Positions 1 to 64,000 of a stretch of DNA of 64,000 nucleotides are shown in pieces; the stretch's first letter is position 1; every line of letters starts with the position of its first letter. The stretch covers positions 4,206-68,205 of the forward strand of contig JBDKSM010000034.1 in the NCBI GenBank assembly GCA_039680665.1, written 5' to 3'. The notes under the pieces were generated by a model. The model was not told the DNA's origin and did not search any database. It worked only from the letters and a program-made list of their open reading frames with translations. The position numbers and the translations under genes were made by a program. The DNA comes from Syntrophaceae bacterium (lineage in GTDB: Bacteria; Desulfobacterota; Desulfomonilia; UBA1062).

Positions 1-1
1 A

Positions 2-637
2 GGCTACAAGGCCATCGGCGGTCTCCTGGTGGAAAAGGGCATGCCCGGCTTCTCCTTCGGCAAGCAGGAGGAGTTCATGGGCTTGCGCGGCATGCCGTCC
101 TGCGATCTGATCTTCGAGGACGTGCGCGTGCCCAAAGCCAACCTGGTGGTCAAACCGGGAGACTTCAACAAGCTCATGAGCACCTTCGACATCGAGCGCT
201 GCGGCAATGCCGCCATGTGCCTGGGCGTGGCCGGCGGCGCGCTGGAGGTTTCAAAGGCCTATGCCATGGAGCGCCAGGCCTTCGGCCGCCCCATCTGTGA
301 CTTCCAGGCCATCCAGTTCATGACCGTGGACATGGCCATGCAGCTCGACGCCGCGCGCCTGCTGGTCTATCGCGCGGCCTGCGGCGCCGGCCAGGGATTG
401 CCGTCCATCTACGAGGCCTCCATGGCCAAGTGCTTTGCCAACGAGATGGTCATCGCGGTCACCAACACCGCCATGCAGATCTTCGGCGGCTACGGCTACA
501 GCAAGGAGTTCCCGGTGGAACGCATGCTGCGCGACGGCCGCGCCTGGTGCGTGGCGGGCGGCACGGTGCAGATGCTCAGGATCACGCTGGCCAGCTTCCT
601 CTATGGAAGGCGCTTCGACCAGCGCAAGGCTAATTGA
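2..637 (+). CDS. acyl-CoA dehydrogenase (C-terminal part; 5' end outside window)
   Basis: Frame open from window edge; motifs MGLRG..CDLIFEDVRVP, ERQAFGRPI.DFQAIQF, QIFGGYGYSKEFPVERMLRD. Confidence 0.95.
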   Translation, partial: GYKAIGGLLVEKGMPGFSFGKQEEFMGLRGMPSCDLIFEDVRVPKANLVVKPGDFNKLMSTFDIERCGNAAMCLGVAGGALEVSKAYAMERQAFGRPICDFQAIQFMTVDMAMQLDAARLLVYRAACGAGQGLPSIYEASMAKCFANEMVIAVTNTAMQIFGGYGYSKEFPVERMLRDGRAWCVAGGTVQMLRITLASFLYGRRFDQRKAN

Positions 638-655
638 CAAAAGGAGGTTTTTAAG

Positions 656-1096
656 ATGGGCGTGTACTATAAGGACGCGGACGACCTGTACCGGATTTAC
701 GGCTACTTCATGGACCGGATTCTCAAGGACGACAAGATCGGCCCCAAGATGGCCAAGGCCGGCATCATCATCAAGTTCATCTACACCGACCCCGAGGCCG
801 AGATCACCATCGACCTCAAGAACCCACCTAACAAACCGGGGTATCACGGCAATTACTATCTGGGTCCGTGCGACCTCAAGGAAGACGTGTGGTCCAAGCA
901 GGCCGCGGACTTTTCGCACTCCTTCTGGCACGGCCACGAAAACCCGGTGGCGGCCGTGACCAGGGGCAAGGTCAAGCAGGGTGGCAAGGTCACGGCCATG
1001 CTCAAGCTCCTGCCCGTGGTGCGCCCCGCCTTCCAGATGTTCCCGGTGGCGCTCAAGGAAATGGGGCTCGACAACCTGATCATTGCCAAGAAATAG
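656..1096 (+). CDS. SCP2 (sterol carrier protein 2)-like lipid-binding protein
   Basis: AAGGAGG RBS; FWHG.ENPVAAVTRGKVK..G.V..MLKL is typical of the SCP2 fold C-terminus. Confidence 0.8.
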   Translation: MGVYYKDADDLYRIYGYFMDRILKDDKIGPKMAKAGIIIKFIYTDPEAEITIDLKNPPNKPGYHGNYYLGPCDLKEDVWSKQAADFSHSFWHGHENPVAAVTRGKVKQGGKVTAMLKLLPVVRPAFQMFPVALKEMGLDNLIIAKK

Positions 1097-1107
1097 CGGC
1101 TGACATC

Positions 1108-1168
1108 TCGCCCCCATCCCCACCCCTATTTCCCCGTCAGGGGCCAGGGTGATGGGGGCGTGTTTTTT
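1108..1168 (+). repeat. GC-rich palindromic element / possible terminator
   Basis: CGCCCCCATC...GATGGGGGCG stem followed by TGTTTTTT; related to elements near 42350 and 45110. Confidence 0.6.
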
Positions 1169-1196
1169 CATACTTTTATTCAAGGGAGGAGGACTC

Positions 1197-1931
1197 ATGA
1201 ACACCGTTAAACGCCTAAAAATTCAGGTACTCTTGTCGGTCATGACCATGTTGGAAAAGCACCCTGTCCTGGTGCGGTTTTTTCTGAAGCCCATCGCCAA
1301 TGCGCCGCTCTTGTCAAAGCGGCTGCAGGTGTTGATCAGGGCCTTCATGGGCGCCACGGCCTTCGAGATCCATGATGTGGACCTGAAAAACGGCCGCATC
1401 GGCATCGGCGGGGTGGAGGAGATCATGGCCGGCGCGGTCATCATCAAGCTCCTGCATGTGCTCCTGGCCGAGAAGCTGGGTGAGGAGGAGAAGAACCGCA
1501 CCCTGTATGACCTGGGCGTCCAGCTGTGCACGTGGGAGGTTACGCAGTCTTTGGCGCATGGCAGGTGGGTGCCCAAGGTGCTGGTGCCGCTGATCGTGCA
1601 CAGCCGGATCATCGATGAAGTGCAGGGCAACCCGCTCATGGCGCGTTTCTTCAACAAGACCATGAACATGGTTTCGCGTCTGATCACGGATGAAGGCGGC
1701 TGGGGACATCTGGATTTCGATTTTTCCTCCCTGCCCCTGAAAGTCATGCTCTCCAATTCACAGGAGGCGCGCTGGCTGCCCAATTCCAGCAGGCCGGTGT
1801 GCCATTTCTATGCCGGCATCGTGGCCGGGTATGCCGCTGCCATATCCGGGGAAAAGCTGCATGTGGAGGAAGTCGCCTGCAAGGCCATGGGCGCCCCGCA
1901 GTGCGTCTTCCATGTGCACAGGTCCGCTTAA
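1197..1931 (+). CDS. V4R (4-vinyl reductase) domain protein
   Basis: GGAGGAGG RBS before ATG 1197; GGWG, PVCHFYAGIVAG, VEEVACKAMGAPQCVF. Confidence 0.85.
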   Translation: MNTVKRLKIQVLLSVMTMLEKHPVLVRFFLKPIANAPLLSKRLQVLIRAFMGATAFEIHDVDLKNGRIGIGGVEEIMAGAVIIKLLHVLLAEKLGEEEKNRTLYDLGVQLCTWEVTQSLAHGRWVPKVLVPLIVHSRIIDEVQGNPLMARFFNKTMNMVSRLITDEGGWGHLDFDFSSLPLKVMLSNSQEARWLPNSSRPVCHFYAGIVAGYAAAISGEKLHVEEVACKAMGAPQCVFHVHRSA

Positions 1932-1998
1932 GGCATAACAACCTGTCATCAACAACTTATGTCATTTTCAATAGCATTTTGAATGAAGGGGGGAAGGT

Positions 1999-2697
1999 AT
2001 GAACAGGATGCTCTGTCTGGCGATTGTGTTGATTCTGCTCGGGCATACGCCTGCGGGTGCGGATGATGGCGGCTGGAAATTGGTTAAGGAACGCGACGCT
2101 ATCAGGGTCTATAACCGCGATGTCCCCGGCAGCGCTATCGATGAATTCAAGGGTGTGGGCATCGTGGACGCCCGGCTGGAGGTGCTGGCCGCGATCCTGC
2201 GCGATGTAGAGGCGGCCGAGGATTGGATGGCCGACACCGTGCATGCCGAAAAGATCAAGCAGCTCGAAGGCGAGGACATGATCGTCCTCAATATCACCAA
2301 GCTACCGTGGCCGCTCAAGCGGCGCGAATCCCTGGTGCATATCGTGGTCAGCATGGATTATAGGCGCGGATATGCCGTGATCGATATGCGGGGCATTGAC
2401 GATGCGCAGCTGCGGCCCGTGGCCGAAAACCATGTGCGCATGAAGTATGTGCATGCCGCCGTCATCCTGGAATATGTCGACCGGGAGCATACGCGCGTCA
2501 CCTATACGGCCAAGCTCGATCCGGGTGGCGTTATCCCCATTGCCGTTGCCAACCTGGTCGTGGTCAGGATACCCTTTGAATCCATCAGCGCCCTGCGCCG
2601 CTTGGCCGCTCAGGAAAAATTCGTCATTGCCGGCAGGAATTCCAGGGATCGCGCGATCATCGATGAAAATGTGGCCCTGGGCTATCTCAAACCCTAG
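1999..2697 (+). CDS. secreted START-domain lipid-binding protein
   Basis: Signal peptide ending AGA; WKLVKERDAIRVY, LPWPLKRRE, DPGGVIP..VAN. Confidence 0.85.
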   Translation: MNRMLCLAIVLILLGHTPAGADDGGWKLVKERDAIRVYNRDVPGSAIDEFKGVGIVDARLEVLAAILRDVEAAEDWMADTVHAEKIKQLEGEDMIVLNITKLPWPLKRRESLVHIVVSMDYRRGYAVIDMRGIDDAQLRPVAENHVRMKYVHAAVILEYVDREHTRVTYTAKLDPGGVIPIAVANLVVVRIPFESISALRRLAAQEKFVIAGRNSRDRAIIDENVALGYLKP

Positions 2698-2761
2698 CCC
2701 GGGATTGTGTTCATAATTAATGTTACTGATCGTAGGATGCCTTTGAAGGAGGCTGTCGCAC

Positions 2762-3595
2762 ATGTCCTGGAGACCCACATGGTGGTTGTCGTTTCTCGCC
2801 AAGGTCTGGCCCATCACCGGCCTCAGCGCCAAGGCCATCCAGATCCCCGTCATCGGCAAGATACTTGCGGCCATGGCGGTCCCACTGTTCTCGGGCCGGA
2901 ATTTCAATGTTTCCTATCTGCCCATCAATAGGGAATTGAAAAGCCCGCAGAACGTTTATCTGCCCTTGCAGGTGCTGGAGGAGCTTATCAAGCGCTCGGC
3001 CTATCGCGTTACCATCAACCGCTGCCACTGCCGAGACTCCAAGGGCTGCAAGAATTACCCCATAGAGAACTCCTGTCTTCTCATGGGACAGGGCACCATG
3101 GATCTGGCGCCATGGATCGCCCAGCCGCTGGGAGTAGGCGAGGCCATCGCGCATGCCAGGCATATGGTGGGCCTCGGCCTGACCCCCATGATAGGCCGTG
3201 TCCTGATGGACAACCTGTTCTACGGCATCCCGAATACCGGCACGCTGCTCACGGTCTGTTTCTGTTGTCACTGCTGCTGTACGGTCATGTCTTCCGCCCA
3301 ATACCTCCCCCCGAAGGCCAAGGATTCCATCGTAAGACTCAAAGGCATGACGATCACGGTTGATGAGCAGATCTGCAAAGACTGCCGAAGCCGGGAGTGC
3401 TTGGAGGGATGCATCGTCAAGGCCTTTACCTTTGACAAGGGCAAGGTCTTCCATGATGCACAAAAGTGCAAGGGCTGCGGCTGGTGCGTTTCCTTGTGTC
3501 CGCAGAAGGCGGTACAAGCCGAAGTGGCGGACATGAACGCGGCGGTTGAAGAGGTGATCGGCCGTATCGAAAGCATGATCAACTATAGTTCCTGA
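2762..3595 (+). CDS. 4Fe-4S ferredoxin-domain protein (CxCR / CxCCxCCC family)
   Basis: CHCR..KGC, CFCCHCCC, C-terminal CKDC...CLEGC and CKGCGWCVSLCP. Confidence 0.85.
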   Translation: MSWRPTWWLSFLAKVWPITGLSAKAIQIPVIGKILAAMAVPLFSGRNFNVSYLPINRELKSPQNVYLPLQVLEELIKRSAYRVTINRCHCRDSKGCKNYPIENSCLLMGQGTMDLAPWIAQPLGVGEAIAHARHMVGLGLTPMIGRVLMDNLFYGIPNTGTLLTVCFCCHCCCTVMSSAQYLPPKAKDSIVRLKGMTITVDEQICKDCRSRECLEGCIVKAFTFDKGKVFHDAQKCKGCGWCVSLCPQKAVQAEVADMNAAVEEVIGRIESMINYSS

Positions 3596-3627
3596 TCATG
3601 GCCGGATGCTTATGTGCTTCGCGGCGG

Positions 3628-3691
3628 GCAAGAAACCATCGGGGCCCGGTCTCACCATTGGATATTTTGTTGATGGTTGAGACCAGACCTC
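3628..3691 (+). repeat. REP-like element, copy 1
   Basis: GCAAGAAACCATCGGGGCCC identical to 17155-17174; GGTCTCA-CCAT...ATGG-TTGAGACC hairpin. Confidence 0.65.
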
Positions 3692-3864
3692 GTTATTCCG
3701 CATGACCACCAGGCCCTCTGTAGTGAGTACGGATTACAGGGTAAGTATGTCCGGATATAATGTTCTATAATAAATTGATCAGTGCCATAAATGGAATTGA
3801 TGGAAAAGATGAGATGTTATCTTGGATCATTGATGCTTAACCTGATGTAATAAATATTAAGGTG

Positions 3865-3893
3865 TTGTAATTATATTTAAAACATAGTATAAT
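3865..3893 (+). promoter_or_regulatory. sigma70-type promoter of FYDLN gene
   Basis: TTGTAA-17 nt-TATAAT in an AT-rich intergenic region. Confidence 0.55.
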
Positions 3894-3941
3894 CAAGAGC
3901 TACTGAAATTGAAACATGCCAGTAAGAAAGGATAGATTATA

Positions 3942-4349
3942 ATGAAAAATATTGGAGCTGCTGCTTCGAAGAAGAAGCAACCCGAGATAAATGAGCTTCC
4001 TGCCGCTGTAATGGAGTCACCCCGGAAGACGGAGATTTTTCCGAAGGATCTTGGGAAACGATACAAGTGCTACAAGTGCTGTACCATGTTTTATGACCTG
4101 GGAAGACCAGAGCCCCTTTGTCCTTCATGTGGAGTCAATCAAAATGATGCGAAAAAAGGGATTCACAAGAGAAAGAGAGGAAGACGTTGGTCCTCTACTC
4201 TCGCAAGCGCGGAAGATCGCCGCATAACTGCTCCAATAGAGAACGGCGATGTTATCGAGGCTGTTGATGAAGGCGATGCGGAATGCTCTTTAGATATGGA
4301 TGACATTGTCTTTGATGAGCATACAGATACAGATAATAGTGATGAATAG
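3942..4349 (+). CDS. FYDLN_acid (TIGR02300-like) zinc-ribbon protein
   Basis: DLGKRYKCYKCCTMFYDLGRPEPLCPSCG followed by an acidic tail. Confidence 0.85.
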   Translation: MKNIGAAASKKKQPEINELPAAVMESPRKTEIFPKDLGKRYKCYKCCTMFYDLGRPEPLCPSCGVNQNDAKKGIHKRKRGRRWSSTLASAEDRRITAPIENGDVIEAVDEGDAECSLDMDDIVFDEHTDTDNSDE

Positions 4350-4572
4350 TAATCCTGCGACGATCGGTTCCCTTGCAGAATGACCGACTATCCCGTTAGA
4401 TCAGTGTTGGATACTACTACAAACAGAATGTTAAGATATCACCCTGAGCCCTCCGTTCCTTAAGGATAAACTTAAGCCAAGGATCTCAGGCCTCAAAAAT
4501 CATCACCGCTCCTTTTTTAGCAACAGCCACCAGGTAAGAGTTGACAGCAAGACGCATGCAGATTAGGCAGGG

Positions 4573-6710
4573 GTGGTGCGCGAGACCTTTTATCTCCAGC
4601 TTGCCCGGGAACTGGGCATCGGGCCCCGGCAGGTGGAAGCGGTGGATGCCCTGCTCTCAGGCGGCGCGACCGTGCCCTTCATCGCCCGCTACCGCAAGGA
4701 GCGGACCGGTTCCCTTGATGAGGTCGCCATCGCGGCCATCCGGGACCGGCTCTCTGAGCTAACGCAGCTTGATGCCAGGCGCGAGGTGATCCTCAAATCC
4801 CTGGCCGAGCAGGAAGTCCTCAGTGATAAACTGCGCGGCGCCGTACTGGCGGCCAACAGCATGGCCGTGCTGGAAGACATCTATCTGCCCTTCCGCCCCA
4901 AGCGTCGCACCAGGGCTACAATCGCGCGCGAGAAAGGCCTGGAGAAGCTCGCTGACCTGCTTTTCCCGCAACCGGACGGGCTAGACCCGCTGAGTCAGGC
5001 GCGGGCCTTCATCAATGAGGACTTGGGCGTGGAAACAGTGGAAGACGCCCTGCAGGGCGCCCGTGATATCATGGCCGAGCGCATCGCGGAAGACGCCGCC
5101 CTACGTGGCGCTCTGCGGGCCTTTTTCGAAAAGAGGCCCGCATCGTTTCCGAGGTCACGAAAGGCAAAGAAGAAGAGGCGCATACCTATCGGGATTATTT
5201 CGCCTGGCAAGAACCGGCCGGCAAGGCCGCTTCCCACCGCATCCTGGCCATGCTGCGCGGTCAGGCGGAAGGCTTCCTCAAGCTTACGTTCCGGCCGGAT
5301 GAAGGCCAGGCCCTCCTGCGCATCGAGCGGCAGGTCTGCCGGAAAAACAATAGCTGTACACCGCAGGTGCGCCTGGCGGCACACGACGGCTACAAGCGGC
5401 TCCTGGCGCCATCGCTGGAGAACGAGCTGAAATCCACGCTCAAGACCCGCGCGGATGAAGAGTCCATAAGGGTGTTCGCCAAGAACCTGCGCGAGCTCCT
5501 CATGGCTTCTCCCCTGGGCGGCCGCCGGGTGCTGGCCATCGACCCGGGATTCCGCACCGGCTGCAAGGTGGTGTGTCTTGACGGCCAGGGCTCTCTGCTG
5601 CGGCATGACGTGATCTTCCCCACGCAGTCGACCACCCGCGCGGAAGAGGCCGGCCGGACCATGCGGGAGCTTGTCGGGCGCTATGACATCGAGGCCGTTG
5701 CCATCGGCAACGGGACCGCCGGCCGCGAGACCGAGGCCTTTGTGCGGGGTCTTGATCTCAAGCTCCCCATAATCATGGTCAACGAGAGCGGGGCCTCGGT
5801 CTACTCCGCCTCCGAGGCGGCCCGCCGTGAATTTCCCGATCAGGATGTGACCGTGCGCGGCGCGGTCTCCATCGGCCGGCGCCTACAAGACCCCCTGGCG
5901 GAGCTGGTCAAGATCGACCCGAAATCAATCGGTGTGGGCCAGTACCAGCACGATGTCGATCAGGCCAAGCTCAAGGCCAAGCTGGATGAAGTGGTCGAGA
6001 GCTGCGTGAATGCCGTGGGCGTCGAGGTCAATACCGCGAGCCCGGAGCTGATCACCTATGTCTCCGGCCTGGGGCCGACCCTGGCCGGCAACATCATTGC
6101 CTATCGTGCCGAGCATGGACCTTTCCCCAGCCGGGCCGCGCTCAAGAAGGTCCCCCGGCTGGGGCCCAAGGCCTTTGAGCAGGCCGCGGGTTTTCTGCGC
6201 ATCCGGGATGGGGCGCAGCCCCTGGATGCCGGCGCCGTGCACCCGGAGCGCTACCCTATCGTGGAGCGCATGGCCGCGGACCTTACATGTAGTGTGACCG
6301 ATCTGATGCGGGACGAGGGCCTGCGCGCCCGCATCGACCTTAGCCGCTATCTGAGCGAGGCCGTGGGCGAGCCCACGCTCAAGGATATCCTGGCCGAACT
6401 TGCCAAGCCCGGCCGCGACCCCCGGCAAACCTTCGAAGCCTTTGCCTTTGCCGAAGGCGTGCACAGCCTGGAAGATCTTAAGCCCGGCATGGAGCTGCCG
6501 GGCATCGTCACCAATGTCATCAACTTCGGGGCCTTCGTGGATATCGGCGTGCACCAGGACGGGCTGGTGCACATCAGCCAGCTCGCGGAGCGCTATGTGA
6601 AAGACCCCAACGAGGTGGTCAAGGTGAACCAGAAGGTCATGGTGCGCGTGCTGGAAGTGGACGTGAAACGCCGGCGTATCGCGCTGACAATGCGCCGGGC
6701 AAAAGCATAG
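4573..6710 (+). pseudogene. tex: Tex/YhgF S1-domain transcription accessory protein, split by a 1-nt frameshift near 5128-5133
   Basis: N-part GATVPFIARYRKERTGSLDEV, LEDIYLPFRPKRRTRA; continues in the -1 frame EARIVSEV...YRDYF..SHRILAM, IDPGFRTGCK, DPKSIGVGQYQHDV, S1 FGAFVDIGVHQDGLVHIS. Confidence 0.9.
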
Positions 6711-6881
6711 CAGGATCTCATCCCGGAGACCCCCGAAAGTCTCCATCAGGCATTTGACGGCTTGAGGTGAAGCGTGCTACAAGGAAATTCCTCATGAATG
6801 CCGCCCCCGACAAGCCCTTCAAGGCCCGGGGTGCGTCTATAGGACCGATCATGGCCGCCGCCGTTCAATAGTGGGCGCGGA

Positions 6882-7352
6882 TTACTCCTCAGGCAGGGGA
6901 ATAATCTTTACCTTGGCCGAGCCCTTGCCGGAGAAGCCCAGCTCTTGCGCCGCTTTTTTGGTCAGGTCAATAATTTCGTAGCCGCGCTTTCGGCAACGAT
7001 CATTAATTCTCACCACCACCGACTTGTCGTTGGCCATGTTGATCACCTTCACTTTGGTGCCATGCGGAAGGCTCGGATGGGCCGCCGTCAATTTGTTATG
7101 ATCAAAGATCTGGCCGGAATTGGTTCGCCTGCCTTGGAACCTCTTGGCGTAGTAGACCGCCACACCTTCAAAGCCTTCAGCTTCCCGTGGATTGGAAGAT
7201 GCCTCTTGTATCGTTTCGTCCGGCGTTGATGGTACAGGATCTTCCGCCCGCACGGTGCGCACGGCGCACCCCAAGGCTATGTGACATACCAGAACCAGCA
7301 CTATCAACCGCCCTGTCGTTTTCTGAGGAAGCATACCAGACATAATGACCAT
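6882..7352 (-). CDS. rlpA: septal ring lytic transglycosylase RlpA family (DPBB)
   Basis: GVAVYYAKRFQGRRTNSG, LTAAHPSLPHGT.VKV.N, VVVRINDR, IIDLT..AA..LG; start uncertain. Confidence 0.9.
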   Translation of the reverse strand: MVIMSGMLPQKTTGRLIVLVLVCHIALGCAVRTVRAEDPVPSTPDETIQEASSNPREAEGFEGVAVYYAKRFQGRRTNSGQIFDHNKLTAAHPSLPHGTKVKVINMANDKSVVVRINDRCRKRGYEIIDLTKKAAQELGFSGKGSAKVKIIPLPEE

Positions 7353-7671
7353 GATCGCTCAGAATAGGATTGGGTGTCAAGATCTCCCCCATTGCGGCCA
7401 CCGGGGCACCCATGAAAGATCCTTTAAGTCCACTAAACACCTGTAACATGCTTGGTTATTCTACCCCGACCTTAGCGGTATCTGGAACTTTATTTCCATC
7501 CTGATGGGCAATAAAGTGCCTACAGAATAAGATCATATGCAATAGGGCCTCAGGTCGGTAACGGATCTGCCACGGTGCGCAGTATGGCCAACGTTGCCTG
7601 GGCCATGATCTTATCCGGTATTCATCGATGAGATACGTGGCGCCGTTGGCTGAGCATCTTTATGGCGGAAC

Positions 7672-7688
7672 TTGGCACATAGGTTGCT
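7672..7688 (+). promoter_or_regulatory. sigma54 (-24/-12) promoter
   Basis: TTGGCAC-ATAGG-TTGCT matches TGGCAC-N5-TTGC(A/T), ~40 nt upstream of the PilZ gene. Confidence 0.8.
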
Positions 7689-7728
7689 TTTAATTTATGC
7701 AGCATGAAACAAAAAGGAGTCAAAATGT

Positions 7729-8106
7729 ATGCAGCTCAGATCAAGAACAATGATTGATGCCGGCTCCAGAGTTAAGGAAGAACGGAAATGCCCGCGCAAG
7801 CCTCTGGAAGACAAGGCCTTGCTCATGATTCTTACCGGAGCAGTCGATGTTCTGGAGCGCGCATGCGTGCAGGATATCAGTAAACATGGTGTTTGCTTCA
7901 ACAATGTGGAGCCGATCAAGGGCTTTACCAAAGACAAGGATCGCGTCGGCCCGGACCAGACCGTCATGGCGTATTTTGAGAACCATCCGCTCACATTGAT
8001 CGGTACGCTGAAGAGGGTTGACGATACATCCGGTCGCATGGCCTTATATGTGAAGAGATCCTCCAACCAGGAACTGTGGGAGAGCCTCTGCACCCCTGAG
8101 AAGTAG
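7729..8106 (+). CDS. single-domain PilZ protein
   Basis: RxxxR (RKCPR) and DxSxxG (DISKHG) motifs; AAGGAG RBS. Confidence 0.75.
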   Translation: MQLRSRTMIDAGSRVKEERKCPRKPLEDKALLMILTGAVDVLERACVQDISKHGVCFNNVEPIKGFTKDKDRVGPDQTVMAYFENHPLTLIGTLKRVDDTSGRMALYVKRSSNQELWESLCTPEK

Positions 8107-8291
8107 GCCGGCCTCCCCTCCTAAAAAAACTGATACATTCCGATAAAGCGCCTATGGACAATGCCATCGCTGACACTTAGGGTGGCATCCTACTGTTTGT
8201 TTCTCGATGTCATTCTGAACCCTTCGTTTCGCTAGATAGACTCAGTGAAGAACTTCGAGTTCTCTGTGCGCTCCGCGACGCTAGCGAGCGA

Positions 8292-8314
8292 GTGGTGAAA
8301 GTCTTTTTCACCAC
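8292..8314. terminator. hairpin between convergent genes, inside a larger imperfect palindrome
   Basis: GTGGTGAAA-gtctt-TTTCACCAC. Confidence 0.5.
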
Positions 8315-8354
8315 GGTGGCAAGCTACGGAGAAAGGCGAAGAGCAGCTACAATT

Positions 8355-10055
8355 CTACAACTTCTGCTGCAGCACCATCTGCTTGAGCTCGCGCTTCAGG
8401 ATCTTGCCCACGCCGCTGGTGGGGAGCTGATCCATGAACAGGATGCGCTTGGGCACCTTGTAGGGCGCCACCTGCTCTCTCAAGTAGGCCAGGATCTTGT
8501 CGCGTTCGGCGTCGCCGCCTTCAATGCCCGGCTTCAAGACCACGGCGCAGGCCACCCGCTCCGAGCCCGCCCGTTCCGGGTCGGGGATGCCGAAGGACGC
8601 CGCGGCCTGGATGTCGGGGTGTGCGGAGAGCACGTCGTCGAGCTCGCGGGTAAAGACCTTGAAACCCGAGACGATCACCATGTCCTTGAGCCGGTCCACG
8701 ATAGAGAAATAACCATCTTCATCCATCTTGGCGATATCGCCGGTGAACATCCACCCGTCGCGCAAGGCATGGGCGGTCTCTTCGGGCTGATTGTAGTATC
8801 CCAAAGTGAAGACCTGCGGCCCGGATATGGCGATCTCGCCGGGTTCTCCCAGTTTGGCGGGCGCGCCCGTGCCCGGATCGATCAGCTTGAAGGTGGTGTC
8901 CGGCAGCGGCATGCCGATCGAGCCCGGCTTCTTCTTGCCGTAGCGCGGCAGGCAGCAGGTCACGGGCGAGGTCTCGGTCATGCCGTAGAGCTCGATGAGC
9001 TTACCTTGGCCCACGATGGCCTCGAACTCCCTGATCTTCTCGGGCGGGAAGGGCTGGGCCGCGGACAAGCACCAGCGCAGACACGAGACATCCAGGGTCT
9101 TGAACTCCGGCACTCTCATGAGTTCCAGGAATATGGTGGTGACGTTCACCAGGGCCGTGGGCTTGTATTTCTTGATGGCCTCGATCAGGAAATGGGTGTC
9201 GCGGGGGTTGGGCACGGCGATCTGGGTGATGCCGTCCATCAGGGATGAGACGCCCAGGCACAGCCCCGCGATGTGGAAGAGCGGGAAGGCGCTCAGGAAT
9301 AGATCGTTCGGACCGATATCAAGCCAGGCCTTGATCTGCTGGATGTTGTACATGATGTTGCGCTGGGTGAGCTGGGCGCCCTTGGCCGGGCCGGTCTTGC
9401 CGCCCGTGTACATCATGTACAGGACCTCGCCCATGCCCTTGGAGCCCATGACCGCGGCCTTGGGCATGGCCTTGATGGCATCCATGAAGCGCTCCACGGT
9501 GACCCCGGAGATCGGTTTTACCTCGGCCTGGGGGATCTTCTTCAAAAGCTTGCCCAGGAAGGACTTGAGAGGCGGCAGAAAATCCGCGATGGAAGAGACC
9601 AGCACCGTGGAGAGCTTTGTCTTGGGCGCGGCCTCATAGATTTTTTCATACAGGACATCCACGGTCAGGACCATCTGTATCCCGGCATCATTCATCTGAT
9701 GCACCAACTCGCTGGGGGTCAGGAGCGGCGACAGGCCGGATGAGACGCCATCCGCCTTTTGTATTGCCAATACCGCGATAAAGTGGGCCGGAATATTGGG
9801 CAGGTTTAAACCCACCACCTGACCCGGCTTCAGGCCGCCGTGCTTTAGATAATGGGCCAGCTGATTCGAGAGCACATCCATATCTTTGAAGCTTAAGCAC
9901 TTGCCGAGATAGATGACGGCCGTTTTGTCCGGGAACCGGGCGACCACGTCCCGGAACTTCTCGCAGAAGGTCTTGCTGTCGTAGTTCAGATTGGGAGGGA
10001 CATGCTTGTCGTAGTTCTTGAGCCAGGGCCTCTGCAGATACAAACCTTCATCCAT
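8355..10055 (-). CDS. long-chain fatty-acid--CoA ligase (AMP-binding)
   Basis: YTGGKTGPAKG, LYGMTETSP, GWMFTGD, DRLKDMVIVSG, PYKVP, LPTSGVGKILKREL. Confidence 0.92.
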   Translation of the reverse strand: MDEGLYLQRPWLKNYDKHVPPNLNYDSKTFCEKFRDVVARFPDKTAVIYLGKCLSFKDMDVLSNQLAHYLKHGGLKPGQVVGLNLPNIPAHFIAVLAIQKADGVSSGLSPLLTPSELVHQMNDAGIQMVLTVDVLYEKIYEAAPKTKLSTVLVSSIADFLPPLKSFLGKLLKKIPQAEVKPISGVTVERFMDAIKAMPKAAVMGSKGMGEVLYMMYTGGKTGPAKGAQLTQRNIMYNIQQIKAWLDIGPNDLFLSAFPLFHIAGLCLGVSSLMDGITQIAVPNPRDTHFLIEAIKKYKPTALVNVTTIFLELMRVPEFKTLDVSCLRWCLSAAQPFPPEKIREFEAIVGQGKLIELYGMTETSPVTCCLPRYGKKKPGSIGMPLPDTTFKLIDPGTGAPAKLGEPGEIAISGPQVFTLGYYNQPEETAHALRDGWMFTGDIAKMDEDGYFSIVDRLKDMVIVSGFKVFTRELDDVLSAHPDIQAAASFGIPDPERAGSERVACAVVLKPGIEGGDAERDKILAYLREQVAPYKVPKRILFMDQLPTSGVGKILKRELKQMVLQQKL

Positions 10056-10243
10056 GCTTCAACCTCCCCTTGAATTAAGAATAAAAACCTTCACTTCCGT
10101 TATGGTAATGCTATGGAAAGAATAATCGCCACTTATCAGAAGTCAATCGACCTCCTTCAAATGCTTGCGAAAAACAGTCGCGTTCGCCATGGACACCGTG
10201 CCGGGCATCCGCTATGATGGCTCCATAAGGGAGGGTGCACCCC

Positions 10244-11299
10244 ATGCCGGACGTATACGAGCGCCTGCGCCACAGGTTGGACCAGATGGCGACCGGTTAT
10301 CCCGCCACGCCGAGCGGGGTCGAGCTCAGAATCTTGAGGCAGCTCTTCAGCCCCCGGGACGCCGAGCTGTTCATCTCCCTGAGCCCCGAGCTTGAAAGCG
10401 CGGCTGAAATCTCTGGCCGTCTGGGTACGGATCAGGCCGCCCTGGCCGAGCATCTGGAAGACATGGCCAGGCGGGGCCTGCTGTTCCGGCTGCGCCAAGA
10501 CGGTGAGCTGCGGTACGGCCCCATACCGTTCATCGTGGGGATCTATGAGTTTCAGGTCAACCGTCTTACGCCCACCTTGCTCAAGGACATCTCGGAGTAT
10601 TTTCTTGCCGCCCTGGCGCCGACCTTTCACAGCCGCTCGACCCCGCACCAGCGTTCGATTCCGATTGAAACGCACATTCTGGCTGAGCGGCCCATTGCCC
10701 CGTATGACGATGCCGTGGCCATCATTGCAAGCAAGGAGCGTATCGCCGTGGCCGAGTGCCTGTGCCGCAAGGCCGTGCGCATGTACGGCAAGGGCTGCCG
10801 GCATCCGCTCGAGACCTGCCTGCAGTTTGACGCCTATGCCGAATACTATGTGGACAACTCCATGGCGCGCGCCATCAGCACCGATGAAGCTTATGCCATC
10901 CTTAAGCGCAACGAGCAGGAAGGCCTGGTGCTGCAGACCTTGAACTCCCAAAACGTCGAGGCCATGTGCGCCTGTTGTTCCTGCTGCTGCGGCATGCTCA
11001 TCGCGCTCAGGCTCTTTCCCGCCCCCAGCCGCGAGGTCATGAGCAATTATGTCTGCCGGGTCGATACGGATCTGTGCACCGGCTGCGGCGTATGCATGCG
11101 GCGTTGTCCCACCGGGGCGCTCAAGCTTGTCGAGGGCAGGGCGCATTTCAAGCCGGAACGGTGCATCGGCTGCGGCCTGTGCGTGAAGACCTGCCCTGTC
11201 CAGGCCCACCAGCTGACGCGCAAACCGTCAGCCAAGCTCTATACCCCGCCGGCCACCGTCGCGGCGGCGTTCGAGCGCATGCGCTCCTCGGCGCGTTAG
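10244..11299 (+). CDS. 4Fe-4S ferredoxin-domain protein with N-terminal wHTH-like region
   Basis: CLCRK..GC.HPLETC, CACCSCCCG, two CxxCxxCxxxCP motifs. Confidence 0.85.
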   Translation: MPDVYERLRHRLDQMATGYPATPSGVELRILRQLFSPRDAELFISLSPELESAAEISGRLGTDQAALAEHLEDMARRGLLFRLRQDGELRYGPIPFIVGIYEFQVNRLTPTLLKDISEYFLAALAPTFHSRSTPHQRSIPIETHILAERPIAPYDDAVAIIASKERIAVAECLCRKAVRMYGKGCRHPLETCLQFDAYAEYYVDNSMARAISTDEAYAILKRNEQEGLVLQTLNSQNVEAMCACCSCCCGMLIALRLFPAPSREVMSNYVCRVDTDLCTGCGVCMRRCPTGALKLVEGRAHFKPERCIGCGLCVKTCPVQAHQLTRKPSAKLYTPPATVAAAFERMRSSAR

Positions 11300-11307
11300 G
11301 AGGTGCT

Positions 11308-12054
11308 ATGGACAAAGAACGATTGCGCGCGTTTCTCAAGGATACGATCCGCCAGGAGGTTGATTTTTCGCAGACCGACCAGAACCGGTTCATAGCCCCG
11401 CCCCCGATCGAAAAGCCCTATGCGCGGCAGGCCCGGCGCATCGACCTGCCGGGGGCCGAGCAGTTCCAGGCCCTGGGAAAGATCGATCTGTTTACCGCCA
11501 TCGGCGAACGCGAGAGCGTCAGATCGTACCGCCCGGAGCCGCTGGCTTTGAAGGAAGTCGCCTTTCTCCTGTGGGCCACGCAGGGCATACGCCGCGTGCT
11601 CGACCCCGGCCATGCCTTGCGCACCGTGCCTTCCGCCGGTTGCCGGCATGCCCTTGAAACCTATCTCTGCGTCCTTAACGTAACCGGTCTCGAACAGGGC
11701 CTCTATCGCTACCTGCCGCTCGAACACCAGCTGGTCTTTGAATTCGCCGAGCAGAACCTGGAGCGTAAGATTCAGCAGGCCGTGCTGGGCCAGCCCTATC
11801 CGGGCCAAGCGGCCCTGACCTTTATCTGGACCACGATTCCCTACCGCATGGAGTGGCGCTACGGGCCGGCGGCCTACAAGGTCATCGCGCTGGAAGCCGG
11901 TCATGTATGCCAGAACCTGTATCTGGCCTGCGAGGCCGTCGGCTGTGGCACCTGCGCCATTGCCGCCTACGATCAGCCGGGGATCGACCGCTTGCTCAAG
12001 CTTGACGGCCGGGAGGAATTCACGATCTACCTCGCCCCGGTCGGCAGGAAATGA
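11308..12054 (+). CDS. SagB/ThcOx-family nitroreductase-like FMN dehydrogenase
   Basis: GGAGG RBS; RESVRSY, LLWATQG, RTVPSAGCRHALETY, EAGHVCQNLYLA. Confidence 0.9.
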   Translation: MDKERLRAFLKDTIRQEVDFSQTDQNRFIAPPPIEKPYARQARRIDLPGAEQFQALGKIDLFTAIGERESVRSYRPEPLALKEVAFLLWATQGIRRVLDPGHALRTVPSAGCRHALETYLCVLNVTGLEQGLYRYLPLEHQLVFEFAEQNLERKIQQAVLGQPYPGQAALTFIWTTIPYRMEWRYGPAAYKVIALEAGHVCQNLYLACEAVGCGTCAIAAYDQPGIDRLLKLDGREEFTIYLAPVGRK

Positions 12055-12208
12055 GACCGGAAGGGAACCGGTTCTCACGTGGTGCCTCAAAAGGGTCGTA
12101 TAATTAATAAATTGCCCCGTTAATTCCACCTCCCTACCCCTGCTCGTATACCTGTTGTTAAACAGCATTTCATTTATCGTTTCGATTTGACGATATTTGA
12201 TTATAATC

Positions 12209-15200
12209 ATGTGGCAATTTTCGGGCTATAGCATTGTCGAGCAGATCGACGCGACCTACCGTTCGGTCGTATACCGGGCGCGCCGACAGCCCCCCCCGGG
12301 GGATACGGTCATCATCAAGGCCCTGCGCACCGAGCATCAGTCCCCTTCGGACATCGCCCGGCTCAAGCATGAGTACGCCCTGATCAGGAGTATCGACATC
12401 GAGGGCATCGTCAAACCCTTAGAGGTCATCGAACATGAGAACGGTCTGGCCCTGGTGCTGGAAGACTTCGGCGCCGTGTCACTCAAGAAGATCATGCATG
12501 GTAGCATGGATCTGGAATGTTTCCTGAACCTGGCCTTGCGCCTGTCCGATATCCTGGGCCGGCTGCATTTCAGCGGCATTACGCACCGCGACATCAAGCC
12601 CAGCAACATCCTCTTGAACCAGGAACAGGATGTCCTCAAGCTCACCGATTTCGGCATCGCCGCCGAGGTTACCCGCAAAAATGAAGAGGTCTATAACCCC
12701 AAGGTTATTGAGGGCACCCTGGCGTACATGTCGCCCGAACAGACCGGCCGCATGAACTGCGCGGTCGACTACCGCACCGACCTCTACTCCCTGGGCATCA
12801 CCTTTTATGAAATGCTCGCCGGCAAAGTGCCCTTCATTGCCCAAGACCCGCTGGAAATCATCTATTCTCATATCGCCAAAGCGCCCGTGGCTCTCCACGA
12901 GCTCAAGCCGGAAGTGCCCGGAATGATTTCCTCCATCATCATGAAGCTCTTGGCCAAGACTCCCGAGGAACGCTACCAGAACAGCTTCGGGCTCATGGCC
13001 GATCTCAAGCTTTGTCTGGATCAGCTGCAGAAGTCCGGCCGCATCGAGTCATTCGAGCTTGCCCGGCATGATATCTCGCTCAAGTTCAACATCCCCCAGG
13101 TCTTGGTCGGCCGCGAAGAAAACCTGGCCGTGCTTTTCAGTGCCTTCGAGCGGGTGAGCCAGGGGGCCGTGGAGATCATGCTCGTGAAGGGCGAACCCGG
13201 CATCGGGAAGTCGGCCCTCATAAACGAGATCAGCAAGCCCATCGTGGGCAAGAAGGGTTACTTCCTCTCCGGCAAGTACGATCAATTGCGGCGTTTTGTC
13301 CCCTACAGCTCCATCATTCAGGCCTTCCAGGGTCTATCCAGAGAGCTTTTATCGGAAAGCAGCGATCGTATCCGGGAATGGAAAGAGGAACTTTTGTTGG
13401 CATTGGGTCCCAATGGAAAAATCATTACGGACACCATCCCGGAAATTGGGTTCATCATAGGCTCTCAGCCCGATATCCCGGAGCTGGGACCGGAAGAGAC
13501 CCAGAACCGCTTCGACATGGTTTTCAAAAACTTCGTGAAGGTATTTGCCGGCGCGCGGCATCCGCTGGTATTGTTCCTTGACGATCTCCAGTGGGCCGAC
13601 AGCGCCAGTCTGAGGCTGATCGAAGCCATCACCACGGACAAAAGCCTTAAACATTTCCTGTTGATCGGGGCATATCGAGACAACGAGGTGGCGGATTACC
13701 ATATATTACGCCTTACCATGGAGAGGATCGTAAAAACGGGGCTGACCATGAACACGCTCACCCTGGGTCCCTTGCGAGAAGAGGACATCAATCGTCTCAT
13801 CGCCAATTTCTTCCGCTGCGAACCCGCCGTCAGCGCTCCCTTGGCCACCCTCATCCATGCTAAAACGCTGGGAAATCCTTTTTTCATCAATCAGTTTTTG
13901 AAAACCCTCTATGAAGAAAACTATCTGGTCCTGGATGCGGACCTGGGGTGGACATGGGATATCGAAGCCATCCGTCAGCTTAAGGTGACCGACAATGTCG
14001 TCACGCTCATGGCGGAAAAGATCGCGCGTCTGCCCAAGGAACAGCTGGAACTGATCCAGGTTTGCGCCTGCGTGGGCAACCGTTTCGAGGTCGAAACGCT
14101 TGCGGCGGCCATGGATCGTCCCATCGACGCGATCCTCAATACCATGGACAAACTTATCCAACTGGGCTTGATCAATTACGGCCACGGTCTCTACCGCTTT
14201 CATCATGACCGCATTCATGAGGCCACCTACTCGCTGATACCCCCGCCCGATAGACAGTGGATCCATTACCGGATCGCCGGGCGGCTGCTGGATACGACAA
14301 CGCCGGAGAAGCTTTCGGCCAAGATTTTCTACATCGCGGACCAGTTCAATCAGGCGGCCGGCCTGATCGAGAGCCGGCGCGAGAAGCTCGTGGTCGCGGA
14401 GTTGAACCTGAAAGCCGGACTGAAAGCCAAGGACGCCACGGCTTATGCCGCCGCCGCCAATTATCTGAAGGCCGGGATGGAGCTCTTGTCGGCTTACGCC
14501 TGGACAGAAGACTATGAGCTGATCTATGCCCTCTGCCTGGAGCGCATGGAGTGCGAATACTTAATCCGTAACTTCGAGGAGTCGGAGAAGCTCTTTCATC
14601 GTATCACCAGCAATGCCAGGAACAAGATCGACCGTGCCAAGGCCTGCCATGGCATGATCGTGCTCTACACGAATATCGGCAAACTGAATGAGGCGATCGA
14701 TCTGGGCATTGAAAGCCTCAAGTTTTTCGACGTGCACCTGTCCCGCAATACCGGCAAACTCGCGGTGTTCAAAGAGCTCATGCGCATCAAGCTGGCGCTG
14801 CGCAGAATCGGCATCCCCAATATCCTTAGCCTGCCCATGATGAGGGATGAAGATATTATCTGGACCACCGAGCTGGCCGGAAGCATCGGTATGCCCGCCT
14901 ATGTCTCGAACCCGAATCTCTTCGCGGTGACGGTGCTCAAGAATCTTAACCTGAGCTTAAAGCATCATGGTCTTATTCATGTTTCCGGCTTCGGGTTCAT
15001 GGCCCTGGCTTCCATTCTTGGATCCGGCCTGGGGGATTTTAGATCCGCGCATACCATCGGCGAGATGGCGCTCAAGCTCAATGAAAAGATGGGTGAAAAG
15101 CGGTATGCCTGCAAGGTCAATTTCCTCTTCAGCTTCATGATCCTGCACTGGAAGAACCACCTGCGCGAGTGCATCCCGTTCTTTCAAAAGGCCTATCAGG

Positions 15201-17125
15201 AAGGTCTCGATATCGGCGACCGCCTCTACTGCGGTCACAGCATCAATGCGCTGACCCATTGCCGTATCATCATGGGCGATAACATCGATGATGTTCTCAC
15301 GGATTACTCCCGCTTCAAGGATTTTATCGCGGGTATAAAAGACCCCTTCATCAGCAACATGTATAAGATTTTCACCCTGTTTTGCCTAAATATGCAAGGC
15401 GCCACGGATAACCCTTCAAGCCTCAAATCCGATGATTTCGACATCGACGAACAAATCGAGGTCATGCGCAAGAGCGGCAACCTGATGGATGTCTTCATCA
15501 TGCTCATGAGCAAGGAAAGGTCAAGTTACCTGTTCGGCCGGTATGAAGAAGCCTATCGGAGTGGCAACGAGATGGACACCATGCTGAAGGTCCCCACCGG
15601 GGCATATCATCTTCCGGAGCATTACTTCTACCGGTGCTTGAGCTTGCTGGCCGTCTATCCCGATAAGCCGCCGGCCGAACAGCGCACAATCCTCAGGATC
15701 TTAAAGCATCGGCTTAAAAAGATGAAACGCTGGGCCGAGATCTGTCCCGCCAATTATCAACCTAAATACCTGTTGATCATGGCGGAAGTGATGAACGCCA
15801 CCGGAGATCGCATGCAGACGCTCAAACTGTACGCGAGGGCCGTCAAGTCGTCGCGCGAGCATGCCTATACCAGCGTCGAAGCCCTTGCAAACGAACGGGC
15901 CGCCCTGTGTTACCTCAAAGAAGGCATTGAGGAGTCGGCGCGGGGCTACATGAGCGCGGCCCTGAGCGCCTATCAAAACTGGGGGGCAAAAGCCAAGATC
16001 ACCCAACTGCAACAAGCGTATCCGAACCTTGTGCGGGAGGAAAAAGTCACCCTGCCGGAAAAGGAAATCCACGCGATAAGTTCCGAGACGGGATCGGGCA
16101 TATCATTATCCATGCTGGACTTTGCCACGGTCATGCAGGCCTCGCATGCCATATCCAGTGAGATCATGCTCGAACGGCTGCTCCAGAAAATCATGAAATA
16201 TGCCGTCGTGAACGCCGGCGCCCAGCGGGGCTTCTTCATTCTCGATACCGAGGGCAGGCTCACCATCGAGGCCGATATGGAGCAGGGGGCCGATGAAGTG
16301 AGGGTCATGCAATCGATCCCGATCGAAGGCTGCAACGACTTGGCGGTTTCGATCGTGAACTATGTCCACCGCCGAGGCGAGAGCGTTATCTTGGGCAACG
16401 CCATGCAGGAAGGGGCCTTTACGCGTGACACCTACATCCTGAACAGCCGGTGCAAATCCATCCTGGCCGCGCCAATCATGAACAAAGGCAAGCTTTCCGG
16501 CATTCTCTACCTTGAGAACAATCTCTCGAGCAACGCCTTCACCACCGAACGTCTTGAGGTCCTGCGGCTGCTCTCGAGCCAGGCGGCCATATCGCTCGAA
16601 AATGCCCGGCTCTTTGAGCTTGCCACCACGGACGGCCTCACCAGACTCTTCGTGCACCGCTACTTCCAACTCCTGCTCGATGCCGAGATCCAAAAGTATC
16701 AGCAAGGCGGACAACCATTCTCGCTGGTCATGATGGACATCGATGATTTCAAGGTGATCAACGACACCTACGGGCATCAGTTCGGGGACAAGGTCCTGCG
16801 CAGACTGTCGCAGGGCATCAAGCGGGGCATCAGGCCCGTGGACATAGCCGCCCGCTACGGCGGCGAGGAATTCGTCCTGATCCTGCCCGAAACCGGAACG
16901 ACCCAGGCCATGTCCCAGGCCGAAAACATCCGCGCCATCATAGCCGGATTGCAGTTCGAGAACGACGGCCGGTCGCCCATAAACACCACCATCAGTCTGG
17001 GAGTCGCCACCTTCCCGTACCATGCAATGGACAAGGAAAACCTGATCAAATCGGCGGATCAGGCCTTGTACACGGCCAAACGCACCGGCAAGAACAGGGT
17101 GTGCGTGGGAGAGAGAACCAGGTAA
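12209..17125 (+). CDS. Ser/Thr kinase - P-loop ATPase - helical repeats - GAF - GGDEF diguanylate cyclase fusion
   Basis: HRDIKPSN, DFG, YMSPEQTGRMN; GEPGIGKS, LFLDDLQWAD; GAF GILYLENN...FT; RPVD I-site and YGGEEF. Confidence 0.93.
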   Translation: MWQFSGYSIVEQIDATYRSVVYRARRQPPPGDTVIIKALRTEHQSPSDIARLKHEYALIRSIDIEGIVKPLEVIEHENGLALVLEDFGAVSLKKIMHGSMDLECFLNLALRLSDILGRLHFSGITHRDIKPSNILLNQEQDVLKLTDFGIAAEVTRKNEEVYNPKVIEGTLAYMSPEQTGRMNCAVDYRTDLYSLGITFYEMLAGKVPFIAQDPLEIIYSHIAKAPVALHELKPEVPGMISSIIMKLLAKTPEERYQNSFGLMADLKLCLDQLQKSGRIESFELARHDISLKFNIPQVLVGREENLAVLFSAFERVSQGAVEIMLVKGEPGIGKSALINEISKPIVGKKGYFLSGKYDQLRRFVPYSSIIQAFQGLSRELLSESSDRIREWKEELLLALGPNGKIITDTIPEIGFIIGSQPDIPELGPEETQNRFDMVFKNFVKVFAGARHPLVLFLDDLQWADSASLRLIEAITTDKSLKHFLLIGAYRDNEVADYHILRLTMERIVKTGLTMNTLTLGPLREEDINRLIANFFRCEPAVSAPLATLIHAKTLGNPFFINQFLKTLYEENYLVLDADLGWTWDIEAIRQLKVTDNVVTLMAEKIARLPKEQLELIQVCACVGNRFEVETLAAAMDRPIDAILNTMDKLIQLGLINYGHGLYRFHHDRIHEATYSLIPPPDRQWIHYRIAGRLLDTTTPEKLSAKIFYIADQFNQAAGLIESRREKLVVAELNLKAGLKAKDATAYAAAANYLKAGMELLSAYAWTEDYELIYALCLERMECEYLIRNFEESEKLFHRITSNARNKIDRAKACHGMIVLYTNIGKLNEAIDLGIESLKFFDVHLSRNTGKLAVFKELMRIKLALRRIGIPNILSLPMMRDEDIIWTTELAGSIGMPAYVSNPNLFAVTVLKNLNLSLKHHGLIHVSGFGFMALASILGSGLGDFRSAHTIGEMALKLNEKMGEKRYACKVNFLFSFMILHWKNHLRECIPFFQKAYQEGLDIGDRLYCGHSINALTHCRIIMGDNIDDVLTDYSRFKDFIAGIKDPFISNMYKIFTLFCLNMQGATDNPSSLKSDDFDIDEQIEVMRKSGNLMDVFIMLMSKERSSYLFGRYEEAYRSGNEMDTMLKVPTGAYHLPEHYFYRCLSLLAVYPDKPPAEQRTILRILKHRLKKMKRWAEICPANYQPKYLLIMAEVMNATGDRMQTLKLYARAVKSSREHAYTSVEALANERAALCYLKEGIEESARGYMSAALSAYQNWGAKAKITQLQQAYPNLVREEKVTLPEKEIHAISSETGSGISLSMLDFATVMQASHAISSEIMLERLLQKIMKYAVVNAGAQRGFFILDTEGRLTIEADMEQGADEVRVMQSIPIEGCNDLAVSIVNYVHRRGESVILGNAMQEGAFTRDTYILNSRCKSILAAPIMNKGKLSGILYLENNLSSNAFTTERLEVLRLLSSQAAISLENARLFELATTDGLTRLFVHRYFQLLLDAEIQKYQQGGQPFSLVMMDIDDFKVINDTYGHQFGDKVLRRLSQGIKRGIRPVDIAARYGGEEFVLILPETGTTQAMSQAENIRAIIAGLQFENDGRSPINTTISLGVATFPYHAMDKENLIKSADQALYTAKRTGKNRVCVGERTR

Positions 17126-17154
17126 CGTGCCAAAGGTGAGAGGTTAAAGGGAGA

Positions 17155-17201
17155 GCAAGAAACCATCGGGGCCCTCTCTCGTGGCCGTTAACCCTGAGAC
17201 C
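17155..17201 (+). repeat. REP-like element, copy 2 (degenerate)
   Basis: Same 20-mer as 3628-3647, followed by TCTC...TGAGACC. Confidence 0.6.
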
Positions 17202-17309
17202 GAAAAATCTCAAGATATTCTGCTCTGGTGATCAGAAACCGATCAGGCAATAGAGAGGAACTAGCTGTTTCTACAGTAAACAGGCGATTCTCCCGATGTA
17301 TCCTGTAAC

Positions 17310-18437
17310 ATGAGACGAAGCGACATAACCCAACGCCGCAGGTTTGAAGAAGAGACCAGGATGCTCTTTCATCAAAGGCTCTTCCCCATAATTCTGGTGG
17401 GCATGATATTATTTCCCGTATTTTCATTCATCGATTATGTCGTGGCCCGCGAATATTTCCTGGTCTTTATTTTTTTGCGGGGCGCCTGTGCCTTGGGCTT
17501 TATTTTGCTGCTCTTGATATCATATACCAGATTCGGAAAGCTTCACCCCTTCACCTTAGGTCTGATTGCCTATCTCATGGCCGGCATCACGCTCTCTATC
17601 ATGGTCGTGACCACCGGCATCCATGGCTCGATTTACGAAATAGGGTTTATCATTGTCCTGATTGTTTTCTCATCCCTTCTGCCGCTGGATACAAAGCAAT
17701 CCACGGTTACCGGTTTTCTGCTCTTCTTTATCTACGTGATCTCTGTTCTGGTTTTCAGCCGACCGACGGCCGGAAATGTTCATATATTTTTCATCAATGC
17801 CTTTTACCTCTTCACGTTCGTTCTTATCTGCATATTGAAATGTTATGCGGATCATGAAACCCGCAGCAAGGAATTCGCCCTGCGAATGGAATTGGATTCC
17901 CAGAAGGAAAAGCTGCAGTACATGGCCTATTACGATATGCTGACCGGCCTGCCCAACCGCACCTTGTTCTATGGTTTGTATCCGCTTACCATAGCGAGAG
18001 GAAGACGTAACAATACCCTGGTGATCCTGATGATGATCGACCTGAACCATTTCAAGGAAATCAATGACACGTATGGCCACGATACCGGAGATCGTGTTTT
18101 GCGACATGCCGGTGAGTTGCTTTCAAAGAGCATTCGCGCCGAGGATCTGGTGGTCAGGTTGGGGGGCGATGAGTTTGTCATTATCATCCAGAATATCCAG
18201 AAAGGTGAAGAAGTGGCAGGCATTTCAAAGCGCATCGTGGAGGCATTCGTGAATCAAGTCCCGATCGAGATCTCAGGCGAGGCCTATACCGTTTCCGCCA
18301 GTATCGGCGTCACCGTGGTACGGCCCGATGAGGACTCAAGCGCCGATGAAGCCAAGGCCAAGGCGGATAGGGCCATGTACATGGCCAAAGACCAGAGCAA
18401 AGCCATGGGCCATAACACGTGCATACAACTAGCCTAA
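17310..18437 (+). CDS. membrane-bound diguanylate cyclase
   Basis: About 5-6 hydrophobic helices; DMLTGLPNR, IDLNHFKEINDTYGH..GD, RAED I-site, RLGGDEF. Confidence 0.92.
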   Translation: MRRSDITQRRRFEEETRMLFHQRLFPIILVGMILFPVFSFIDYVVAREYFLVFIFLRGACALGFILLLLISYTRFGKLHPFTLGLIAYLMAGITLSIMVVTTGIHGSIYEIGFIIVLIVFSSLLPLDTKQSTVTGFLLFFIYVISVLVFSRPTAGNVHIFFINAFYLFTFVLICILKCYADHETRSKEFALRMELDSQKEKLQYMAYYDMLTGLPNRTLFYGLYPLTIARGRRNNTLVILMMIDLNHFKEINDTYGHDTGDRVLRHAGELLSKSIRAEDLVVRLGGDEFVIIIQNIQKGEEVAGISKRIVEAFVNQVPIEISGEAYTVSASIGVTVVRPDEDSSADEAKAKADRAMYMAKDQSKAMGHNTCIQLA

Positions 18438-18653
18438 AAAAAGACCGGTTACAAATCAATCACATACCACTGCCTCCTCTCCGGTCAGATCACGTTGCCG
18501 CTCGTAGAGATAGTCTTCTTAAAAAGGGAGGAATATCGTCCTATAGTATGCATGCATTTTTTCCGATTTATCAGGTATCATGGGGAGCGGTGATATGACC
18601 AGATTCCAATCCTATACGAAAAAAGCTGGTGCTTAAAAGAATGGGGGAAGCCG

Positions 18654-19850
18654 ATGGGGGATAAGATTATAAGAATATGTTCCTCCTGCGGAGAAGCGCT
18701 GGAGATTGATGATGCCTTTTGCAAGAACTGCGGGGCCAGCTTTGAGGAAAAGGGAGAGCAAAACGAAGGCGGCTTAGCTATCGGGTCGCAACTCCTGGAG
18801 TTGGCCAATAACTTTCTCTGTGTGAGCGGGGTGAACCCACAACGCTTTGAATTCGCATCCCGGTCCGGGGCGCAAGTGCCAGGTCAGAAGGGCACGATAA
18901 AGTACCAGGCCGTGGCGCAGCTGGCGCCGGAGAAAAACGAGGTTTTATTTTGGGAAAAGATGACCGAAAGTTTGGTGGGCATCGATGCCGACACTTCTCA
19001 CGAAGGCACCCTTCAGAAAAGTATTGACGTCAATCAGCAGATCCATGGGTATCTTATGTTCGGCGGCCCTTACGGTTTTCACTACGACAAACTGCACCGG
19101 GTGGTGAAGGCCATTACGAACGAGCAGGGCTGGCAATTCAAATTGGTCATGTCCAAACCGGCCATGGACACGTCTGTGCCGCCCCATGCCGCGCAGGAAA
19201 GATCGCGGAAGGATACAAGCCCTGTATGCGGGGCTTGTGTGGAAGGCCCAGAAGAGGCCGCTCATCCCGCTACATCCAGGAAAAGCATATGGATTCCCTT
19301 GATTCTGGCGGGAGCGGCCATCCTTATTGTAGCAGTTGCGCTGATTGGGATACGTAAGGAAACAACCATTTCCGAGAAACCAAGGACGGCTGCCGTACCG
19401 CATGAAGAGGCGAAATCTCAAAAGGCAGGCGGCGTGGAACAAAAGCCGTCTGTTTCCGCGCCACCAACGGCGATCGATTATAACGCCGAAGGCATAAGAG
19501 AAGCCAAGGCCGGGAAAATGGAAGAAGCGGCCGTGTTGTTTGAAAAGGCCGTGCAAGCTCATTCGGATAATTTCAATGCTTGGAATAACCTGGGGCTGGC
19601 GCTGCGCAAGATCGGCAAGAATGAGGAGGCCGTCACGGCCTACCAACGCGCCATTACCGTAAAACCCGACTTTGCCTTGGTCTACAAGAATCTCGGCATC
19701 GTGCTCGAGCAAATGGGCAAGAAGAAAGAGGCTGCCGACGCCTATCGGAGATACTCTGAACTGAATCCATCGGCCGCGGATGCGCGCACCGCCAGAGAAA
19801 AAGCCGAGACGCTGATCGGCGTGGAACAGGGAAAGGGGGCAAAACGATGA
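18654..19850 (+). CDS. zinc-ribbon / unknown domain / TM / TPR protein
   Basis: CSSCG...FCKNCG; TM WIPLILAGAAILIVAVALIGI; TPRs AWNNLGLAL, VYKNLGIVL. Confidence 0.8.
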   Translation: MGDKIIRICSSCGEALEIDDAFCKNCGASFEEKGEQNEGGLAIGSQLLELANNFLCVSGVNPQRFEFASRSGAQVPGQKGTIKYQAVAQLAPEKNEVLFWEKMTESLVGIDADTSHEGTLQKSIDVNQQIHGYLMFGGPYGFHYDKLHRVVKAITNEQGWQFKLVMSKPAMDTSVPPHAAQERSRKDTSPVCGACVEGPEEAAHPATSRKSIWIPLILAGAAILIVAVALIGIRKETTISEKPRTAAVPHEEAKSQKAGGVEQKPSVSAPPTAIDYNAEGIREAKAGKMEEAAVLFEKAVQAHSDNFNAWNNLGLALRKIGKNEEAVTAYQRAITVKPDFALVYKNLGIVLEQMGKKKEAADAYRRYSELNPSAADARTAREKAETLIGVEQGKGAKR

Positions 19851-20281
19851 GACGCATCTTTTTCGGACGTAACCTGATGTTGCTGCTTTGTTTTATCTTG
19901 GCATCCGGTTGTGCCGCCACAAAAACCACCACCAAGCCTGCCACGACCAGTCCGACGGCTCCAACCAGCACGACCGGTTTTACTCCAAAACCGGTGATTC
20001 TTTATGTCATCTCCGATCGGCTGAACCTGAGGGAGTGTCCGTCTTTACAGTGCAAGGTGGCCGTGGTGCTGAAACTGGGCGATGAAGTGATCGTGCTGGG
20101 ACAGAAACAGGATTGGATTAACGTAAGGGTAAAGGCTACTCACCAAGAAGGCTGGGTGGCCGCGTATCTGGTCGGGGAAACGCCCAGGGAAAGAACTCCA
20201 TCCAGGATCAAGGAAGAACCGTCTCCACGGGCAAAAGAGAAGCAGGGTCAACCTGAATTAAAGGAAGAGTTCTCCCCTTGA
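19847..20281 (+). CDS. SH3b-domain lipoprotein
   Basis: Lipobox LASGC; Thr/Pro linker; LNLRECPS...WINV...EGWV; ATGA overlap with upstream gene. Confidence 0.85.
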   Translation: MRRIFFGRNLMLLLCFILASGCAATKTTTKPATTSPTAPTSTTGFTPKPVILYVISDRLNLRECPSLQCKVAVVLKLGDEVIVLGQKQDWINVRVKATHQEGWVAAYLVGETPRERTPSRIKEEPSPRAKEKQGQPELKEEFSP

Positions 20282-20444
20282 AAGCTCCCCGAAGATTCTG
20301 CGGCGGTAATGAGGGTCAATAACTGAACACAAAAACGGCATCATCCGCCGGGTTCTGCTGAACATTTCCCAAAAAGGATCAGCCGCGGTTTTCGCATGGC
20401 GCGCCAAGCGGCAGGGGTAACGGCGGCGTTGTCATTTTGGGCGT

Positions 20445-20483
20445 CACGGGCAAAGGCCTTAGCCTTGCCCGTGTTTCCGTTTA
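20445..20483. terminator. hairpin between convergent SH3 gene and paaK
   Basis: CACGGGCAAAGG...CCTTGCCCGTG followed by TTTCCGTTT. Confidence 0.55.
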
Positions 20484-20498
20484 TAAATCGATATGGTA

Positions 20499-21788
20499 TC
20501 AGTTGCGATTATCAAAAAGCCGCTGCGACTTCCTGCCCGTGCGGGGCAGCTCGCCATCGCCCACGATCTCGATCGTACCGCTGACCAGGAGCGATTTGCG
20601 CATGTCGGTGGCGATGGCCTTGGCTATTGCCGCGTCGCCGTCCGCGCCGCCGTCCGGGGCGCGCTCGACCTTGACGGTCATGTAGTCCTTGCCGTCGTCT
20701 AAGCGCTCCAGCACGATCTGGTACTCGCTGCCGATGCCGGGATGGCGGCCTAAGATCTCTTCGATGTGGCTGGGGTAGATATTGACCCCGCGAATTATGA
20801 ACATGTCGTCCGAGCGGCCCGTGATGCGGTCATGCCGGGGCAAAACCGATCCGCAGGCGCACGCTCCGGGCAAGAGCCGGGTCAGGTCGCGCGAGCGGTA
20901 GCGCACCAGCGGGGCGCCTTCCTTTTTAAGCGTGGTGTAGACCATCTCGCCCACTTCGCCTTCCTTGACCGGTTCCAGGGTCTGGGGGTCGAGGATCTCG
21001 AGGATATAGTAATCCGGGAAATAGTGGATGCCCGCATGGTGGACGCAGTCCAGGCCGGTGCCGGGGCCGTAGACCTCGGTCAGTCCGGGGATGTCGAAGA
21101 CGTGCTCGGCATGGAAAAGGGCGCGGATCTTGTCGCGCATGGCGTCGCTGGAGCGCTCGGCGCCCATGATGACCTTGCGGACGTTCAGTTTGCCCGAGAT
21201 GCCGGCCTTCTCGGCCTCTTCGGCCAGGAGCAGGGCCATGGAGGCCGTGGAGCAGATGACCGTGGGCTGGAAATCTTCCAGGAACTGCAGGTGCATCTCC
21301 GTATTGCCGGGACCAACGGGTAAGGCCATGGCGCCGAAGCGCTCGCACCCGTTCTGAAAGCCCACGCCCGCGGTCCAGACCCCGTAGCCCACGCAGATCT
21401 GCACCCGGTCCAAGGCATTCAGATCCGCCAGCTCGTAACAGCGGGCGAACATGTGGGCCCAGTCATCGATGTCCTTGGCCGTGTAGGCCATGACCTTGCG
21501 CTTGCCGGTCGTGCCCGACGAGGCGTGGATGCGCACGATTCTATCAAACGGCACGGCGCGCAAGGGAAATGGATAGCCTTCCTGCAGGTCCTGGGCCGTC
21601 ACGAAGGGCAGGCGTCTGAGGTCGTCCAGGCTCCGGATTGCATCCGGCTTCACCCCGGCGGCATCGAAGCGGCCACGATAGAAATCCGAGCCGTGGTAGG
21701 CGTGTTGGACGGTCCACTTGAGGCCTTGGAGTTGGAGGGCCTCAAGCTCTGCTTGGGTTCGATACTGCGGCATGAAAGTTCCGGCCAT
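20499..21788 (-). CDS. paaK: arylacetate (phenylacetate)--CoA ligase, distal copy
   Basis: LQEGYPF, RIHASSGTTGK, GLTEVYGPG, PLVRYRSRDL, ITGRSDDMFIIRGVNIYP. Confidence 0.92.
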   Translation of the reverse strand: MAGTFMPQYRTQAELEALQLQGLKWTVQHAYHGSDFYRGRFDAAGVKPDAIRSLDDLRRLPFVTAQDLQEGYPFPLRAVPFDRIVRIHASSGTTGKRKVMAYTAKDIDDWAHMFARCYELADLNALDRVQICVGYGVWTAGVGFQNGCERFGAMALPVGPGNTEMHLQFLEDFQPTVICSTASMALLLAEEAEKAGISGKLNVRKVIMGAERSSDAMRDKIRALFHAEHVFDIPGLTEVYGPGTGLDCVHHAGIHYFPDYYILEILDPQTLEPVKEGEVGEMVYTTLKKEGAPLVRYRSRDLTRLLPGACACGSVLPRHDRITGRSDDMFIIRGVNIYPSHIEEILGRHPGIGSEYQIVLERLDDGKDYMTVKVERAPDGGADGDAAIAKAIATDMRKSLLVSGTIEIVGDGELPRTGRKSQRLFDNRN

Positions 21789-22330
21789 TATTGTCCTCCT
21801 TGAGCGTCGTGTTGTTGCATCTGTGTGTATCCGATGGCAATGGCCTTGATATTGTCGGCCAGCGAGCGTTTGGGCGAGATATCCTGCATGACCTGGTGGG
21901 CCTCGTCCAAACGTATGCCCAGCAATTTGAGGACGAATCCAAGCATGATCATGTTCACGCTGCCGGGCATGCCCTCGGCCAGGGCCAGTCCTGTGGCGTC
22001 CACGGTGAAGTCGAAGGCGTCCTTGGCCGGCGCGTTCACGGCCGCGATGCCGCCAGTTTTAAGCATGTGGAGAAGACTTAAGCTCTCGGCCGCATCCAGC
22101 CCGATGAGGATGTCGGCGCTGCCGGCCGGTATGAGCGGCGAGGCAAAGCTGCCGATCTTGAGGTTGGCCGTCACCGTGCCGCCGCGCATGGCCATGCCGT
22201 GGGTCTCGGAGGCGATCACCGGGTACCCCTGGCGTACGGCGATCTCGGCCAGGGCCCGGGCCAGCAGCAGGATGCCCTGGCCGCCGGTGCCCACCATGAA
22301 TATCTGTCGGTCTACTTGAGCAGTGTCCAT
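21788..22330 (-). CDS. iorB: indolepyruvate:ferredoxin oxidoreductase beta subunit
   Basis: GTGGQGILL, SETHGMAMRGGTV, SPLIP.GSAD, NMIMLG. Confidence 0.92.
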   Translation of the reverse strand: MDTAQVDRQIFMVGTGGQGILLLARALAEIAVRQGYPVIASETHGMAMRGGTVTANLKIGSFASPLIPAGSADILIGLDAAESLSLLHMLKTGGIAAVNAPAKDAFDFTVDATGLALAEGMPGSVNMIMLGFVLKLLGIRLDEAHQVMQDISPKRSLADNIKAIAIGYTQMQQHDAQGGQ

Positions 22331-23451
22331 TTTCCGTTCTTTACCTGTACCATGACCATGGAGTCCACGCCAAGCCCGCAATGGTCCTGGGCGCTCATGG
22401 TGTAGATGCCGCTGACGCCGATGAAACCCCGTACCCCTTCGATGGCCTTGGCCAGAGTGAGGCCGCCTTGGCCGCCCGATTTCTTGAGCCCCAGCGCCAG
22501 GAGCTGCATGGCATCCCAGGCATAGCCTGAGTGGGCGCCGGTCTTGCCGATCTTTTTCACGTTTTCATAATCGTTCTTGAACTTGGCCAGCACCGGGAAC
22601 TGAGGATCGTTCTTGGCGATCTGGTCTAAGACCATGAGCTTGACGGTGGGCATGATGGTGCCCTCGGCCGCGGCTCCAGCAAGCTCCAGGTATTTGGGAT
22701 CGGCCTGGCCGTGACAGTGGAGGAGCGGCATGGACATCCCCAACTGGCGAAAGTTCTTGGTCACGATGGCCCCTATCCCGCCGATGGTCCAGCACACCAC
22801 GGCCTGCGGACCCGTCTGTTTGATCTTGGTGAGCTGCACGCTTACGTCGCTGTCGGTGGTGTCAAAGACCTGGGCGCCCACGATCTCGATGCCGAAGTTC
22901 CCGGCGAGCTTTTCCAGGGAGGCCTTGCCTTCCTGCCCGAAATTATCCGAGGCGGTGATGATGGCGATCTTCTTGATGCCCTTGTCTTTGAGATAGGCAT
23001 AGGTGCGTTCCACGGCCGTGACGGTCTTTTGCGGGCTCTTGAACATGAACTGGCGCACCGGCTCCACCGGCGGGGTGCCGCCTACGAAGCCCACGGTAGG
23101 GGTCTGTGCGTCCTGGATGATCTTCAAGACCGCCATGGCCGAGCCCGTGCCCGTGGGACCGGCGATGGCGACAACCTTCTCGCGCTCGATCAGGCGTTTG
23201 GCCTCCAGGGCGGCCTTACCGGGGTTGCTCTGCGTATCGGCGAAAACGAGAGCTATGGGACGGCCTTGAATACCGCCCCCGGCGTTGATCGCGTCGGCCG
23301 CCATCATGGCCACGGCCTTGGAGGGCTCGCCGATGTGCCCTTCGGGACCTGATAGTCCCACCAGCACCCCGATCTTGACGGGCTGGGCCGCCAAAAGCGG
23401 GGAAACCATACCCAACAGCGCCAGCATACATACAAAAGATAATCTCTTCAT
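22312..23451 (-). CDS. ABC transporter periplasmic binding protein (LivK/HAAT family, aromatic-acid type)
   Basis: Signal peptide; VKIGVLVGLSG, INAGGGIQGRPI, GVSGIY.MS..DHCGL; GGAGG RBS. Confidence 0.9.
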   Translation of the reverse strand: MKRLSFVCMLALLGMVSPLLAAQPVKIGVLVGLSGPEGHIGEPSKAVAMMAADAINAGGGIQGRPIALVFADTQSNPGKAALEAKRLIEREKVVAIAGPTGTGSAMAVLKIIQDAQTPTVGFVGGTPPVEPVRQFMFKSPQKTVTAVERTYAYLKDKGIKKIAIITASDNFGQEGKASLEKLAGNFGIEIVGAQVFDTTDSDVSVQLTKIKQTGPQAVVCWTIGGIGAIVTKNFRQLGMSMPLLHCHGQADPKYLELAGAAAEGTIMPTVKLMVLDQIAKNDPQFPVLAKFKNDYENVKKIGKTGAHSGYAWDAMQLLALGLKKSGGQGGLTLAKAIEGVRGFIGVSGIYTMSAQDHCGLGVDSMVMVQVKNGKWTLLK

Positions 23452-23483
23452 AAAACCTTCCTCCTTTTATGAGGGGAGCCCCC

Positions 23484-24797
23484 TCAAGCTTGTAAGAACC
23501 TGCGATCAATGATCTTGGTGCGATGCTCCACCACCCCGGAAAGGCCCATGGGCTCAGCACATATGAGCCGGATCGTGGAGCCCAAGAGATCGATGAGCTG
23601 GGTGCGTACGGCGTGCACCAAGGTTTCCTTCAGGCGTTCTCGGGAATCATCGGGGCCGCTCTCGGGCAGCTCGAGGCGCACCTCCACGATATCATTGGTT
23701 GCTTCCCTGGTGACGATGACCTGGAAGCGGGGCCGCTCGCCCACTAAAGGCGCTAGGATATCCTCGATCATGCGGGCCGAGATCTCGATACCCGAGACCT
23801 CGATAGAGTCGTCCGTGCGGCCGGTAATGCGCGCCATGCGCCTGCCCGGCGCGAGCCGTCCGCAGGGGCACTCATCCTCGATCAGGGTCGTGAGGTCGCC
23901 GGTGCGGTAGCGGATGAGCGGCATGGCCTCCTTGGTGATGGTGGTCAGGACCAGTTCGCCCTCTTGCCCCGGTCCCAAAACCTCGCCCGTGGCCGGGTCG
24001 ATGACCTCCGGGATTACCTGGTCCTCGAAGATGTGCAGGCCGCCGCGGCTATGGCACTCGGCCGCCACGGCCGAGCCGTAGATCTCGCTCAAGCCGTAGT
24101 GATCATAGGCCTCGATGCCCAGCGCGGCCTCGATCAAGGCGCGTGTGTCCTCGCTCCACGGTTCGCCGCCCAAGAGCCCCTTCTTGAGCGGTATCGCGTC
24201 GGGGCCAAGCCTTAAGGCCTGGAAGGTCTCCATCAGGGCCAGGGCATAACAGGGCGTGGCGATAATAACCGTGGCGCCGTAGTCCATGATCATGCGCGCA
24301 TGGCGTTCCAGGTCCACGCTGGAGGTGGGGATCAGGGTCACGCCGAGTTCCTCGGCCCCGTGATGCAGACCGGCGCCGCCGGTAAAGAAGCTCGATCCAA
24401 AGGCGATGTGCACGATATCACCGGGGCCGATGCCCGCCAGCTTGAGCACGCGGCCGCTGACCTCGCGCCAGTGGCGCATGTCGTTGCGGTTGAAGCCCGC
24501 CACGGTGGGCCGGCCCGTGGTGCCGGCCGAGGAATGGATGCGCATGATTTCGGGGAGCTTGACCGCGAACATGCCATAGGGGTAGTTGTCGCGCAGCGTC
24601 TTCTTGGTGGTGTAGGGCAGGCGGGTGAGGTCGGTCAGGGACCCGACATCCTCGGGCACGAGCCCCAGTTGGTTGAAGAGCTCGTGGTAATAGCGGACGT
24701 TGCGATAGGCCCGGTTGAGCGTGGCCTGGAGACCTTCGAGCTGCAGCTGGCGCAGCTCTTCCATAGCGTTTGTGGCTTCAATGCGTCCGGAAGACAT
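23484..24797 (-). CDS. paaK: arylacetate (phenylacetate)--CoA ligase, proximal divergent copy
   Basis: LRDNYPYGMFAV, RIHSSAGTTGRPT, YGLSEIYG, EAMPLIRYRTGDL, ITGRTDD. Confidence 0.9.
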   Translation of the reverse strand: MSSGRIEATNAMEELRQLQLEGLQATLNRAYRNVRYYHELFNQLGLVPEDVGSLTDLTRLPYTTKKTLRDNYPYGMFAVKLPEIMRIHSSAGTTGRPTVAGFNRNDMRHWREVSGRVLKLAGIGPGDIVHIAFGSSFFTGGAGLHHGAEELGVTLIPTSSVDLERHARMIMDYGATVIIATPCYALALMETFQALRLGPDAIPLKKGLLGGEPWSEDTRALIEAALGIEAYDHYGLSEIYGSAVAAECHSRGGLHIFEDQVIPEVIDPATGEVLGPGQEGELVLTTITKEAMPLIRYRTGDLTTLIEDECPCGRLAPGRRMARITGRTDDSIEVSGIEISARMIEDILAPLVGERPRFQVIVTREATNDIVEVRLELPESGPDDSRERLKETLVHAVRTQLIDLLGSTIRLICAEPMGLSGVVEHRTKIIDRRFLQA

Positions 24798-25521
24798 CTC
24801 TCCCTCCTGCCTGGCCGAGATAGGCGCGCACGATCTCGGGATTGTCCTTCAGGTCGGTGGCGCTCCCGCTGAACACCACCTTGCCCGTCTCCATCACATA
24901 CCCCCTCTCCGCGATCTCCAGGGCCAGCCGGCCGTTTTGCTCGACTAAGAGGATGGCGGTGCCCTGTTGGGCGCGCAAGGAGCGCAGGCGTTCCAATAAC
25001 ATCTTTATGATGGCCGGGGCAAGGCCGCTGGAAAGCTCGTCCAAGAGCAGCAGCCGCGGGCGCGTGGTGAGCGCCCGGGCGATGGCGAGCATCTGCTGTT
25101 CCCCGCCCGAGAGCGTTCCGGCGAGCTGGTGTTGCCGCTCGGCCAGGGCCGGGAAGATTGACAGGCTCTCCTGAACCAGGGCCTTTTCCCGCGGTCCCAG
25201 GCGGAACTTGCGGTGGGCCAGGGCCAGGGTGATGTTCTCGCGCACGGTCAGGCTCCTGAAGAGCCCGCGGTCTTCGGGCACCAACGCCACACCCTGCCGG
25301 ATGGCATCACGCGGGTCATGCGCGGCCAGCGCCTTCTGATCCAGGATGATCTCGCCGCCCCGGATGGGCAAGATGCCGGCGATGGTCTTGAGCAAAGTGG
25401 ACTTGCCCGAGCCGTTGGCCCCGAAGACCACCACGATCTCGGAAGGACCGACGTGCAGCGAGACGTTCTTGAGGATGTGCAGGGCCCCATAGTAGGCGTT
25501 GACGTTCGTCAGCCTGAGCAC
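24778..25521 (-). CDS. livF: ABC transporter ATP-binding protein LivF-like
   Basis: GANGSGKS, GTLSGGEQQMLAIARAL, LLVEQN. Confidence 0.9.
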   Translation of the reverse strand: MLRLTNVNAYYGALHILKNVSLHVGPSEIVVVFGANGSGKSTLLKTIAGILPIRGGEIILDQKALAAHDPRDAIRQGVALVPEDRGLFRSLTVRENITLALAHRKFRLGPREKALVQESLSIFPALAERQHQLAGTLSGGEQQMLAIARALTTRPRLLLLDELSSGLAPAIIKMLLERLRSLRAQQGTAILLVEQNGRLALEIAERGYVMETGKVVFSGSATDLKDNPEIVRAYLGQAGGRDVFRTH

Positions 25522-25524
25522 CTT

Positions 25525-26274
25525 TTAGTCCCCCAGGTAGGCGGCGATGACCGCCTGATCGGTCTGGATCTGCTCGGGCGTGCCCTGGGCGATGCAGGCC
25601 CCGCGGTCCATGACGATCACCGTATCCGAGATACCCATGATGAGCTGCATGTCGTGGTCGATAATGAAGATGGTGGTGCCGCGTGTGTTCACCGCCTTTA
25701 AGAGCGCGGTCAGGTCCTCCACCTCGTGTGAGTTCAGGCCCGCGCCGGGTTCGTCTAAGAGCAGGAGCTTGGGATCGGCCGCCAGGGCCCGCGCGATCTC
25801 CATGAGCCGGAGTTGCCCGAAGCCCAGGGCCGCCACGGGTGCGCCGGCCGCCTCAGCCAGCCCGACCAGCTCAAGCGCGGCCTGAGCCTCGGCGCGCGCC
25901 TGCCGTTCGTGCCTGCGGTAGCCGGGCGTGCGCGCCAGGGCGGGCAACATGTGGTTGCAGTAGGCCCGGCTGGCGCCGATCAATACGTTTTCCAGCACGC
26001 TCATGCCGCCAAAGGCCTCCACGCCCTGGAAGGTGCGGATGCAGCCCAGACGGGCCACGCCGTGCGGGCGCCTGTGCGTGATGTCCTTGCCTTCAAGCCG
26101 GATGCGGCCGTGATCGGGCTTTAAAAAACCCGTGATCATGTTGAAGGTGGTGGTCTTGCCCGCGCCGTTGGGCCCGATCAGGGCCGTGATGCCGCCTTCT
26201 TTCACGCACAGGTTCAGGCCGTCCACGGCCTTGAGCTTGAAAAACGTTTTGGACAGGCCTTCAACCCTGAGCAC
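25525..26274 (-). CDS. livG: ABC transporter ATP-binding protein LivG-like
   Basis: LIGPNGAGKTT, RTFQ, LLLLDEPGAGL, DHDM, VIAAYLG; GTG start after GGAGG inferred. Confidence 0.9.
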   Translation of the reverse strand: MLRVEGLSKTFFKLKAVDGLNLCVKEGGITALIGPNGAGKTTTFNMITGFLKPDHGRIRLEGKDITHRRPHGVARLGCIRTFQGVEAFGGMSVLENVLIGASRAYCNHMLPALARTPGYRRHERQARAEAQAALELVGLAEAAGAPVAALGFGQLRLMEIARALAADPKLLLLDEPGAGLNSHEVEDLTALLKAVNTRGTTIFIIDHDMQLIMGISDTVIVMDRGACIAQGTPEQIQTDQAVIAAYLGD

Positions 26275-27220
26275 GCGCACCTCCGGGTCTGATGAGTCCC
26301 TGCGGGGCATAGATGAGGGTGGCGATCAGCACCACCCCGTAGATGACGGCTTCGAAATCGGTCGGATTGGCCAGCGGCACCCAGGCGGAGGCGGCCCTGA
26401 GAAGCTCGGGCAGCCAGGTTACGGCCAGGGCGCCGATGACCCCGCCCAAGAGGCTCATGGAACCGCCGATCACCACCATGACGATGAACTTGACCGAGAG
26501 CATCACCGAGGCCACATCGTCGGGGTTGATATAGGCCAGGGGCGAGCAGAAGCAATAGAGCCCGCCCGCCAGACCGGCTAGGCAGGCGCTCAAGACAAAG
26601 ATCTTGAGCTTGGCGGCCTCGAGGTCGATGCCCAGCGATGATACGGCCCGGGGGCTGGTATGCACGGCCTGCATGAGTGCCCCGAAGCGCGAGCTAATCA
26701 GGGACTCGCACAGGACATACACCACGATCAGCGCCGCCGTAACCAGGACATGGCGGCTGATATCATTATCTATGGTAACACCCATGATCTCCAGCGAGGG
26801 GATGGCGAAAATTCCTCCCGGGCCGCCGGTGGCGCCGAAGGGGTTGGCCCTCAAGATCGCATACACGATCACGCCGATGCCCAGCGTGGCCATGGCGAGG
26901 TAGTGCTCCTTGAGGCGTACGGTGGGCAGGCCCACCAGTAAAGCCACACCGGCGGGCAGGAGACAAGAGAGCCCCAGTCCGAGCCAGGGGTTCAGACCGA
27001 AGTTGACGCTGCCTATGGCCGCGGCATAGGCGCCCAGGCCGAAGAAGGCCGCATGGCACAGCGAGATCTGGCCGGTGTAGCCTAAGAGGAGGTTGAGGCT
27101 CAAGGCCACGACGGCGCTGATGCCGGTCATGGTCATGAGCGAGAGGTAGTAGGACAGCTCTCCCCGGCAGAGAACCAGCGGCGTGAGCATGAGCACCACC
27201 AGGATGAAGAGCCTCTTCAC
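26261..27220 (-). CDS. livM: ABC transporter permease LivM-like
   Basis: LNLLLGYTGQISLCHAAFFGLGAY, RLKEHYLAMATLG, MVVIGG. Confidence 0.9.
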   Translation of the reverse strand: MKRLFILVVLMLTPLVLCRGELSYYLSLMTMTGISAVVALSLNLLLGYTGQISLCHAAFFGLGAYAAAIGSVNFGLNPWLGLGLSCLLPAGVALLVGLPTVRLKEHYLAMATLGIGVIVYAILRANPFGATGGPGGIFAIPSLEIMGVTIDNDISRHVLVTAALIVVYVLCESLISSRFGALMQAVHTSPRAVSSLGIDLEAAKLKIFVLSACLAGLAGGLYCFCSPLAYINPDDVASVMLSVKFIVMVVIGGSMSLLGGVIGALAVTWLPELLRAASAWVPLANPTDFEAVIYGVVLIATLIYAPQGLIRPGGARAQG

Positions 27221-28074
27221 AGCCGCCCCCCTAAGAGGCCCTGCGGCCGGGTATAGAGGATGACGAGCACCAGAGTAAAGGCGATGACCTCTTTATAGCC
27301 CGAGAGCACGGCGCTGCCGCAGGTTTCGGCGATGCCGATCACCAGGCCGCCCAGCACCGCGCCGGGCAGGTTGCCCATACCGCCCAGCACCGCGGCGCAG
27401 AAACCTTTGAGCCCCAGCTCGGTGCCTTTGAGCCAGCTCATCTGGGTGAGCGGGGTGATGAGCGCCCCGGCCGCGGCGCCGATGGCGGCGCTTAGAGCAA
27501 AGGCCAAAATCGGCAGCGTCTGCGATTCCACGCCCAGGTTGCGGATGGCCTGCCGGTCCTCGGCCATGGCGCGCAGCGTCGCCCCCAGCAGGGTGTATTT
27601 CAGAAACAGACCCAAGGCCAGCACGATTGCGGCGCCGAGGGCCAGGATCCAGAGCGTCTGGGAGGGGATCGTGGCCCCCAGCGCCGTGACGGCCGTCGGT
27701 CCGGGCAGGGCCGGCAGGTGAAACTCGTCCTTGGTGACGGCCCCCACCAGGGCCTTGAGGATGAACGAAACCCCGATGGTGATGATGATGAGCGTGGTCA
27801 TGCCGGAGCCACGCGCCGGGCGTATGGCCAGGCGTTCCACGGCCATGCCGGCCAGGGCGGTCAGGCCGATGGCCAGACCCATGGCCGCGGCCAGTGGCAG
27901 GCCCTGGAACTGGTGCAGCCACACCGCCAGCATGCCGCCCAGCATCACGAATTCGCCCTGGGCGAAATTGATGATCCCGCTCGTATTGTAGGTCAGAGAG
28001 AAACCGACGGCGATCAGGGCATACAGGGTCCCGATGCCGATGCCGGTCAGCAGGTACTGGAGCAGGACGCTCAT
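27217..28074 (-). CDS. livH: ABC transporter permease LivH-like
   Basis: YALIAVGFSL, INFAQGEFVMLG, GLKGFCAAVLGGMG; ATGA overlap with iorA stop. Confidence 0.9.
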   Translation of the reverse strand: MSVLLQYLLTGIGIGTLYALIAVGFSLTYNTSGIINFAQGEFVMLGGMLAVWLHQFQGLPLAAAMGLAIGLTALAGMAVERLAIRPARGSGMTTLIIITIGVSFILKALVGAVTKDEFHLPALPGPTAVTALGATIPSQTLWILALGAAIVLALGLFLKYTLLGATLRAMAEDRQAIRNLGVESQTLPILAFALSAAIGAAAGALITPLTQMSWLKGTELGLKGFCAAVLGGMGNLPGAVLGGLVIGIAETCGSAVLSGYKEVIAFTLVLVILYTRPQGLLGGRL

Positions 28075-29882
28075 GCCTTGTTTCCGGCCACGATGGCATG
28101 CTTCGGGCAGGCGTGCACGCACACGCCGCACCCGATACACAGGGTCAGGTCGATCGCCATCTTGGTCTCGCCCGGGATGAGCGCCGGGCATTCGAACTCC
28201 TTGACGCAGTAGCCGCACAAGGTGCACTCGTCGGTGATGGACATGGCGTAGGAGGTCTGACGCGCCAAGGCCTGCCGGTCGCGGATGCAGGGGTGCCGGG
28301 CGATGACGGCGGCTACACCTTCCTCTTCGGTGCGGGTATAGGCCTGCCTGACCGCCCGGGTAAAGCCCGGGAGGTCGTAGGGATCATGGGTGATGATGGT
28401 CCGTACACCGCAGCCCTTCAGGACCTCTTCCAGCTGGAGTGTCCGTCCGTCGTAGTCGCTCGTCACCCCTCCCGTGGCCGGGGTCGGCTGGTGGCCGGTC
28501 ATGGCCGTGGTGGCGTTGTCCAGGATCACCAGCACGAAGCGCGCCCCCGTGACCAAGGCGTTGATGGTGGGCGGAATGCCGGCATGGAAATAGGTGGAAT
28601 CGCCGATGATGGCCGCGATGGGCGGCGGCGTGGCCGTGTGCTTGAAGGCGTGGTAAAACCCCGCGGCCTGGGATACGGCCGCGCCCATGCACAGGCAGGT
28701 ATCCACGGCACCTAAGTTGAGCCCCAGGGTATAGCAGCCGATGTCCGAGGTGTAGATCCCCTTGGGCAGGGCGCGCTTGACGGCATAGAAGGCGCCGCGA
28801 TGCGAGCAGCCCGCGCACAGCGAGGGCCGCCGTCCTTGGCGGGCTTCACCGGCCTCGACCTGGGGCGCTGCACCGCTCACCGTGTCCAGCACCGTCATCA
28901 CGATCTCGGGGTTCAGCTCGCCCGCATTCGGCACGGTAGCGTCCATCCGGCCGCGCACGTTGGTGCGGCAGGGGAACTGCTGCTCGATGACCGGCTCGGT
29001 CTCCTCCACGACCAGCACGGTCGCGTGCGCCTCGGCCAGGCGATTCAGCTCGGCCGGGTCCATGGGGTAGGGCATGTCCACCTTGTAGAGGCAGATATCC
29101 GGCCAGCGCTTGAAGCCGGTCAGGACATCGAGCAAGTAGGCATAGGCCACGCCCGAGGCAACGACCGCGATGCGTTCGGCGCCGGTGCCCTTGGTGAGCT
29201 TAGGCCTAGCCCAGGGGTGGCGCATCAGGGTGGCAATCTTGGTATTGAGCTCATGGTGGAGCGCCAGGCGCGGTCCGGGCGTGGCGGCCCAGCGCGCCGG
29301 GTCCTTGTGGAAGACCGGTTCGGCCATGCTGGCAGAATCCAGAGCGGGCATCTCCACGAGCTGGCGCGCGTGGCAGACGCGCGTGGTGGGCCTCAAGATC
29401 ACGGCCGTGCGGTACTCTTCGGAGAAGGCGAAGGCCTCGATCGTCATGCGTAGGGCCTCGGCCGGGCAGCTGGGATCGAGGACCGGCAGCTTGGCGAACA
29501 GGGCGAAGAGCCGGGTGTCCTGCTCGGTCTGGGAGGAATGCGGCCCCGGGTCGTCGGCCACGATGATGAGCATGCCGCCCACGGTCCCCATGTAGGCCGC
29601 GCTCATGGCCGGGTCCGAGGCCACGTTGAAGCCCACCTGTTTCATGGCCACGGCCGAACGCCGGCCGGCTATGGCATTGGCGTAGGCCACCTCGAAGGCC
29701 GTCTTCTCGTTGATGGACCACTCCACGTGCACGGGCAGTCCATGGGCCTTGACCGCGCGAAAGACCGTCTCGCAGATTTCGGAGGCCGGCGTGCCCGGGT
29801 AGGACGCCACCACGCCGGCGCCAGCGGACAGGATGCCATAGGCGATTGCTTCGTTCCCCAGCAGGATCTTCGAACCGTTCAT
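28071..29882 (-). CDS. iorA: indolepyruvate:ferredoxin oxidoreductase alpha subunit
   Basis: LLGNEAIA, YPGTPASE, EWSINEK, DDPGPHSSQTEQD, LCAGCSHR, SDIGCYTLG, IGDSTYFH, LDN.TTAMTGHQP, C-terminal 2[4Fe-4S]. Confidence 0.95.
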   Translation of the reverse strand: MNGSKILLGNEAIAYGILSAGAGVVASYPGTPASEICETVFRAVKAHGLPVHVEWSINEKTAFEVAYANAIAGRRSAVAMKQVGFNVASDPAMSAAYMGTVGGMLIIVADDPGPHSSQTEQDTRLFALFAKLPVLDPSCPAEALRMTIEAFAFSEEYRTAVILRPTTRVCHARQLVEMPALDSASMAEPVFHKDPARWAATPGPRLALHHELNTKIATLMRHPWARPKLTKGTGAERIAVVASGVAYAYLLDVLTGFKRWPDICLYKVDMPYPMDPAELNRLAEAHATVLVVEETEPVIEQQFPCRTNVRGRMDATVPNAGELNPEIVMTVLDTVSGAAPQVEAGEARQGRRPSLCAGCSHRGAFYAVKRALPKGIYTSDIGCYTLGLNLGAVDTCLCMGAAVSQAAGFYHAFKHTATPPPIAAIIGDSTYFHAGIPPTINALVTGARFVLVILDNATTAMTGHQPTPATGGVTSDYDGRTLQLEEVLKGCGVRTIITHDPYDLPGFTRAVRQAYTRTEEEGVAAVIARHPCIRDRQALARQTSYAMSITDECTLCGYCVKEFECPALIPGETKMAIDLTLCIGCGVCVHACPKHAIVAGNKA

Positions 29883-29931
29883 TGTGCCCTCATATGGTAC
29901 TCAATTCGTTGGTGATAATGCCCTGTTACAA

Positions 29932-29959
29932 TAAAAAAGGCGACCTTTAAGGTCGCCTT
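29932..29959 (-). terminator. attenuator intrinsic terminator (3:4 helix)
   Basis: Minus-strand RNA AAGGCGACC-UUAAA-GGUCGCCUUUUUUA, 50 nt upstream of the iorA start. Confidence 0.9.
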
Positions 29960-29987
29960 GCCCGTTTTTGCCGCAGTAGTCGACCTT

Positions 29988-30038
29988 TTATGCGTCCGTG
30001 TTACGCCACCAGGAGAGTCGACCATGATGTTTCTTCAT
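29988..30038 (-). CDS. TrpL-like attenuator leader peptide MKKHHGRLSWWRNTDA
   Basis: Hand translation ATG AAG AAA CAT CAT GGT CGA CTC TCC TGG TGG CGT AAC ACG GAC GCA TAA; tandem Trp at codons 10-11 followed by Arg, as in E. coli TrpL. Confidence 0.85.
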   Translation of the reverse strand: MKKHHGRLSWWRNTDA

Positions 30039-30197
30039 GGAAGAACATACAACCGTATCGCGCCGCGTTTGTCAAATGGAAAAGTGTAATGTGGCAATAT
30101 CAGGACATTCGGCGCTTTTCATGGCGGTGCTCCTGTAGTATAGGCCTTATGGTGCCCGGACTTATCGGGATTTGAATGCAAAAAAGGAGGAAACACC

Positions 30198-30989
30198 ATG
30201 AGTTACGAGACCATCACCTATAAAATCATCGAGCCGGGAATCGGCCTTTTGAACCTGAACCGGCCGCAGGCCTATAATGCGGTCAACCGGCTCATGATGC
30301 GGGAGCTTAACTCTTTCTGGGCCGAGCGATGTCGGGACAACACCACTAATGTGATCATTCTGCAGGGCTCCGGCAAAGGCTTCTGCGCCGGGCTCGATCT
30401 CAAGGACAGCGCCGAGGCGGTTGTCAACCTGAATATGCAGGAGGCCTTGGATTACCAGGCCGGACTCACGGGCATCGTCGCCGCCATGCGCAAGGCCCCG
30501 CAGCCGATTATCGCGTTGGTGCACGGCGCGGCCATGGGGCTGGGCTTCAGCTTTACACTGGCCGCGGACATGCGTGTCATCGCCGAGAACGCTCGTTTCT
30601 CGGCGGCCTACATCAATGTGGGCTTGGGCGGCGCGGACATGGCCTGCAGCTATCTGCTGCCGCGCATGATCGGCACCGGCAGGGCCTATGAGATGATGCT
30701 GACCGGAGAGACCCTCACGGCGGCCGAGGTCATGGGTCTGGGCCTGGCCAGCCGCATGGTGCCCCGCGACGATCTCATGGAAACGGCCCTGGGGCTTGCC
30801 CGCGCCATGCAAACCAAGAACCCGCTGGGCTTAAGGTTGACCAAGCAGGCCATCAATACCAGCCTCAATGCCGGCAGCCTCGAACAGGCCATCCAGACGG
30901 AAAACCTCACCCAGGTCTTCCTGGCCGCCAAGGCCATGCTCGAATCGGGCCGGGCGCTTAGGTCCACCCTAGAGAACAAATCCATATGA
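30198..30989 (+). CDS. enoyl-CoA hydratase/isomerase family protein
   Basis: LNRPQAYNA, FCAGLDL, PQPIIALVHGAAMGLG, ADMRV; AAGGAGG RBS. Confidence 0.92.
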   Translation: MSYETITYKIIEPGIGLLNLNRPQAYNAVNRLMMRELNSFWAERCRDNTTNVIILQGSGKGFCAGLDLKDSAEAVVNLNMQEALDYQAGLTGIVAAMRKAPQPIIALVHGAAMGLGFSFTLAADMRVIAENARFSAAYINVGLGGADMACSYLLPRMIGTGRAYEMMLTGETLTAAEVMGLGLASRMVPRDDLMETALGLARAMQTKNPLGLRLTKQAINTSLNAGSLEQAIQTENLTQVFLAAKAMLESGRALRSTLENKSI

Positions 30990-31059
30990 AGTGCAGCCGG
31001 TATTCGCCATTGACACAGCATACCGCGCGCAGCATAGCCGCAATACAAGAGCATTAAAA

Positions 31060-31163
31060 AACAGATTGACCACGAAGCACACCAAGAGCACCAAGGAGGT
31101 TATCTCTGTGTGTCATGTGCATCTTGAAACATTTTTTCTTCGTGTGCTTCGTGGTTAACAGAT
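31060..31163. repeat. MITE-like element with 17-bp terminal inverted repeats
   Basis: TTGACCACGAAGCACAC (31066-82) / GTGTGCTTCGTGGTTAA (31142-58); AACAGAT direct repeat at both ends. Confidence 0.6.
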
Positions 31164-31261
31164 GGATAAAGGCGTACCCGAGACCCGATCGGGTTTGGGC
31201 TTGAAAAGACAGGGCCTAAATGCGATATAGCATCGAATTCCGATTATGGAGAGGTATCGCG

Positions 31262-32920
31262 ATGAGAAGCGACAATGCCAAGAAATCCCTGGAAAAGGCC
31301 CCGCACCGTTCGCTCTTGAAGGCGCTGGGACTGACGGATGAAGAGATCAGCAGGCCTTTCGTGGGCGTGGTCAACTCGGCCAACGAGCTCATACCCGGGC
31401 ATATGCACCTGAACCAGATCGTCTCGGCGGTCAAGGCCGGGGTGCGTCTGGCGGGCGGCACGCCCTTTGAGTTCTCGGTCATCGGCATCTGCGACGGCAT
31501 CGCCATGTACCATGCCGGCATGCACTACTCGCTGCCCTCGCGCGAGATCATCGCGGACTCCATCGAGCTCACCGTTATGGCGCATGCCTTTGATGCCTTG
31601 GTTTTCGTGCCCAACTGCGACAAGATCGTGCCGGCCATGCTCATGGCGGGCTTGCGCTTGAACATCCCGTCCGTGGTGGTCTCGGGCGGACCCATGCTGG
31701 CCGGACGTTTCCGGGGCAAAAGCGTGGACCTGATCAGCGTCTTCGAGGGCGTGGGCCGGGTCAAGGCCGGGACCATGACCGAGGACGAGCTCAAGGAGCT
31801 GGAAGAGTGCGCCTGCCCGACCTGCGGCTCGTGCTCCGGGATGTTTACGGCCAACTCCATGAACTGCCTGACCGAGGCCCTCGGTCTGGGTCTGCCCGGC
31901 AACGGCACGGTGCCGGCGCCCTTTTCCGAGCGCATCCGCCTGGCCAAACAGGCCGGCCAGCAGGTCATGGAGCTCTTAGCCAAGGATATCAAACCTCGCG
32001 ACATCGCCACGCCCGCGGCCTTCAGGAACGCCATCGCCGTGGACATGGCCCTGGGCTGCTCGACCAATACGGTCCTGCATGTCCCGGCCGTGGCGTACGA
32101 GGCCGGCATTGAGCTCGATCTCATGGACTTCGACGACATGAGCCGCAAGGTGCCGCACCTGTGCAGCATGTCGCCGGCCGGACCGCATCATATCGAGGAC
32201 CTCTACCAGGCGGGCGGCATCCAGGGCGTGATGCGGCGCTTGAACGAGCTGGGCGTGCTGGACACCGGCGTTATGACCGCTACGGGCGGGACGCTTGAGG
32301 AAAATTTGGCAGCGGCCCGGATCAATGATGAAGACGTCATCCGTCCCATCACAAAGGCCTATCATAGCGAGGGCGGCATCGCCATTTTGAAAGGCACGCT
32401 GGCCCCTGACGGCGCGGTGGTCAAGCAGTCCGGCGTGGCCCCCGAGATGATGCGCCGCGAAGGTGTGGCGCGGGTCTTCGACGGCGAGGAGGCGGCCGTC
32501 AAGGTGATTCTGGCGGGCGGCATAAAGGCGGGCGATGTCGTCATCATCCGCTATGAGGGTCCCAAGGGCGGACCGGGTATGCGCGAGATGCTCACCCCCA
32601 CTTCGGCCATCGCCGGCATGGGTCTGGACAAGGACGTGGCCCTGATCACGGACGGACGCTTCAGCGGCGGCACGCGCGGGGCGGCCATCGGGCACTGTTC
32701 GCCCGAGGCGGCCGAGGGCGGCCCCCTTGCGTTTGTAAAGGACGGGGATATTATTAGTATCGATATACCCGGGCGCAGGCTCGATCTCAAGGTGGACGGC
32801 TCTGAGTTGGAACGCAGAAAAACTACCTGGCGGCGCCCCACCCAAAGCTTGACCGGGGTGCTGAAACGCTATGCGGAGTTAAGCCTCTCGGCCGACAAGG
32901 GGGCGCGGTACCGAGACTGA
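31262..32920 (+). CDS. ilvD: dihydroxy-acid dehydratase
   Basis: [56 protein letters not shown]. Confidence 0.97.
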
Positions 32921-32921
32921 T

Positions 32922-33935
32922 ATGAAACAGGCGCGGTTCTGGACACAGCAACAAGGCGGGGCGGTGCAGTGCCGGCTTTGCCCGCACGGCTGTATCATCA
33001 AAGAGGGCCACTCCGGCATCTGCGCGGTCAGGCGCAACGAGGGCGGAATCCTCTACAGCCTGGTATGGGGCAAGGCCATCGCCGCCAACGTCGACCCGAT
33101 CGAAAAGAAGCCTCTCTTCCATTTCCTGCCCGGCTCGCGCTCGTATTCCATCGCCACCGTGGGCTGCAACCTGCAGTGCGAGTTCTGCCAGAACAGCGAT
33201 ATCTCCCAGTACCCGCGCGAGGAAGGGCGCATCACGGGCCGCGATTTCCCGCCCGAGGATGTCGCCGCCGAGGCAGAGAAGCACCACTGCGCCTCCATCT
33301 CGTACACCTATACCGAACCCACCATCTACCTGGAGTATGTCCTGGATACGGCTGCAAAAGCCAAGACCCGGCAAATCGCCAATGTGCTAGTCACCAACGG
33401 TTATACCACCGCGGACATCATTAGGGACGAGTTTCCGGGCCTGATCGACGCGGCCAATGTCGATCTCAAGGCCTTCACGGAGAGGTTCTACAAGGAGCTC
33501 TGCAAGGCACGGCTCAAGCCCGTGCTGGATGCCATCCAGGCCTACCATGACAGCGGGGTCTGGATCGAGATCACCACGCTCTTGATCCCGGGTGAAAACG
33601 ACTCCGAGCAGGAACTCAAGGATATCGCGGCCTTCATCAAATCCGTGAGCGAAGACATCCCCTGGCATGTTAGCCGCTACTACCCGCGCTACCACTACGA
33701 CAAGGCCCCGCCGACCTCGGTCGATGCATTGGAGCAGGCACGCGCTATCGGACTGGCTTCAGGCCTGAAATTCGTATACACCGGGAATGTCCAAGGCCGG
33801 GCCAGCGAGCACACCTATTGTCCGCAGTGCGGGGCAACCGTGATCGAGCGCATGGGCTTTACAATCCAAGCCCGGCGCATGGTGGATGGCTGCTGCGCCC
33901 AGTGCCGGACTCCCATAGCGGGGAGGTTCGCGTAA
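32922..33935 (+). CDS. amrS: AmmeMemoRadiSam system radical SAM enzyme
   Basis: CRLCPHGC, DPIEKKPLFHF, GCNLQCEFCQN, YTYTEP, EITTLLIPGEND, TYCPQCG. Confidence 0.92.
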   Translation: MKQARFWTQQQGGAVQCRLCPHGCIIKEGHSGICAVRRNEGGILYSLVWGKAIAANVDPIEKKPLFHFLPGSRSYSIATVGCNLQCEFCQNSDISQYPREEGRITGRDFPPEDVAAEAEKHHCASISYTYTEPTIYLEYVLDTAAKAKTRQIANVLVTNGYTTADIIRDEFPGLIDAANVDLKAFTERFYKELCKARLKPVLDAIQAYHDSGVWIEITTLLIPGENDSEQELKDIAAFIKSVSEDIPWHVSRYYPRYHYDKAPPTSVDALEQARAIGLASGLKFVYTGNVQGRASEHTYCPQCGATVIERMGFTIQARRMVDGCCAQCRTPIAGRFA

Positions 33936-34035
33936 AGCTTGCCGGCCATGCTGGAATACAGCGGCTGGAGTTGGGATTGCAAAGTGGTCTGGGGTGGAAT
34001 AGTATGCTAGGGTAACACAAAAGTTGAGGAGTACT

Positions 34036-35376
34036 ATGCCGAAGAAGAAAGGGCCGGAAGCCAAGCACCAATCGGGTTGGGTGATCCTGAAGGATCGGGA
34101 CAAGGAGATTGAGGCCTTCTGCCGCGACTACCTGGAGTTCATGTCGCGGGTCAAGACCGAGCGCGAGGCCGTGGCCTACCTCATGGGCTTAAGCCCCAAG
34201 GGGCTGATTCGGATCGACAACCGCGGCAAGGCCCTGGCCCTGTGCCGTAAAGGGAAGAAGCCCCTGGCCGAGGGCGTACGTATTGTCGTGGCGCACCTGG
34301 ACAGCCCGCGCCTGGATCTCAAGGCCAACCCCCTATACGAAGACACGGAACTGGCCATGCTCAAGACCCATTATTACGGCGGGATCAAGAAGTACCAATG
34401 GCTGGCGCGGCCGCTGGCGCTGCACGGCGTGGTGGTCAAGGAAGACGGCACATCCATCACGATCACCATGGGCGAGGAGCGTGACGAGCCGTGCTTTGCC
34501 ATCGAGGACCTGCTGCCCCACCTGGCGGCCAAGGTGCATGCCGAAAAAAAAGTCAGCGAGGCCTTCCAGGGCGAGAAACTCAACATTATCTTCGGTTCGC
34601 GTCCGGATCTGGAGGTCAAGGAAGAAAAGGTCAAAGCGGCCATCCTCAAGCTGCTGGAGAGTAAATATGGCATGGTCGAGCAGGACTTCGTCTCGGCCGA
34701 TATCGAGATCGTGCCGGCGGGTCAGGCGCGCGAGGTGGGGCTGGACCGCTCGCTTATCGGCGCCTACGGTCAGGACGACCGCGTGTGCGCCTGGACGGCC
34801 TATGCGGCCGTGCGCGACGCCAAGAACCCGCCGTTCACCACCATAGCCTTGCTGGTGGACAAGGAGGAGATCGGCAGCGAAGGCAATACCGGCGCCAAGA
34901 GCATCTTCCTGGAAGAGGTCCTCTGGCAGCTTGGCAAGAGCTTCAAGCAGCAGATCATCCCCAGCCGCGTGCTTTATCGCAGCAAGGCCATCTCCGGCGA
35001 CGTCAACGGCGCCTTGGATCCGGATTATCCCGAGGTGCACGAGAAGACCAATGCCGCCCGTATGGGGTACGGCGTGTGCGTGACCAAGTTCACGGGCTCG
35101 CGCGGCAAGACGGGATCGAGCGAGGCGCATGCCGAATACATGGGTTGGCTACGCACGGTCCTGAACCGGCGCGGCATCCCGTGGCAGACGGGCGAACTCG
35201 GCAAAGTCGACGAAGGCGGGGGCGGGACCGTGGCCAAATTCCTGGCCGAATACGGCATGGATATCGTGGACATGGGGCCCGCGCTCCTGTCCATGCACGC
35301 CCCGTTCGAACTGTCTTCCAAGGTGGATGTCTATTCCACGTACCTGGCCTATCGCGCCTTTGTGGAGGAACCATGA
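34036..35376 (+). CDS. M18 family aminopeptidase
   Basis: AHLDSPRLDLK, THYYGGIKKYQW, YGQDDRVC, DKEEIGSEG, GGGGTVAKF, SMHAPFE. Confidence 0.93.
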   Translation: MPKKKGPEAKHQSGWVILKDRDKEIEAFCRDYLEFMSRVKTEREAVAYLMGLSPKGLIRIDNRGKALALCRKGKKPLAEGVRIVVAHLDSPRLDLKANPLYEDTELAMLKTHYYGGIKKYQWLARPLALHGVVVKEDGTSITITMGEERDEPCFAIEDLLPHLAAKVHAEKKVSEAFQGEKLNIIFGSRPDLEVKEEKVKAAILKLLESKYGMVEQDFVSADIEIVPAGQAREVGLDRSLIGAYGQDDRVCAWTAYAAVRDAKNPPFTTIALLVDKEEIGSEGNTGAKSIFLEEVLWQLGKSFKQQIIPSRVLYRSKAISGDVNGALDPDYPEVHEKTNAARMGYGVCVTKFTGSRGKTGSSEAHAEYMGWLRTVLNRRGIPWQTGELGKVDEGGGGTVAKFLAEYGMDIVDMGPALLSMHAPFELSSKVDVYSTYLAYRAFVEEP

Positions 35377-36020
35377 AAGAGAAAGTGCTCGGCCATGTCG
35401 GATCCCTGTTGGGCGGCCTGATCCATAACCTCAATACGCCCCTGATGTGGATCATGGGCCGCTCGCAGCTTATCCAGACGCGCAACGAGACCCTTGAAAA
35501 ACTCAAGGACGCCTCGCTGGAAGAGATCCTCAAGGTCAAGGACAAGAACAACAAGGACATCGAATCCATCGCCCAGGGCGCCGACAAGATCGACCATATC
35601 CTCAAGGCCATCAGCTACAAGGTCCAGATGGCCACCGAGGGCATCACCGCCATCGAGCTCAGGGAATATTTGACCAATGAGATGGATTTCATGCTGGCGG
35701 ACATGCACTTCAAGCACGAGTCCAAGGTGGAGCTTGATATCAACAGCGCCAAGAGCTGCTATGTCAAGGTCGATTACAACGCGCTTTCCTGGGCCGTCAC
35801 CCAGACCATCAGCCAGATCATCAAGGCCACCGAGAAAGGGCGCAGCCTCAAGATCTCACTAGACAACGGCATCATCGCGATCGCCTGCAAGGAAATGACG
35901 TTGACGCCCGAGATCAAGGCCGCGATCGAAGGGGTCTGTGCCGGCTTGAAGAATGCGGCGGTCGTCCGCATGCACACGGAGGACGGCTGCGAGATCACGA
36001 TCGGCATCAAGGGAAACTGA
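35373..36020 (+). CDS. sensor-less HisKA-like protein with degenerate ATPase domain
   Basis: ATGA overlap with the peptidase stop; H-box-like GLIHNLNTPL; no N/G boxes. Confidence 0.65.
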   Translation: MKEKVLGHVGSLLGGLIHNLNTPLMWIMGRSQLIQTRNETLEKLKDASLEEILKVKDKNNKDIESIAQGADKIDHILKAISYKVQMATEGITAIELREYLTNEMDFMLADMHFKHESKVELDINSAKSCYVKVDYNALSWAVTQTISQIIKATEKGRSLKISLDNGIIAIACKEMTLTPEIKAAIEGVCAGLKNAAVVRMHTEDGCEITIGIKGN

Positions 36021-36472
36021 TGAGCGCTCCTGCGGCCCTGACCTGCCCGCACTGCGGCCGGACCATCAGCGCCTATCGCAATCCCGCGCCCACCGTGGAC
36101 ATCATCATCGCCTTCGGCGGAGGCATCGTGCTCATCAAGCGCAAGAATCCGCCCCACGGGTGGGCCCTGCCGGGCGGTTTCGTGGACTACGGCGAAGCGG
36201 TCGAACACGCCGCGGCGCGCGAGGCCAAGGAAGAAACAAACCTCGAGGTCAAAGAGCTTACGCTGTTGGGCGTCTATTCCGACCCGGCGCGCGACCCGCG
36301 CGGCCACACCATCAGCACGGTCTTCACGGCCCAGGGTTTCGGTGAGCTCAAGGGCCAGGACGACGCGGCCGAGGCCGCGGTCTTTACCCTGGACAACCTG
36401 CCTGAGCCCCTAGCCTTCGACCATGCCAGGATCCTGGCGGATTACCGGGAGCACGCATGCAAATCTACCTGA
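36020..36472 (+). CDS. NUDIX hydrolase
   Basis: WALPGGFVDYGEAVEHAAAREAKEETNL, RDPRGH, LAFDH. Confidence 0.93.
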   Translation: MSAPAALTCPHCGRTISAYRNPAPTVDIIIAFGGGIVLIKRKNPPHGWALPGGFVDYGEAVEHAAAREAKEETNLEVKELTLLGVYSDPARDPRGHTISTVFTAQGFGELKGQDDAAEAAVFTLDNLPEPLAFDHARILADYREHACKST

Positions 36473-39012
36473 TCGACGGCAGCTCGTACATCTACCGGGC
36501 CTTCTACGCCATGCGCGAGATGAGCACCTCCACGGGCCTGCCCACCAATGCCGTGTACATCCTGACGCGCATGCTGGTCAAGCTCCTCAAGGATAAGGCG
36601 CCCGAGTATATCGCCTTCGTGCTTGACCCCAAGGGGCCCACGCACCGGCATGAACAGTACCAGGCCTACAAGGCCACGCGCCAGCGTATGCCCGAGGCCC
36701 TGCGGGCCCAGTTCCCCTATATCCTGGAGATGGTGGGGGCCTTGGGCATCCCCATCCTGCAGATGGAAAAGGAAGAGGCCGACGATATCATCGCCACGCT
36801 GGCCAGGCGCTTCAAGAGCCAGGCCCAGGTGGTGATCATCTCGGGCGACAAGGATTTGATGCAGCTCGTGGACGATTCCGTCATCATGTGGGATACCCTT
36901 AAAGGTCAGGTCTATGACCGCGCGGCCGTAGAGGTCAAGTTCAAGGTGGCCCCGGAATACATCGCCGACCTCCTGGCCATCATGGGTGATTCATCGGATA
37001 ATATCCCAGGCATCCCCGGCATCGGCGAAAAGGGCGCGGTCGATCTGATCACCAAGCTCGGGCACCTTGACCAGATCATCGCGCAAGCCGACAGCCTGAC
37101 ATCGGAGAAGCAGAAGAAGGCCATCAAGGAGAATATCGAGCTGGCGCGCTTGAGCCTTGCCCTGGCATGTCTGGACCGGGACGCGGCTTTCGAGGCCGGG
37201 CTGACCGATCTGGCCTTGAAAGACCGTGATGAAAAACGGCTGACGACACTCTTTCAGGAGCTCGAATTCAAGGCCCTGCTGGCCGAGCTTGGCCAGGCCG
37301 CCCTACCGGCGAGCCCTGTCCATCATGGACGCATCGAACATTGCAGCGACCCTGAGATATCGGGCGAGAATGGTTTCTTCATCGTCCGGGGTCTCGGGTC
37401 GGCCGTGGCCGAGCACGATGTCACCCGGGTCTGTCTTGACGAAAAAGCCTATCTGGCGCCTCTGGCGCGCAAGGACGCAACACTTATCCTGCACGACGCC
37501 AAGGAGGCGCTCGTGCTGGCCAAACAGCAGGGCATACGCATACAGGCCGACGTGTTCGACACCCTGCTGGCCGCCTACAGCGTAGATGCCGCCAGCAGCG
37601 GCACGCGCCTGGAGGAACTCGCCCGGTCTTATCTGGGAAGGTCCATCCCCACGCTCAAGGACCTCCTGGGCAGCGGGCGCGGCGCGCGGGACTTAAACGA
37701 TCTGAGCCAAGATGAGCGCGGCAGCTTCCTGGCCGCGCATGCCGAAGCGCTGCCGCCGCTCATGGAGAATCTTACCGAGCACATGGCACGCGTCAAGGTG
37801 GAGCGCATCTATCATGAGATCGAAATCCCGCTCACTTTTGTCCTGGCCGACTTGGAGGCCCTAGGCGTGCTGGTGGACACCGCGGTGCTTGCAGGGATCT
37901 CGGACGAGATTACGGAGACCACTGCCGAGCTGGAACGCAAGATCTATGACTTGTCCGGCCGCTGCTTCAACATCAACTCGCCGCAGCAGCTCGCCAAGGT
38001 GCTCTTCGAGGATTTGCAGCTGCCCGTGATCAAGAAGACCAAGACCGGCGTCTCGACCGACAGCAGCGTGCTGGAGGCCCTGGCCGCCAAGCACGAGGTC
38101 CCGGCCAAGATCCTGGAATACCGCATGCTGACCAAGCTCAAGAACACCTATGTGGACACCCTGCCTACTATGATCGACCCAACCACCGGTCGGGTGCATA
38201 CGCGCTTCAACCAGGCCGTGACCGCCACGGGCCGCATCTCTTCCTCGGACCCCAACCTCCAGAACATCCCTATCCGCACTGCCATCGGACGCCGCATCCG
38301 CGGGGCCTTCGTGGCGCCGCCGGGTTATCAGCTCTTAAGCGCCGACTATTCCCAGATCGAACTCAGGATCCTGGCGCATATCACCAAAGACCAGACCCTC
38401 ACGGAGTCCTTCCGGCAAGAGGTCGATATCCATGCCCGCACCGCGGCCGAGGTCTTTGGGCTGCCGCTGGGTGAGGTTACGTCCGACATGCGCCGCCAGG
38501 CCAAGGTCATCAATTTCGGCATCATCTACGGCATGGGCGCGCATAGGCTCTCGGGCGAGCTGGGGATTACCCGCGCCACGGCCCAGCGCTATATCGAGAA
38601 CTACCTGGCCAAGTATCCGGGAGTCAGGGAGTATATGGATGCGATCACCAGGACCGCCTCGGAACAGGGCTTTGTCACCACCATGCTGGGCCGGCGCCGC
38701 ACCATCCCGGAGATCAACTCGGCCAATTTCAACGAGAGGGAGGCCGCCCGTCGCATCGCCATCAACACCCCCATCCAAGGCAGCGCCGCCGACATCATCA
38801 AGATGGCCATGGTCAAGATCCAGGCGCACCTGAAAAATATGAAAAGCCGCATGATCCTGCAGGTGCACGACGAGCTGGTCTTCGAGGCCGCAGAGGGCGA
38901 GATTGAGGAACTGAAATCCCTGGTCATCCATGAAATGGAAAACGCCTACCCCATGGACGTGCCGGTCAAGGTCGATGTGGGCGTAGGACCAAACTGGGCC
39001 GCGGCGCACTAA
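36457..39012 (+). CDS. polA: DNA polymerase I
   Basis: LIDGSSYIYRAF, GDSSDNIPG, TGRISSSDPNLQNIP, ADYSQIELR, AKVINFGIIYG, LQVHDEL. Confidence 0.98.
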   Translation: MQIYLIDGSSYIYRAFYAMREMSTSTGLPTNAVYILTRMLVKLLKDKAPEYIAFVLDPKGPTHRHEQYQAYKATRQRMPEALRAQFPYILEMVGALGIPILQMEKEEADDIIATLARRFKSQAQVVIISGDKDLMQLVDDSVIMWDTLKGQVYDRAAVEVKFKVAPEYIADLLAIMGDSSDNIPGIPGIGEKGAVDLITKLGHLDQIIAQADSLTSEKQKKAIKENIELARLSLALACLDRDAAFEAGLTDLALKDRDEKRLTTLFQELEFKALLAELGQAALPASPVHHGRIEHCSDPEISGENGFFIVRGLGSAVAEHDVTRVCLDEKAYLAPLARKDATLILHDAKEALVLAKQQGIRIQADVFDTLLAAYSVDAASSGTRLEELARSYLGRSIPTLKDLLGSGRGARDLNDLSQDERGSFLAAHAEALPPLMENLTEHMARVKVERIYHEIEIPLTFVLADLEALGVLVDTAVLAGISDEITETTAELERKIYDLSGRCFNINSPQQLAKVLFEDLQLPVIKKTKTGVSTDSSVLEALAAKHEVPAKILEYRMLTKLKNTYVDTLPTMIDPTTGRVHTRFNQAVTATGRISSSDPNLQNIPIRTAIGRRIRGAFVAPPGYQLLSADYSQIELRILAHITKDQTLTESFRQEVDIHARTAAEVFGLPLGEVTSDMRRQAKVINFGIIYGMGAHRLSGELGITRATAQRYIENYLAKYPGVREYMDAITRTASEQGFVTTMLGRRRTIPEINSANFNEREAARRIAINTPIQGSAADIIKMAMVKIQAHLKNMKSRMILQVHDELVFEAAEGEIEELKSLVIHEMENAYPMDVPVKVDVGVGPNWAAAH

Positions 39013-39075
39013 GGAGTGAATGGCTCGCAATAGAGATCGGAAGGGGAATTCTGGCGGTTATTCTCTGTTCATGGA

Positions 39076-39282
39076 TTACTGATGCGCAATGGTCTTGGTC
39101 TCCGTCTTGGTTTCGGTGGTGGGATTGACTGACTTTTCCGCTTCGCTGGCAGCATTTTTGAAGCCTTGTACGGCCTTGCCGAGCGCATTGCCGAGTTCCG
39201 GAAGTTTGCCCGGTCCGAAGATAATCATGACGATCGCCAGCACCAGGATAAGATGCATGGGGCTGAAGAGTCCTTCAATCAT
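39076..39282 (-). CDS. tatA: twin-arginine translocase TatA/E
   Basis: LILVLAIVMIIFGPGKLPELGNALGKAVQGFK; AAGGAGG RBS. Confidence 0.92.
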   Translation of the reverse strand: MIEGLFSPMHLILVLAIVMIIFGPGKLPELGNALGKAVQGFKNAASEAEKSVNPTTETKTETKTIAHQ

Positions 39283-39362
39283 GGGAACCCTCCTTTTTCG
39301 TGTCGGTGAATCGGTGTATACCATAGCAGTCAAACCAATTCCAAACAATTCATGAGGGCGCT

Positions 39363-39851
39363 ATGGCGGTGATCGGAAATTTGCACGAAGTACTGAAAAA
39401 TCACGTCTTCCCGGAGCATATAACGAAAGGTCTTATGTACCTTGCCACCCTGACGGAGGATGCCTTCAGCGCCCTGGCCCCGGGCGAGGTCAGGCGCGTG
39501 GATCTTCAAGGCGAGGCCCTCTTCGCCCTGAACCAAGTCTATGAAACCAGGGACCTTGACCAGGCCAAATTCGAGGCCCACCGGCGTTATATTGACATCC
39601 AGTACGTGTTCGAAGGGCATGAGACCTTGCGGTTGGCTTGTATCGATGGTGCCACGCCGGTGACCGAGTTTGATGAAGAAAAAGACTTCCGCCTCTATGA
39701 CGCCGGTGATTACTCGACGATTTCCTTCCAAAAAGGCATGGTGTGCATCCTGTATCCTGCGGATCTCCATGCCCCGTGCTTGGACTGGCAGGGCCGCAGC
39801 CTGATAAAAAAGACCGTGATCAAGGTGCGGGTCAACCCCGCTAAAACTTAG
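39363..39851 (+). CDS. YhcH/YjgK/YiaL (DUF386) protein
   Basis: FEAHRRYIDIQY, YPADLHAP, IKKTVIKV. Confidence 0.9.
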   Translation: MAVIGNLHEVLKNHVFPEHITKGLMYLATLTEDAFSALAPGEVRRVDLQGEALFALNQVYETRDLDQAKFEAHRRYIDIQYVFEGHETLRLACIDGATPVTEFDEEKDFRLYDAGDYSTISFQKGMVCILYPADLHAPCLDWQGRSLIKKTVIKVRVNPAKT

Positions 39852-39854
39852 GGC

Positions 39855-40583
39855 TCACCTGTTTCCAAAGACCTGCTTCAGGAGCGCGGTGGTGCGCGCG
39901 GCCGGATCCTGCCGGATCTTCTTTTCCTCTTGGCCTACCATGAAGAAAAGGCCTTCCAGGGCCTTGCCGGTCACGTACTGGTCCAAATCCAGGGACTCCC
40001 GGTTGGCAAAGGGCGCCAGGGCGAAATACTGGTTCGTCAAGGTTTTATAGTGCTGGGTCACGCCCACGCTGTTCATGCTGGCGGCAATCTCCGGCTTGAA
40101 GGCCTGGGCCAGTTGCGCCGAGGTCTTGGCCTTGAAATACTCGGTGGCCGCGGTGTCGCCGCCCTCCAGGATCTGGCCGGCATCCTGGATGGTCATCGCT
40201 TTGATGGCGCCCACGAAGATGTCCTTGGCCTTGGGCGCCGCTTTTTCGGCCGCACGGTTCATACTGAGCATGAAGGCATCGACCTCGCTGCCCAGCCCGG
40301 CTTTCTTCAGGACCGTGGCGAACAATTGAATGTTCTCGGGCAGCGGGATCTGAATGGCGTCGTTGCCGTAATAGCCGTTTTCCTTGGCCACCGCCTTGAC
40401 CGCCACGGCGGTGCCCATCGAAAGCGCCTCCTTCAGTCCGGAGACCACGGTGCCCTCGTCCTGAGAAGAGCTTACGCCGGGCGCCTGCAGGACCTTGAAG
40501 ATCTCGTCCAGAAAACCCGCCGCCGCATAGCCCGGAGCGAGCATCATGAGGCCTAGAACAACCAGAGCTATCCTTTCTTTCAT
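39855..40583 (-). CDS. DUF4197 exported protein
   Basis: [49 protein letters not shown]. Confidence 0.9.
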
Positions 40584-40865
40584 CGGTTCACCTCGCACGA
40601 TAAAAACCGGTCTGGAATGATCCGTAGTTTCCGTATTCTTTCACCATCTTTCTCAAAGGGCAATATGGAATGGCATAATCTGATTAATACGGTCTGAAAA
40701 CCCCACTGGCAAGACACACCTCTTTTGAACTTCGTTTGATATATGCTTTTGTCAATCGGTGGAGATCTATGCGCATGCCGCTTGGCAAAGACAAGAGGTT
40801 GTTTTTGTGGAGGTAGTGTGCTTAGACTGCTGAGACATCTATATTTGAGCTGCTCGGTCTCAGAT

Positions 40866-41612
40866 CTATTTTTTCGAGGAAACAATGCCTGCGGAAAAGG
40901 AATTGAAAGACAAAGAAAAGGATTCCTCGCTATTGCTCCGATTCCATATAACCTCATCGGCAATCACAAGCACCCATGATTGAGTGACGTTATCTGGTTT
41001 CTTCTTGGAAAAGGCCTGTGGGGTCAGGATGGCAGCGCAGAAACTGGCAATCGGACAACGCACGGATTTGTAAATAATGATGCCCGCATCCGACTTGCGG
41101 ACAGTCCTGGCGAATTCCTGGGTTGCGGAATAATCGCTGGGGTGTTCCCAATGAACTGCATCACGGGAGAATGGTTTGTCTCTGAGGTCAACCGCGCGGT
41201 GATCCAGGGTTACTCTGAAAGCTGTGAACAAAGAGGGCGAGAGGCGCTTCAGGCCGGCACTGTCCTGCAAGAACTTCCAGCGCCAATACCCAACCTCGGA
41301 TGCTAGCGTGCATGTCGTCTCGCCCCCATAGAAAACACCGGGATCGCCCACAGCCCTAAAACGGGTTCCGAATGATGCGGTCGCTCCATATCTGAAAGGG
41401 CTGAAAAGCAGGTAATCCAGGCCACGTGCATTGGCTGGTATTGGTGGTTTGTTTTCCTCAAGGATATCTTCGAGGATTTCGTGCTCTTCCCTGGTGTCTA
41501 CCAATTGTAAGGTGGAGGTTGCGTATTGTGATTCCACCATGCGCCATATTTTGCCCGAGAATGCCTGGGCGTTAGATGATACCTCTGCAGGTGTCCAGGT
41601 AATGGACGACAC
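40866..41612 (-). CDS. RES-domain toxin (NAD+ phosphorylase/ADP-ribosyltransferase fold)
   Basis: R (WRMVE), E (VFYGGE), S (YKSVR); LFSPFRY..GTRF; overlaps antitoxin 3' end. Confidence 0.88.
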   Translation of the reverse strand: MSSITWTPAEVSSNAQAFSGKIWRMVESQYATSTLQLVDTREEHEILEDILEENKPPIPANARGLDYLLFSPFRYGATASFGTRFRAVGDPGVFYGGETTCTLASEVGYWRWKFLQDSAGLKRLSPSLFTAFRVTLDHRAVDLRDKPFSRDAVHWEHPSDYSATQEFARTVRKSDAGIIIYKSVRCPIASFCAAILTPQAFSKKKPDNVTQSWVLVIADEVIWNRSNSEESFSLSFNSFSAGIVSSKK

Positions 41613-41958
41613 TGACAAGGCCCTCCGTTGTTTCTACAAGATTGGCCGGCTTCTGATCCGCAAGCCCCTTATTCTCGCTGTTCATCCAGGCCCGCGCGTC
41701 TTCATGCGAGCCGCCCACAAGCGCATCAAGGGATCTGAAAAGTCTTACCAGCAAGACGCCATAGTCCCATTCCTTCTTGCGAGGTGACAAATCGTATGAA
41801 CGTGCGTATAGGCGCGTAACCGTAGCGGGGCTGAGTCCAAGAACCTTAGACAACTTGTTCTTTGTGAATCCCAAGTTATCGGCAGTGTTTATGACGGCCT
41901 TCGACAAAACATTTTTTTTTGCTGTCGTAGATGGGGATAACGCCAGCTCTTTCATCAT
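41572..41958 (-). CDS. Xre/MbcA/ParS-type antitoxin
   Basis: HTH LSKVLGLSPATVTR; LVRLFRSLDAL..ARAWMNSENKGL...P...GLVSVVHYLD. Confidence 0.9.
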   Translation of the reverse strand: MMKELALSPSTTAKKNVLSKAVINTADNLGFTKNKLSKVLGLSPATVTRLYARSYDLSPRKKEWDYGVLLVRLFRSLDALVGGSHEDARAWMNSENKGLADQKPANLVETTEGLVSVVHYLDTCRGII

Positions 41959-41984
41959 AGCCCTCCCATCCATATGTTTATCGG

Positions 41985-42026
41985 TGTTTCTGCAGAAACA
42001 ATAAGCCTGATTTATTTCAATGTAAA
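41985..42026 (-). promoter_or_regulatory. TA promoter with overlapping palindromic operator
   Basis: Minus strand TTTACA-17-TATTGT; perfect palindrome TGTTTCTGCAGAAACA at 41985-42000 overlaps the -10 box. Confidence 0.7.
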
Positions 42027-42480
42027 GTGATAAAAATATCAGCCGGCATCACTACTGTCCAAAAAAGAAAGGTGCCTGATCTTGAATTTTGACATTGAAC
42101 ATTATTTGCCCCTTGATCGACACTGTATTCCATTGTTTTTTATAGCTTTATACAGTAGGCACCGCAATGCTCGATTTCACTCCGTGCCGGTACCTACCAC
42201 TAAGTGTCTTGGCCGCAGTGAGGCATGCGGCGGCGAAGTTCCTGGGGATCGGGCCAGGTTCACAGCCCGATCCCCAGGACGGCCATAACCAGTACATCAC
42301 CTCGGTCTTTGCCCCGGCCTCCGCGCATCGGCCTATCCCGGTGAGCTGATGCTCCCCTTATGATTTCAGGGGGGGATGGGGGGGTAGATCTTTTTTGCCT
42401 GAGATCTTTAGGGGGTTATCTTGAAAACCCGGACATACAGAACTAATATTGTGATATAACATATCGAGAAGAGGGATACT

Positions 42481-45105
<2,625 letters not shown>

Positions 45106-45109
45106 AGAA

Positions 45110-45252
45110 AATTGCCCCCAATCCCCCACCCCCCTTACCCCCTTTTAAGGGGCTAAGGGGGGTTGACGTTTTGCTGATCGGCCAGCCGATCAGCAAAACC
45201 CATGGACCCCTTTTGCCGTGCGGAGAAAGGGGGAGGGGATAGAGGCGATCTT
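45110..45252. repeat. nested multi-hairpin palindromic element
   Basis: Perfect IR GTTTTGCTGATCGGC/GCCGATCAGCAAAAC (45168-45199) flanked by C-rich/G-rich hairpins with pairing outer ends. Confidence 0.7.
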
Positions 45253-45328
45253 TTAGTGCAATGCAAGATTGTTTTTCCCTGCTGCCGGGATATTATACAG
45301 GGCAAGATCACGAGCGGGGAGGGCGCAT

Positions 45329-46219
45329 ATGAACCGCAGAGAGTTCCTCAAGATCACGGCCATGGCCGGTGCCGGGGTCATGCTGCCCTACGAGCTGCAG
45401 ACCCTGGCCGCGGCCATACCGCCCGATATGGTGATAGCACATGGGGCGCTGCCGCAGAAGGTCACGCAGACGGCCATCGAGGCCATGGGCGGGATGAAAC
45501 GTTTTATCGACAAGGGCGATATCGTGGTGGTCAAGCCCAATATCGGCTGGGACCGCACGCCGGAGTATGCCGCCAATACCAACCCCGTGGTGGTGGCCAC
45601 CTTGGTAAGGCTCTGTCTGGAGGCCGGGGCCAAGAAGGTCAAGGTCTTCGACAACCCCGTGAACGATGCCCGGCGCTGCTATGTGCAGAGCGGCATCGCG
45701 GATGCCGCGCGCCGGGCCGGAGCCGAGGTGAGCTTTACCGACGAGCGCCGCTTCAAGGATGTGGCCATCAATGGGCAGGCCCTTAAAACCTGGCCGCTCT
45801 ACACGGACATCCTGGAGGCGGACAAGATCATCAATGTGCCCATTGCCAAGACGCACGGTCTGACCAAGCTTACGCTGGGATTCAAGAACTGGATGGGCGT
45901 CATGGGCGGCCGGCGGGGCCGGATTCATTTTTCGATCGACGAGAAGCTCGTGGATGTGGCGCGGGTGATCAAGCCCACTTTGACCGTGCTCGACGCCGTG
46001 CACATCCTCACGGCCGGCGGACCCCAGGGCGGGGACGTGCGGGATGTGAAGACCCTGGGCATTGTGGCGGCTTCCATAGACCCGGTGGCTGTTGATGCCT
46101 TCGGCGCCACTTTGTTCGGCCTCACCGGCGGCGATATCGGCTATGTAAAGCTGGGGCACGAGGCCGGTCTGGGCACCATGGATTTCCAGAAGCTCAAGAT
46201 AAAAAAGATTACCATATAG
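45329..46219 (+). CDS. Tat-exported DUF362 protein
   Basis: MNRREFLK twin-arginine; VVVKPNIGWDR, ANTNP, INVPIAKTH, KNWMG, DPVAVD. Confidence 0.92.
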   Translation: MNRREFLKITAMAGAGVMLPYELQTLAAAIPPDMVIAHGALPQKVTQTAIEAMGGMKRFIDKGDIVVVKPNIGWDRTPEYAANTNPVVVATLVRLCLEAGAKKVKVFDNPVNDARRCYVQSGIADAARRAGAEVSFTDERRFKDVAINGQALKTWPLYTDILEADKIINVPIAKTHGLTKLTLGFKNWMGVMGGRRGRIHFSIDEKLVDVARVIKPTLTVLDAVHILTAGGPQGGDVRDVKTLGIVAASIDPVAVDAFGATLFGLTGGDIGYVKLGHEAGLGTMDFQKLKIKKITI

Positions 46220-46338
46220 TTTTAAGTGTAAAGTTTTACGTACTAAGAAAAAGACCAAGTCCAATAGGTGAGGATAACCATGCGTGCTGCAAGGTTTTTT
46301 GATTCTATCTTAAAACTTAAAACTTCAAACATAAAACT
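46218..46338. repeat. inverted heptamer tandem arrays
   Basis: AGTTTTA-AGTGTAA-AGTTTTA-CGTACTA (46218-45) versus TAAAACT-TAAAACT-TCAAACA-TAAAACT (46311-38). Confidence 0.7.
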
Positions 46339-47842
46339 GTCTTTTCTGCGCAAAGCGAGCCAGGCCTTTTTCCTGTTGCTCTTCTTGTTCCTGTTCATCC
46401 AGACGCAGTCCAAGGGGTTCGATACGCTCGGGTATCCGGTGCGCGTCTTCCTGGATTTCGATCCGCTGATTCTGGCGACCACATTCCTGGCCGGCCATGC
46501 GGTGCCCAAGGCCATGCTCCTGGCCCTTGCGACCATCGTATTGACCGTGCTGCTGGGCCGCGTCTTCTGCGGCTGGATCTGTCCCCTGGGCACGCTCCAC
46601 AACCTGGTGGGTGCGGTTCCTGTGCGGCGCAAGGCAGTGTCGGCCGGGCTCTACCGTTTGAAGTACTATCTCCTCATCGTCATTCTGGCCGGTTCGCTCT
46701 TCGGCCTGGAAGTAAGCGGGATATTCGATCCCATCTCGATTGTGATCCGCTCCTTGACCCTGAGCCTCTACCCCCTGTTCAACCGCGTGCTCATGGCGGT
46801 CCTGGCAGGGGCCGACGCGGTGGGCGGGGCCGGGTTCACGGCCGGAGTCTATGAAAACCTGCGGGGCGGGGTGCTGGCATTCAATCCGCCGTACTACCTT
46901 CAGTCCGCCTTTATCGGACTCATCTTTCTGGCGATCCTGCTGGCCAACCTTATCCAGAAGCGCTTCTGGTGCCGCTACTTCTGTCCGCTGGGCGCGCTCT
47001 TGGGTATCTTAAGCCGGTTTTCTATCTTAGGGATCAAGGTTAGCGAGGGCTGCACGGCGTGCGGGGCCTGCGCCGCGCATTGCCAGGCCGACGCGATAAC
47101 CGATGGGGGACAAGGTCGGAAGTCCAGCGAATGCCTGATCTGCTTCGACTGCGACGACCCCTGCCCAAGCAGCGCCGTGGGTTACGGCCGCTTGTCTCGG
47201 CGTGCGCCGCTCAATCTTTCCCGGCGGGGCGTCGTTACCTCTCTGGCCTCAGGGGTGCTCCTGGCGCCGTTTCTACGCTTGTCGCCGCCCGTGTCCAACC
47301 CGCTCCTGATCCGGCCGCCGGGCGCATTGCCTGAACCTGAGTTTCTCAAGCACTGCGTCAAGTGCGGGGAATGCATGAAGGTCTGCCTCACGGGCGGCCT
47401 GCAGCCGACCTTGCTCGAGGCCGGCCTGGAAGGCGTCTGGACCCCGCGCCTAGTGCCGCGCATTGGCTACTGTGAGTATAACTGCACCCTGTGCGGCCAG
47501 GTCTGCCCCACGGGCGCCATCAAACGCCTTACGCGCGCCGAGAAGGTGGAGGTCGTCATCGGTCTGGCAACGATCGACAAGAGCCGCTGCCTGCCGCATA
47601 GCCATGCCAGGGCCTGTATCGCCTGCCAGGAGGTCTGCCCCACGTCGCCCAAGGCCGTCTGGCTGGAGGAGGCAGCGGTAAAAAACCATGACGGTGCAAC
47701 CGTACGCTTGAACCAGCCCCATATCGATCTTCAGCGCTGCATCGGCTGCGGCATCTGCGAAAAGGTCTGCCCGGTCTCGGACCGGCCGGCCATATACGTC
47801 ACCAGCCTGGGCGAGAGCCGCTCGCCCGATAACCAGTTGTGA
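46280..47842 (+). CDS. membrane polyferredoxin (NapH/MauN-like fused to NapG/MauM-like)
   Basis: GRVFCGWICPLG, RFWCRYFCPLG, IRPPGA, several CxxCxxCxxxCP. Confidence 0.9.
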   Translation: MRAARFFDSILKLKTSNIKLSFLRKASQAFFLLLFLFLFIQTQSKGFDTLGYPVRVFLDFDPLILATTFLAGHAVPKAMLLALATIVLTVLLGRVFCGWICPLGTLHNLVGAVPVRRKAVSAGLYRLKYYLLIVILAGSLFGLEVSGIFDPISIVIRSLTLSLYPLFNRVLMAVLAGADAVGGAGFTAGVYENLRGGVLAFNPPYYLQSAFIGLIFLAILLANLIQKRFWCRYFCPLGALLGILSRFSILGIKVSEGCTACGACAAHCQADAITDGGQGRKSSECLICFDCDDPCPSSAVGYGRLSRRAPLNLSRRGVVTSLASGVLLAPFLRLSPPVSNPLLIRPPGALPEPEFLKHCVKCGECMKVCLTGGLQPTLLEAGLEGVWTPRLVPRIGYCEYNCTLCGQVCPTGAIKRLTRAEKVEVVIGLATIDKSRCLPHSHARACIACQEVCPTSPKAVWLEEAAVKNHDGATVRLNQPHIDLQRCIGCGICEKVCPVSDRPAIYVTSLGESRSPDNQL

Positions 47843-47847
47843 GTAGA

Positions 47848-47886
47848 ATCCTGGGGGACACTTTTTGTAAAAGTGTCCCCCAGGAT
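47848..47886. terminator. 18-bp perfect inverted repeat between convergent genes
   Basis: ATCCTGGGGGACACTTTT-TGT-AAAAGTGTCCCCCAGGAT. Confidence 0.75.
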
Positions 47887-47897
47887 CTTGCTTGTCT

Positions 47898-48494
47898 CTA
47901 TGGTTTGGCGTTGATCTTGGGCGGGTTGAACAATTCGTCCTTGAGGCCCACGTCGAAGCGGTAATCCTTGAGTCTGATATCGCTGCGGTTGCCCATGGCG
48001 TCCGTTAAGGCCACGCGCTTGACCAGGTTGTCGCCGTCGATCCAGATGTTGATCTCGCCCGTGCCGTTTTTGGGCGTCAAGACCAGGTGGTCCCGCTGCT
48101 CCTTGACGGCATAGTCCTGGTCGATGTTGCCCAGGCCCGCGATGAAGGCCAGGATGTTGCGCGAGGCGATCTCCTTGGGCACCTCCTGGATGGCCTGCGT
48201 GCCCTCATCGGGCAGGGTCACGGTCACGGTGGCGCCTTTGAGGGTGATGATCTGCCGTTGAGGGCTCGTCACATCCATGCGCGCCCGGTCCGGCTTCTTG
48301 TAGGCCACGGTGCCGGTGAACGTTATCTCCTTGTTCATTAGGACCTGAAAGCTCTGCTGGCTGAAGCTCGCCTGAAAATCTTTGTGACGCGCATAGCGCT
48401 GCTGTACGGTCTTGACGTCCACGGCCGCGAGTTCGCCGGCCGGCAGCAGGATTGCCAGCAAAAGGATGAGGCTATTCTTCCATTTCCTTGGCAT
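47898..48494 (-). CDS. lolA: outer-membrane lipoprotein carrier LolA
   Basis: Signal peptide; FQASFSQ, KKPDRAR, DAMGNRS; follows ftsK. Confidence 0.85.
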   Translation of the reverse strand: MPRKWKNSLILLLAILLPAGELAAVDVKTVQQRYARHKDFQASFSQQSFQVLMNKEITFTGTVAYKKPDRARMDVTSPQRQIITLKGATVTVTLPDEGTQAIQEVPKEIASRNILAFIAGLGNIDQDYAVKEQRDHLVLTPKNGTGEINIWIDGDNLVKRVALTDAMGNRSDIRLKDYRFDVGLKDELFNPPKINAKP

Positions 48495-50682
48495 AGGACT
48501 TCACCAATACCTTTCTGGGTTTGCCGGCCGTGTCGGCCGGGCCGAGGATGCCGTCATGCTCCATCTGTTCGATGATGCGCGCCGCGCGGTTGTAGCCGAT
48601 ACGGAAGCGCCGCTGGATGAGCGAAATCGAAGCCGTGCCCTTATTCGTGACGAATTCCAGGGCCTCGTCGTACATGGGGTCATAGCCATCGACTTTAGAG
48701 CCGTTGCCGTTCGTCTCCACGCCCATGACGGTCTCGATATGCTCCTCGATGTCCTTGACGTATTCCGGCCCTTTCTGTTCCTTGATGAAGGTGACCACCT
48801 TGTCGACCTCGTCCTCGGAGACGTACGCCCCGTGCACGCGTACCAGGCCGGAGTTGCCCGGCGTCAGGAGCAGCATGTCGCCCATGCCTAAGAGCTGTTC
48901 GGCGCCTGAGCCGTCCAGGATGGTGCGCGAGTCGATCTTGGAAGAGACACGGAAGGAGATGCGGGTCGGGAAATTGGCCTTGATCAGGCCCGTAACCACG
49001 TCCACCGAGGGCCGCTGGGTGGCCACGATCATGTACATGCCGGCGGCGCGGGCCATCTGGGCCAACCGGGCGATATACTCCTCCACCTCGCGGTTGACCA
49101 TCATGAGGTCGGCCATCTCGTCGATTACGATCACCAGGCGCGGTAGTATCCCCAGCACGCCTTCATCCTCATAACGCATGGCCAGCGTGGTGGTGGCATC
49201 CTTGTTGTCGGCCTTGACCTTGCGGTTGAAGGACTCCACGCTCTTGACGCCCAGATCCTTGAAGAGCCCGTAGCGCGTCTCCATCTCGGCCACGGCCCAC
49301 TTGAGGATCGGCAGGGCCAGCTTGGGATCGGTCACCACCGGGTGCAGAAGGTGCGGGATGCCCTCGTAGTGCGAGAGCTCGATGCGCTTGGGGTCGATCA
49401 TGATGAACTTGAGCTCGGAAGGATCGCAGCGGTAGAGCAGGGACAGAATCATGGTATTGAGGCCCACGCTCTTGCCCGTGCCCGTGGCGCCGGCGATCAA
49501 GAGGTGGGGCATCTTGGCCAGGTCCTGCACCACCGGGCCGCCCTCAATGTCCGAGCCCAGGGCCAGGGACAGGGGCGCCTGCGATGACAGGAAGGCCTTG
49601 CTGGACAGGATATTGCGCAGGTACACGATCTCGCGCGTGCGGTTGGGGATCTCGATGCCCACGGCGTTTTTGTTGGGGATGGGGGCCACCACCCGCACGG
49701 GCGAGGCCTTCAAGGCCATGGCCAGGTCATCGGCCAGGTTGACGATCTTGTTGATCTTGATGCCGGGCGCAGGCGTGAACTCGTACATGGTGATCAACGG
49801 GCCGGGCTTGATCTCGAGGATCTCGCCGTCCACGCCGAAGTCCTTAAGCTTAGTGGTGATGAGCTCGGCGTTGGCCTTGAGCTCCTTGGGCGTGATGGAG
49901 CGCGCCGTGCTTTCCGGTTCCTTGAGGAGTTGGCGCGGCGGCAGCTGGTAATCGTCGATGAACCCCAATCGCGCCTGGATGGGGATTTCCTTGACCTCGT
50001 CCAAATCGTCGTCCTGCAGGCGGGAGATCTGCGGTTCTTTCTTCTTTCTGCGCTCGGCCTTTTCTTCGCCGCCGGCGGCGATGATCGCTGGCGCGCCGGG
50101 CGCGGCGGCCACCGCTGCGCGCGAGCGGGGCTTCTCTTTTCTCTCCAGGATCAGCAGTCCCCTGGCCAGGTTTACGAGGCGCTCCATGTCGTAGCCCAGC
50201 ATGAGGGCGGCTAAGAGCATGGTGAGCAGCAGGATGAGCGCCCCCCAGGGATTCAGATAGGCCTTCAGGCCCTTGCCGACTACGGCGCCGAGAGCGCCGC
50301 CGGCCTTTACGGCACCGCCCAGGACGGCGCTTTCACCGAAGAAGACCCCCAGCAGGCTTAAAAACACGAACAGGATGATGAAGCTCGACAAGAGCTTGAT
50401 CCAGTGGATTTCACGCCGCCGGAAGATCAGGTAGGCGTACTCGGCGAAGAAGAGCGGGATGGCGGCCGCGCCTAAGCCCAGCAGCACGATCAGGCCGTCG
50501 GCGATATACGCCCCCACCAGGCCCATCCAGTTGTTGATCTGCTCGGTCCTGGTGGCATGCGAGAAGCCGGGATCGCTTGCGGAATACGAGACCAGCGCCA
50601 GGATCAGGAACAGACCCAGGGCGCCCAAGCCAAGCGCAATGACCTGCTGCTTGTCGATGGGGGGCGAGGATTTCTTCGGCAT
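48472..50682 (-). CDS. ftsK: DNA translocase FtsK
   Basis: 4TM N-terminus; MPHLLIAGATGTGKS, IDEMADLMM, ATQRPSVDV, gamma domain QRRFRIGYNRAAR. Confidence 0.97.
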   Translation of the reverse strand: MPKKSSPPIDKQQVIALGLGALGLFLILALVSYSASDPGFSHATRTEQINNWMGLVGAYIADGLIVLLGLGAAAIPLFFAEYAYLIFRRREIHWIKLLSSFIILFVFLSLLGVFFGESAVLGGAVKAGGALGAVVGKGLKAYLNPWGALILLLTMLLAALMLGYDMERLVNLARGLLILERKEKPRSRAAVAAAPGAPAIIAAGGEEKAERRKKKEPQISRLQDDDLDEVKEIPIQARLGFIDDYQLPPRQLLKEPESTARSITPKELKANAELITTKLKDFGVDGEILEIKPGPLITMYEFTPAPGIKINKIVNLADDLAMALKASPVRVVAPIPNKNAVGIEIPNRTREIVYLRNILSSKAFLSSQAPLSLALGSDIEGGPVVQDLAKMPHLLIAGATGTGKSVGLNTMILSLLYRCDPSELKFIMIDPKRIELSHYEGIPHLLHPVVTDPKLALPILKWAVAEMETRYGLFKDLGVKSVESFNRKVKADNKDATTTLAMRYEDEGVLGILPRLVIVIDEMADLMMVNREVEEYIARLAQMARAAGMYMIVATQRPSVDVVTGLIKANFPTRISFRVSSKIDSRTILDGSGAEQLLGMGDMLLLTPGNSGLVRVHGAYVSEDEVDKVVTFIKEQKGPEYVKDIEEHIETVMGVETNGNGSKVDGYDPMYDEALEFVTNKGTASISLIQRRFRIGYNRAARIIEQMEHDGILGPADTAGKPRKVLVKSYAKEMEE

Positions 50683-50734
50683 CGGGGCTATAGTACCCTC
50701 AGTGCGTGAACCGGCACAAGCTTAAAAATCTTCA

Positions 50735-52342
50735 TCAGATCTCCATGATGATCGGGATGATCATGGGCTTCTTGCCCAGGCGTGCCTTCAGGCAGCGTCC
50801 GAGCTCCTCCTTGAGGAGGCTCTGGATGCCCGGGATATCCAGATCGCCCCGTAAGGAGGCATGCAGGACCTCGCCGGCCTTGCGCCTGAGCTCATCCATG
50901 ATCTCCGGCTCCATGGGGGCCGGCACTACGCCCTTGCCCATGACGTCAGGGCCGAAAGCCACGGCCCCGGTGGCGGCCTCGATGACCGCGAAGGCCACGA
51001 TAAGTCCGCCTTCCGAGATATGCCGCCGGTCCCTTAAGACCATGTCCTTGAGGTCGCCGGTCAGCTCGCCGTCCACGAAGCACTTGCCGTGCGGCGCCTC
51101 GCCGCTTAAACGCACCCCATCCTGTTCCAGGGTCCAGACCTGTCCGGGCTTGGACATGAGGATCTCCGGCGTGCCCTGGTCAGCGGCCAGATCGGCCAGG
51201 GCCTTCATATGGCGCAGCTCGCCGTGGATGGGCATGACGATCTCTGGTTGGAGCTGATCCAGGGCCTTGGCGATCTCGTCATGCGTGGCATGCCCCGTGG
51301 CATGCACCTCGGAGTTCTCGGCGTAGAACACCTTGGCTCCAAACTCGATCAGCTGATCGATGCAGCGCCCGATGGCATATTCGTTGCCGGGAATCACGCG
51401 GGCCGAGACGATGACGCTGTCCCCCTCCCTGACCTTGAACTTGTGCCACCCGCGCGAGATCAGGGACAGGGCTGAATAGATCTCGCCCTGGGCGCCGGTG
51501 CAGATGATCATGAGCCTACCGCGGTCCGTGGCGTTCACGAGTTCGGCGTCGACAAGGCGGGCCGGGTCCAGGCGCATGAACCCTTTTTCACCGGCGATCT
51601 CCACCACCTCGTGCATGCTGCGGCCGATGATGGCCACCCGGCGGTCATGGCGCTGCGCGATGTCATAGAGGCGCTGAATGCGCTGCACATGGCTGGAAAA
51701 GGTCGAAATCACCACGGCCCCGGAGGTCTGACGCACGATGTCATCGATATTGGCTAGGATTTTGTCTTCGTCGCGGCCCTTGGGGTCTTTCTCGGCGTTG
51801 GTGCTCTCGCACATGAAGAGCCGCACCTTCCCCAGGTCGGCGAAGCCGCCGGGCGCAAAGCGGAAATCTCCGGAATGCACGATCAAGCCCTGCGAGGTGG
51901 TGAGCACCAGGGAGATGCAGCCCACCGTGGAATGCACCACCGGGATCGGTTCGATCCGCATGCCGGCCAGCGTGACGCCCCGGCCTTCGTTTAATTCCTG
52001 AAGGTCCACGCGGCCGTCCAGATCGAACTCACGGAGCTTGCGCTTGACGAGCTCGAGCGTGAAGGGGTGCGCATAAACCGGGATGGGCGCATCCTTCAAA
52101 AGGTATGGCAGGGCCCCGATATGGTCTTCGTGGCCGTGCGTGAGCACGATGCCCTGGAAGGCCTCCTGGTTGTCGATGACATAGCGGAAATCCGGGACGA
52201 TCTGGTCGATACCGGTCAAGGTGTAGCGCGGGAACATCAACCCGGCGTCGATGATGATCGACCCGCGGCTGGTCTCGATGACCGTGGAGTTGAGGCCGAA
52301 TTCCCGCACCCCGCCCAAGGGGATGATACGCACGAAGCTCAT
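50735..52342 (-). CDS. rnj: ribonuclease J
   Basis: IIPLGG..EFG.N, THGHEDHIG, ESTN, IPGNE, HATGH, PIHGE. Confidence 0.93.
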   Translation of the reverse strand: MSFVRIIPLGGVREFGLNSTVIETSRGSIIIDAGLMFPRYTLTGIDQIVPDFRYVIDNQEAFQGIVLTHGHEDHIGALPYLLKDAPIPVYAHPFTLELVKRKLREFDLDGRVDLQELNEGRGVTLAGMRIEPIPVVHSTVGCISLVLTTSQGLIVHSGDFRFAPGGFADLGKVRLFMCESTNAEKDPKGRDEDKILANIDDIVRQTSGAVVISTFSSHVQRIQRLYDIAQRHDRRVAIIGRSMHEVVEIAGEKGFMRLDPARLVDAELVNATDRGRLMIICTGAQGEIYSALSLISRGWHKFKVREGDSVIVSARVIPGNEYAIGRCIDQLIEFGAKVFYAENSEVHATGHATHDEIAKALDQLQPEIVMPIHGELRHMKALADLAADQGTPEILMSKPGQVWTLEQDGVRLSGEAPHGKCFVDGELTGDLKDMVLRDRRHISEGGLIVAFAVIEAATGAVAFGPDVMGKGVVPAPMEPEIMDELRRKAGEVLHASLRGDLDIPGIQSLLKEELGRCLKARLGKKPMIIPIIMEI

Positions 52343-53601
52343 ACGCCGGCCCCGATGAGGTTCTGCATGGCCCGGCGTAGGCTGTCTCGCGCCTGCTCGA
52401 CGTCCGAGAGGGTCTGCATGGGAATGGGGATATGACCCAGCATGATCGGTTCCCCGATGCGGATGGTCACGGTCACGCGCTTGATCGAGGAGGTCCAGCG
52501 CGGCATGAGGGCATAGGCCCCGGAAATTCCCACCGGGATCACGGGACGGCCCATGGCCAGCAGAAGACGCAGCGTGCCGAATTTATATGGCAGCAGGCGG
52601 TTGTCCCAGCAGCGTTCGCCTTCGGGGAATATGCCCAAGACATGGCCCTCCTGGACTACGCGCACGGCGTTGCGCACCGCGCTTGGGTCCGTGGTGTAGC
52701 GCCGCACCGGAAACGCACCGGCCTTGGTCAGGAGGTACTTCATGATGGGTTTGCGCATCTCGGAGTTCTTGGCCATGAACCAGATGATACGCCGGCTGAA
52801 CGTGCCCAGGATGACGGAATCCAGGAAGGAACAATGGTTGGGCAGCACGATGGCCGGGCCGAAGGCCGGGATGTTCTCAATCCCCTCGACCTTTACGGGG
52901 AACAGGAGCTTGATAAGGCCCTTGATGAGCTTGCGCAGGACGAGGAACAAGGTGCTGGAGTCGCGCTTATATGTCCGGTGTACGGGCACTCTCAACTGCA
53001 TATGCCCCTTGGCGATCCGTGGGGCCTTCAGGTAATCGTGCGCGAATCGCACGCGGGGGTAGAACTCGATGATCCTGTCCGCATGCACCCCCGCCATGGC
53101 CTTGCGGACGCAGTCCTCCCACTTCTTCCCCGATTCCTCCAGGAAATCGAAGAAGAGCGGGGGCCTGTCCTTCACGACTACGATCAAGGTGTCGGACTCG
53201 ATGGTCAGCGAGGTGATCGTGGCGATCGGAAGCGCAAGAGGGGTGTGCGCTCCGGAGAAGACGAGCCGGTCGGGCCACAGGGTCAGGATGCCGGTCTCGA
53301 CGGGCCGGCGTGCATAGTGGGTGGCGCGCATGCCCGCGAAACCGAGGTAGCGCCCGCGGGCCTCCTCTTCGGAGAGCCGCACGCGTTTGCTCTTCAGGAT
53401 CGGGGTTGCGGCGGGTCTCGGCAGGGCCTGGGCCTGAATCATGTCGTACCACGCGCCGACCGTCCGCAGTTCGCCGTTTATGGCTACATGCGTGCGCGAG
53501 ACGAGCTTAAGGTGTGCCCCGCAGTTCGTGCAGGTCGCGTGCGCATCCATCCAGTCAAAGGCGGCGCAGTGGGGACAGCGGTAGAGGATATCAGTAATCA
53601 T
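52339..53601 (-). CDS. lysophospholipid acyltransferase (PlsC family) with N-terminal Zn-ribbon/beta-rich extension
   Basis: LYRCPHC..CTNC; C-terminal NHCSFLD, FMAK, GAFPVRR, IFPEGER. Confidence 0.85.
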   Translation of the reverse strand: MITDILYRCPHCAAFDWMDAHATCTNCGAHLKLVSRTHVAINGELRTVGAWYDMIQAQALPRPAATPILKSKRVRLSEEEARGRYLGFAGMRATHYARRPVETGILTLWPDRLVFSGAHTPLALPIATITSLTIESDTLIVVVKDRPPLFFDFLEESGKKWEDCVRKAMAGVHADRIIEFYPRVRFAHDYLKAPRIAKGHMQLRVPVHRTYKRDSSTLFLVLRKLIKGLIKLLFPVKVEGIENIPAFGPAIVLPNHCSFLDSVILGTFSRRIIWFMAKNSEMRKPIMKYLLTKAGAFPVRRYTTDPSAVRNAVRVVQEGHVLGIFPEGERCWDNRLLPYKFGTLRLLLAMGRPVIPVGISGAYALMPRWTSSIKRVTVTIRIGEPIMLGHIPIPMQTLSDVEQARDSLRRAMQNLIGAGV

Positions 53602-53843
53602 CACTTCGCCTTGTGCAGGCTCTTTGTTAAGGGCATACGGGAGAGATGTACTTGACTCGACCCCAAAAGTCAAGCCGCCATTCCCAGGCCCGGCCTTGGT
53701 CTCCGGCGGGGTTTCCTAAAGCTTGATTCGCCGCGAAAACGACAGCGGAGTGCGGCCTTTGTCAAGCGCTCTTCCAAGGATTAAAACCTTGACTTGTCCG
53801 GGTAAAGTTGGGTAGGTTTCCTTAAGAATCTTCAGGAGGCGCT

Positions 53844-54260
53844 ATGGCGGGATCGCTCAATAAAGTAATGCTGATCGGGAGACTGGGCAAAGACCCGGAG
53901 ATGAGGTTCACCCCCAGCGGCCGGGCCGTTACGAATTTCACCATGGCCACGGACGAAAGCTGGGTGGACCAGGGCGGCGAGCGCCAGGAGCGCACGGAGT
54001 GGCACCGCATCGTCACCTGGGGCAAGCTGGCCGAAAACTGCGCCAAGCTCCTGTCCAAGGGCAAGCTGGTCTATGTGGAAGGCCGTATCCAGTCGCGTTC
54101 ATGGGACGACAAGGACGGCAACAAGCGCTATATCACCGAAATTATCGCGGGCGGCATGCAGATCTTAAGCCCCAAGGAAGGCGGCGAGCCTCGTGACATA
54201 TCCGAAGGCGTACAAGGCGGGGCTGCCGAGCCCGAGGGCTTCGACGATATTCCGTTTTAG
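53844..54260 (+). CDS. ssb: single-stranded DNA-binding protein
   Basis: [27 protein letters not shown] tail. Confidence 0.97.
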
Positions 54261-54323
54261 ATCCGGCCGTACATTTTACGGCGCCAGGTGACGGGGCCTT
54301 GCCGGACGGCCGCCGCGAGGCCT

Positions 54324-55301
54324 TCAGACCTCAGGGTTCTCCGCCGCGCAGGGCGGGCCGTAGACGCGAATGATCTCTACAAAGGCATCGACAATCACGG
54401 GGTCCAGGACGTTTTCTTTCATGGATGACAGGATCGCCAGGGCGTCATCAACGCTGTACGCCCCGCGGTATGATCGTTGCGTGGTCAGGGCGTCATAGAC
54501 ATCGGCCACGGCTACGATACGCGCCTCCAGCGGTATGGCGCTGCCTTTAATGCCGAACGGATAGCCTTGGCCGTCATAGCGTTCGTGGTGGGAAAGGATA
54601 ATGTTGACCGTGGTGTCCGAAAGCCTGGCATCCTTGACGACATCGGCCCCCCACAGCGGGTGGTTCTTGATGATATGCATCTCAGCCTCGTCCAGCGGTC
54701 CCTCGCCGTGCAGGATGGTCTCCGAGATGCCGATCTTGCCGCAGTCGTGCAGCCAACTGCCGTATTTGATGGCCGTCATGCGTTCTTCCGGGATCGCGAC
54801 GGACTTGGCGATCGCCAGGGCATACTCGGCCACCCGTTCGGAATGGCCTTTGGTATACGGGTCCTTGAGCTCCAGGGCATGAATCAGGGACAGCATGGTG
54901 CCTTCATCGCCCACGCGGATCGATTTCTTCAGCCGATAGCGCTGAAAAGCGTCCTCCACCATCTCGATCAGGGCAAAATTGTCCCAGGGTTTGACCACGA
55001 AGCGGAAGGCCTCGGCCTTGTTTATAGCGTCGATGGCGGTCTGGAGGCTGGCATAGCCGGTCATCAGGATATTGACCGTATCGGGCGAGAGGACCTTGAC
55101 GCGTGATAAGAGCTCAATGCCGGTCATGTGCGGCATCATGTTGTCGGAGACCAGTACCGCGATCTCGTGTTCCTTGACCAGATTGAGAGCCTCGCTCGGG
55201 TTGCTGGTGGTCAGGATCTCGATGCCCCGGTCGTTAAAAATGCGCTCCGCAAGGTTTAAAATGAAATCCTCGTCATCTACGAAGAGTATGTCTTCCTTCA
55301 T
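54324..55301 (-). CDS. response regulator with HD-GYP phosphodiesterase (RpfG-like)
   Basis: ILFVDD, SDNMMP, KPW; YTKGHSERVA, LHDCGKI, HHERYDGQGYP, ADVYDAL. Confidence 0.93.
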   Translation of the reverse strand: MKEDILFVDDEDFILNLAERIFNDRGIEILTTSNPSEALNLVKEHEIAVLVSDNMMPHMTGIELLSRVKVLSPDTVNILMTGYASLQTAIDAINKAEAFRFVVKPWDNFALIEMVEDAFQRYRLKKSIRVGDEGTMLSLIHALELKDPYTKGHSERVAEYALAIAKSVAIPEERMTAIKYGSWLHDCGKIGISETILHGEGPLDEAEMHIIKNHPLWGADVVKDARLSDTTVNIILSHHERYDGQGYPFGIKGSAIPLEARIVAVADVYDALTTQRSYRGAYSVDDALAILSSMKENVLDPVIVDAFVEIIRVYGPPCAAENPEV

Positions 55302-55528
55302 GCCGGCCCTTTGCTTTGTGTTCGTTACGTTATAGCACAGGTCTTCAAAGCATCTCAAGGGAACACTTGTCCCCAGTAACATCCTTATCGTCGGCAAGAG
55401 TTCTAAATATTAGACCTTTTCCCGGGAGATGGTCCGGCGGCGGGCTGGTTGCCGGAAATACTTAATAAAATAAGATAATTGAAAGGAGACGGCCCGTGGT
55501 TGTCATGCCCCCATGGTTGTGATATGGG

Positions 55529-55864
55529 TTGTGCGTGCGGGCAATCGGTGAAGTGGTGGCGATCTCAATAGACGGCAAGCCTTCCGTATACGGCCGGATT
55601 GAAGGCTATGAAGCCGACCGGAAGCCACGCTGGTACCAGGTCGACATTCTGCTGCTCACCTTTCCGCCCCAGAACCTTACCTGGATCTTGAGAGAGGAAC
55701 AGATCGACGGAGAGGCCTTCACCATGGACGGCGTTCCGGTCATGATACAAGCGGTGCCCGGGCGACAATCGGCACCGGTATCGGGAGAGAAAAAGCGCCC
55801 GCGTCCGGGGACGGTGATATCGCTGGCGGCGAGGTCCGGGAACAAGCCCACCGGCGATACTTGA
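55529..55864 (+). CDS. hypothetical protein
   Basis: Coherent ORF in gene order (WYQV.ILLL..P...TWILREEQIDG..FTM.G); start uncertain. Confidence 0.65.
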   Translation: MCVRAIGEVVAISIDGKPSVYGRIEGYEADRKPRWYQVDILLLTFPPQNLTWILREEQIDGEAFTMDGVPVMIQAVPGRQSAPVSGEKKRPRPGTVISLAARSGNKPTGDT

Positions 55865-55874
55865 AGGGGAATAT

Positions 55875-56432
55875 ATGGACAGGGATACGGCGCTTAAGCT
55901 TCTGGCGGATCATATCGAACAGGATAATCTGAAGAAACATTGCCTGGCCACCGAGGCGGTGATGCGCCATCTGGCCAAGCGGCTCGGATTCGATGAAGAT
56001 ACCTGGGGACTGGCGGGCCTTCTGCACGACCTTGACTATAGCGCCACCAAGGACGATATGGCGCGCCATGGACTTCTGACGGCCGAGATCCTGCAAGGTC
56101 TGGGAATACCCCCGGAGATCAGCGATGCCATCAAGGCCCACAATGCCGAAAATTTGGGGCTCAAGCGGTGCGCGCCGATCGATTTCGCGTTGACGGCCGG
56201 GGAGACCATCACCGGCCTTATCGTCGCGGTGGCCCTGGTATACCCGGACAAACGCCTCAAAAGCGTGAAGCCGTCTTCGGTGGTCAAACGTATGAAAGAG
56301 GCGCACTTCGCCCGTACGGTGAACCGCGAGCATATCATGCTGTGCGAAAAGGTGGGGCTTGACCTGCCTGAATTCGTACAAATATCCCTGTCGGCCATGG
56401 CCGACATCGATAGCGAACTCGGCCTGGCCTAG
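55875..56432 (+). CDS. HDIG-domain metal-dependent phosphohydrolase
   Basis: KHCLATEAVM, GLLHDLDY, AIKAHN. Confidence 0.9.
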   Translation: MDRDTALKLLADHIEQDNLKKHCLATEAVMRHLAKRLGFDEDTWGLAGLLHDLDYSATKDDMARHGLLTAEILQGLGIPPEISDAIKAHNAENLGLKRCAPIDFALTAGETITGLIVAVALVYPDKRLKSVKPSSVVKRMKEAHFARTVNREHIMLCEKVGLDLPEFVQISLSAMADIDSELGLA

Positions 56433-56613
56433 GCATGACCATGGGGGCTTGTGTTTTTCCGGGTACTGCCGGGCGTGCCGTTCTGGTTTTTCTCCTCCGC
56501 GGCGGGGATGGGAAACCGATATCCCTGGGCTTTTAAAACGCAGGCTCAAAGGCTTTGGATTTGCAATTAAAGTCGCAATTTGCGGCTGCCGATAGACTTA
56601 TCCAAGGAGTGGT

Positions 56614-58317
56614 ATGGCGAACGAACGCATTGGAGAAAGGTTAGTCCGGAACGCACTCATCACCCAAGACCAGCTCGTCGAAGCCCAGAGGGCGCAGAAG
56701 GCCAGCGGCACCCGCTTGGGTTCGCAACTGGTAAAACTGGGGTACCTTTCGGAAGAGCAGTTGGTCGAATTCCTCGGCCAGCAATATGGCCTTCCGGCCA
56801 TCGTGCTCAAGACGGTCCACCCTGATCAGGAAACCGTCAAGCTGGTGCCCTTGAACGTGGTCCAGAAGTATATGGCCATTCCCTTCGAACGCCAGGGCTC
56901 GACGCTCAAGGTGGCCATGACCGATCCGGCCAATATCTTTGCCGTCGACGATCTGAAATTTTTGACCGGTTATTCCATCGAGGTCTACGTGACCTCCGAG
57001 GAGTCGCTCAAGTGGGCCATCGACCATTTCTATGACAATTCGGCCTCCCTGGGCGAGGCCTTGGCCACCATGGAGGAGGAAGACGGGTCCATCGAACTGG
57101 CCGAGGGCATGGACGAGGTCTCGGTCGGCGCCATGGAAAAGGAGGCCGAAGAGGCCCCGGTCATCAAGCTGTGCAACCTGATCCTGATAGATGCCATCAA
57201 GAAGGGCGCCAGCGATATCCACATCGAACCCTACGAGAAGTTCATGCGCATCCGTTTCCGCATCGACGGCATGCTGCAGGAAGTCATGAAGCCGCCCATG
57301 CGGCTCAAGAACGCCATTATCAGCCGCCTCAAGATCATGTCCAAACTGGACATCGCCGAACGGCGGCTGCCCCAGGACGGCCGCATCAAGCTGCGCATCC
57401 AGGGCGGACGCGAGGTGGAATTCCGCGTCTCGGTCCTGCCGACGCTCTTCGGTGAAAAAGTGGTTATGCGTATCCTGGACAAATCCAGCCTCCAACTGGA
57501 CATGACCAAGCTGGGCTTCGAGGAAGAAGCCCTGATGCATTTCAAGGAAGGCATCTACAAACCCTGGGGCATGGTGCTGGTCACGGGACCGACCGGGAGC
57601 GGCAAAACCACCACCCTGTATTCCGCCATCTCGGAGCTCAACAAGATCGAGACCAACATCTCCACGGCCGAAGACCCGGTCGAGTTCGATCTGGCCGGCG
57701 TCAACCAGGTACAGATGCATGAGGAGATCGGGTTGACCTTTGCGGCTTCCCTGCGCTCTTTCCTGCGGCAGGACCCGGACATTATCCTGGTGGGCGAGAT
57801 CCGTGACTTCGAGACGGCCGAGATCGGCATCAAGGCCGCCCTGACCGGTCACTTGGTGCTCTCCACGCTGCATACCAACGACGCGCCATCGACCATCAAC
57901 CGGCTTCTGAACATGGGTATCGAGCCGTTCTTGGTGGCGTCATCGGTCAATCTCATCGTGGCGCAACGGTTGGCCCGCAAGATCTGCCCCCACTGCTCGA
58001 CCACGGACGACATCTCCAAGGAGACCCTCATTCAAATGGGCATGGACCCGGAAGAGGCCAAGAACGTGGTCTGTTCGATTGGGCAGGGTTGCACGATGTG
58101 CAACAACACCGGGTTCAAGGGCCGGATCGCGCTCTATGAGGTCATGACGGTCAATGATCCGATCAAGGAACTCGTGCTCATGGGGGCATCCGGCAGCGAA
58201 ATCAAGAAAGAGGCCATTAACCAGGGGATGAAAACCCTGCGGCAGAGCGGCCTGACAAAGGTTGCCCAGGGCGTTACCTCGGTGGCCGAGGTGCTCAGAA
58301 CCACAATGGCCGACTAG
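56614..58317 (+). CDS. pilB: type IV pilus assembly ATPase PilB
   Basis: MshEN-like N-terminus; ASDIHIEP, GPTGSGKTT, LRQDPD, CPHC/CTMC. Confidence 0.96.
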   Translation: MANERIGERLVRNALITQDQLVEAQRAQKASGTRLGSQLVKLGYLSEEQLVEFLGQQYGLPAIVLKTVHPDQETVKLVPLNVVQKYMAIPFERQGSTLKVAMTDPANIFAVDDLKFLTGYSIEVYVTSEESLKWAIDHFYDNSASLGEALATMEEEDGSIELAEGMDEVSVGAMEKEAEEAPVIKLCNLILIDAIKKGASDIHIEPYEKFMRIRFRIDGMLQEVMKPPMRLKNAIISRLKIMSKLDIAERRLPQDGRIKLRIQGGREVEFRVSVLPTLFGEKVVMRILDKSSLQLDMTKLGFEEEALMHFKEGIYKPWGMVLVTGPTGSGKTTTLYSAISELNKIETNISTAEDPVEFDLAGVNQVQMHEEIGLTFAASLRSFLRQDPDIILVGEIRDFETAEIGIKAALTGHLVLSTLHTNDAPSTINRLLNMGIEPFLVASSVNLIVAQRLARKICPHCSTTDDISKETLIQMGMDPEEAKNVVCSIGQGCTMCNNTGFKGRIALYEVMTVNDPIKELVLMGASGSEIKKEAINQGMKTLRQSGLTKVAQGVTSVAEVLRTTMAD

Positions 58318-58330
58318 GCGGGAGGTACAT

Positions 58331-59434
58331 TTGGAAACGAACATATACGACATGCTCAAGAAGATGGTGGAAAAAGGGGCCTCGGATCTGCATATCACGA
58401 CCGGGTCGCCTCCCCAGATCCGGGTCAGGGGTGAACTGGTCCCCATGGATGAGCCCATCCTGGGGGCGCCTGATACAAGGCAGCTGCTCTACTCCCTCCT
58501 GACCGAAGTGCAGAAGCACCGTTTCGAGGAAGAGCTCGAGCTTGACTTCTCCTTCGGCATCAAGGGCCTGGCCCGTTTCAGGGGCAACATCTTCGTACAG
58601 CGCGGCGCGCCGGCCGGTGTCTTCCGGATGATACCCTATGAGATCTTTCCCCTGGAAAGCTTGGGGTTGCCCAACATCGTTGGTAAGGTTACCTCGTACC
58701 CCCGCGGCATGATCCTGGTCACCGGACCGACCGGCAGCGGCAAGTCCACGACCCTGGCCAGTTTCCTGGACAAGATCAATAAGGAACGCCACAACCATAT
58801 CGTCACCATTGAGGACCCCATCGAATTCGTGCATAAACACAAAGGCTGTCTGGTCAACCAGCGCGAGATCGGGGCGGACACGAAGAATTTCGTCAATGCC
58901 CTGAAATATATCCTGCGCCAGGACCCTGACGTGGTCTTCATCGGCGAGATGCGTGATCTTGAGACCATGCAGGCCGCCTTGACCATCTCCGAGACCGGAC
59001 ATTTGGTGTTCGCCACGTTGCACACCAACTCGGCGGTCCAGACCGTCAACCGGGTCATCGATGCCTTCCCGGCCCACCAGCAGTCTCAGGTGCGGGCCCA
59101 GCTGGCCTTCGTGCTCGAGGGCGTCATCGCCCAGCAGCTTATCCCCCGCGCGGACGGCAAAGGCCGGGTTCTGGCGGCCGAGGTTATGCTGACCACGCCC
59201 GCCATCCGCAACCTCATCCGGGAAGACAAGATCCACCAGATCTACTCCCAGATGCAGGTCGGACAATCCAAACACGGCATGCAGACCATGAATCAGTCCC
59301 TCTATAACCTCTTCAGCAAGAAGTTGATCTCCCTGGAAGACGCCCTGGGCTGGTCGGTCGATCCGGACGAATTGCGCCAGATGATGGCCACGCCGAGCTC
59401 GCAACGTGGCTCAGGCGCGAGCGAGAGGAGATAA
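58331..59434 (+). CDS. pilT: type IV pilus retraction ATPase PilT
   Basis: GGAGG + TTG start; ASDLHI, GPTGSGKST, AIRNLIRE, GMQTM. Confidence 0.96.
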   Translation: METNIYDMLKKMVEKGASDLHITTGSPPQIRVRGELVPMDEPILGAPDTRQLLYSLLTEVQKHRFEEELELDFSFGIKGLARFRGNIFVQRGAPAGVFRMIPYEIFPLESLGLPNIVGKVTSYPRGMILVTGPTGSGKSTTLASFLDKINKERHNHIVTIEDPIEFVHKHKGCLVNQREIGADTKNFVNALKYILRQDPDVVFIGEMRDLETMQAALTISETGHLVFATLHTNSAVQTVNRVIDAFPAHQQSQVRAQLAFVLEGVIAQQLIPRADGKGRVLAAEVMLTTPAIRNLIREDKIHQIYSQMQVGQSKHGMQTMNQSLYNLFSKKLISLEDALGWSVDPDELRQMMATPSSQRGSGASERR

Positions 59435-59437
59435 ACT

Positions 59438-60637
59438 ATGCCCCTATTCCAGTGGGAAGGCAAACTGGCCGACGGCAGTACCCGCAAGGGTGAGATCGAG
59501 GCGGAGACAAAGGCCGCCGCTGCCATGGTCTTGAGGCGCCAGCGTATCACCCCCAGCAAGGTCAAGGCCAAACCCAAGGCAATCTCCCTGTTCGGCGGCA
59601 AGCGCATCAAGAACAAGGATATCGTGGTTTTCACCCGCCAGTTCGCCACCATGATCAATGCCGGACTGCCGCTGGTGCAGTGCCTTGAAATCCTGGCTAC
59701 CCAGCATGACAACCCCAACTTCAAGCGTATCCTGACCACCATCAAACAGGATGTCGAAAGCGGGTCGACCTTTGCCGATGCCCTGAAGAAGCACCCCGCC
59801 ATCTTCGACAACTTGTTCGTCAACCTCGTGGCGGCCGGCGAGATCGGCGGCGTTCTGGACACGATCCTGAATCGTCTGGCCCAGTACATGGAAAAGGCCG
59901 AGGCCCTCAAGGCCAAGGTCAAGGGTGCCATGACCTATCCGTCCATCGTCCTGGCCGTGGCCTTTATCGTGGTGGGCATCCTGTTGTGGTTCGTTATCCC
60001 GACCTTCAGCGAAATGTTCATCGAGTTCGGCGGCACCCTGCCGGCTCCCACCCAGTTCGTGGTCAACCTGAGCAATGTCTTCATCAAGTTCTGGTGGTTG
60101 ATCATCGGCGTCATCGTAGCCTTAGTCTTCGTCTTCATCTATGCCCGCAAACAGCCCAAGAGCCGCTACCAGTTGGACAAGCTGGCCTTGAAGCTCCCGG
60201 TCTTCGGCGTTTTGCTCAAGAAGGTTGCGGTGGCGAAATTCTCCCGCACGCTTTCTACCATGATCTCCTCGGGCGTACCCATCATGGACGCCCTGGAAAT
60301 TACCTCCAGGACCTCGGGCAACATGGTCATCGAGGAAGGCATCCGCTCCGTGCGTTCGGCCATCAGCGAGGGCAAGCCCATGGCCGATCCGCTCGACGCC
60401 ACCGGCCTGTTCCCCTCCATGGTGGTCCAGATGGTGGCGGTGGGCGAGGCTACCGGCGCTTTGGACAATATGCTCGCCAAGATCGCCGATTTCTATGATG
60501 AAGAGGTGGACACCGCGGTCGAGGCCTTGACCTCAGCCCTGGAACCGCTGCTCATGGTATTCCTGGGCACCGTCATCGGCGGCGTGGTGATCGCCATGTA
60601 CCTGCCGATCTTCAAGATGGCGGGCACGGTCGGATAA
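59438..60637 (+). CDS. pilC: type IV pilus platform protein PilC (T2SS F family)
   Basis: FTRQFATMINAGLPL, GEIGG.LD, AMTYP, AMYLPIF. Confidence 0.96.
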   Translation: MPLFQWEGKLADGSTRKGEIEAETKAAAAMVLRRQRITPSKVKAKPKAISLFGGKRIKNKDIVVFTRQFATMINAGLPLVQCLEILATQHDNPNFKRILTTIKQDVESGSTFADALKKHPAIFDNLFVNLVAAGEIGGVLDTILNRLAQYMEKAEALKAKVKGAMTYPSIVLAVAFIVVGILLWFVIPTFSEMFIEFGGTLPAPTQFVVNLSNVFIKFWWLIIGVIVALVFVFIYARKQPKSRYQLDKLALKLPVFGVLLKKVAVAKFSRTLSTMISSGVPIMDALEITSRTSGNMVIEEGIRSVRSAISEGKPMADPLDATGLFPSMVVQMVAVGEATGALDNMLAKIADFYDEEVDTAVEALTSALEPLLMVFLGTVIGGVVIAMYLPIFKMAGTVG

Positions 60638-60669
60638 CCATAAAAGGTCATATCTTAAAAGACACACCG

Positions 60670-60699
60670 ATCCCCCTTGGCGACAAGGGGGATTTTTTT
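60670..60699 (+). terminator. intrinsic terminator after pilC
   Basis: ATCCCCCTTG-gcga-CAAGGGGGAT followed by T-run. Confidence 0.85.
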
Positions 60700-60724
60700 A
60701 GTTCAGCGCAAAGGGGATAAAGCC

Positions 60725-61000
60725 ATGAGTATCTTCGAGGTCATCATGCTCGTCTGTTTCGGCGCGGCCTGGCCGCCGGCCGTATACAAGTCTTACACAT
60801 CACGCACGGCCAAGGGCAAGAGCCTCTTCTTCCTTTTCATCATCCTTGCCGGATATATATCGGGGATATTTCACAAGCTGTTCTATAACTTGGACTGGGT
60901 CGTCTTTCTTTATGCCCTCAACGGCGCCATGGTCTTCACCGACATCCTGCTCTACTACCGCAATGCCGCCCTGGACCGTCAGTCCTTGAATGCCGGCTGA
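60725..61000 (+). CDS. small PQ-loop/SemiSWEET-like membrane protein
   Basis: FEVIMLVCFGAAWP..YKS..SRTAKGKSLFF; three hydrophobic helices. Confidence 0.7.
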   Translation: MSIFEVIMLVCFGAAWPPAVYKSYTSRTAKGKSLFFLFIILAGYISGIFHKLFYNLDWVVFLYALNGAMVFTDILLYYRNAALDRQSLNAG

Positions 61001-61728
61001 AGGTCCAGATAAGAGATCAGATCGAAGCGTTCACGGATCGCGGACGATCCGAGCGTCAACAATGTCTTGAGCTCTTCATCCCGCCACGCATCCCCGCCCA
61101 GACCGGGATGGGCTACGATCTCGGTCGTGCCCGGTCCGGCATGGCCGATCAGGCCGGTTCCCTCCAGCATGTTGTCGCAGTACAGGATTCCATGCGCCCG
61201 CAGCTTCGCTTCCATGTCGACGGCTGTAACGCTCGTCCAGGGGATATCTTCACGGGTGGGCAGGGAGTAGCCGGAGCGGCTGAATCGCATGGCCGGGATA
61301 ACGTATTGCCCCATCAGCTTGAGGATGATGGCAAACACCACCGGGAAGCCGTGCACATGATGATGCGCGTCGATGTGGCTCGGTATGAGCCCCAGACCGA
61401 GGAACTTTTCGATCTGGTCGCGGGCCTCGGTTGCGAGCGTCTTACGGAACGCGCTTTGCTCGAAGCGCCTCTGAAGCTCAGAACGATTGTAGCGCTCCCG
61501 GCCTGGCGAACTCCAGCCCAGGAGGCCGTCCAGGTCGATATGGATGCCGGCGGAAGCAATCCCATAGGATTTTAAGCGTGCGGCCGCTTCACGTACGAAC
61601 GGAGCCTTGGACATCACCGAGACGTCAGTTACCACGCCCGCCTCGACACCCTTGAAGATCCCGGCATTGATCTGGGGGCTCAAACCCAGGTCGTCGGCAT
61701 TGATAATTACCCGAGGGCGCTCATGCAT
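60979..61728 (-). CDS. ChbG/YdjC/HpnK family deacetylase
   Basis: IINADDLG, GIH, PSHIDAHHHVH, TEIVAHPG. Confidence 0.9.
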   Translation of the reverse strand: MHERPRVIINADDLGLSPQINAGIFKGVEAGVVTDVSVMSKAPFVREAAARLKSYGIASAGIHIDLDGLLGWSSPGRERYNRSELQRRFEQSAFRKTLATEARDQIEKFLGLGLIPSHIDAHHHVHGFPVVFAIILKLMGQYVIPAMRFSRSGYSLPTREDIPWTSVTAVDMEAKLRAHGILYCDNMLEGTGLIGHAGPGTTEIVAHPGLGGDAWRDEELKTLLTLGSSAIRERFDLISYLDLQPAFKD

Positions 61729-62446
61729 GCCGTAATCTCGAGCGGTCCAATCGGACATCGCCGCTTACGATAATGCGTCTGACGCCCTCCACCTCCACCT
61801 CCAGAAATCCTTCCGAGGTGAGATCCCTGATCACGCAAGGCATTCCATCTTCCAGTCGCGCCGTTTGCCCCACACAGAGGCTGTGTTCCAGGAAAGCCTG
61901 CCTCACCGGTTCGAATCCATCGGCATGGTAGATACCGAACCAATGATCGAGGCTTTGAACAGCCGCCTGGATGACCTCATCGCGGACGAAAGTTTTCCCG
62001 GTGGCGAGCTTGAGGGACGTGGCGGTGTCATGCAGCTCATCCGGCCAGTCGGTTTGGTCGACGTTCACCCCGATACCGATGGCGGACACCCCCCCGCGCG
62101 CCTCGCACAGGATGCCGCAGACCTTGCGGCCCATGACCAGGATATCGTTCGGCCATTTGATTTTGAGTTCCACATTGCCCAATAGGCCGGCCAGGGCCGC
62201 GCGTACCGCCACCCCGGCCACGATGCAAAAGCGCGGGTCGGGAGCCTGAAGCGTGAGCGTCATGTAGATGTTTTCGCCCGGGGGGGAAAACCAACTCCGG
62301 CCCTGGCGTCCCCGGCCCGCGGTCTGTTCACGGGCCGTGATCAGGAGCCCCGCCCATGCGGCATCCAGGGCATAGCGATTGGTCGAGTCGACCATATCGA
62401 GCTCGATATATTCGCGAACCAGCTTGAGTCCGGTGAGATCGATCAC
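61721..62446 (-). CDS. birA: biotin--protein ligase (no HTH)
   Basis: DSTN, QTAGRGRQGRSW, IKWPND, KVCGILCE, GIGVNV. Confidence 0.93.
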   Translation of the reverse strand: MIDLTGLKLVREYIELDMVDSTNRYALDAAWAGLLITAREQTAGRGRQGRSWFSPPGENIYMTLTLQAPDPRFCIVAGVAVRAALAGLLGNVELKIKWPNDILVMGRKVCGILCEARGGVSAIGIGVNVDQTDWPDELHDTATSLKLATGKTFVRDEVIQAAVQSLDHWFGIYHADGFEPVRQAFLEHSLCVGQTARLEDGMPCVIRDLTSEGFLEVEVEGVRRIIVSGDVRLDRSRLRHA

Positions 62447-64000
62447 GCCTCAAGCAGGGCCAGCGCTTTTTCCAGCCGCTCCAGCTTGAATTCGAGCTCG
62501 GCCTTGATCTGGCGCTGCTCCTCCACGACCTCGGGATCGGCCTTTTCTAAGAAGCCCTTGTTGGATAGTTTCTTGAGCCTGACCTCCAGATCGGCCTTGA
62601 CGGTCTTGGCCTGTTTGGCCAGCCGCTCCTGCTCCTTGGCGATGTCGATCACGCCTTCCAAGGGTACGTAGATCTCCATGTCCGCGGTCACGGCAAAGGC
62701 GGTCTTTGGGGGGCGCGTCTGGCCTTCGGCCATGAAGCTTACGTCCTTGACCCGCGCCAGGCGCCGTACATAATCCATGTGCCCCTGGACGATCTGTCTG
62801 ACCTCCGGGGCTTCTGCTTTCAGGATCACGTTTAGCTCCAGCCCGGGAGGGATGTTGGACTCGCCGCGAATGCTGCGGATGCCTGAGATGAGTTCCAGCA
62901 GGATGTTCATGCCCCGGTCCTCATCCGGGAAGTTGAGGCCATCGTCCGTCTTGGGGTAGGGCGCCACGACGATGGAGACCCCCTTGGCGCCCGGCAGGAT
63001 CTGCCAGATCTCCTCGGTCATGAACGGGATGATGGGATGCGCCAGTTCGAGGATGTTCTTGAGCACGTACCAGAGCACCCAGCGCGTGGTGGCCGCGCTA
63101 GCGCCCTCCAGCATGGGCTTGGCCAGCTCGATATACCAGTCGCAGAAGGTATGCCAGGTGAAGTGATAGATGGTTTCGGCCGCGTCGTTGAAGCGGTAGG
63201 AGTCCAGGGCGTCCCGGGTGCCTGCGATGGCGCGGCCAAGTTCGGTGAGGATCCATTTGTCGGCGATGCCCAGCGTCAGGTCCTTGCGCGCGATGGCGTC
63301 AGGATCGAAGTCCGGTCCCAGGTTAGACAGCACGAAGCGGCCCGCGTTCCAGATCTTGTTGATGAAGAAGCGGTAGCCCTGTACGCGCTTTTCGCTGATG
63401 CGCACGTCTCTGCCCATGGCGGCGAAGGCCGTGAGCGCAAAGCGGAAGGCGTCCGCCCCGAAGCGCTCCATCTCGATCAAGGGGTCCACGATGTTGCCCT
63501 TGGACTTGCTCATCTTCTGCCCGTGCTCGTCGCGCACCAGGGCATGCAGGTACACGTCCTTGAAGGGCACATCGCCCATGAATTTGATGCCCATCATCAT
63601 CATGCGCGCCACCCAGAAGAACAGAATATCGAACCCGGTGACCAGCACCGAGGTGGGGTAGAAGCGCTTGAGCTCCGGCGTGTCCTCGGGCCAGCCCATG
63701 GTGGAAAACGGCCACAGGCCGGAAGAGAACCAGGTGTCGAGCACGTCGGTGTCCTGCCGGATCTTGTCGGATTTGCAGTGGCAGCAGACTCCGGGTTCGG
63801 TCTCGCTGACCGTAACCCCGCCGCAGTTCTCGCAGAACCAGGCCGGAATGCGGTGACCCCACCAGATCTGGCGCGATATGCACCAGTCGCGGATGTTGTT
63901 CATCCACTCGTAGTAGGTCTTCTCCCACTGGGGCGGGATGATGCGGGTGTCACCCTCCTTGACTGCCGCGATGGCCTTTTCGGCCAGCGGCTTGGCGGCC
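62443..64000 (-). CDS. valS: valine--tRNA ligase (C-terminal part; 5' end outside window)
   Basis: DWCISRQIWWGHRIP, DVLDTWFSS, DILFFWVARM, KMSKS, C-terminal coiled coil. Confidence 0.97.
   Translation of the reverse strand, partial: AAKPLAEKAIAAVKEGDTRIIPPQWEKTYYEWMNNIRDWCISRQIWWGHRIPAWFCENCGGVTVSETEPGVCCHCKSDKIRQDTDVLDTWFSSGLWPFSTMGWPEDTPELKRFYPTSVLVTGFDILFFWVARMMMMGIKFMGDVPFKDVYLHALVRDEHGQKMSKSKGNIVDPLIEMERFGADAFRFALTAFAAMGRDVRISEKRVQGYRFFINKIWNAGRFVLSNLGPDFDPDAIARKDLTLGIADKWILTELGRAIAGTRDALDSYRFNDAAETIYHFTWHTFCDWYIELAKPMLEGASAATTRWVLWYVLKNILELAHPIIPFMTEEIWQILPGAKGVSIVVAPYPKTDDGLNFPDEDRGMNILLELISGIRSIRGESNIPPGLELNVILKAEAPEVRQIVQGHMDYVRRLARVKDVSFMAEGQTRPPKTAFAVTADMEIYVPLEGVIDIAKEQERLAKQAKTVKADLEVRLKKLSNKGFLEKADPEVVEEQRQIKAELEFKLERLEKALALLEA

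Follow-up and report, generated by a model that had tools for sequence, protein, structure and literature searches.

What is an IOR operon for when it lies behind a leader rich in tryptophan codons? In anaerobes, IOR genes are routinely read as genes of amino-acid fermentation, and their neighbours as 'branched-chain amino acid' or 'phenylacetate' functions. The operon considered here lies in a window of 64,000 nt (the whole stretch of DNA analysed) from a Syntrophaceae bacterium, in which a preliminary description had placed nine tightly coupled genes behind a Trp attenuator. The host is an uncultured anaerobic relative of sulfate-reducers.

Nine ORFs occupy the minus strand (29882..20499) in the order iorA-livH-livM-livG-livF-paaK-SBP-iorB-paaK, with junctions that overlap or span no more than 32 nt:

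28071..29882, minus strand: iorA, IOR-type alpha subunit of 603 aa (POR_N, TPP_enzyme_C, Fer4)
27217..28074, minus strand: livH-like permease of a HAAT-family ABC transporter (BPD_transp_2, PF02653)
26261..27220, minus strand: livM-like permease (BPD_transp_2, PF02653)
25525..26280, minus strand: livG-like ATPase (ABC_tran, PF00005 and PF12399)
24778..25521, minus strand: livF-like ATPase (ABC_tran, PF00005)
23484..24797, minus strand: paaK1, PaaK-like AMP-forming aryl-acid CoA ligase of 437 aa (PF00501 and PF14535)
22312..23451, minus strand: SBP, periplasmic solute-binding protein with signal peptide (Peripla_BP_6, PF13458)
21788..22330, minus strand: iorB, oxidoreductase beta subunit (POR domain, PF01558)
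20499..21788, minus strand: paaK2, PaaK-like CoA ligase of 429 aa (AMP-binding and PF14535)
20336..20350, minus strand: terminator-like hairpin with a T run 3' of paaK2 (terminator scan)

Start analysis placed the likely start of livH at ATG 28074, overlapping the iorA stop (mechanical ORF start 28227), that of livG at GTG 26280 or 26274 (mechanical start 26310) and that of iorB at ATG 22330 (mechanical start 22381), and the hairpin at 20350..20336 is the probable end of the operon. Besides POR_N and TPP_enzyme_C, the iorA product carries two 4Fe-4S motifs and scores 608 bits against IOR_alpha, which is under the TIGR03336 equivalog cut-off (608.4 vs 650.9 bits); IorB likewise falls under the NCBIfam cut-offs for IOR-beta (best model 131.2 vs 227). 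The first ligase gene, paaK1, is part of the transporter cassette, and paaK2 is the ligase that constantly accompanies this iorAB type. Upstream of the operon and divergent from it is an enoyl-CoA hydratase gene (30198..30989).

The region between that gene and iorA contains a promoter element, a leader ORF and the parts of an attenuator:

30070..30075, minus strand: -35 hexamer TTGACA, read from the sequence
29988..30038, minus strand: leader ORF MKKHHGRLSWWRNTDA plus stop, 16 codons, with TGG TGG at 30011..30006
30016..30024, minus strand: attenuator segment 1, UGGUCGACU, pairing with segment 2 in the free RNA (MFE fold)
29977..29985, minus strand: attenuator segment 2, GGUCGACUA, 2 nt past the leader stop
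29931..29959, minus strand: intrinsic terminator AAGGCGACCUU-AAA-GGUCGCCUU with a T tract, 50 nt upstream of iorA

TTGACA is followed by 17 nt, TTGTAT, 8 nt and the leader ATG, a promoter missed by a simple consensus scan. TTGACAA stands at an equal distance from the leader start in 13/13 orthologous loci, and this constant promoter-to-ATG distance suggests that the leader mRNA is leaderless or nearly so. The terminator stem (29959..29937) has 10 pairs, then the T tract. For segment 1 the MFE fold gave z = -2.7 and the duplex with segment 2 gave -12.7 kcal/mol (z = -3.2), and segment 2 can pair either with segment 1 or, as an antiterminator, with the terminator 5' arm. Across 13 sequences, terminator pairing held in 98.3% of cells with 3 pairs altered on both sides, and antiterminator pairing was found in every sequence, the distance from the leader stop to the start of segment 2 being -1 to +5 nt. 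The antiterminator was 84.6% paired in this set against 41-64% in slid controls, with just 1 pair altered on both sides; its covariation is weak, the score being reached by 10/500 shuffles, and the per-sequence duplex z-scores are modest (mean -1.5). The element belongs with trpL-type attenuators by its adjacent regulating codons and its terminator before the first structural gene. Like the E. coli-type trpL, it combines a short leader ORF of adjacent Trp codons with 1:2 and 3:4 hairpins and a putative 2:3 hairpin, whereas here what would be a salvage operon is governed instead of biosynthetic genes, and Rfam matched nothing within the window.

Under a shortage of charged tRNA-Trp, a ribosome stalled on UGG UGG would cover segment 1, and the freed segment 2 would pair with the terminator 5' arm and let RNA polymerase read through; when Trp is ample, the ribosome would move on to the stop codon, which precedes segment 2 by 2 nt, and the terminator would form and end transcription. 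This geometry implies, in agreement with the earlier expectation, that Trp scarcity turns the operon ON.

A WW-to-WWWW leader with a terminator was present in 13/13 distinct orthologous loci (IorA identity 63-100%). Scanning the 4.2 Mb assembly for short ORFs with in-frame TGGTGG and a hairpin plus T5 within 110 nt returned 4 matches, of which the solid ones were the ior-operon leader and the trpE leader only; the two others look spurious. Given the 13/13 loci and the two solid leaders of the genome-wide scan, the Trp leader is not chance, and the nine coupled genes behind a Trp attenuator are as the preliminary description had them.

That description had named two checks in the genome at large, completeness of trpEGDCFBA and an ior/paaK paralogue with a Phe/Tyr leader, and both came out as it had expected. 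The trp operon is complete, with trpEGDC and part of trpF on contig C84 and the remaining trpF and trpBA on contig C17, so the salvage route would be dispensable in this genome. Its trpE operon has a leader of its own, MMKGIHMFEQKNWWRWQ... (WWRW), with a terminator and a promoter of matching geometry, and W leaders were found at the trpE loci of relatives in the same family (3/3) and in the sister family (3/9). In four relatives trpE, trpD, trpC and canonical trpB were undetected. Two of them, G020 (96% complete) and G003 (78%), retain the W-attenuated ior operon; in G012 (99% complete) and G024 (96%) this iorA type is also absent, so the ior operon does not regularly make up for a lost trp operon.

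The paralogue was found as well: an iorAB-paaK operon (G000:C133) whose leader, MQTRALTKFYFYFCFFRPGRCP, is Phe/Tyr-rich (FYFYFCFF) and followed by a terminator, with F/Y-rich leaders at the iorAB-paaK paralogue in 17/21 evaluable relatives. Its IorA clears the TIGR03336 cut-off at 722 bits, and the window IorA shares just 37% identity with the canonical-type IorA of its own genome. A tree of 69 IorA rows placed every W-leader row (20/20) within one large clade and every F/Y row (4/4) in the other (SH-aLRT 100, one leaderless row included). The Trp codons of one leader and the Phe/Tyr codons of the other each point to the supply of the cognate amino acid.

The module survives rearrangement, since the gene set recurs, reordered but again with Trp-rich leaders, in further families of this phylum: locus L145, from another family, reads W leader-iorA-iorB-livHMGF-paaK-paaK2-SBP, and L146, likewise from another family, W leader-iorA-iorB-livHMGF-paaK2-SBP. 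Further loci of the phylum had W leaders in 7/28 cases, tandem in 6 of these 7. An aromatic leader was absent from the sister family's iorA at 16/16 loci, which we counted against a salvage reading. Five relatives have iorA-iorB-paaK2 in compact form and lack a close copy of the binding protein; the module can therefore do without import.

On the gene content, the conserved attenuator and the parallel Phe/Tyr-attenuated paralogue, we consider it fairly probable that tryptophan starvation induces the import of indoleacetate, its activation with CoA and its reductive carboxylation to indolepyruvate, a reading in which we infer ligand, ligase specificity, reductive direction and transamination. 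The substrate of the HAAT-type ABC importer and its cluster B-III binding protein would be an aryl acid bearing an indole, with indole-3-acetate the likeliest; the PaaK-like, AMP-forming ligases would convert it to the CoA thioester, and IorAB would carboxylate this to indolepyruvate with reduced ferredoxin and CO2. Tryptophan would then be formed by one of the genome's aminotransferases; there are 10 class I/II genes, none in the operon, and their arylpyruvate specificity is only putative. Parts of the operon have exact matches in contigs from two RNA-library runs of a single sample, which is compatible with its expression but no proof of it.

The route itself is already known from rumen bacteria and methanococci. 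In the work of Allison and Robinson in 1967, rumen anaerobes reportedly carboxylated indoleacetate reductively to tryptophan. Methanococcus maripaludis uses IOR to make aromatic amino acids from aryl acids (Porat et al. 2004, as cited in PMC4162585). The route proposed here has the same steps: an aryl acid is converted to arylacetyl-CoA, an IOR-type enzyme uses reduced ferredoxin and CO2 to turn this into the arylpyruvate, and transamination follows. It differs from the methanococcal route in belonging to a bacterium, where the genes for IOR, an ABC importer and two AMP-forming ligases make up one operon, and from both in being split into Trp- and Phe/Tyr-attenuated paralogues.

The binding protein bears on which acid is imported. 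Its best PDB match is 7ylt (IadK2; E 4.6e-38, full length), followed by 4q6w, 3ukj, 3uk0, 3tx6, 4jb0 and 4dqd, and LivJ (1z15) reached E 4.9e-6 only. By these matches it is of the aromatic-acid (cluster B-III) type, and since IadK2 scores far above LivJ, 'branched-chain amino acid' is a family name and not a function, in line with the misannotation that the preliminary description suspected. According to the available text of PMC10374108, IadK2 of Variovorax is the indoleacetate-specific binding protein encoded in the iad operon for auxin degradation and, with RPA1789, is assigned to cluster B-III. Both proteins are thus aromatic-acid binders of that cluster on HAAT-type ABC transporters, with uptake followed by CoA activation, but their contact residues differ: with a chain numbering offset of 27 derived from the alignment, the IAA-affecting residues F168, W172, R199, F308 and Y311 of IadK2 correspond to A, F, T, H and Y here, so that 1/5 is kept (Tyr311 alone), and Ser104 is Thr. 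With most contacts not kept, likeness to IadK2 speaks for the class of ligand but not for IAA as such.

The known substrates of PaaK-type ligases are arylacetates. Both ligases of the operon are PaaK-like by domains (AMP-binding N and PF14535) and putative as PaaK; they are 35% identical to each other, and both lie under the TIGR02155 equivalog cut-off of 646.3 bits (paaK1 404.5, paaK2 395.1). The top PDB matches of paaK2 are the PaaK structures 2y27 and 4r1l (E 1e-103), the latter presumably a Bacteroides-type PaaK, and the public names for these ligases are all the automatic 'phenylacetate-CoA ligase'.

One alternative, which we consider unlikely, is that the operon is anabolic and induced by Trp starvation but does not handle IAA, either because Trp or another indole is imported or because a broad aryl/2-oxoacid salvage uses Trp as a mere signal. 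The mostly unconserved IadK2 contacts would fit it, as would the low identity of the two ligases, a hint of more than one substrate, and the same genome has amino-acid import under such a leader, in a Phe/Tyr-attenuated ABC operon on contig C35 where a LivJ-like, amino-acid-type binding protein adjoins a PaaK-like ligase. Against it, the window's binding protein is far nearer to aromatic-acid binders than to LivJ, and paralogues divided between W and F/Y leaders speak for systems that are each specific to a substrate. To our knowledge, moreover, arylacetyl-CoA is the only thioester substrate or product of IOR, and PaaK-type ligases, as a family, take the matching acids. The anabolic, Trp-specific indoleacetate route first proposed is supported in part, by the Trp leader, the paralogue logic and the aromatic-acid type of binding protein, and is weakened on indoleacetate itself by the single conserved contact.

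The direction of such an indoleacetate salvage could be reversed, and a catabolic or fermentative operon, in which IOR oxidises Trp-derived indolepyruvate to indoleacetyl-CoA under a leader that is Trp-induced (TnaC-like) or has no regulatory role, seems to us improbable. The reactions are reversible, and IOR was first known from peptide fermentation and works in the oxidative direction in clostridia and where Bacteroides forms phenylacetate (available text of PMC5897657 and PMC13285125). Tandem-to-fivefold Trp codons with a terminator and antiterminator, as on the trpE operon, mark starvation sensing instead, and the operon is kept in genomes where trp genes went undetected. An importer and AMP-forming ligases would make no sense for an excreted acid, and both an ADP-forming synthetase and a phosphotransacylase/kinase pair are absent from the operon. 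In the available text of PMC13285125, AMP-forming ligases are argued to favour thioester synthesis for the Bacteroides IOR, and for iorAB with an arylacetate-CoA ligase the ligase activity is reported and an anabolic role suggested. The idea of an anabolic IOR with an AMP-forming ligase is in print for methanococci (PMC4162585) and, as a suggestion, for Bacteroides. There too IOR adjoins an AMP-forming PaaK-like ligase, but that text describes neither attenuator nor importer, and the window IorA belongs to the other IorA clade.

Degradation of phenylacetate or indoleacetate for carbon and energy, as by iaa/paa clusters and with an incidental leader, is highly improbable: anaerobic degradation of aromatic acids usually begins with an importer and a CoA ligase (in Aromatoleum, IaaM is the binding protein and IaaB the indoleacetate-CoA ligase; PMC8360864), and the divergent enoyl-CoA hydratase gene is close by, but mutase, transferase, acyl-CoA dehydrogenase and ring reductase are all absent from the operon, IOR is its sole enzyme beyond the ligases, and the W leader, present in 13/13 orthologues, is found again with this gene set in other families. 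In the IadK2 and IaaM/IaaB systems indoleacetate is destroyed by oxidation or breakdown, whereas here IOR is the only downstream enzyme and the signal would be Trp supply.

Our search of the literature found no published account of these amino-acid-specific attenuators, of the importer or of the division into two paralogues. Tentatively, and with more doubt than conviction, we extend salvage from this operon to Desulfobacterota as a whole, which may possess two aryl-acid salvage systems distinguished by their leaders: a Trp-leader IorAB clade with paaK2 and often an aromatic-acid ABC importer, and a Phe/Tyr-leader IorAB-PaaK clade. In G020 and G003, if the trp operon is truly gone, the Trp-attenuated operon might then be the sole source of tryptophan and create dependence on indoleacetate (auxin) from fermenting neighbours. 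If the two leaders do mark supply of their cognate amino acids, leader codons would be a sequence-readable marker of the substrate class and direction of IOR/PaaK systems in metagenomes, some genomes scored as Trp auxotrophs may be none, and arylacetates such as indoleacetate would be amino-acid currencies in sediments and digesters.

The window operon comprised nine genes on the minus strand, iorA-livH-livM-livG-livF-paaK1-SBP-iorB-paaK2, running from 29882 to 20499 by ORF calling, and the gene set and position given in the preliminary description were borne out by Pfam and NCBIfam assignments. The indolepyruvate:ferredoxin oxidoreductase (IOR) alpha subunit carried POR_N and TPP_enzyme_C domains and two 4Fe-4S motifs, scoring 608.4 bits against TIGR03336, slightly below the cut-off of 650.9. 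The remaining genes encoded an ABC transporter of the LivHMGF/UrtBCDE kind (two BPD_transp_2 permeases and two ATPases), a Peripla_BP_6 solute-binding protein (SBP) that carries a signal peptide, the IOR beta subunit and two PaaK-like ligases. Gene junctions overlapped or spanned at most 32 nt, and likely true starts lay inside longer mechanical ORFs for livH (ATG 28074), livG (GTG 26280 or 26274) and iorB (ATG 22330). The features around these genes were the following.

Control elements and flanks of the operon in the window
30075..30070, minus strand: -35 element TTGACA, followed by 17 nt, TTGTAT, 8 nt and the leader ATG
30038 (ATG) to 29990..29988 (stop), minus strand: leader ORF MKKHHGRLSWWRNTDA
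30024..30016, minus strand: segment 1, UGGUCGACU, directly 5' of the Trp codons
Starting 2 nt past the leader stop, minus strand: segment 2, GGUCGACUA
29959..29931, minus strand: terminator hairpin AAGGCGACCUU-AAA-GGUCGCCUU with T tract, 50 nt upstream of iorA
20350..20336, 3' of paaK2: terminator-like hairpin
30198..30989, opposite strand to the operon, upstream: enoyl-CoA hydratase, unrelated flank
31220..32920, opposite strand to the operon, upstream: ilvD, unrelated flank
Downstream of the operon: SH3-domain gene and TPR gene, unrelated flanks

The leader showed the classical geometry of alternative hairpins known from trpL-type attenuation. Segments 1 and 2 paired in the free RNA (121-nt leader fold −36.9 kcal/mol, z = −2.7), and segment 2 could alternatively pair with the terminator 5' arm (−10.3 kcal/mol). 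A ribosome stalled at UGG UGG would cover segment 1 and let this second pairing form, while a ribosome at the leader stop codon would cover segment 2 and let the terminator form. From this geometry we infer that the operon is ON under Trp scarcity. No Rfam family matched at gathering thresholds anywhere in the window, so that the leader lies outside every curated RNA family.

Conservation was evaluated at 13 distinct loci with IorA 63–100% identical to that of the window, obtained by searching 40 relatives with IorA together with a species-genome collection. All 13 carried a short ORF with WW, WWW or WWWW followed by a terminator, and TTGACAA stood equally far from the start of the leader in each of them. 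In their alignment, pairing was kept in 98.3% of the terminator, and three of its pairs had both partners replaced; the antiterminator was 84.6% paired, compared with 41–64% in slid controls, with little covariation, and in every sequence its 5' strand began between −1 and +5 nt relative to the leader stop. The 4.2-Mb genome holding the window (G000) was also scanned for short ORFs that contain TGGTGG in frame and have a hairpin with T5 no more than 110 nt away, which returned four sites: the window leader, a leader ahead of trpE and two spurious-looking ones. A looser Trp scan gave further matches that were taken as chance, and equivalent scans for His, Ile/Leu/Val and Thr/Ile leaders in G000 gave zero, one and one weak matches, respectively. 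The window Trp leader is thus not a chance occurrence. The Trp attenuator proposed in the preliminary description is upheld by the leader ORF, the terminator, the alternative pairings and the orthologue conservation, and we consider the attenuator and its sense well supported, with high confidence.

Both spurious-looking sites were rejected as tandem-Trp leaders, one (contig C143, 84259..84206) for its poor hairpin. The other, at 24169..24098 of the window's contig C34 (window 19964..19893), falls within the SH3-domain gene of the other strand (19847..20281); this minus-strand Trp-rich short ORF (..WSWQAWWWFLW..) with its hairpin was judged a by-product of opposite-strand Pro codons.

The trpEGDCFBA set, whose completeness the preliminary description had named as a point to check, was found complete in G000, split between contigs C84 (trpE, G, D, C and part of trpF) and C17 (the remaining trpF and trpBA). 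Ahead of trpE stood the leader MMKGIHMFEQKNWWRWQVNSRDGGLP, a terminator and a promoter whose geometry matches that of the ior leader. Trp leaders also preceded trpE in all three other genomes of the same family and in 3/9 of a sister family, so that in this lineage the Trp leader is a signal of Trp supply. Apart from the trp operon, only the ior operon is a solid member of this regulon in G000. Ior and trpE leaders share one fixed spacing between the −35 TTGACA and the ATG of the leader ORF (17 nt, hexamer, 8 nt), as seen at window 30038-30075, in the same region of loci L013-L021, L043, L044 and L047, and at G000:C84:2350-2400. No Shine-Dalgarno sequence was visible ahead of either kind of leader; the peptides may be made from an mRNA that is leaderless, or nearly so.

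A paralogous ior/paaK operon with a Phe/Tyr leader, likewise named there as a point to check, was also found. G000 encodes a second, canonical iorA (722 bits, above the cut-off), and a third aromatic leader, rich in Tyr and with the same terminator type, precedes a transporter operon.

Aromatic-leader operons of G000 outside the window
G000:C133:3018-6830 (locus L067): canonical iorA-iorB-paaK operon, leader MQTRALTKFYFYFCFFRPGRCP
G000:C35:6488-12278 (locus L066): binding protein, two permeases, two ATPases and a 450-aa PaaK-like ligase, leader MRNYACIQAYRYVYYYRKKRCP

Downstream of the C133 leader lie the hairpin GGCCATGGGCG..CGCCATGGCC and its T tract, with terminator arms GGCCATGGG..CCATGGCC. 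Among 22 paralogue loci inspected in the family, one ended at a contig edge; a Phe/Tyr-rich leader with a C133-type terminator was present at 17 of the 21 evaluable loci (14 strict, and three from one genus with an imperfect stem), three showed neither element (G010, G018 and G008) and one was ambiguous (G021). The resemblance of the C35 binding protein to LivJ-like amino-acid binders suggests that the cargo of that operon may be Phe/Tyr themselves, with an aryl acid as the alternative. The two IorA proteins of G000 were 37% identical, the two IorB 30%, and the four PaaK-like ligases 35–43% to one another. In a maximum-likelihood IorA tree of 69 sequences, the four Phe/Tyr-leader rows and one leaderless row formed one clade (SH-aLRT 100), all 20 Trp-leader rows fell within the other large clade, and the 13 family members formed a clade of their own (support 100). 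A third IOR-alpha-like match, distant at 118 bits and with one in-frame TAG, lay at G000:C132:7885-9366 (L003).

Across an even sample of the phylum, IorA matched at E ≤ 1e−150 in 89 of 301 genomes. Among the 28 new loci returned, three of which had <230 nt of upstream sequence, seven showed a Trp-rich leader with a terminator (L118, L121, L124, L125, L132, L133 and L137), six of them with tandem Trp codons, up to WWWWW; a Phe/Tyr leader with a terminator was found at none of the 28. Two of the Trp-leader loci, when extended, read leader-iorA-iorB-livH-livM-livG-livF-paaK-paaK2-SBP (L145) and leader-iorA-iorB-livH-livM-livG-livF-paaK2-SBP (L146), and this recurrence of the same gene set, reordered under the same Trp signal, argues for one functional module. 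Within the family, the fused layout of the window occurred in G000, G001, G020, G009 and L043 and the compact layout iorA-iorB-paaK2 in G011, G005, G015, G003, G006, L044 and L047, and close copies of the binding protein were confined to the fused layout.

Other arrangements were seen elsewhere. The sister family had a single iorA, 45–50% identical, with an aromatic leader at 0/16 loci (L022-L037); despite this, 3/9 of its trpE loci carry a Trp leader, and its ior genes may be under other control or serve another purpose. Its binding-protein loci (L072-L087) were livGF-SBP clusters with no Trp leader inside the 4-kb loci, and were uninformative. In another family, L120 and L123 shared a conserved TCGAAACGATTCAA box ~100 nt upstream of iorA, before iorA-iorB-paaK2; a GC-rich hairpin with a T run comes after the box, and no aromatic leader ORF is present. 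This may be a different regulatory element. Upstream of iorA at L117, L122, L129 and L143, a palindrome CCCCCCTGACCCCCCTTT..AAAGGGGGGAATTT, repeated in several genomes and adjoining ior loci, looks like a REP-type intergenic repeat.

The best solved relative of the window binding protein was 7YLT (E 4.6e−38, full length), followed by proteins from Bordetella and Rhodopseudomonas whose entries name them as Leu/Ile/Val-binding or extracellular ligand-binding; E. coli LivJ matched at only 4.9e−6. The 7YLT entry names an ABC substrate-binding protein; we take it to be Variovorax IadK2, because the paper that crystallised IadK2 cites it. That paper (PMC10374108) reports nanomolar binding of indole-3-acetate (IAA) and no binding of phenylacetate, and places IadK2 in subcluster B-III, a group that serves the uptake of aromatic acids. 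Judged by this homology, the match fixes the ligand class of the window protein, not its ligand. The likeness is full length, but the contact residues are mostly replaced: among five IadK2 residues whose mutation hurts IAA binding only Tyr311 is kept, the others being F168A, W172F, R199T and F308H in the window protein, and Ser104 is Thr. The Trp salvage by IAA import, CoA ligation and reverse IOR put forward in the preliminary description is partly supported: it stands as to the attenuator and its sense, and finds no support in the IadK2 pocket for IAA specifically. Both window ligases were PaaK-like and below the equivalog cut-off, and the public names of paaK2 relatives were automatic labels throughout; an indoleacetate-specific ligase of the same general kind, IaaB, is described in PMC8360864. 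IAA is a plausible cargo, somewhat favoured.

In two RNA-library runs from one wastewater sample, which belongs to the study that is also the probable source of the window, short contigs exactly matched stretches of iorA, paaK1 and the permease, ATPase and binding-protein genes, and none covered the leader and promoter (29986-30300). These are compatible with transcription only, because RNA libraries may contain stray DNA and assembled contigs say nothing of transcript starts, ends or levels. Sediment metagenome contigs from a separate study covered 20300..28749.

The underlying chemistry is already known. Rumen bacteria run IOR toward the 2-oxoacid in vivo. The same direction is established for M. 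maripaludis (Porat 2004, as cited in PMC4162585). The importer, the AMP-forming ligases, the lack of genes for an ADP-forming synthetase or a phosphotransacylase/kinase pair in the operon, and the wiring to Trp shortage all fit an anabolic direction. No aminotransferase, needed for the last step, was found in the operon, and the genome holds ten class I/II candidates. We infer all biochemistry of the proposed route, and an anabolic, Trp-directed purpose of the operon is likely. Among the open-access papers searched, we found no description of Trp or Phe/Tyr leaders on ior operons, of amino-acid-specific leader control over two IOR/PaaK paralogues, of the built-in aromatic-acid importer or of the spread of these features across Desulfobacterota. 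The terms tryptophan, indolepyruvate, attenuator and aromatic do not occur in Rodionov et al. 2004 (PMC545781).

In 6 of 41 genomes, no trpE was detected at E ≤ 1e−60. In G020 (96% complete), G012 (99%), G003 (78%) and G024 (96%), trpD, IGPS and canonical trpB were also not found, which in draft MAGs does not equal absence; these four relatives held only a ~150-bit TrpB-like paralogue that G000 has too. Two of the four, 96% and 99% complete, share one genus. As to de novo synthesis, all four may be Trp auxotrophs. The Trp-attenuated ior operon was present in G020 and G003 and not in G012 and G024, and its retention in the former two, where trp genes were not detected, fits a role in Trp supply. 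In some lineages represented by these draft MAGs, the Trp-attenuated ior operon could possibly be the only route to Trp.

Follow-up and report, generated by a model that had tools for sequence, protein, structure and literature searches.

The E. coli trpL leader provides the layout that we use for comparison: a short open reading frame (ORF) with tandem Trp codons, followed by RNA segments that can pair as 1:2, 2:3 or 3:4. Attenuation of the E. coli trp operon is accepted as kinetic. TnaC, by comparison, is marked by a conserved peptide, a fixed spacing between a key Trp codon and the stop codon, and Rho-dependent termination. Clusters that combine indolepyruvate:ferredoxin oxidoreductase (IOR), PaaK and an ABC transporter are common in anaerobes, and the usual annotation given to them is degradation of amino acids or aromatic acids. 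A route from aryl acids to aromatic amino acids is said to have shown up in old labelling work on rumen bacteria. For Methanococcus maripaludis, an IOR-dependent route of this kind is reported (Porat et al., cited in PMC4162585), and genetic proof of the aryl-acid route is known from a methanogen only. In Sinorhizobium meliloti, the Trp attenuator trpL/rnTrpL, which includes a leader peptide, lies upstream of trpE(G) (PMC6614838); once released, its RNA and peptide work in trans as well. Leaderless regulatory short ORFs that attenuate a downstream operon are described, in 10.1101/834739 and PMC4007540, for the polycysteine short ORFs of mycobacteria and the leaderless mRNAs of Deinococcus deserti. 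A search of the openly accessible literature found nothing that links indolepyruvate, iorA or IOR to attenuation, to a leader peptide or to a T-box. Rodionov et al. 2004 (PMC545781) has nothing on tryptophan, attenuators, leader peptides, indolepyruvate or aromatics, and PMC4833913 gave general background only.

We analysed a 64,000-nucleotide stretch of DNA, hereafter the window, in which a short leader precedes iorA on the minus strand. With high probability, this leader works as a classical ribosome-mediated attenuator: its leader peptide reports the supply of charged tRNA-Trp and thereby gates a nine-gene operon, most likely a biosynthetic one. The switching mechanism is the textbook one; the target, an IOR operon, is new. 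A sequence-only reading of the same DNA had proposed a TrpL-type attenuator in front of iorA, and the ORF, the tandem Trp codons, the pairing segments, the terminator and the promoter hexamers all lie on the minus strand where that reading had placed them (Table 1). Conservation within the window's own family, covariation and stalled-ribosome folds now support the proposal.

Table 1. Features of the iorA leader and of the operon downstream, in window coordinates.
Feature	Position	Strand	Remark
-35 hexamer TTGACA	30070..30075	(-)	leader promoter
Probable weak -10 TTGTAT, 17-nt spacer	30047..30052	(-)	family alignment
Leader ORF, 16 codons + TAA, encodes MKKHHGRLSWWRNTDA	29988..30038	(-)	ATG to TAA read directly
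Tandem Trp codons TGG TGG (putative sensor), codons 10-11	30006..30011	(-)	then CGT (Arg)
Segment 1 UGGUCGACU, partner of segment 2	30016..30024	(-)	9-bp helix in minimum free energy (MFE) fold
Segment 2 AAGGUCGACUA, directly 3' of stop codon	29977..29987	(-)	pairs with segment 1 or terminator 5' arm
Segment 3 AAGGCGACCUU, terminator 5' arm and antiterminator partner of segment 2	29949..29959	(-)
Segment 4 AGGUCGCCUU, terminator 3' arm and U-run	29933..29947	(-)	terminator scan
iorA Shine-Dalgarno GAGGG	29887..29891	(-)	4 nt before ATG at 29882
iorA, IOR alpha subunit, 603 aa	28071..29882	(-)	TIGR03336 IOR_alpha
livH-like and livM-like permeases, livG-like and livF-like ATPases (ABC transporter)	24778..28227	(-)
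paaK1, aryl-acetate (phenylacetate-type) CoA ligase, AMP-forming	23484..24797	(-)	TIGR02155, E 4e-121
Periplasmic substrate-binding protein, Peripla_BP_6, HAAT family	22312..23451	(-)
iorB, POR-family gamma/beta subunit of IOR	21788..22381	(-)	PF01558, 7.4e-33
paaK2, second PaaK-type CoA ligase	20499..21788	(-)	PF00501 + PF14535

The leader promoter is anchored by its -35 hexamer. All six letters of TTGACA are invariant in a 13-row alignment of related leaders; among 18 aligned leaders the first five are present in every row, and the sixth is nearly invariant (row G003 is gapped there). The earlier reading had paired this hexamer with a TATGTT at 30049-30044, 20 nt away. Both hexamers are present, but TATGTT fits the family alignment worse than the overlapping TTGTAT, which is the probable -10 element. 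In relatives the -10 reads TTGTAT, TTTAAC, TTTTAT or TTTAAA, with alignment columns G23, T24 and T25 invariant. Measured against the E. coli consensus, the leader -10 is a poor match. With this -10, +1 would probably fall at the leader ATG or 1-2 nt before it. Neither in the window nor in the other leaders of its family does a Shine-Dalgarno sequence precede the leader ATG, as had been noted for the window, and, counted from the first T of TTGACA, the leader start codon comes at 36-38 nt in 13/13 leaders. This constant geometry, together with the missing Shine-Dalgarno sequence, makes it likely that the leader ORF is leaderless and starts at the 5' end of its transcript, so that an idea first drawn from the window alone now has comparative backing.

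The pairing segments are built from repeated and complementary motifs. GGTCGACT is present twice, at 30023-30016 and at 29985-29978, with the second copy right behind the TAA stop codon (29990-29988), and AAGGTCG at 29987-29981 faces its complement CGACCTT at 29955-29949. The terminator scan finds a stem at 29959-29937 with 10 pairs, 6 of them G-C, and a T-run that extends to 29933; the same scan scores the hairpin as a terminator on the plus strand too. RNAfold of 30045-29925 gives an MFE of -36.9 kcal/mol (z = -2.72), reached by 1/200 shuffles, and the structure consists of the terminator plus the 9-bp 1:2 helix joining 30024-30016 to 29985-29977. Across the leaders, segment 2 begins 0-6 nt past the stop codon and about 24 nt past the first Trp codon. 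Given ribosome footprints of textbook size, a ribosome at the stop codon would mask segment 2, and one at the Trp codons would leave it free.

The alternative 2:3 helix emerged when the state with a stalled ribosome was modelled. In these folds, the mask covered the RNA as far as 13 nt beyond the first Trp codon, and the RNA ended ahead of the terminator 3' arm. The MFE structure of the window is then the 2:3 helix, in which 29987-29981 and 29979-29978 pair with 29957-29949. This helix comprises 9 pairs around one bulged A, uses 9/10 nt of the terminator 5' arm and is matched by 0.7% of shuffles. It is the MFE structure in at least 11 of 13 sequences treated in this way, which bears out the antiterminator that the earlier reading had proposed. 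When the full leader is instead folded at equilibrium with a ribosome mask on the Trp codons, the terminator is still the MFE structure in most sequences. Antitermination must therefore be kinetic, and since equilibrium folding under a mask cannot show it, the transcript was folded truncated before the 3' arm.

These elements suggest the following switch. Transcription would start at or beside the leader ATG. When Trp-tRNA is plentiful, the ribosome would reach the TAA and its footprint would lie over segment 2, which would let the terminator and its U-run form and RNA polymerase halt 50 nt before iorA. When Trp-tRNA is scarce, the ribosome would stall on UGG-UGG (30011-30006) and cover segment 1. 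Segment 2, left exposed, could then bind 29957-29949 while the 3' arm is still to be transcribed, and transcription would read through into iorA. With no ribosome on the leader, the 1:2 and 3:4 helices should both form, again giving termination. We infer both the translation of the leader and its response to Trp from the sequence.

The genomic surroundings place the hairpin in the iorA 5' leader. At 30198 lies a gene for an enoyl-CoA hydratase family protein that is divergent from iorA, so that no gene ends at the hairpin on either strand. An Rfam cmscan of 29600-30400 at E <= 10 returned chance-level small-RNA matches to the terminator hairpin only (best E 0.34), and no Trp leader, T-box or riboswitch family matched in that interval. 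Parts of iorA (28500-29905) are matched at 100% identity by metatranscriptome contigs. They come from four runs of one wastewater study, are read as contigs from which starts, ends and strand cannot be taken, and leave 29928-30197 uncovered, so they are uninformative on leader transcription.

We asked how far the leader is conserved by searching 41 related genomes with the protein. The search returned iorA orthologues at 10 loci of the window's own family, 63-100% identical, and at 16 loci of a sister family, 45-50% identical. At all 10 own-family loci, a terminator (-15.7 to -20.3 kcal/mol) lies between iorA and a short ORF containing WW, WWW or WWWW, and 0/16 loci in the sister family have both a W-run ORF and a terminator. 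A covariance model (R1), built on 13 leaders of which three came from public MAG records, detected a single full-length copy (E <= 6e-20) in 18/52 genomes of the own family and in 0/70 genomes of the sister family. Each of the 18 copies, including eight newly found by the model, lies directly upstream of an iorA-like ORF. In a sample of 151 genomes spread across the phylum, R1 matched only the window's genome (G000) and G009, the two own-family genomes in that sample with the copy. Weak matches at class level (E > 1e-4) turned out to be terminator-only or chance hits. As a sequence family, the leader RNA is confined to the window's own family.

The 18 copies encode 13 different leader peptides of 10-18 residues, all with WW, WWW or WWWW. 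Alignment positions 66-70 (GGTGG) are invariant in the 18 leaders, the preceding T is C in one row, and the flanking codons vary. Start codon, frame, W run and stop position are kept in the 18 genomes while the remaining codons change. The WW ORF, whose conservation in orthologous leaders had been named as a check, is present both in the protein-defined loci and in every genome with a full-length copy. The stop codon adjoins segment 2 in all aligned leaders; the segment 2 motif in relatives is (A/G)GGUCGACUUC, and the conserved motif just after the stop codon is (A/G)GGTCGACTTC. A run that ranges from two to four Trp codons in otherwise free peptides is the mark of a sensor of codon starvation rather than of a peptide with a function of its own. 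It is this conservation, not the window alone, that excludes chance.

Conservation of the stems had been named as a second check, and here the three helices differ. In the 18-sequence alignment, 157/162 terminator cells are paired (96.9%), four pairs are changed on both sides, and 0/500 shuffles score as high. The aligned antiterminator, 12 pairs with one unpaired position, has 79.3% of its cells paired in register; sliding the partner by 1-3 columns lowers this to 37-55%. One of the aligned sequences served as the source of this structure, and the comparison is therefore somewhat tilted in its favour. Antiterminator covariation is modest, with a score reached by 9/500 shuffles, and sequence conservation is its main support. 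One site covaries three ways: the window and its nearest relative carry A in segment 3 where the others carry G, the 3' arm then carries U, and the U in segment 2 pairs with either. In the closest clade, the 1:2 helix changes from GUCGAC to GCCGGC in segments 1 and 2 together; this helix, 9 bp in the window, is absent or takes another register or other partners in several relatives. The terminator and the 2:3 helix are thus conserved in register, whereas only some members of the family show a clear 1:2 helix.

Downstream of the leader, nine genes are closely packed: iorA, four ABC genes, paaK1, the binding protein, iorB and paaK2. IorA matches TIGR03336 over its full length (E 1.2e-182) with 608.4 bits, below the NCBIfam equivalog cut-off of 650.9, which makes the family certain and the exact substrate uncertain. 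The best solved relative of PaaK1 is a phenylacetate-CoA ligase (2y4o, 1.6e-102). Comparison of the 12 WW-leader loci checked, the window included, separates a core from an insertion. Seven consist of iorA-iorB-paaK2 without the ABC cassette, with iorB directly after iorA; in the other five, the window among them, the ABC cassette, paaK1 and the binding protein stand between iorA and iorB. PaaK2, the third gene of the conserved core operon, is 72-84% identical across orthologous loci. The conserved target of the leader is hence IOR plus an AMP-forming aryl-acetate-CoA ligase, and the cassette is optional.

A signal of Trp starvation makes it most likely that the operon is biosynthetic. In such a pathway, indole-3-acetate would be imported and then activated by an AMP-forming PaaK-type ligase; IOR would reductively carboxylate the activated aryl acid to indolepyruvate, and transamination would yield Trp. 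A ligase that spends ATP to AMP makes a CoA ester rather than harvesting one, which fits the activation of indoleacetate. The regulatory logic and the AMP-forming ligase together point to the biosynthetic direction of IOR as the most likely one.

The strongest alternative accepts the attenuator and changes the role of the operon: it would import Trp or other amino acids through the Liv-type ABC transporter, with IOR and PaaK as catabolic passengers. The permeases and ATPases do match LivH/M/G/F-type models, and HAAT transporters carry amino acids in model organisms. The best solved relatives of the binding protein are deposited as 'extracellular ligand-binding receptor' or as putative branched-chain binding proteins; several of them we take to be aromatic-acid binders, which would count against amino-acid import. 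Against it, too, stand the seven cassette-free loci, where the leader precedes iorA-iorB-paaK2 only, and the counter-productive outcome of inducing a Trp-degrading enzyme while Trp is scarce. We regard amino-acid import as unlikely.

Further support for a Trp-gated biosynthetic operon comes from the rest of the genome. A scan of the 4.2-Mb assembly for combinations of promoter, short ORF and terminator gave 21 matches, four of which stand out by terminator strength and aromatic runs. Only two of the 21 contain WW: the iorA leader and a leader with WWRW, MMKGIHMFEQKNWWRWQVNSRDGGLP, that precedes trpE-trpG-trpD-trpC and is likewise followed by a terminator. A second IOR operon, iorA2-iorB2-paaK-ACT, is preceded by a leader with FYFYFCFF, and an operon for a binding protein (SBP), an ABC transporter and a PaaK-like ligase by one with YRYVYYY. 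The genome also encodes trpB. With trpEGDC and trpB present, the IOR route would be a salvage route and not the sole source of Trp, and it would stand under the same signal as de novo Trp synthesis.

The Phe/Tyr leaders recur across the family. Among 23 iorA2 loci, 17 have a Phe/Tyr-rich leader with a terminator; of the rest, one runs into a contig end and five lack such a leader at the threshold used. Segment 2 of the Phe/Tyr leaders (GCCCAUAGG) contains the stop codon TAG and pairs with the terminator 5' arm (GGCCAUGGGC); the invariant GCCCATAGG is complementary to the 5' arm GGCCATGGGC around one bulged A. Within the window's own family they keep the promoter-to-ATG geometry of the Trp leader, and two carry a perfect TATAAT 7 nt before the ATG.

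Since R1 is confined to one family, analogous W leaders elsewhere had to be sought through the protein. Outside the class, 7/26 iorA orthologues sampled across the phylum (49-55% identity) have a W-run leader and a strong terminator, one of these seven terminators being recognised by eye only. Their runs include FWGWWWW, WRWW, FWWCWWW, NWWRWWW, FWWW and NWW. These leaders have a Shine-Dalgarno sequence, and their own sequences are unrelated to R1. In a tree of 62 IorA proteins, IorA1 and IorA2 form separate, fully supported groups; W leaders are confined to IorA1 and Phe/Tyr leaders to IorA2, a group of just five rows in this tree. The W-leader label requires at least five changes on the tree, so the link between a Trp leader and this IOR orthologue arose, or was kept, repeatedly.

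A second alternative likens the leader to TnaC: ribosome stalling caused by free Trp would induce a catabolic IOR operon at excess Trp. The common annotation of IOR is indeed catabolic and the leader does contain Trp, yet neither sequence nor length of the peptide is conserved beyond the W run, which itself varies from 2 to 4 residues. Because the stop codon adjoins segment 2, a ribosome held at the stop would favour the terminator; that terminator is intrinsic, not Rho-dependent; and the same kind of leader sits on the trp biosynthetic operon of this genome. We consider a TnaC-like inducer very improbable. Least credible of all is that the hairpin serves as a plain terminator, or as an element under protein or ligand control (T-box, riboswitch or TRAP-like), with the WW ORF as untranslated chance sequence: translation of the ORF is a prediction and the hairpin scores on both strands, but no gene ends here on either strand, no Rfam family matches at E = 0.3 or better in 29600-30400, the start, frame, W run and stop position persist in 18 genomes as other codons change, and the paralogous leaders keep their Phe/Tyr identity.

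The proposed Trp attenuator would be one member of a larger pattern. A Trp switch on one IOR paralogue, a Phe/Tyr switch on another and a Trp switch on the trp operon together argue that these clusters make aromatic amino acids from aryl acids. We lean, by a modest degree, towards a regulon for aromatic amino-acid starvation in Desulfomonilia, and by convergence in other Thermodesulfobacteriota, in which paralogous IOR, PaaK-ligase and ABC-uptake operons are each gated by a leader peptide enriched in the very amino acid its operon produces, and IOR runs in the biosynthetic direction. Such a regulon would comprise Trp leaders on IorA1, Phe/Tyr leaders on IorA2 and a Trp leader on trpEGDC. If it exists, bacterial IOR would act as a reductive carboxylase that salvages environmental indoleacetate, phenylacetate and hydroxyphenylacetate, and the leader peptide would read out the substrate specificity of otherwise indistinguishable IOR paralogues. 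The paralogue-specific leaders thereby predict, in testable form, which way the pathway runs and which substrate each paralogue takes, and they would offer a simple sequence rule for annotating many uncultured genomes.

Several described systems share parts of this arrangement. Like E. coli trpL, the window leader combines a short ORF whose tandem Trp codons are followed by Arg, four segments predicted to pair as 2:3 or 3:4 and, in the window itself, as 1:2, a stop codon beside segment 2 and an intrinsic terminator before the first structural gene. The two have no sequence homology, and no Rfam Trp leader matches here at E <= 10; the genes controlled are iorA-iorB-paaK and an ABC transporter instead of trp genes, and the ORF seems to begin at the transcript 5' end without a Shine-Dalgarno sequence. 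In that last respect the leader resembles the leaderless attenuators of Actinobacteria and Deinococcus, which also join a short ORF at the transcript 5' end (a probable leaderless start in our case) to operon attenuation; it differs from them in its host, Desulfomonilia (Thermodesulfobacteriota), in the amino acid sensed and in its target. With S. meliloti rnTrpL it has in common a Trp attenuator with a leader peptide, action in trans being a feature of S. meliloti. The Phe/Tyr leaders of iorA2 operons, from the same lineage, follow the same promoter-to-ATG geometry and logic, with Phe/Tyr codons, a different scaffold sequence, and iorA2-iorB2-paaK-ACT or SBP-ABC-paaK-like operons as targets. 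The route of M. maripaludis is the metabolic counterpart, with IOR in the biosynthetic direction, for which our evidence is regulatory; that organism is an archaeon without an attenuator, whereas here each IOR paralogue has a leader for a different amino acid.

A scan of the 4.2-Mb genome assembly (G000) for a promoter, a short ORF and a terminator recovered, alongside the Trp attenuator of the window's iorA, further aromatic amino acid-rich leaders. The second IOR operon, iorA2-iorB2-paaK-ACT, follows a Phe/Tyr leader, and within the window's own family 17 of 23 iorA2-type loci carry Phe/Tyr-rich leaders. An invariant GCCCATAGG contains the stop codon of these iorA2 leaders and can pair with the 5' arm of the terminator. 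The leader of trpE-trpG-trpD-trpC, on a contig that stops after trpC, has a terminator of -23 kcal/mol and the same TTGACA-to-ATG spacing as the window's leader. The operon behind the Tyr-rich leader lacks an IOR gene; it encodes a binding protein and a PaaK-like ligase as well as two permeases and two ATPases.

Leaders in the assembly and other features of the window
Feature	Location	Strand	Context
Leader ORF MQTRALTKFYFYFCFFRPGRCP + terminator	G000 contig C133, locus L033:6696-6856	minus	upstream of iorA2-iorB2-paaK-ACT
Leader MMKGIHMFEQKNWWRWQVNSRDGGLP	G000 contig C84, locus L031 ~2360-2560	plus	trpE-trpG-trpD-trpC
Tyr-rich leader MRNYACIQAYRYVYYYRKKRCP + terminator	G000 contig C35, locus L032:8156-8316	minus	
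ABC transporter + paaK1 + binding-protein cassette	window 22312-28227		between iorA and iorB
ORF, 1642 aa	window 12197-17125	+	
ilvD (dihydroxy-acid dehydratase) + AmmeMemoRadiSam radical SAM enzyme	window 31220-33935	+	downstream of divergent enoyl-CoA hydratase gene

We compared the window's cassette with loci L003, L005, L006, L007, L009, L036 and L039. Among the 12 WW-leader loci checked, the window included, five have the cassette and seven lack it; it looks like an insertion that separates iorA from iorB. Within iorA itself, a single metatranscriptome contig (run X3) joins window position 28579 to 28781 and skips 201 nt (67 codons); strain variation or an error of assembly could explain this join.

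Seven loci from other families of the phylum (L112, L123, L124, L126, L130, L132 and L109) encode W-run leader peptides ahead of their iorA orthologues. These leaders have Shine-Dalgarno sequences and strong terminators, and their sequences are unrelated to the window's leader. In a Desulfobacterales MAG record (L041), the iorA orthologue is preceded by a short ORF whose two Trp codons are spaced apart (..FWKQW..), together with a terminator-like hairpin; this ORF may be a weaker Trp leader. Three of the seven W-run peptides end in GVR(S/T)AH(Q/R), and the terminator arm of these three, GCCGTGGGCGG, resembles the scaffold of the Phe/Tyr leaders.
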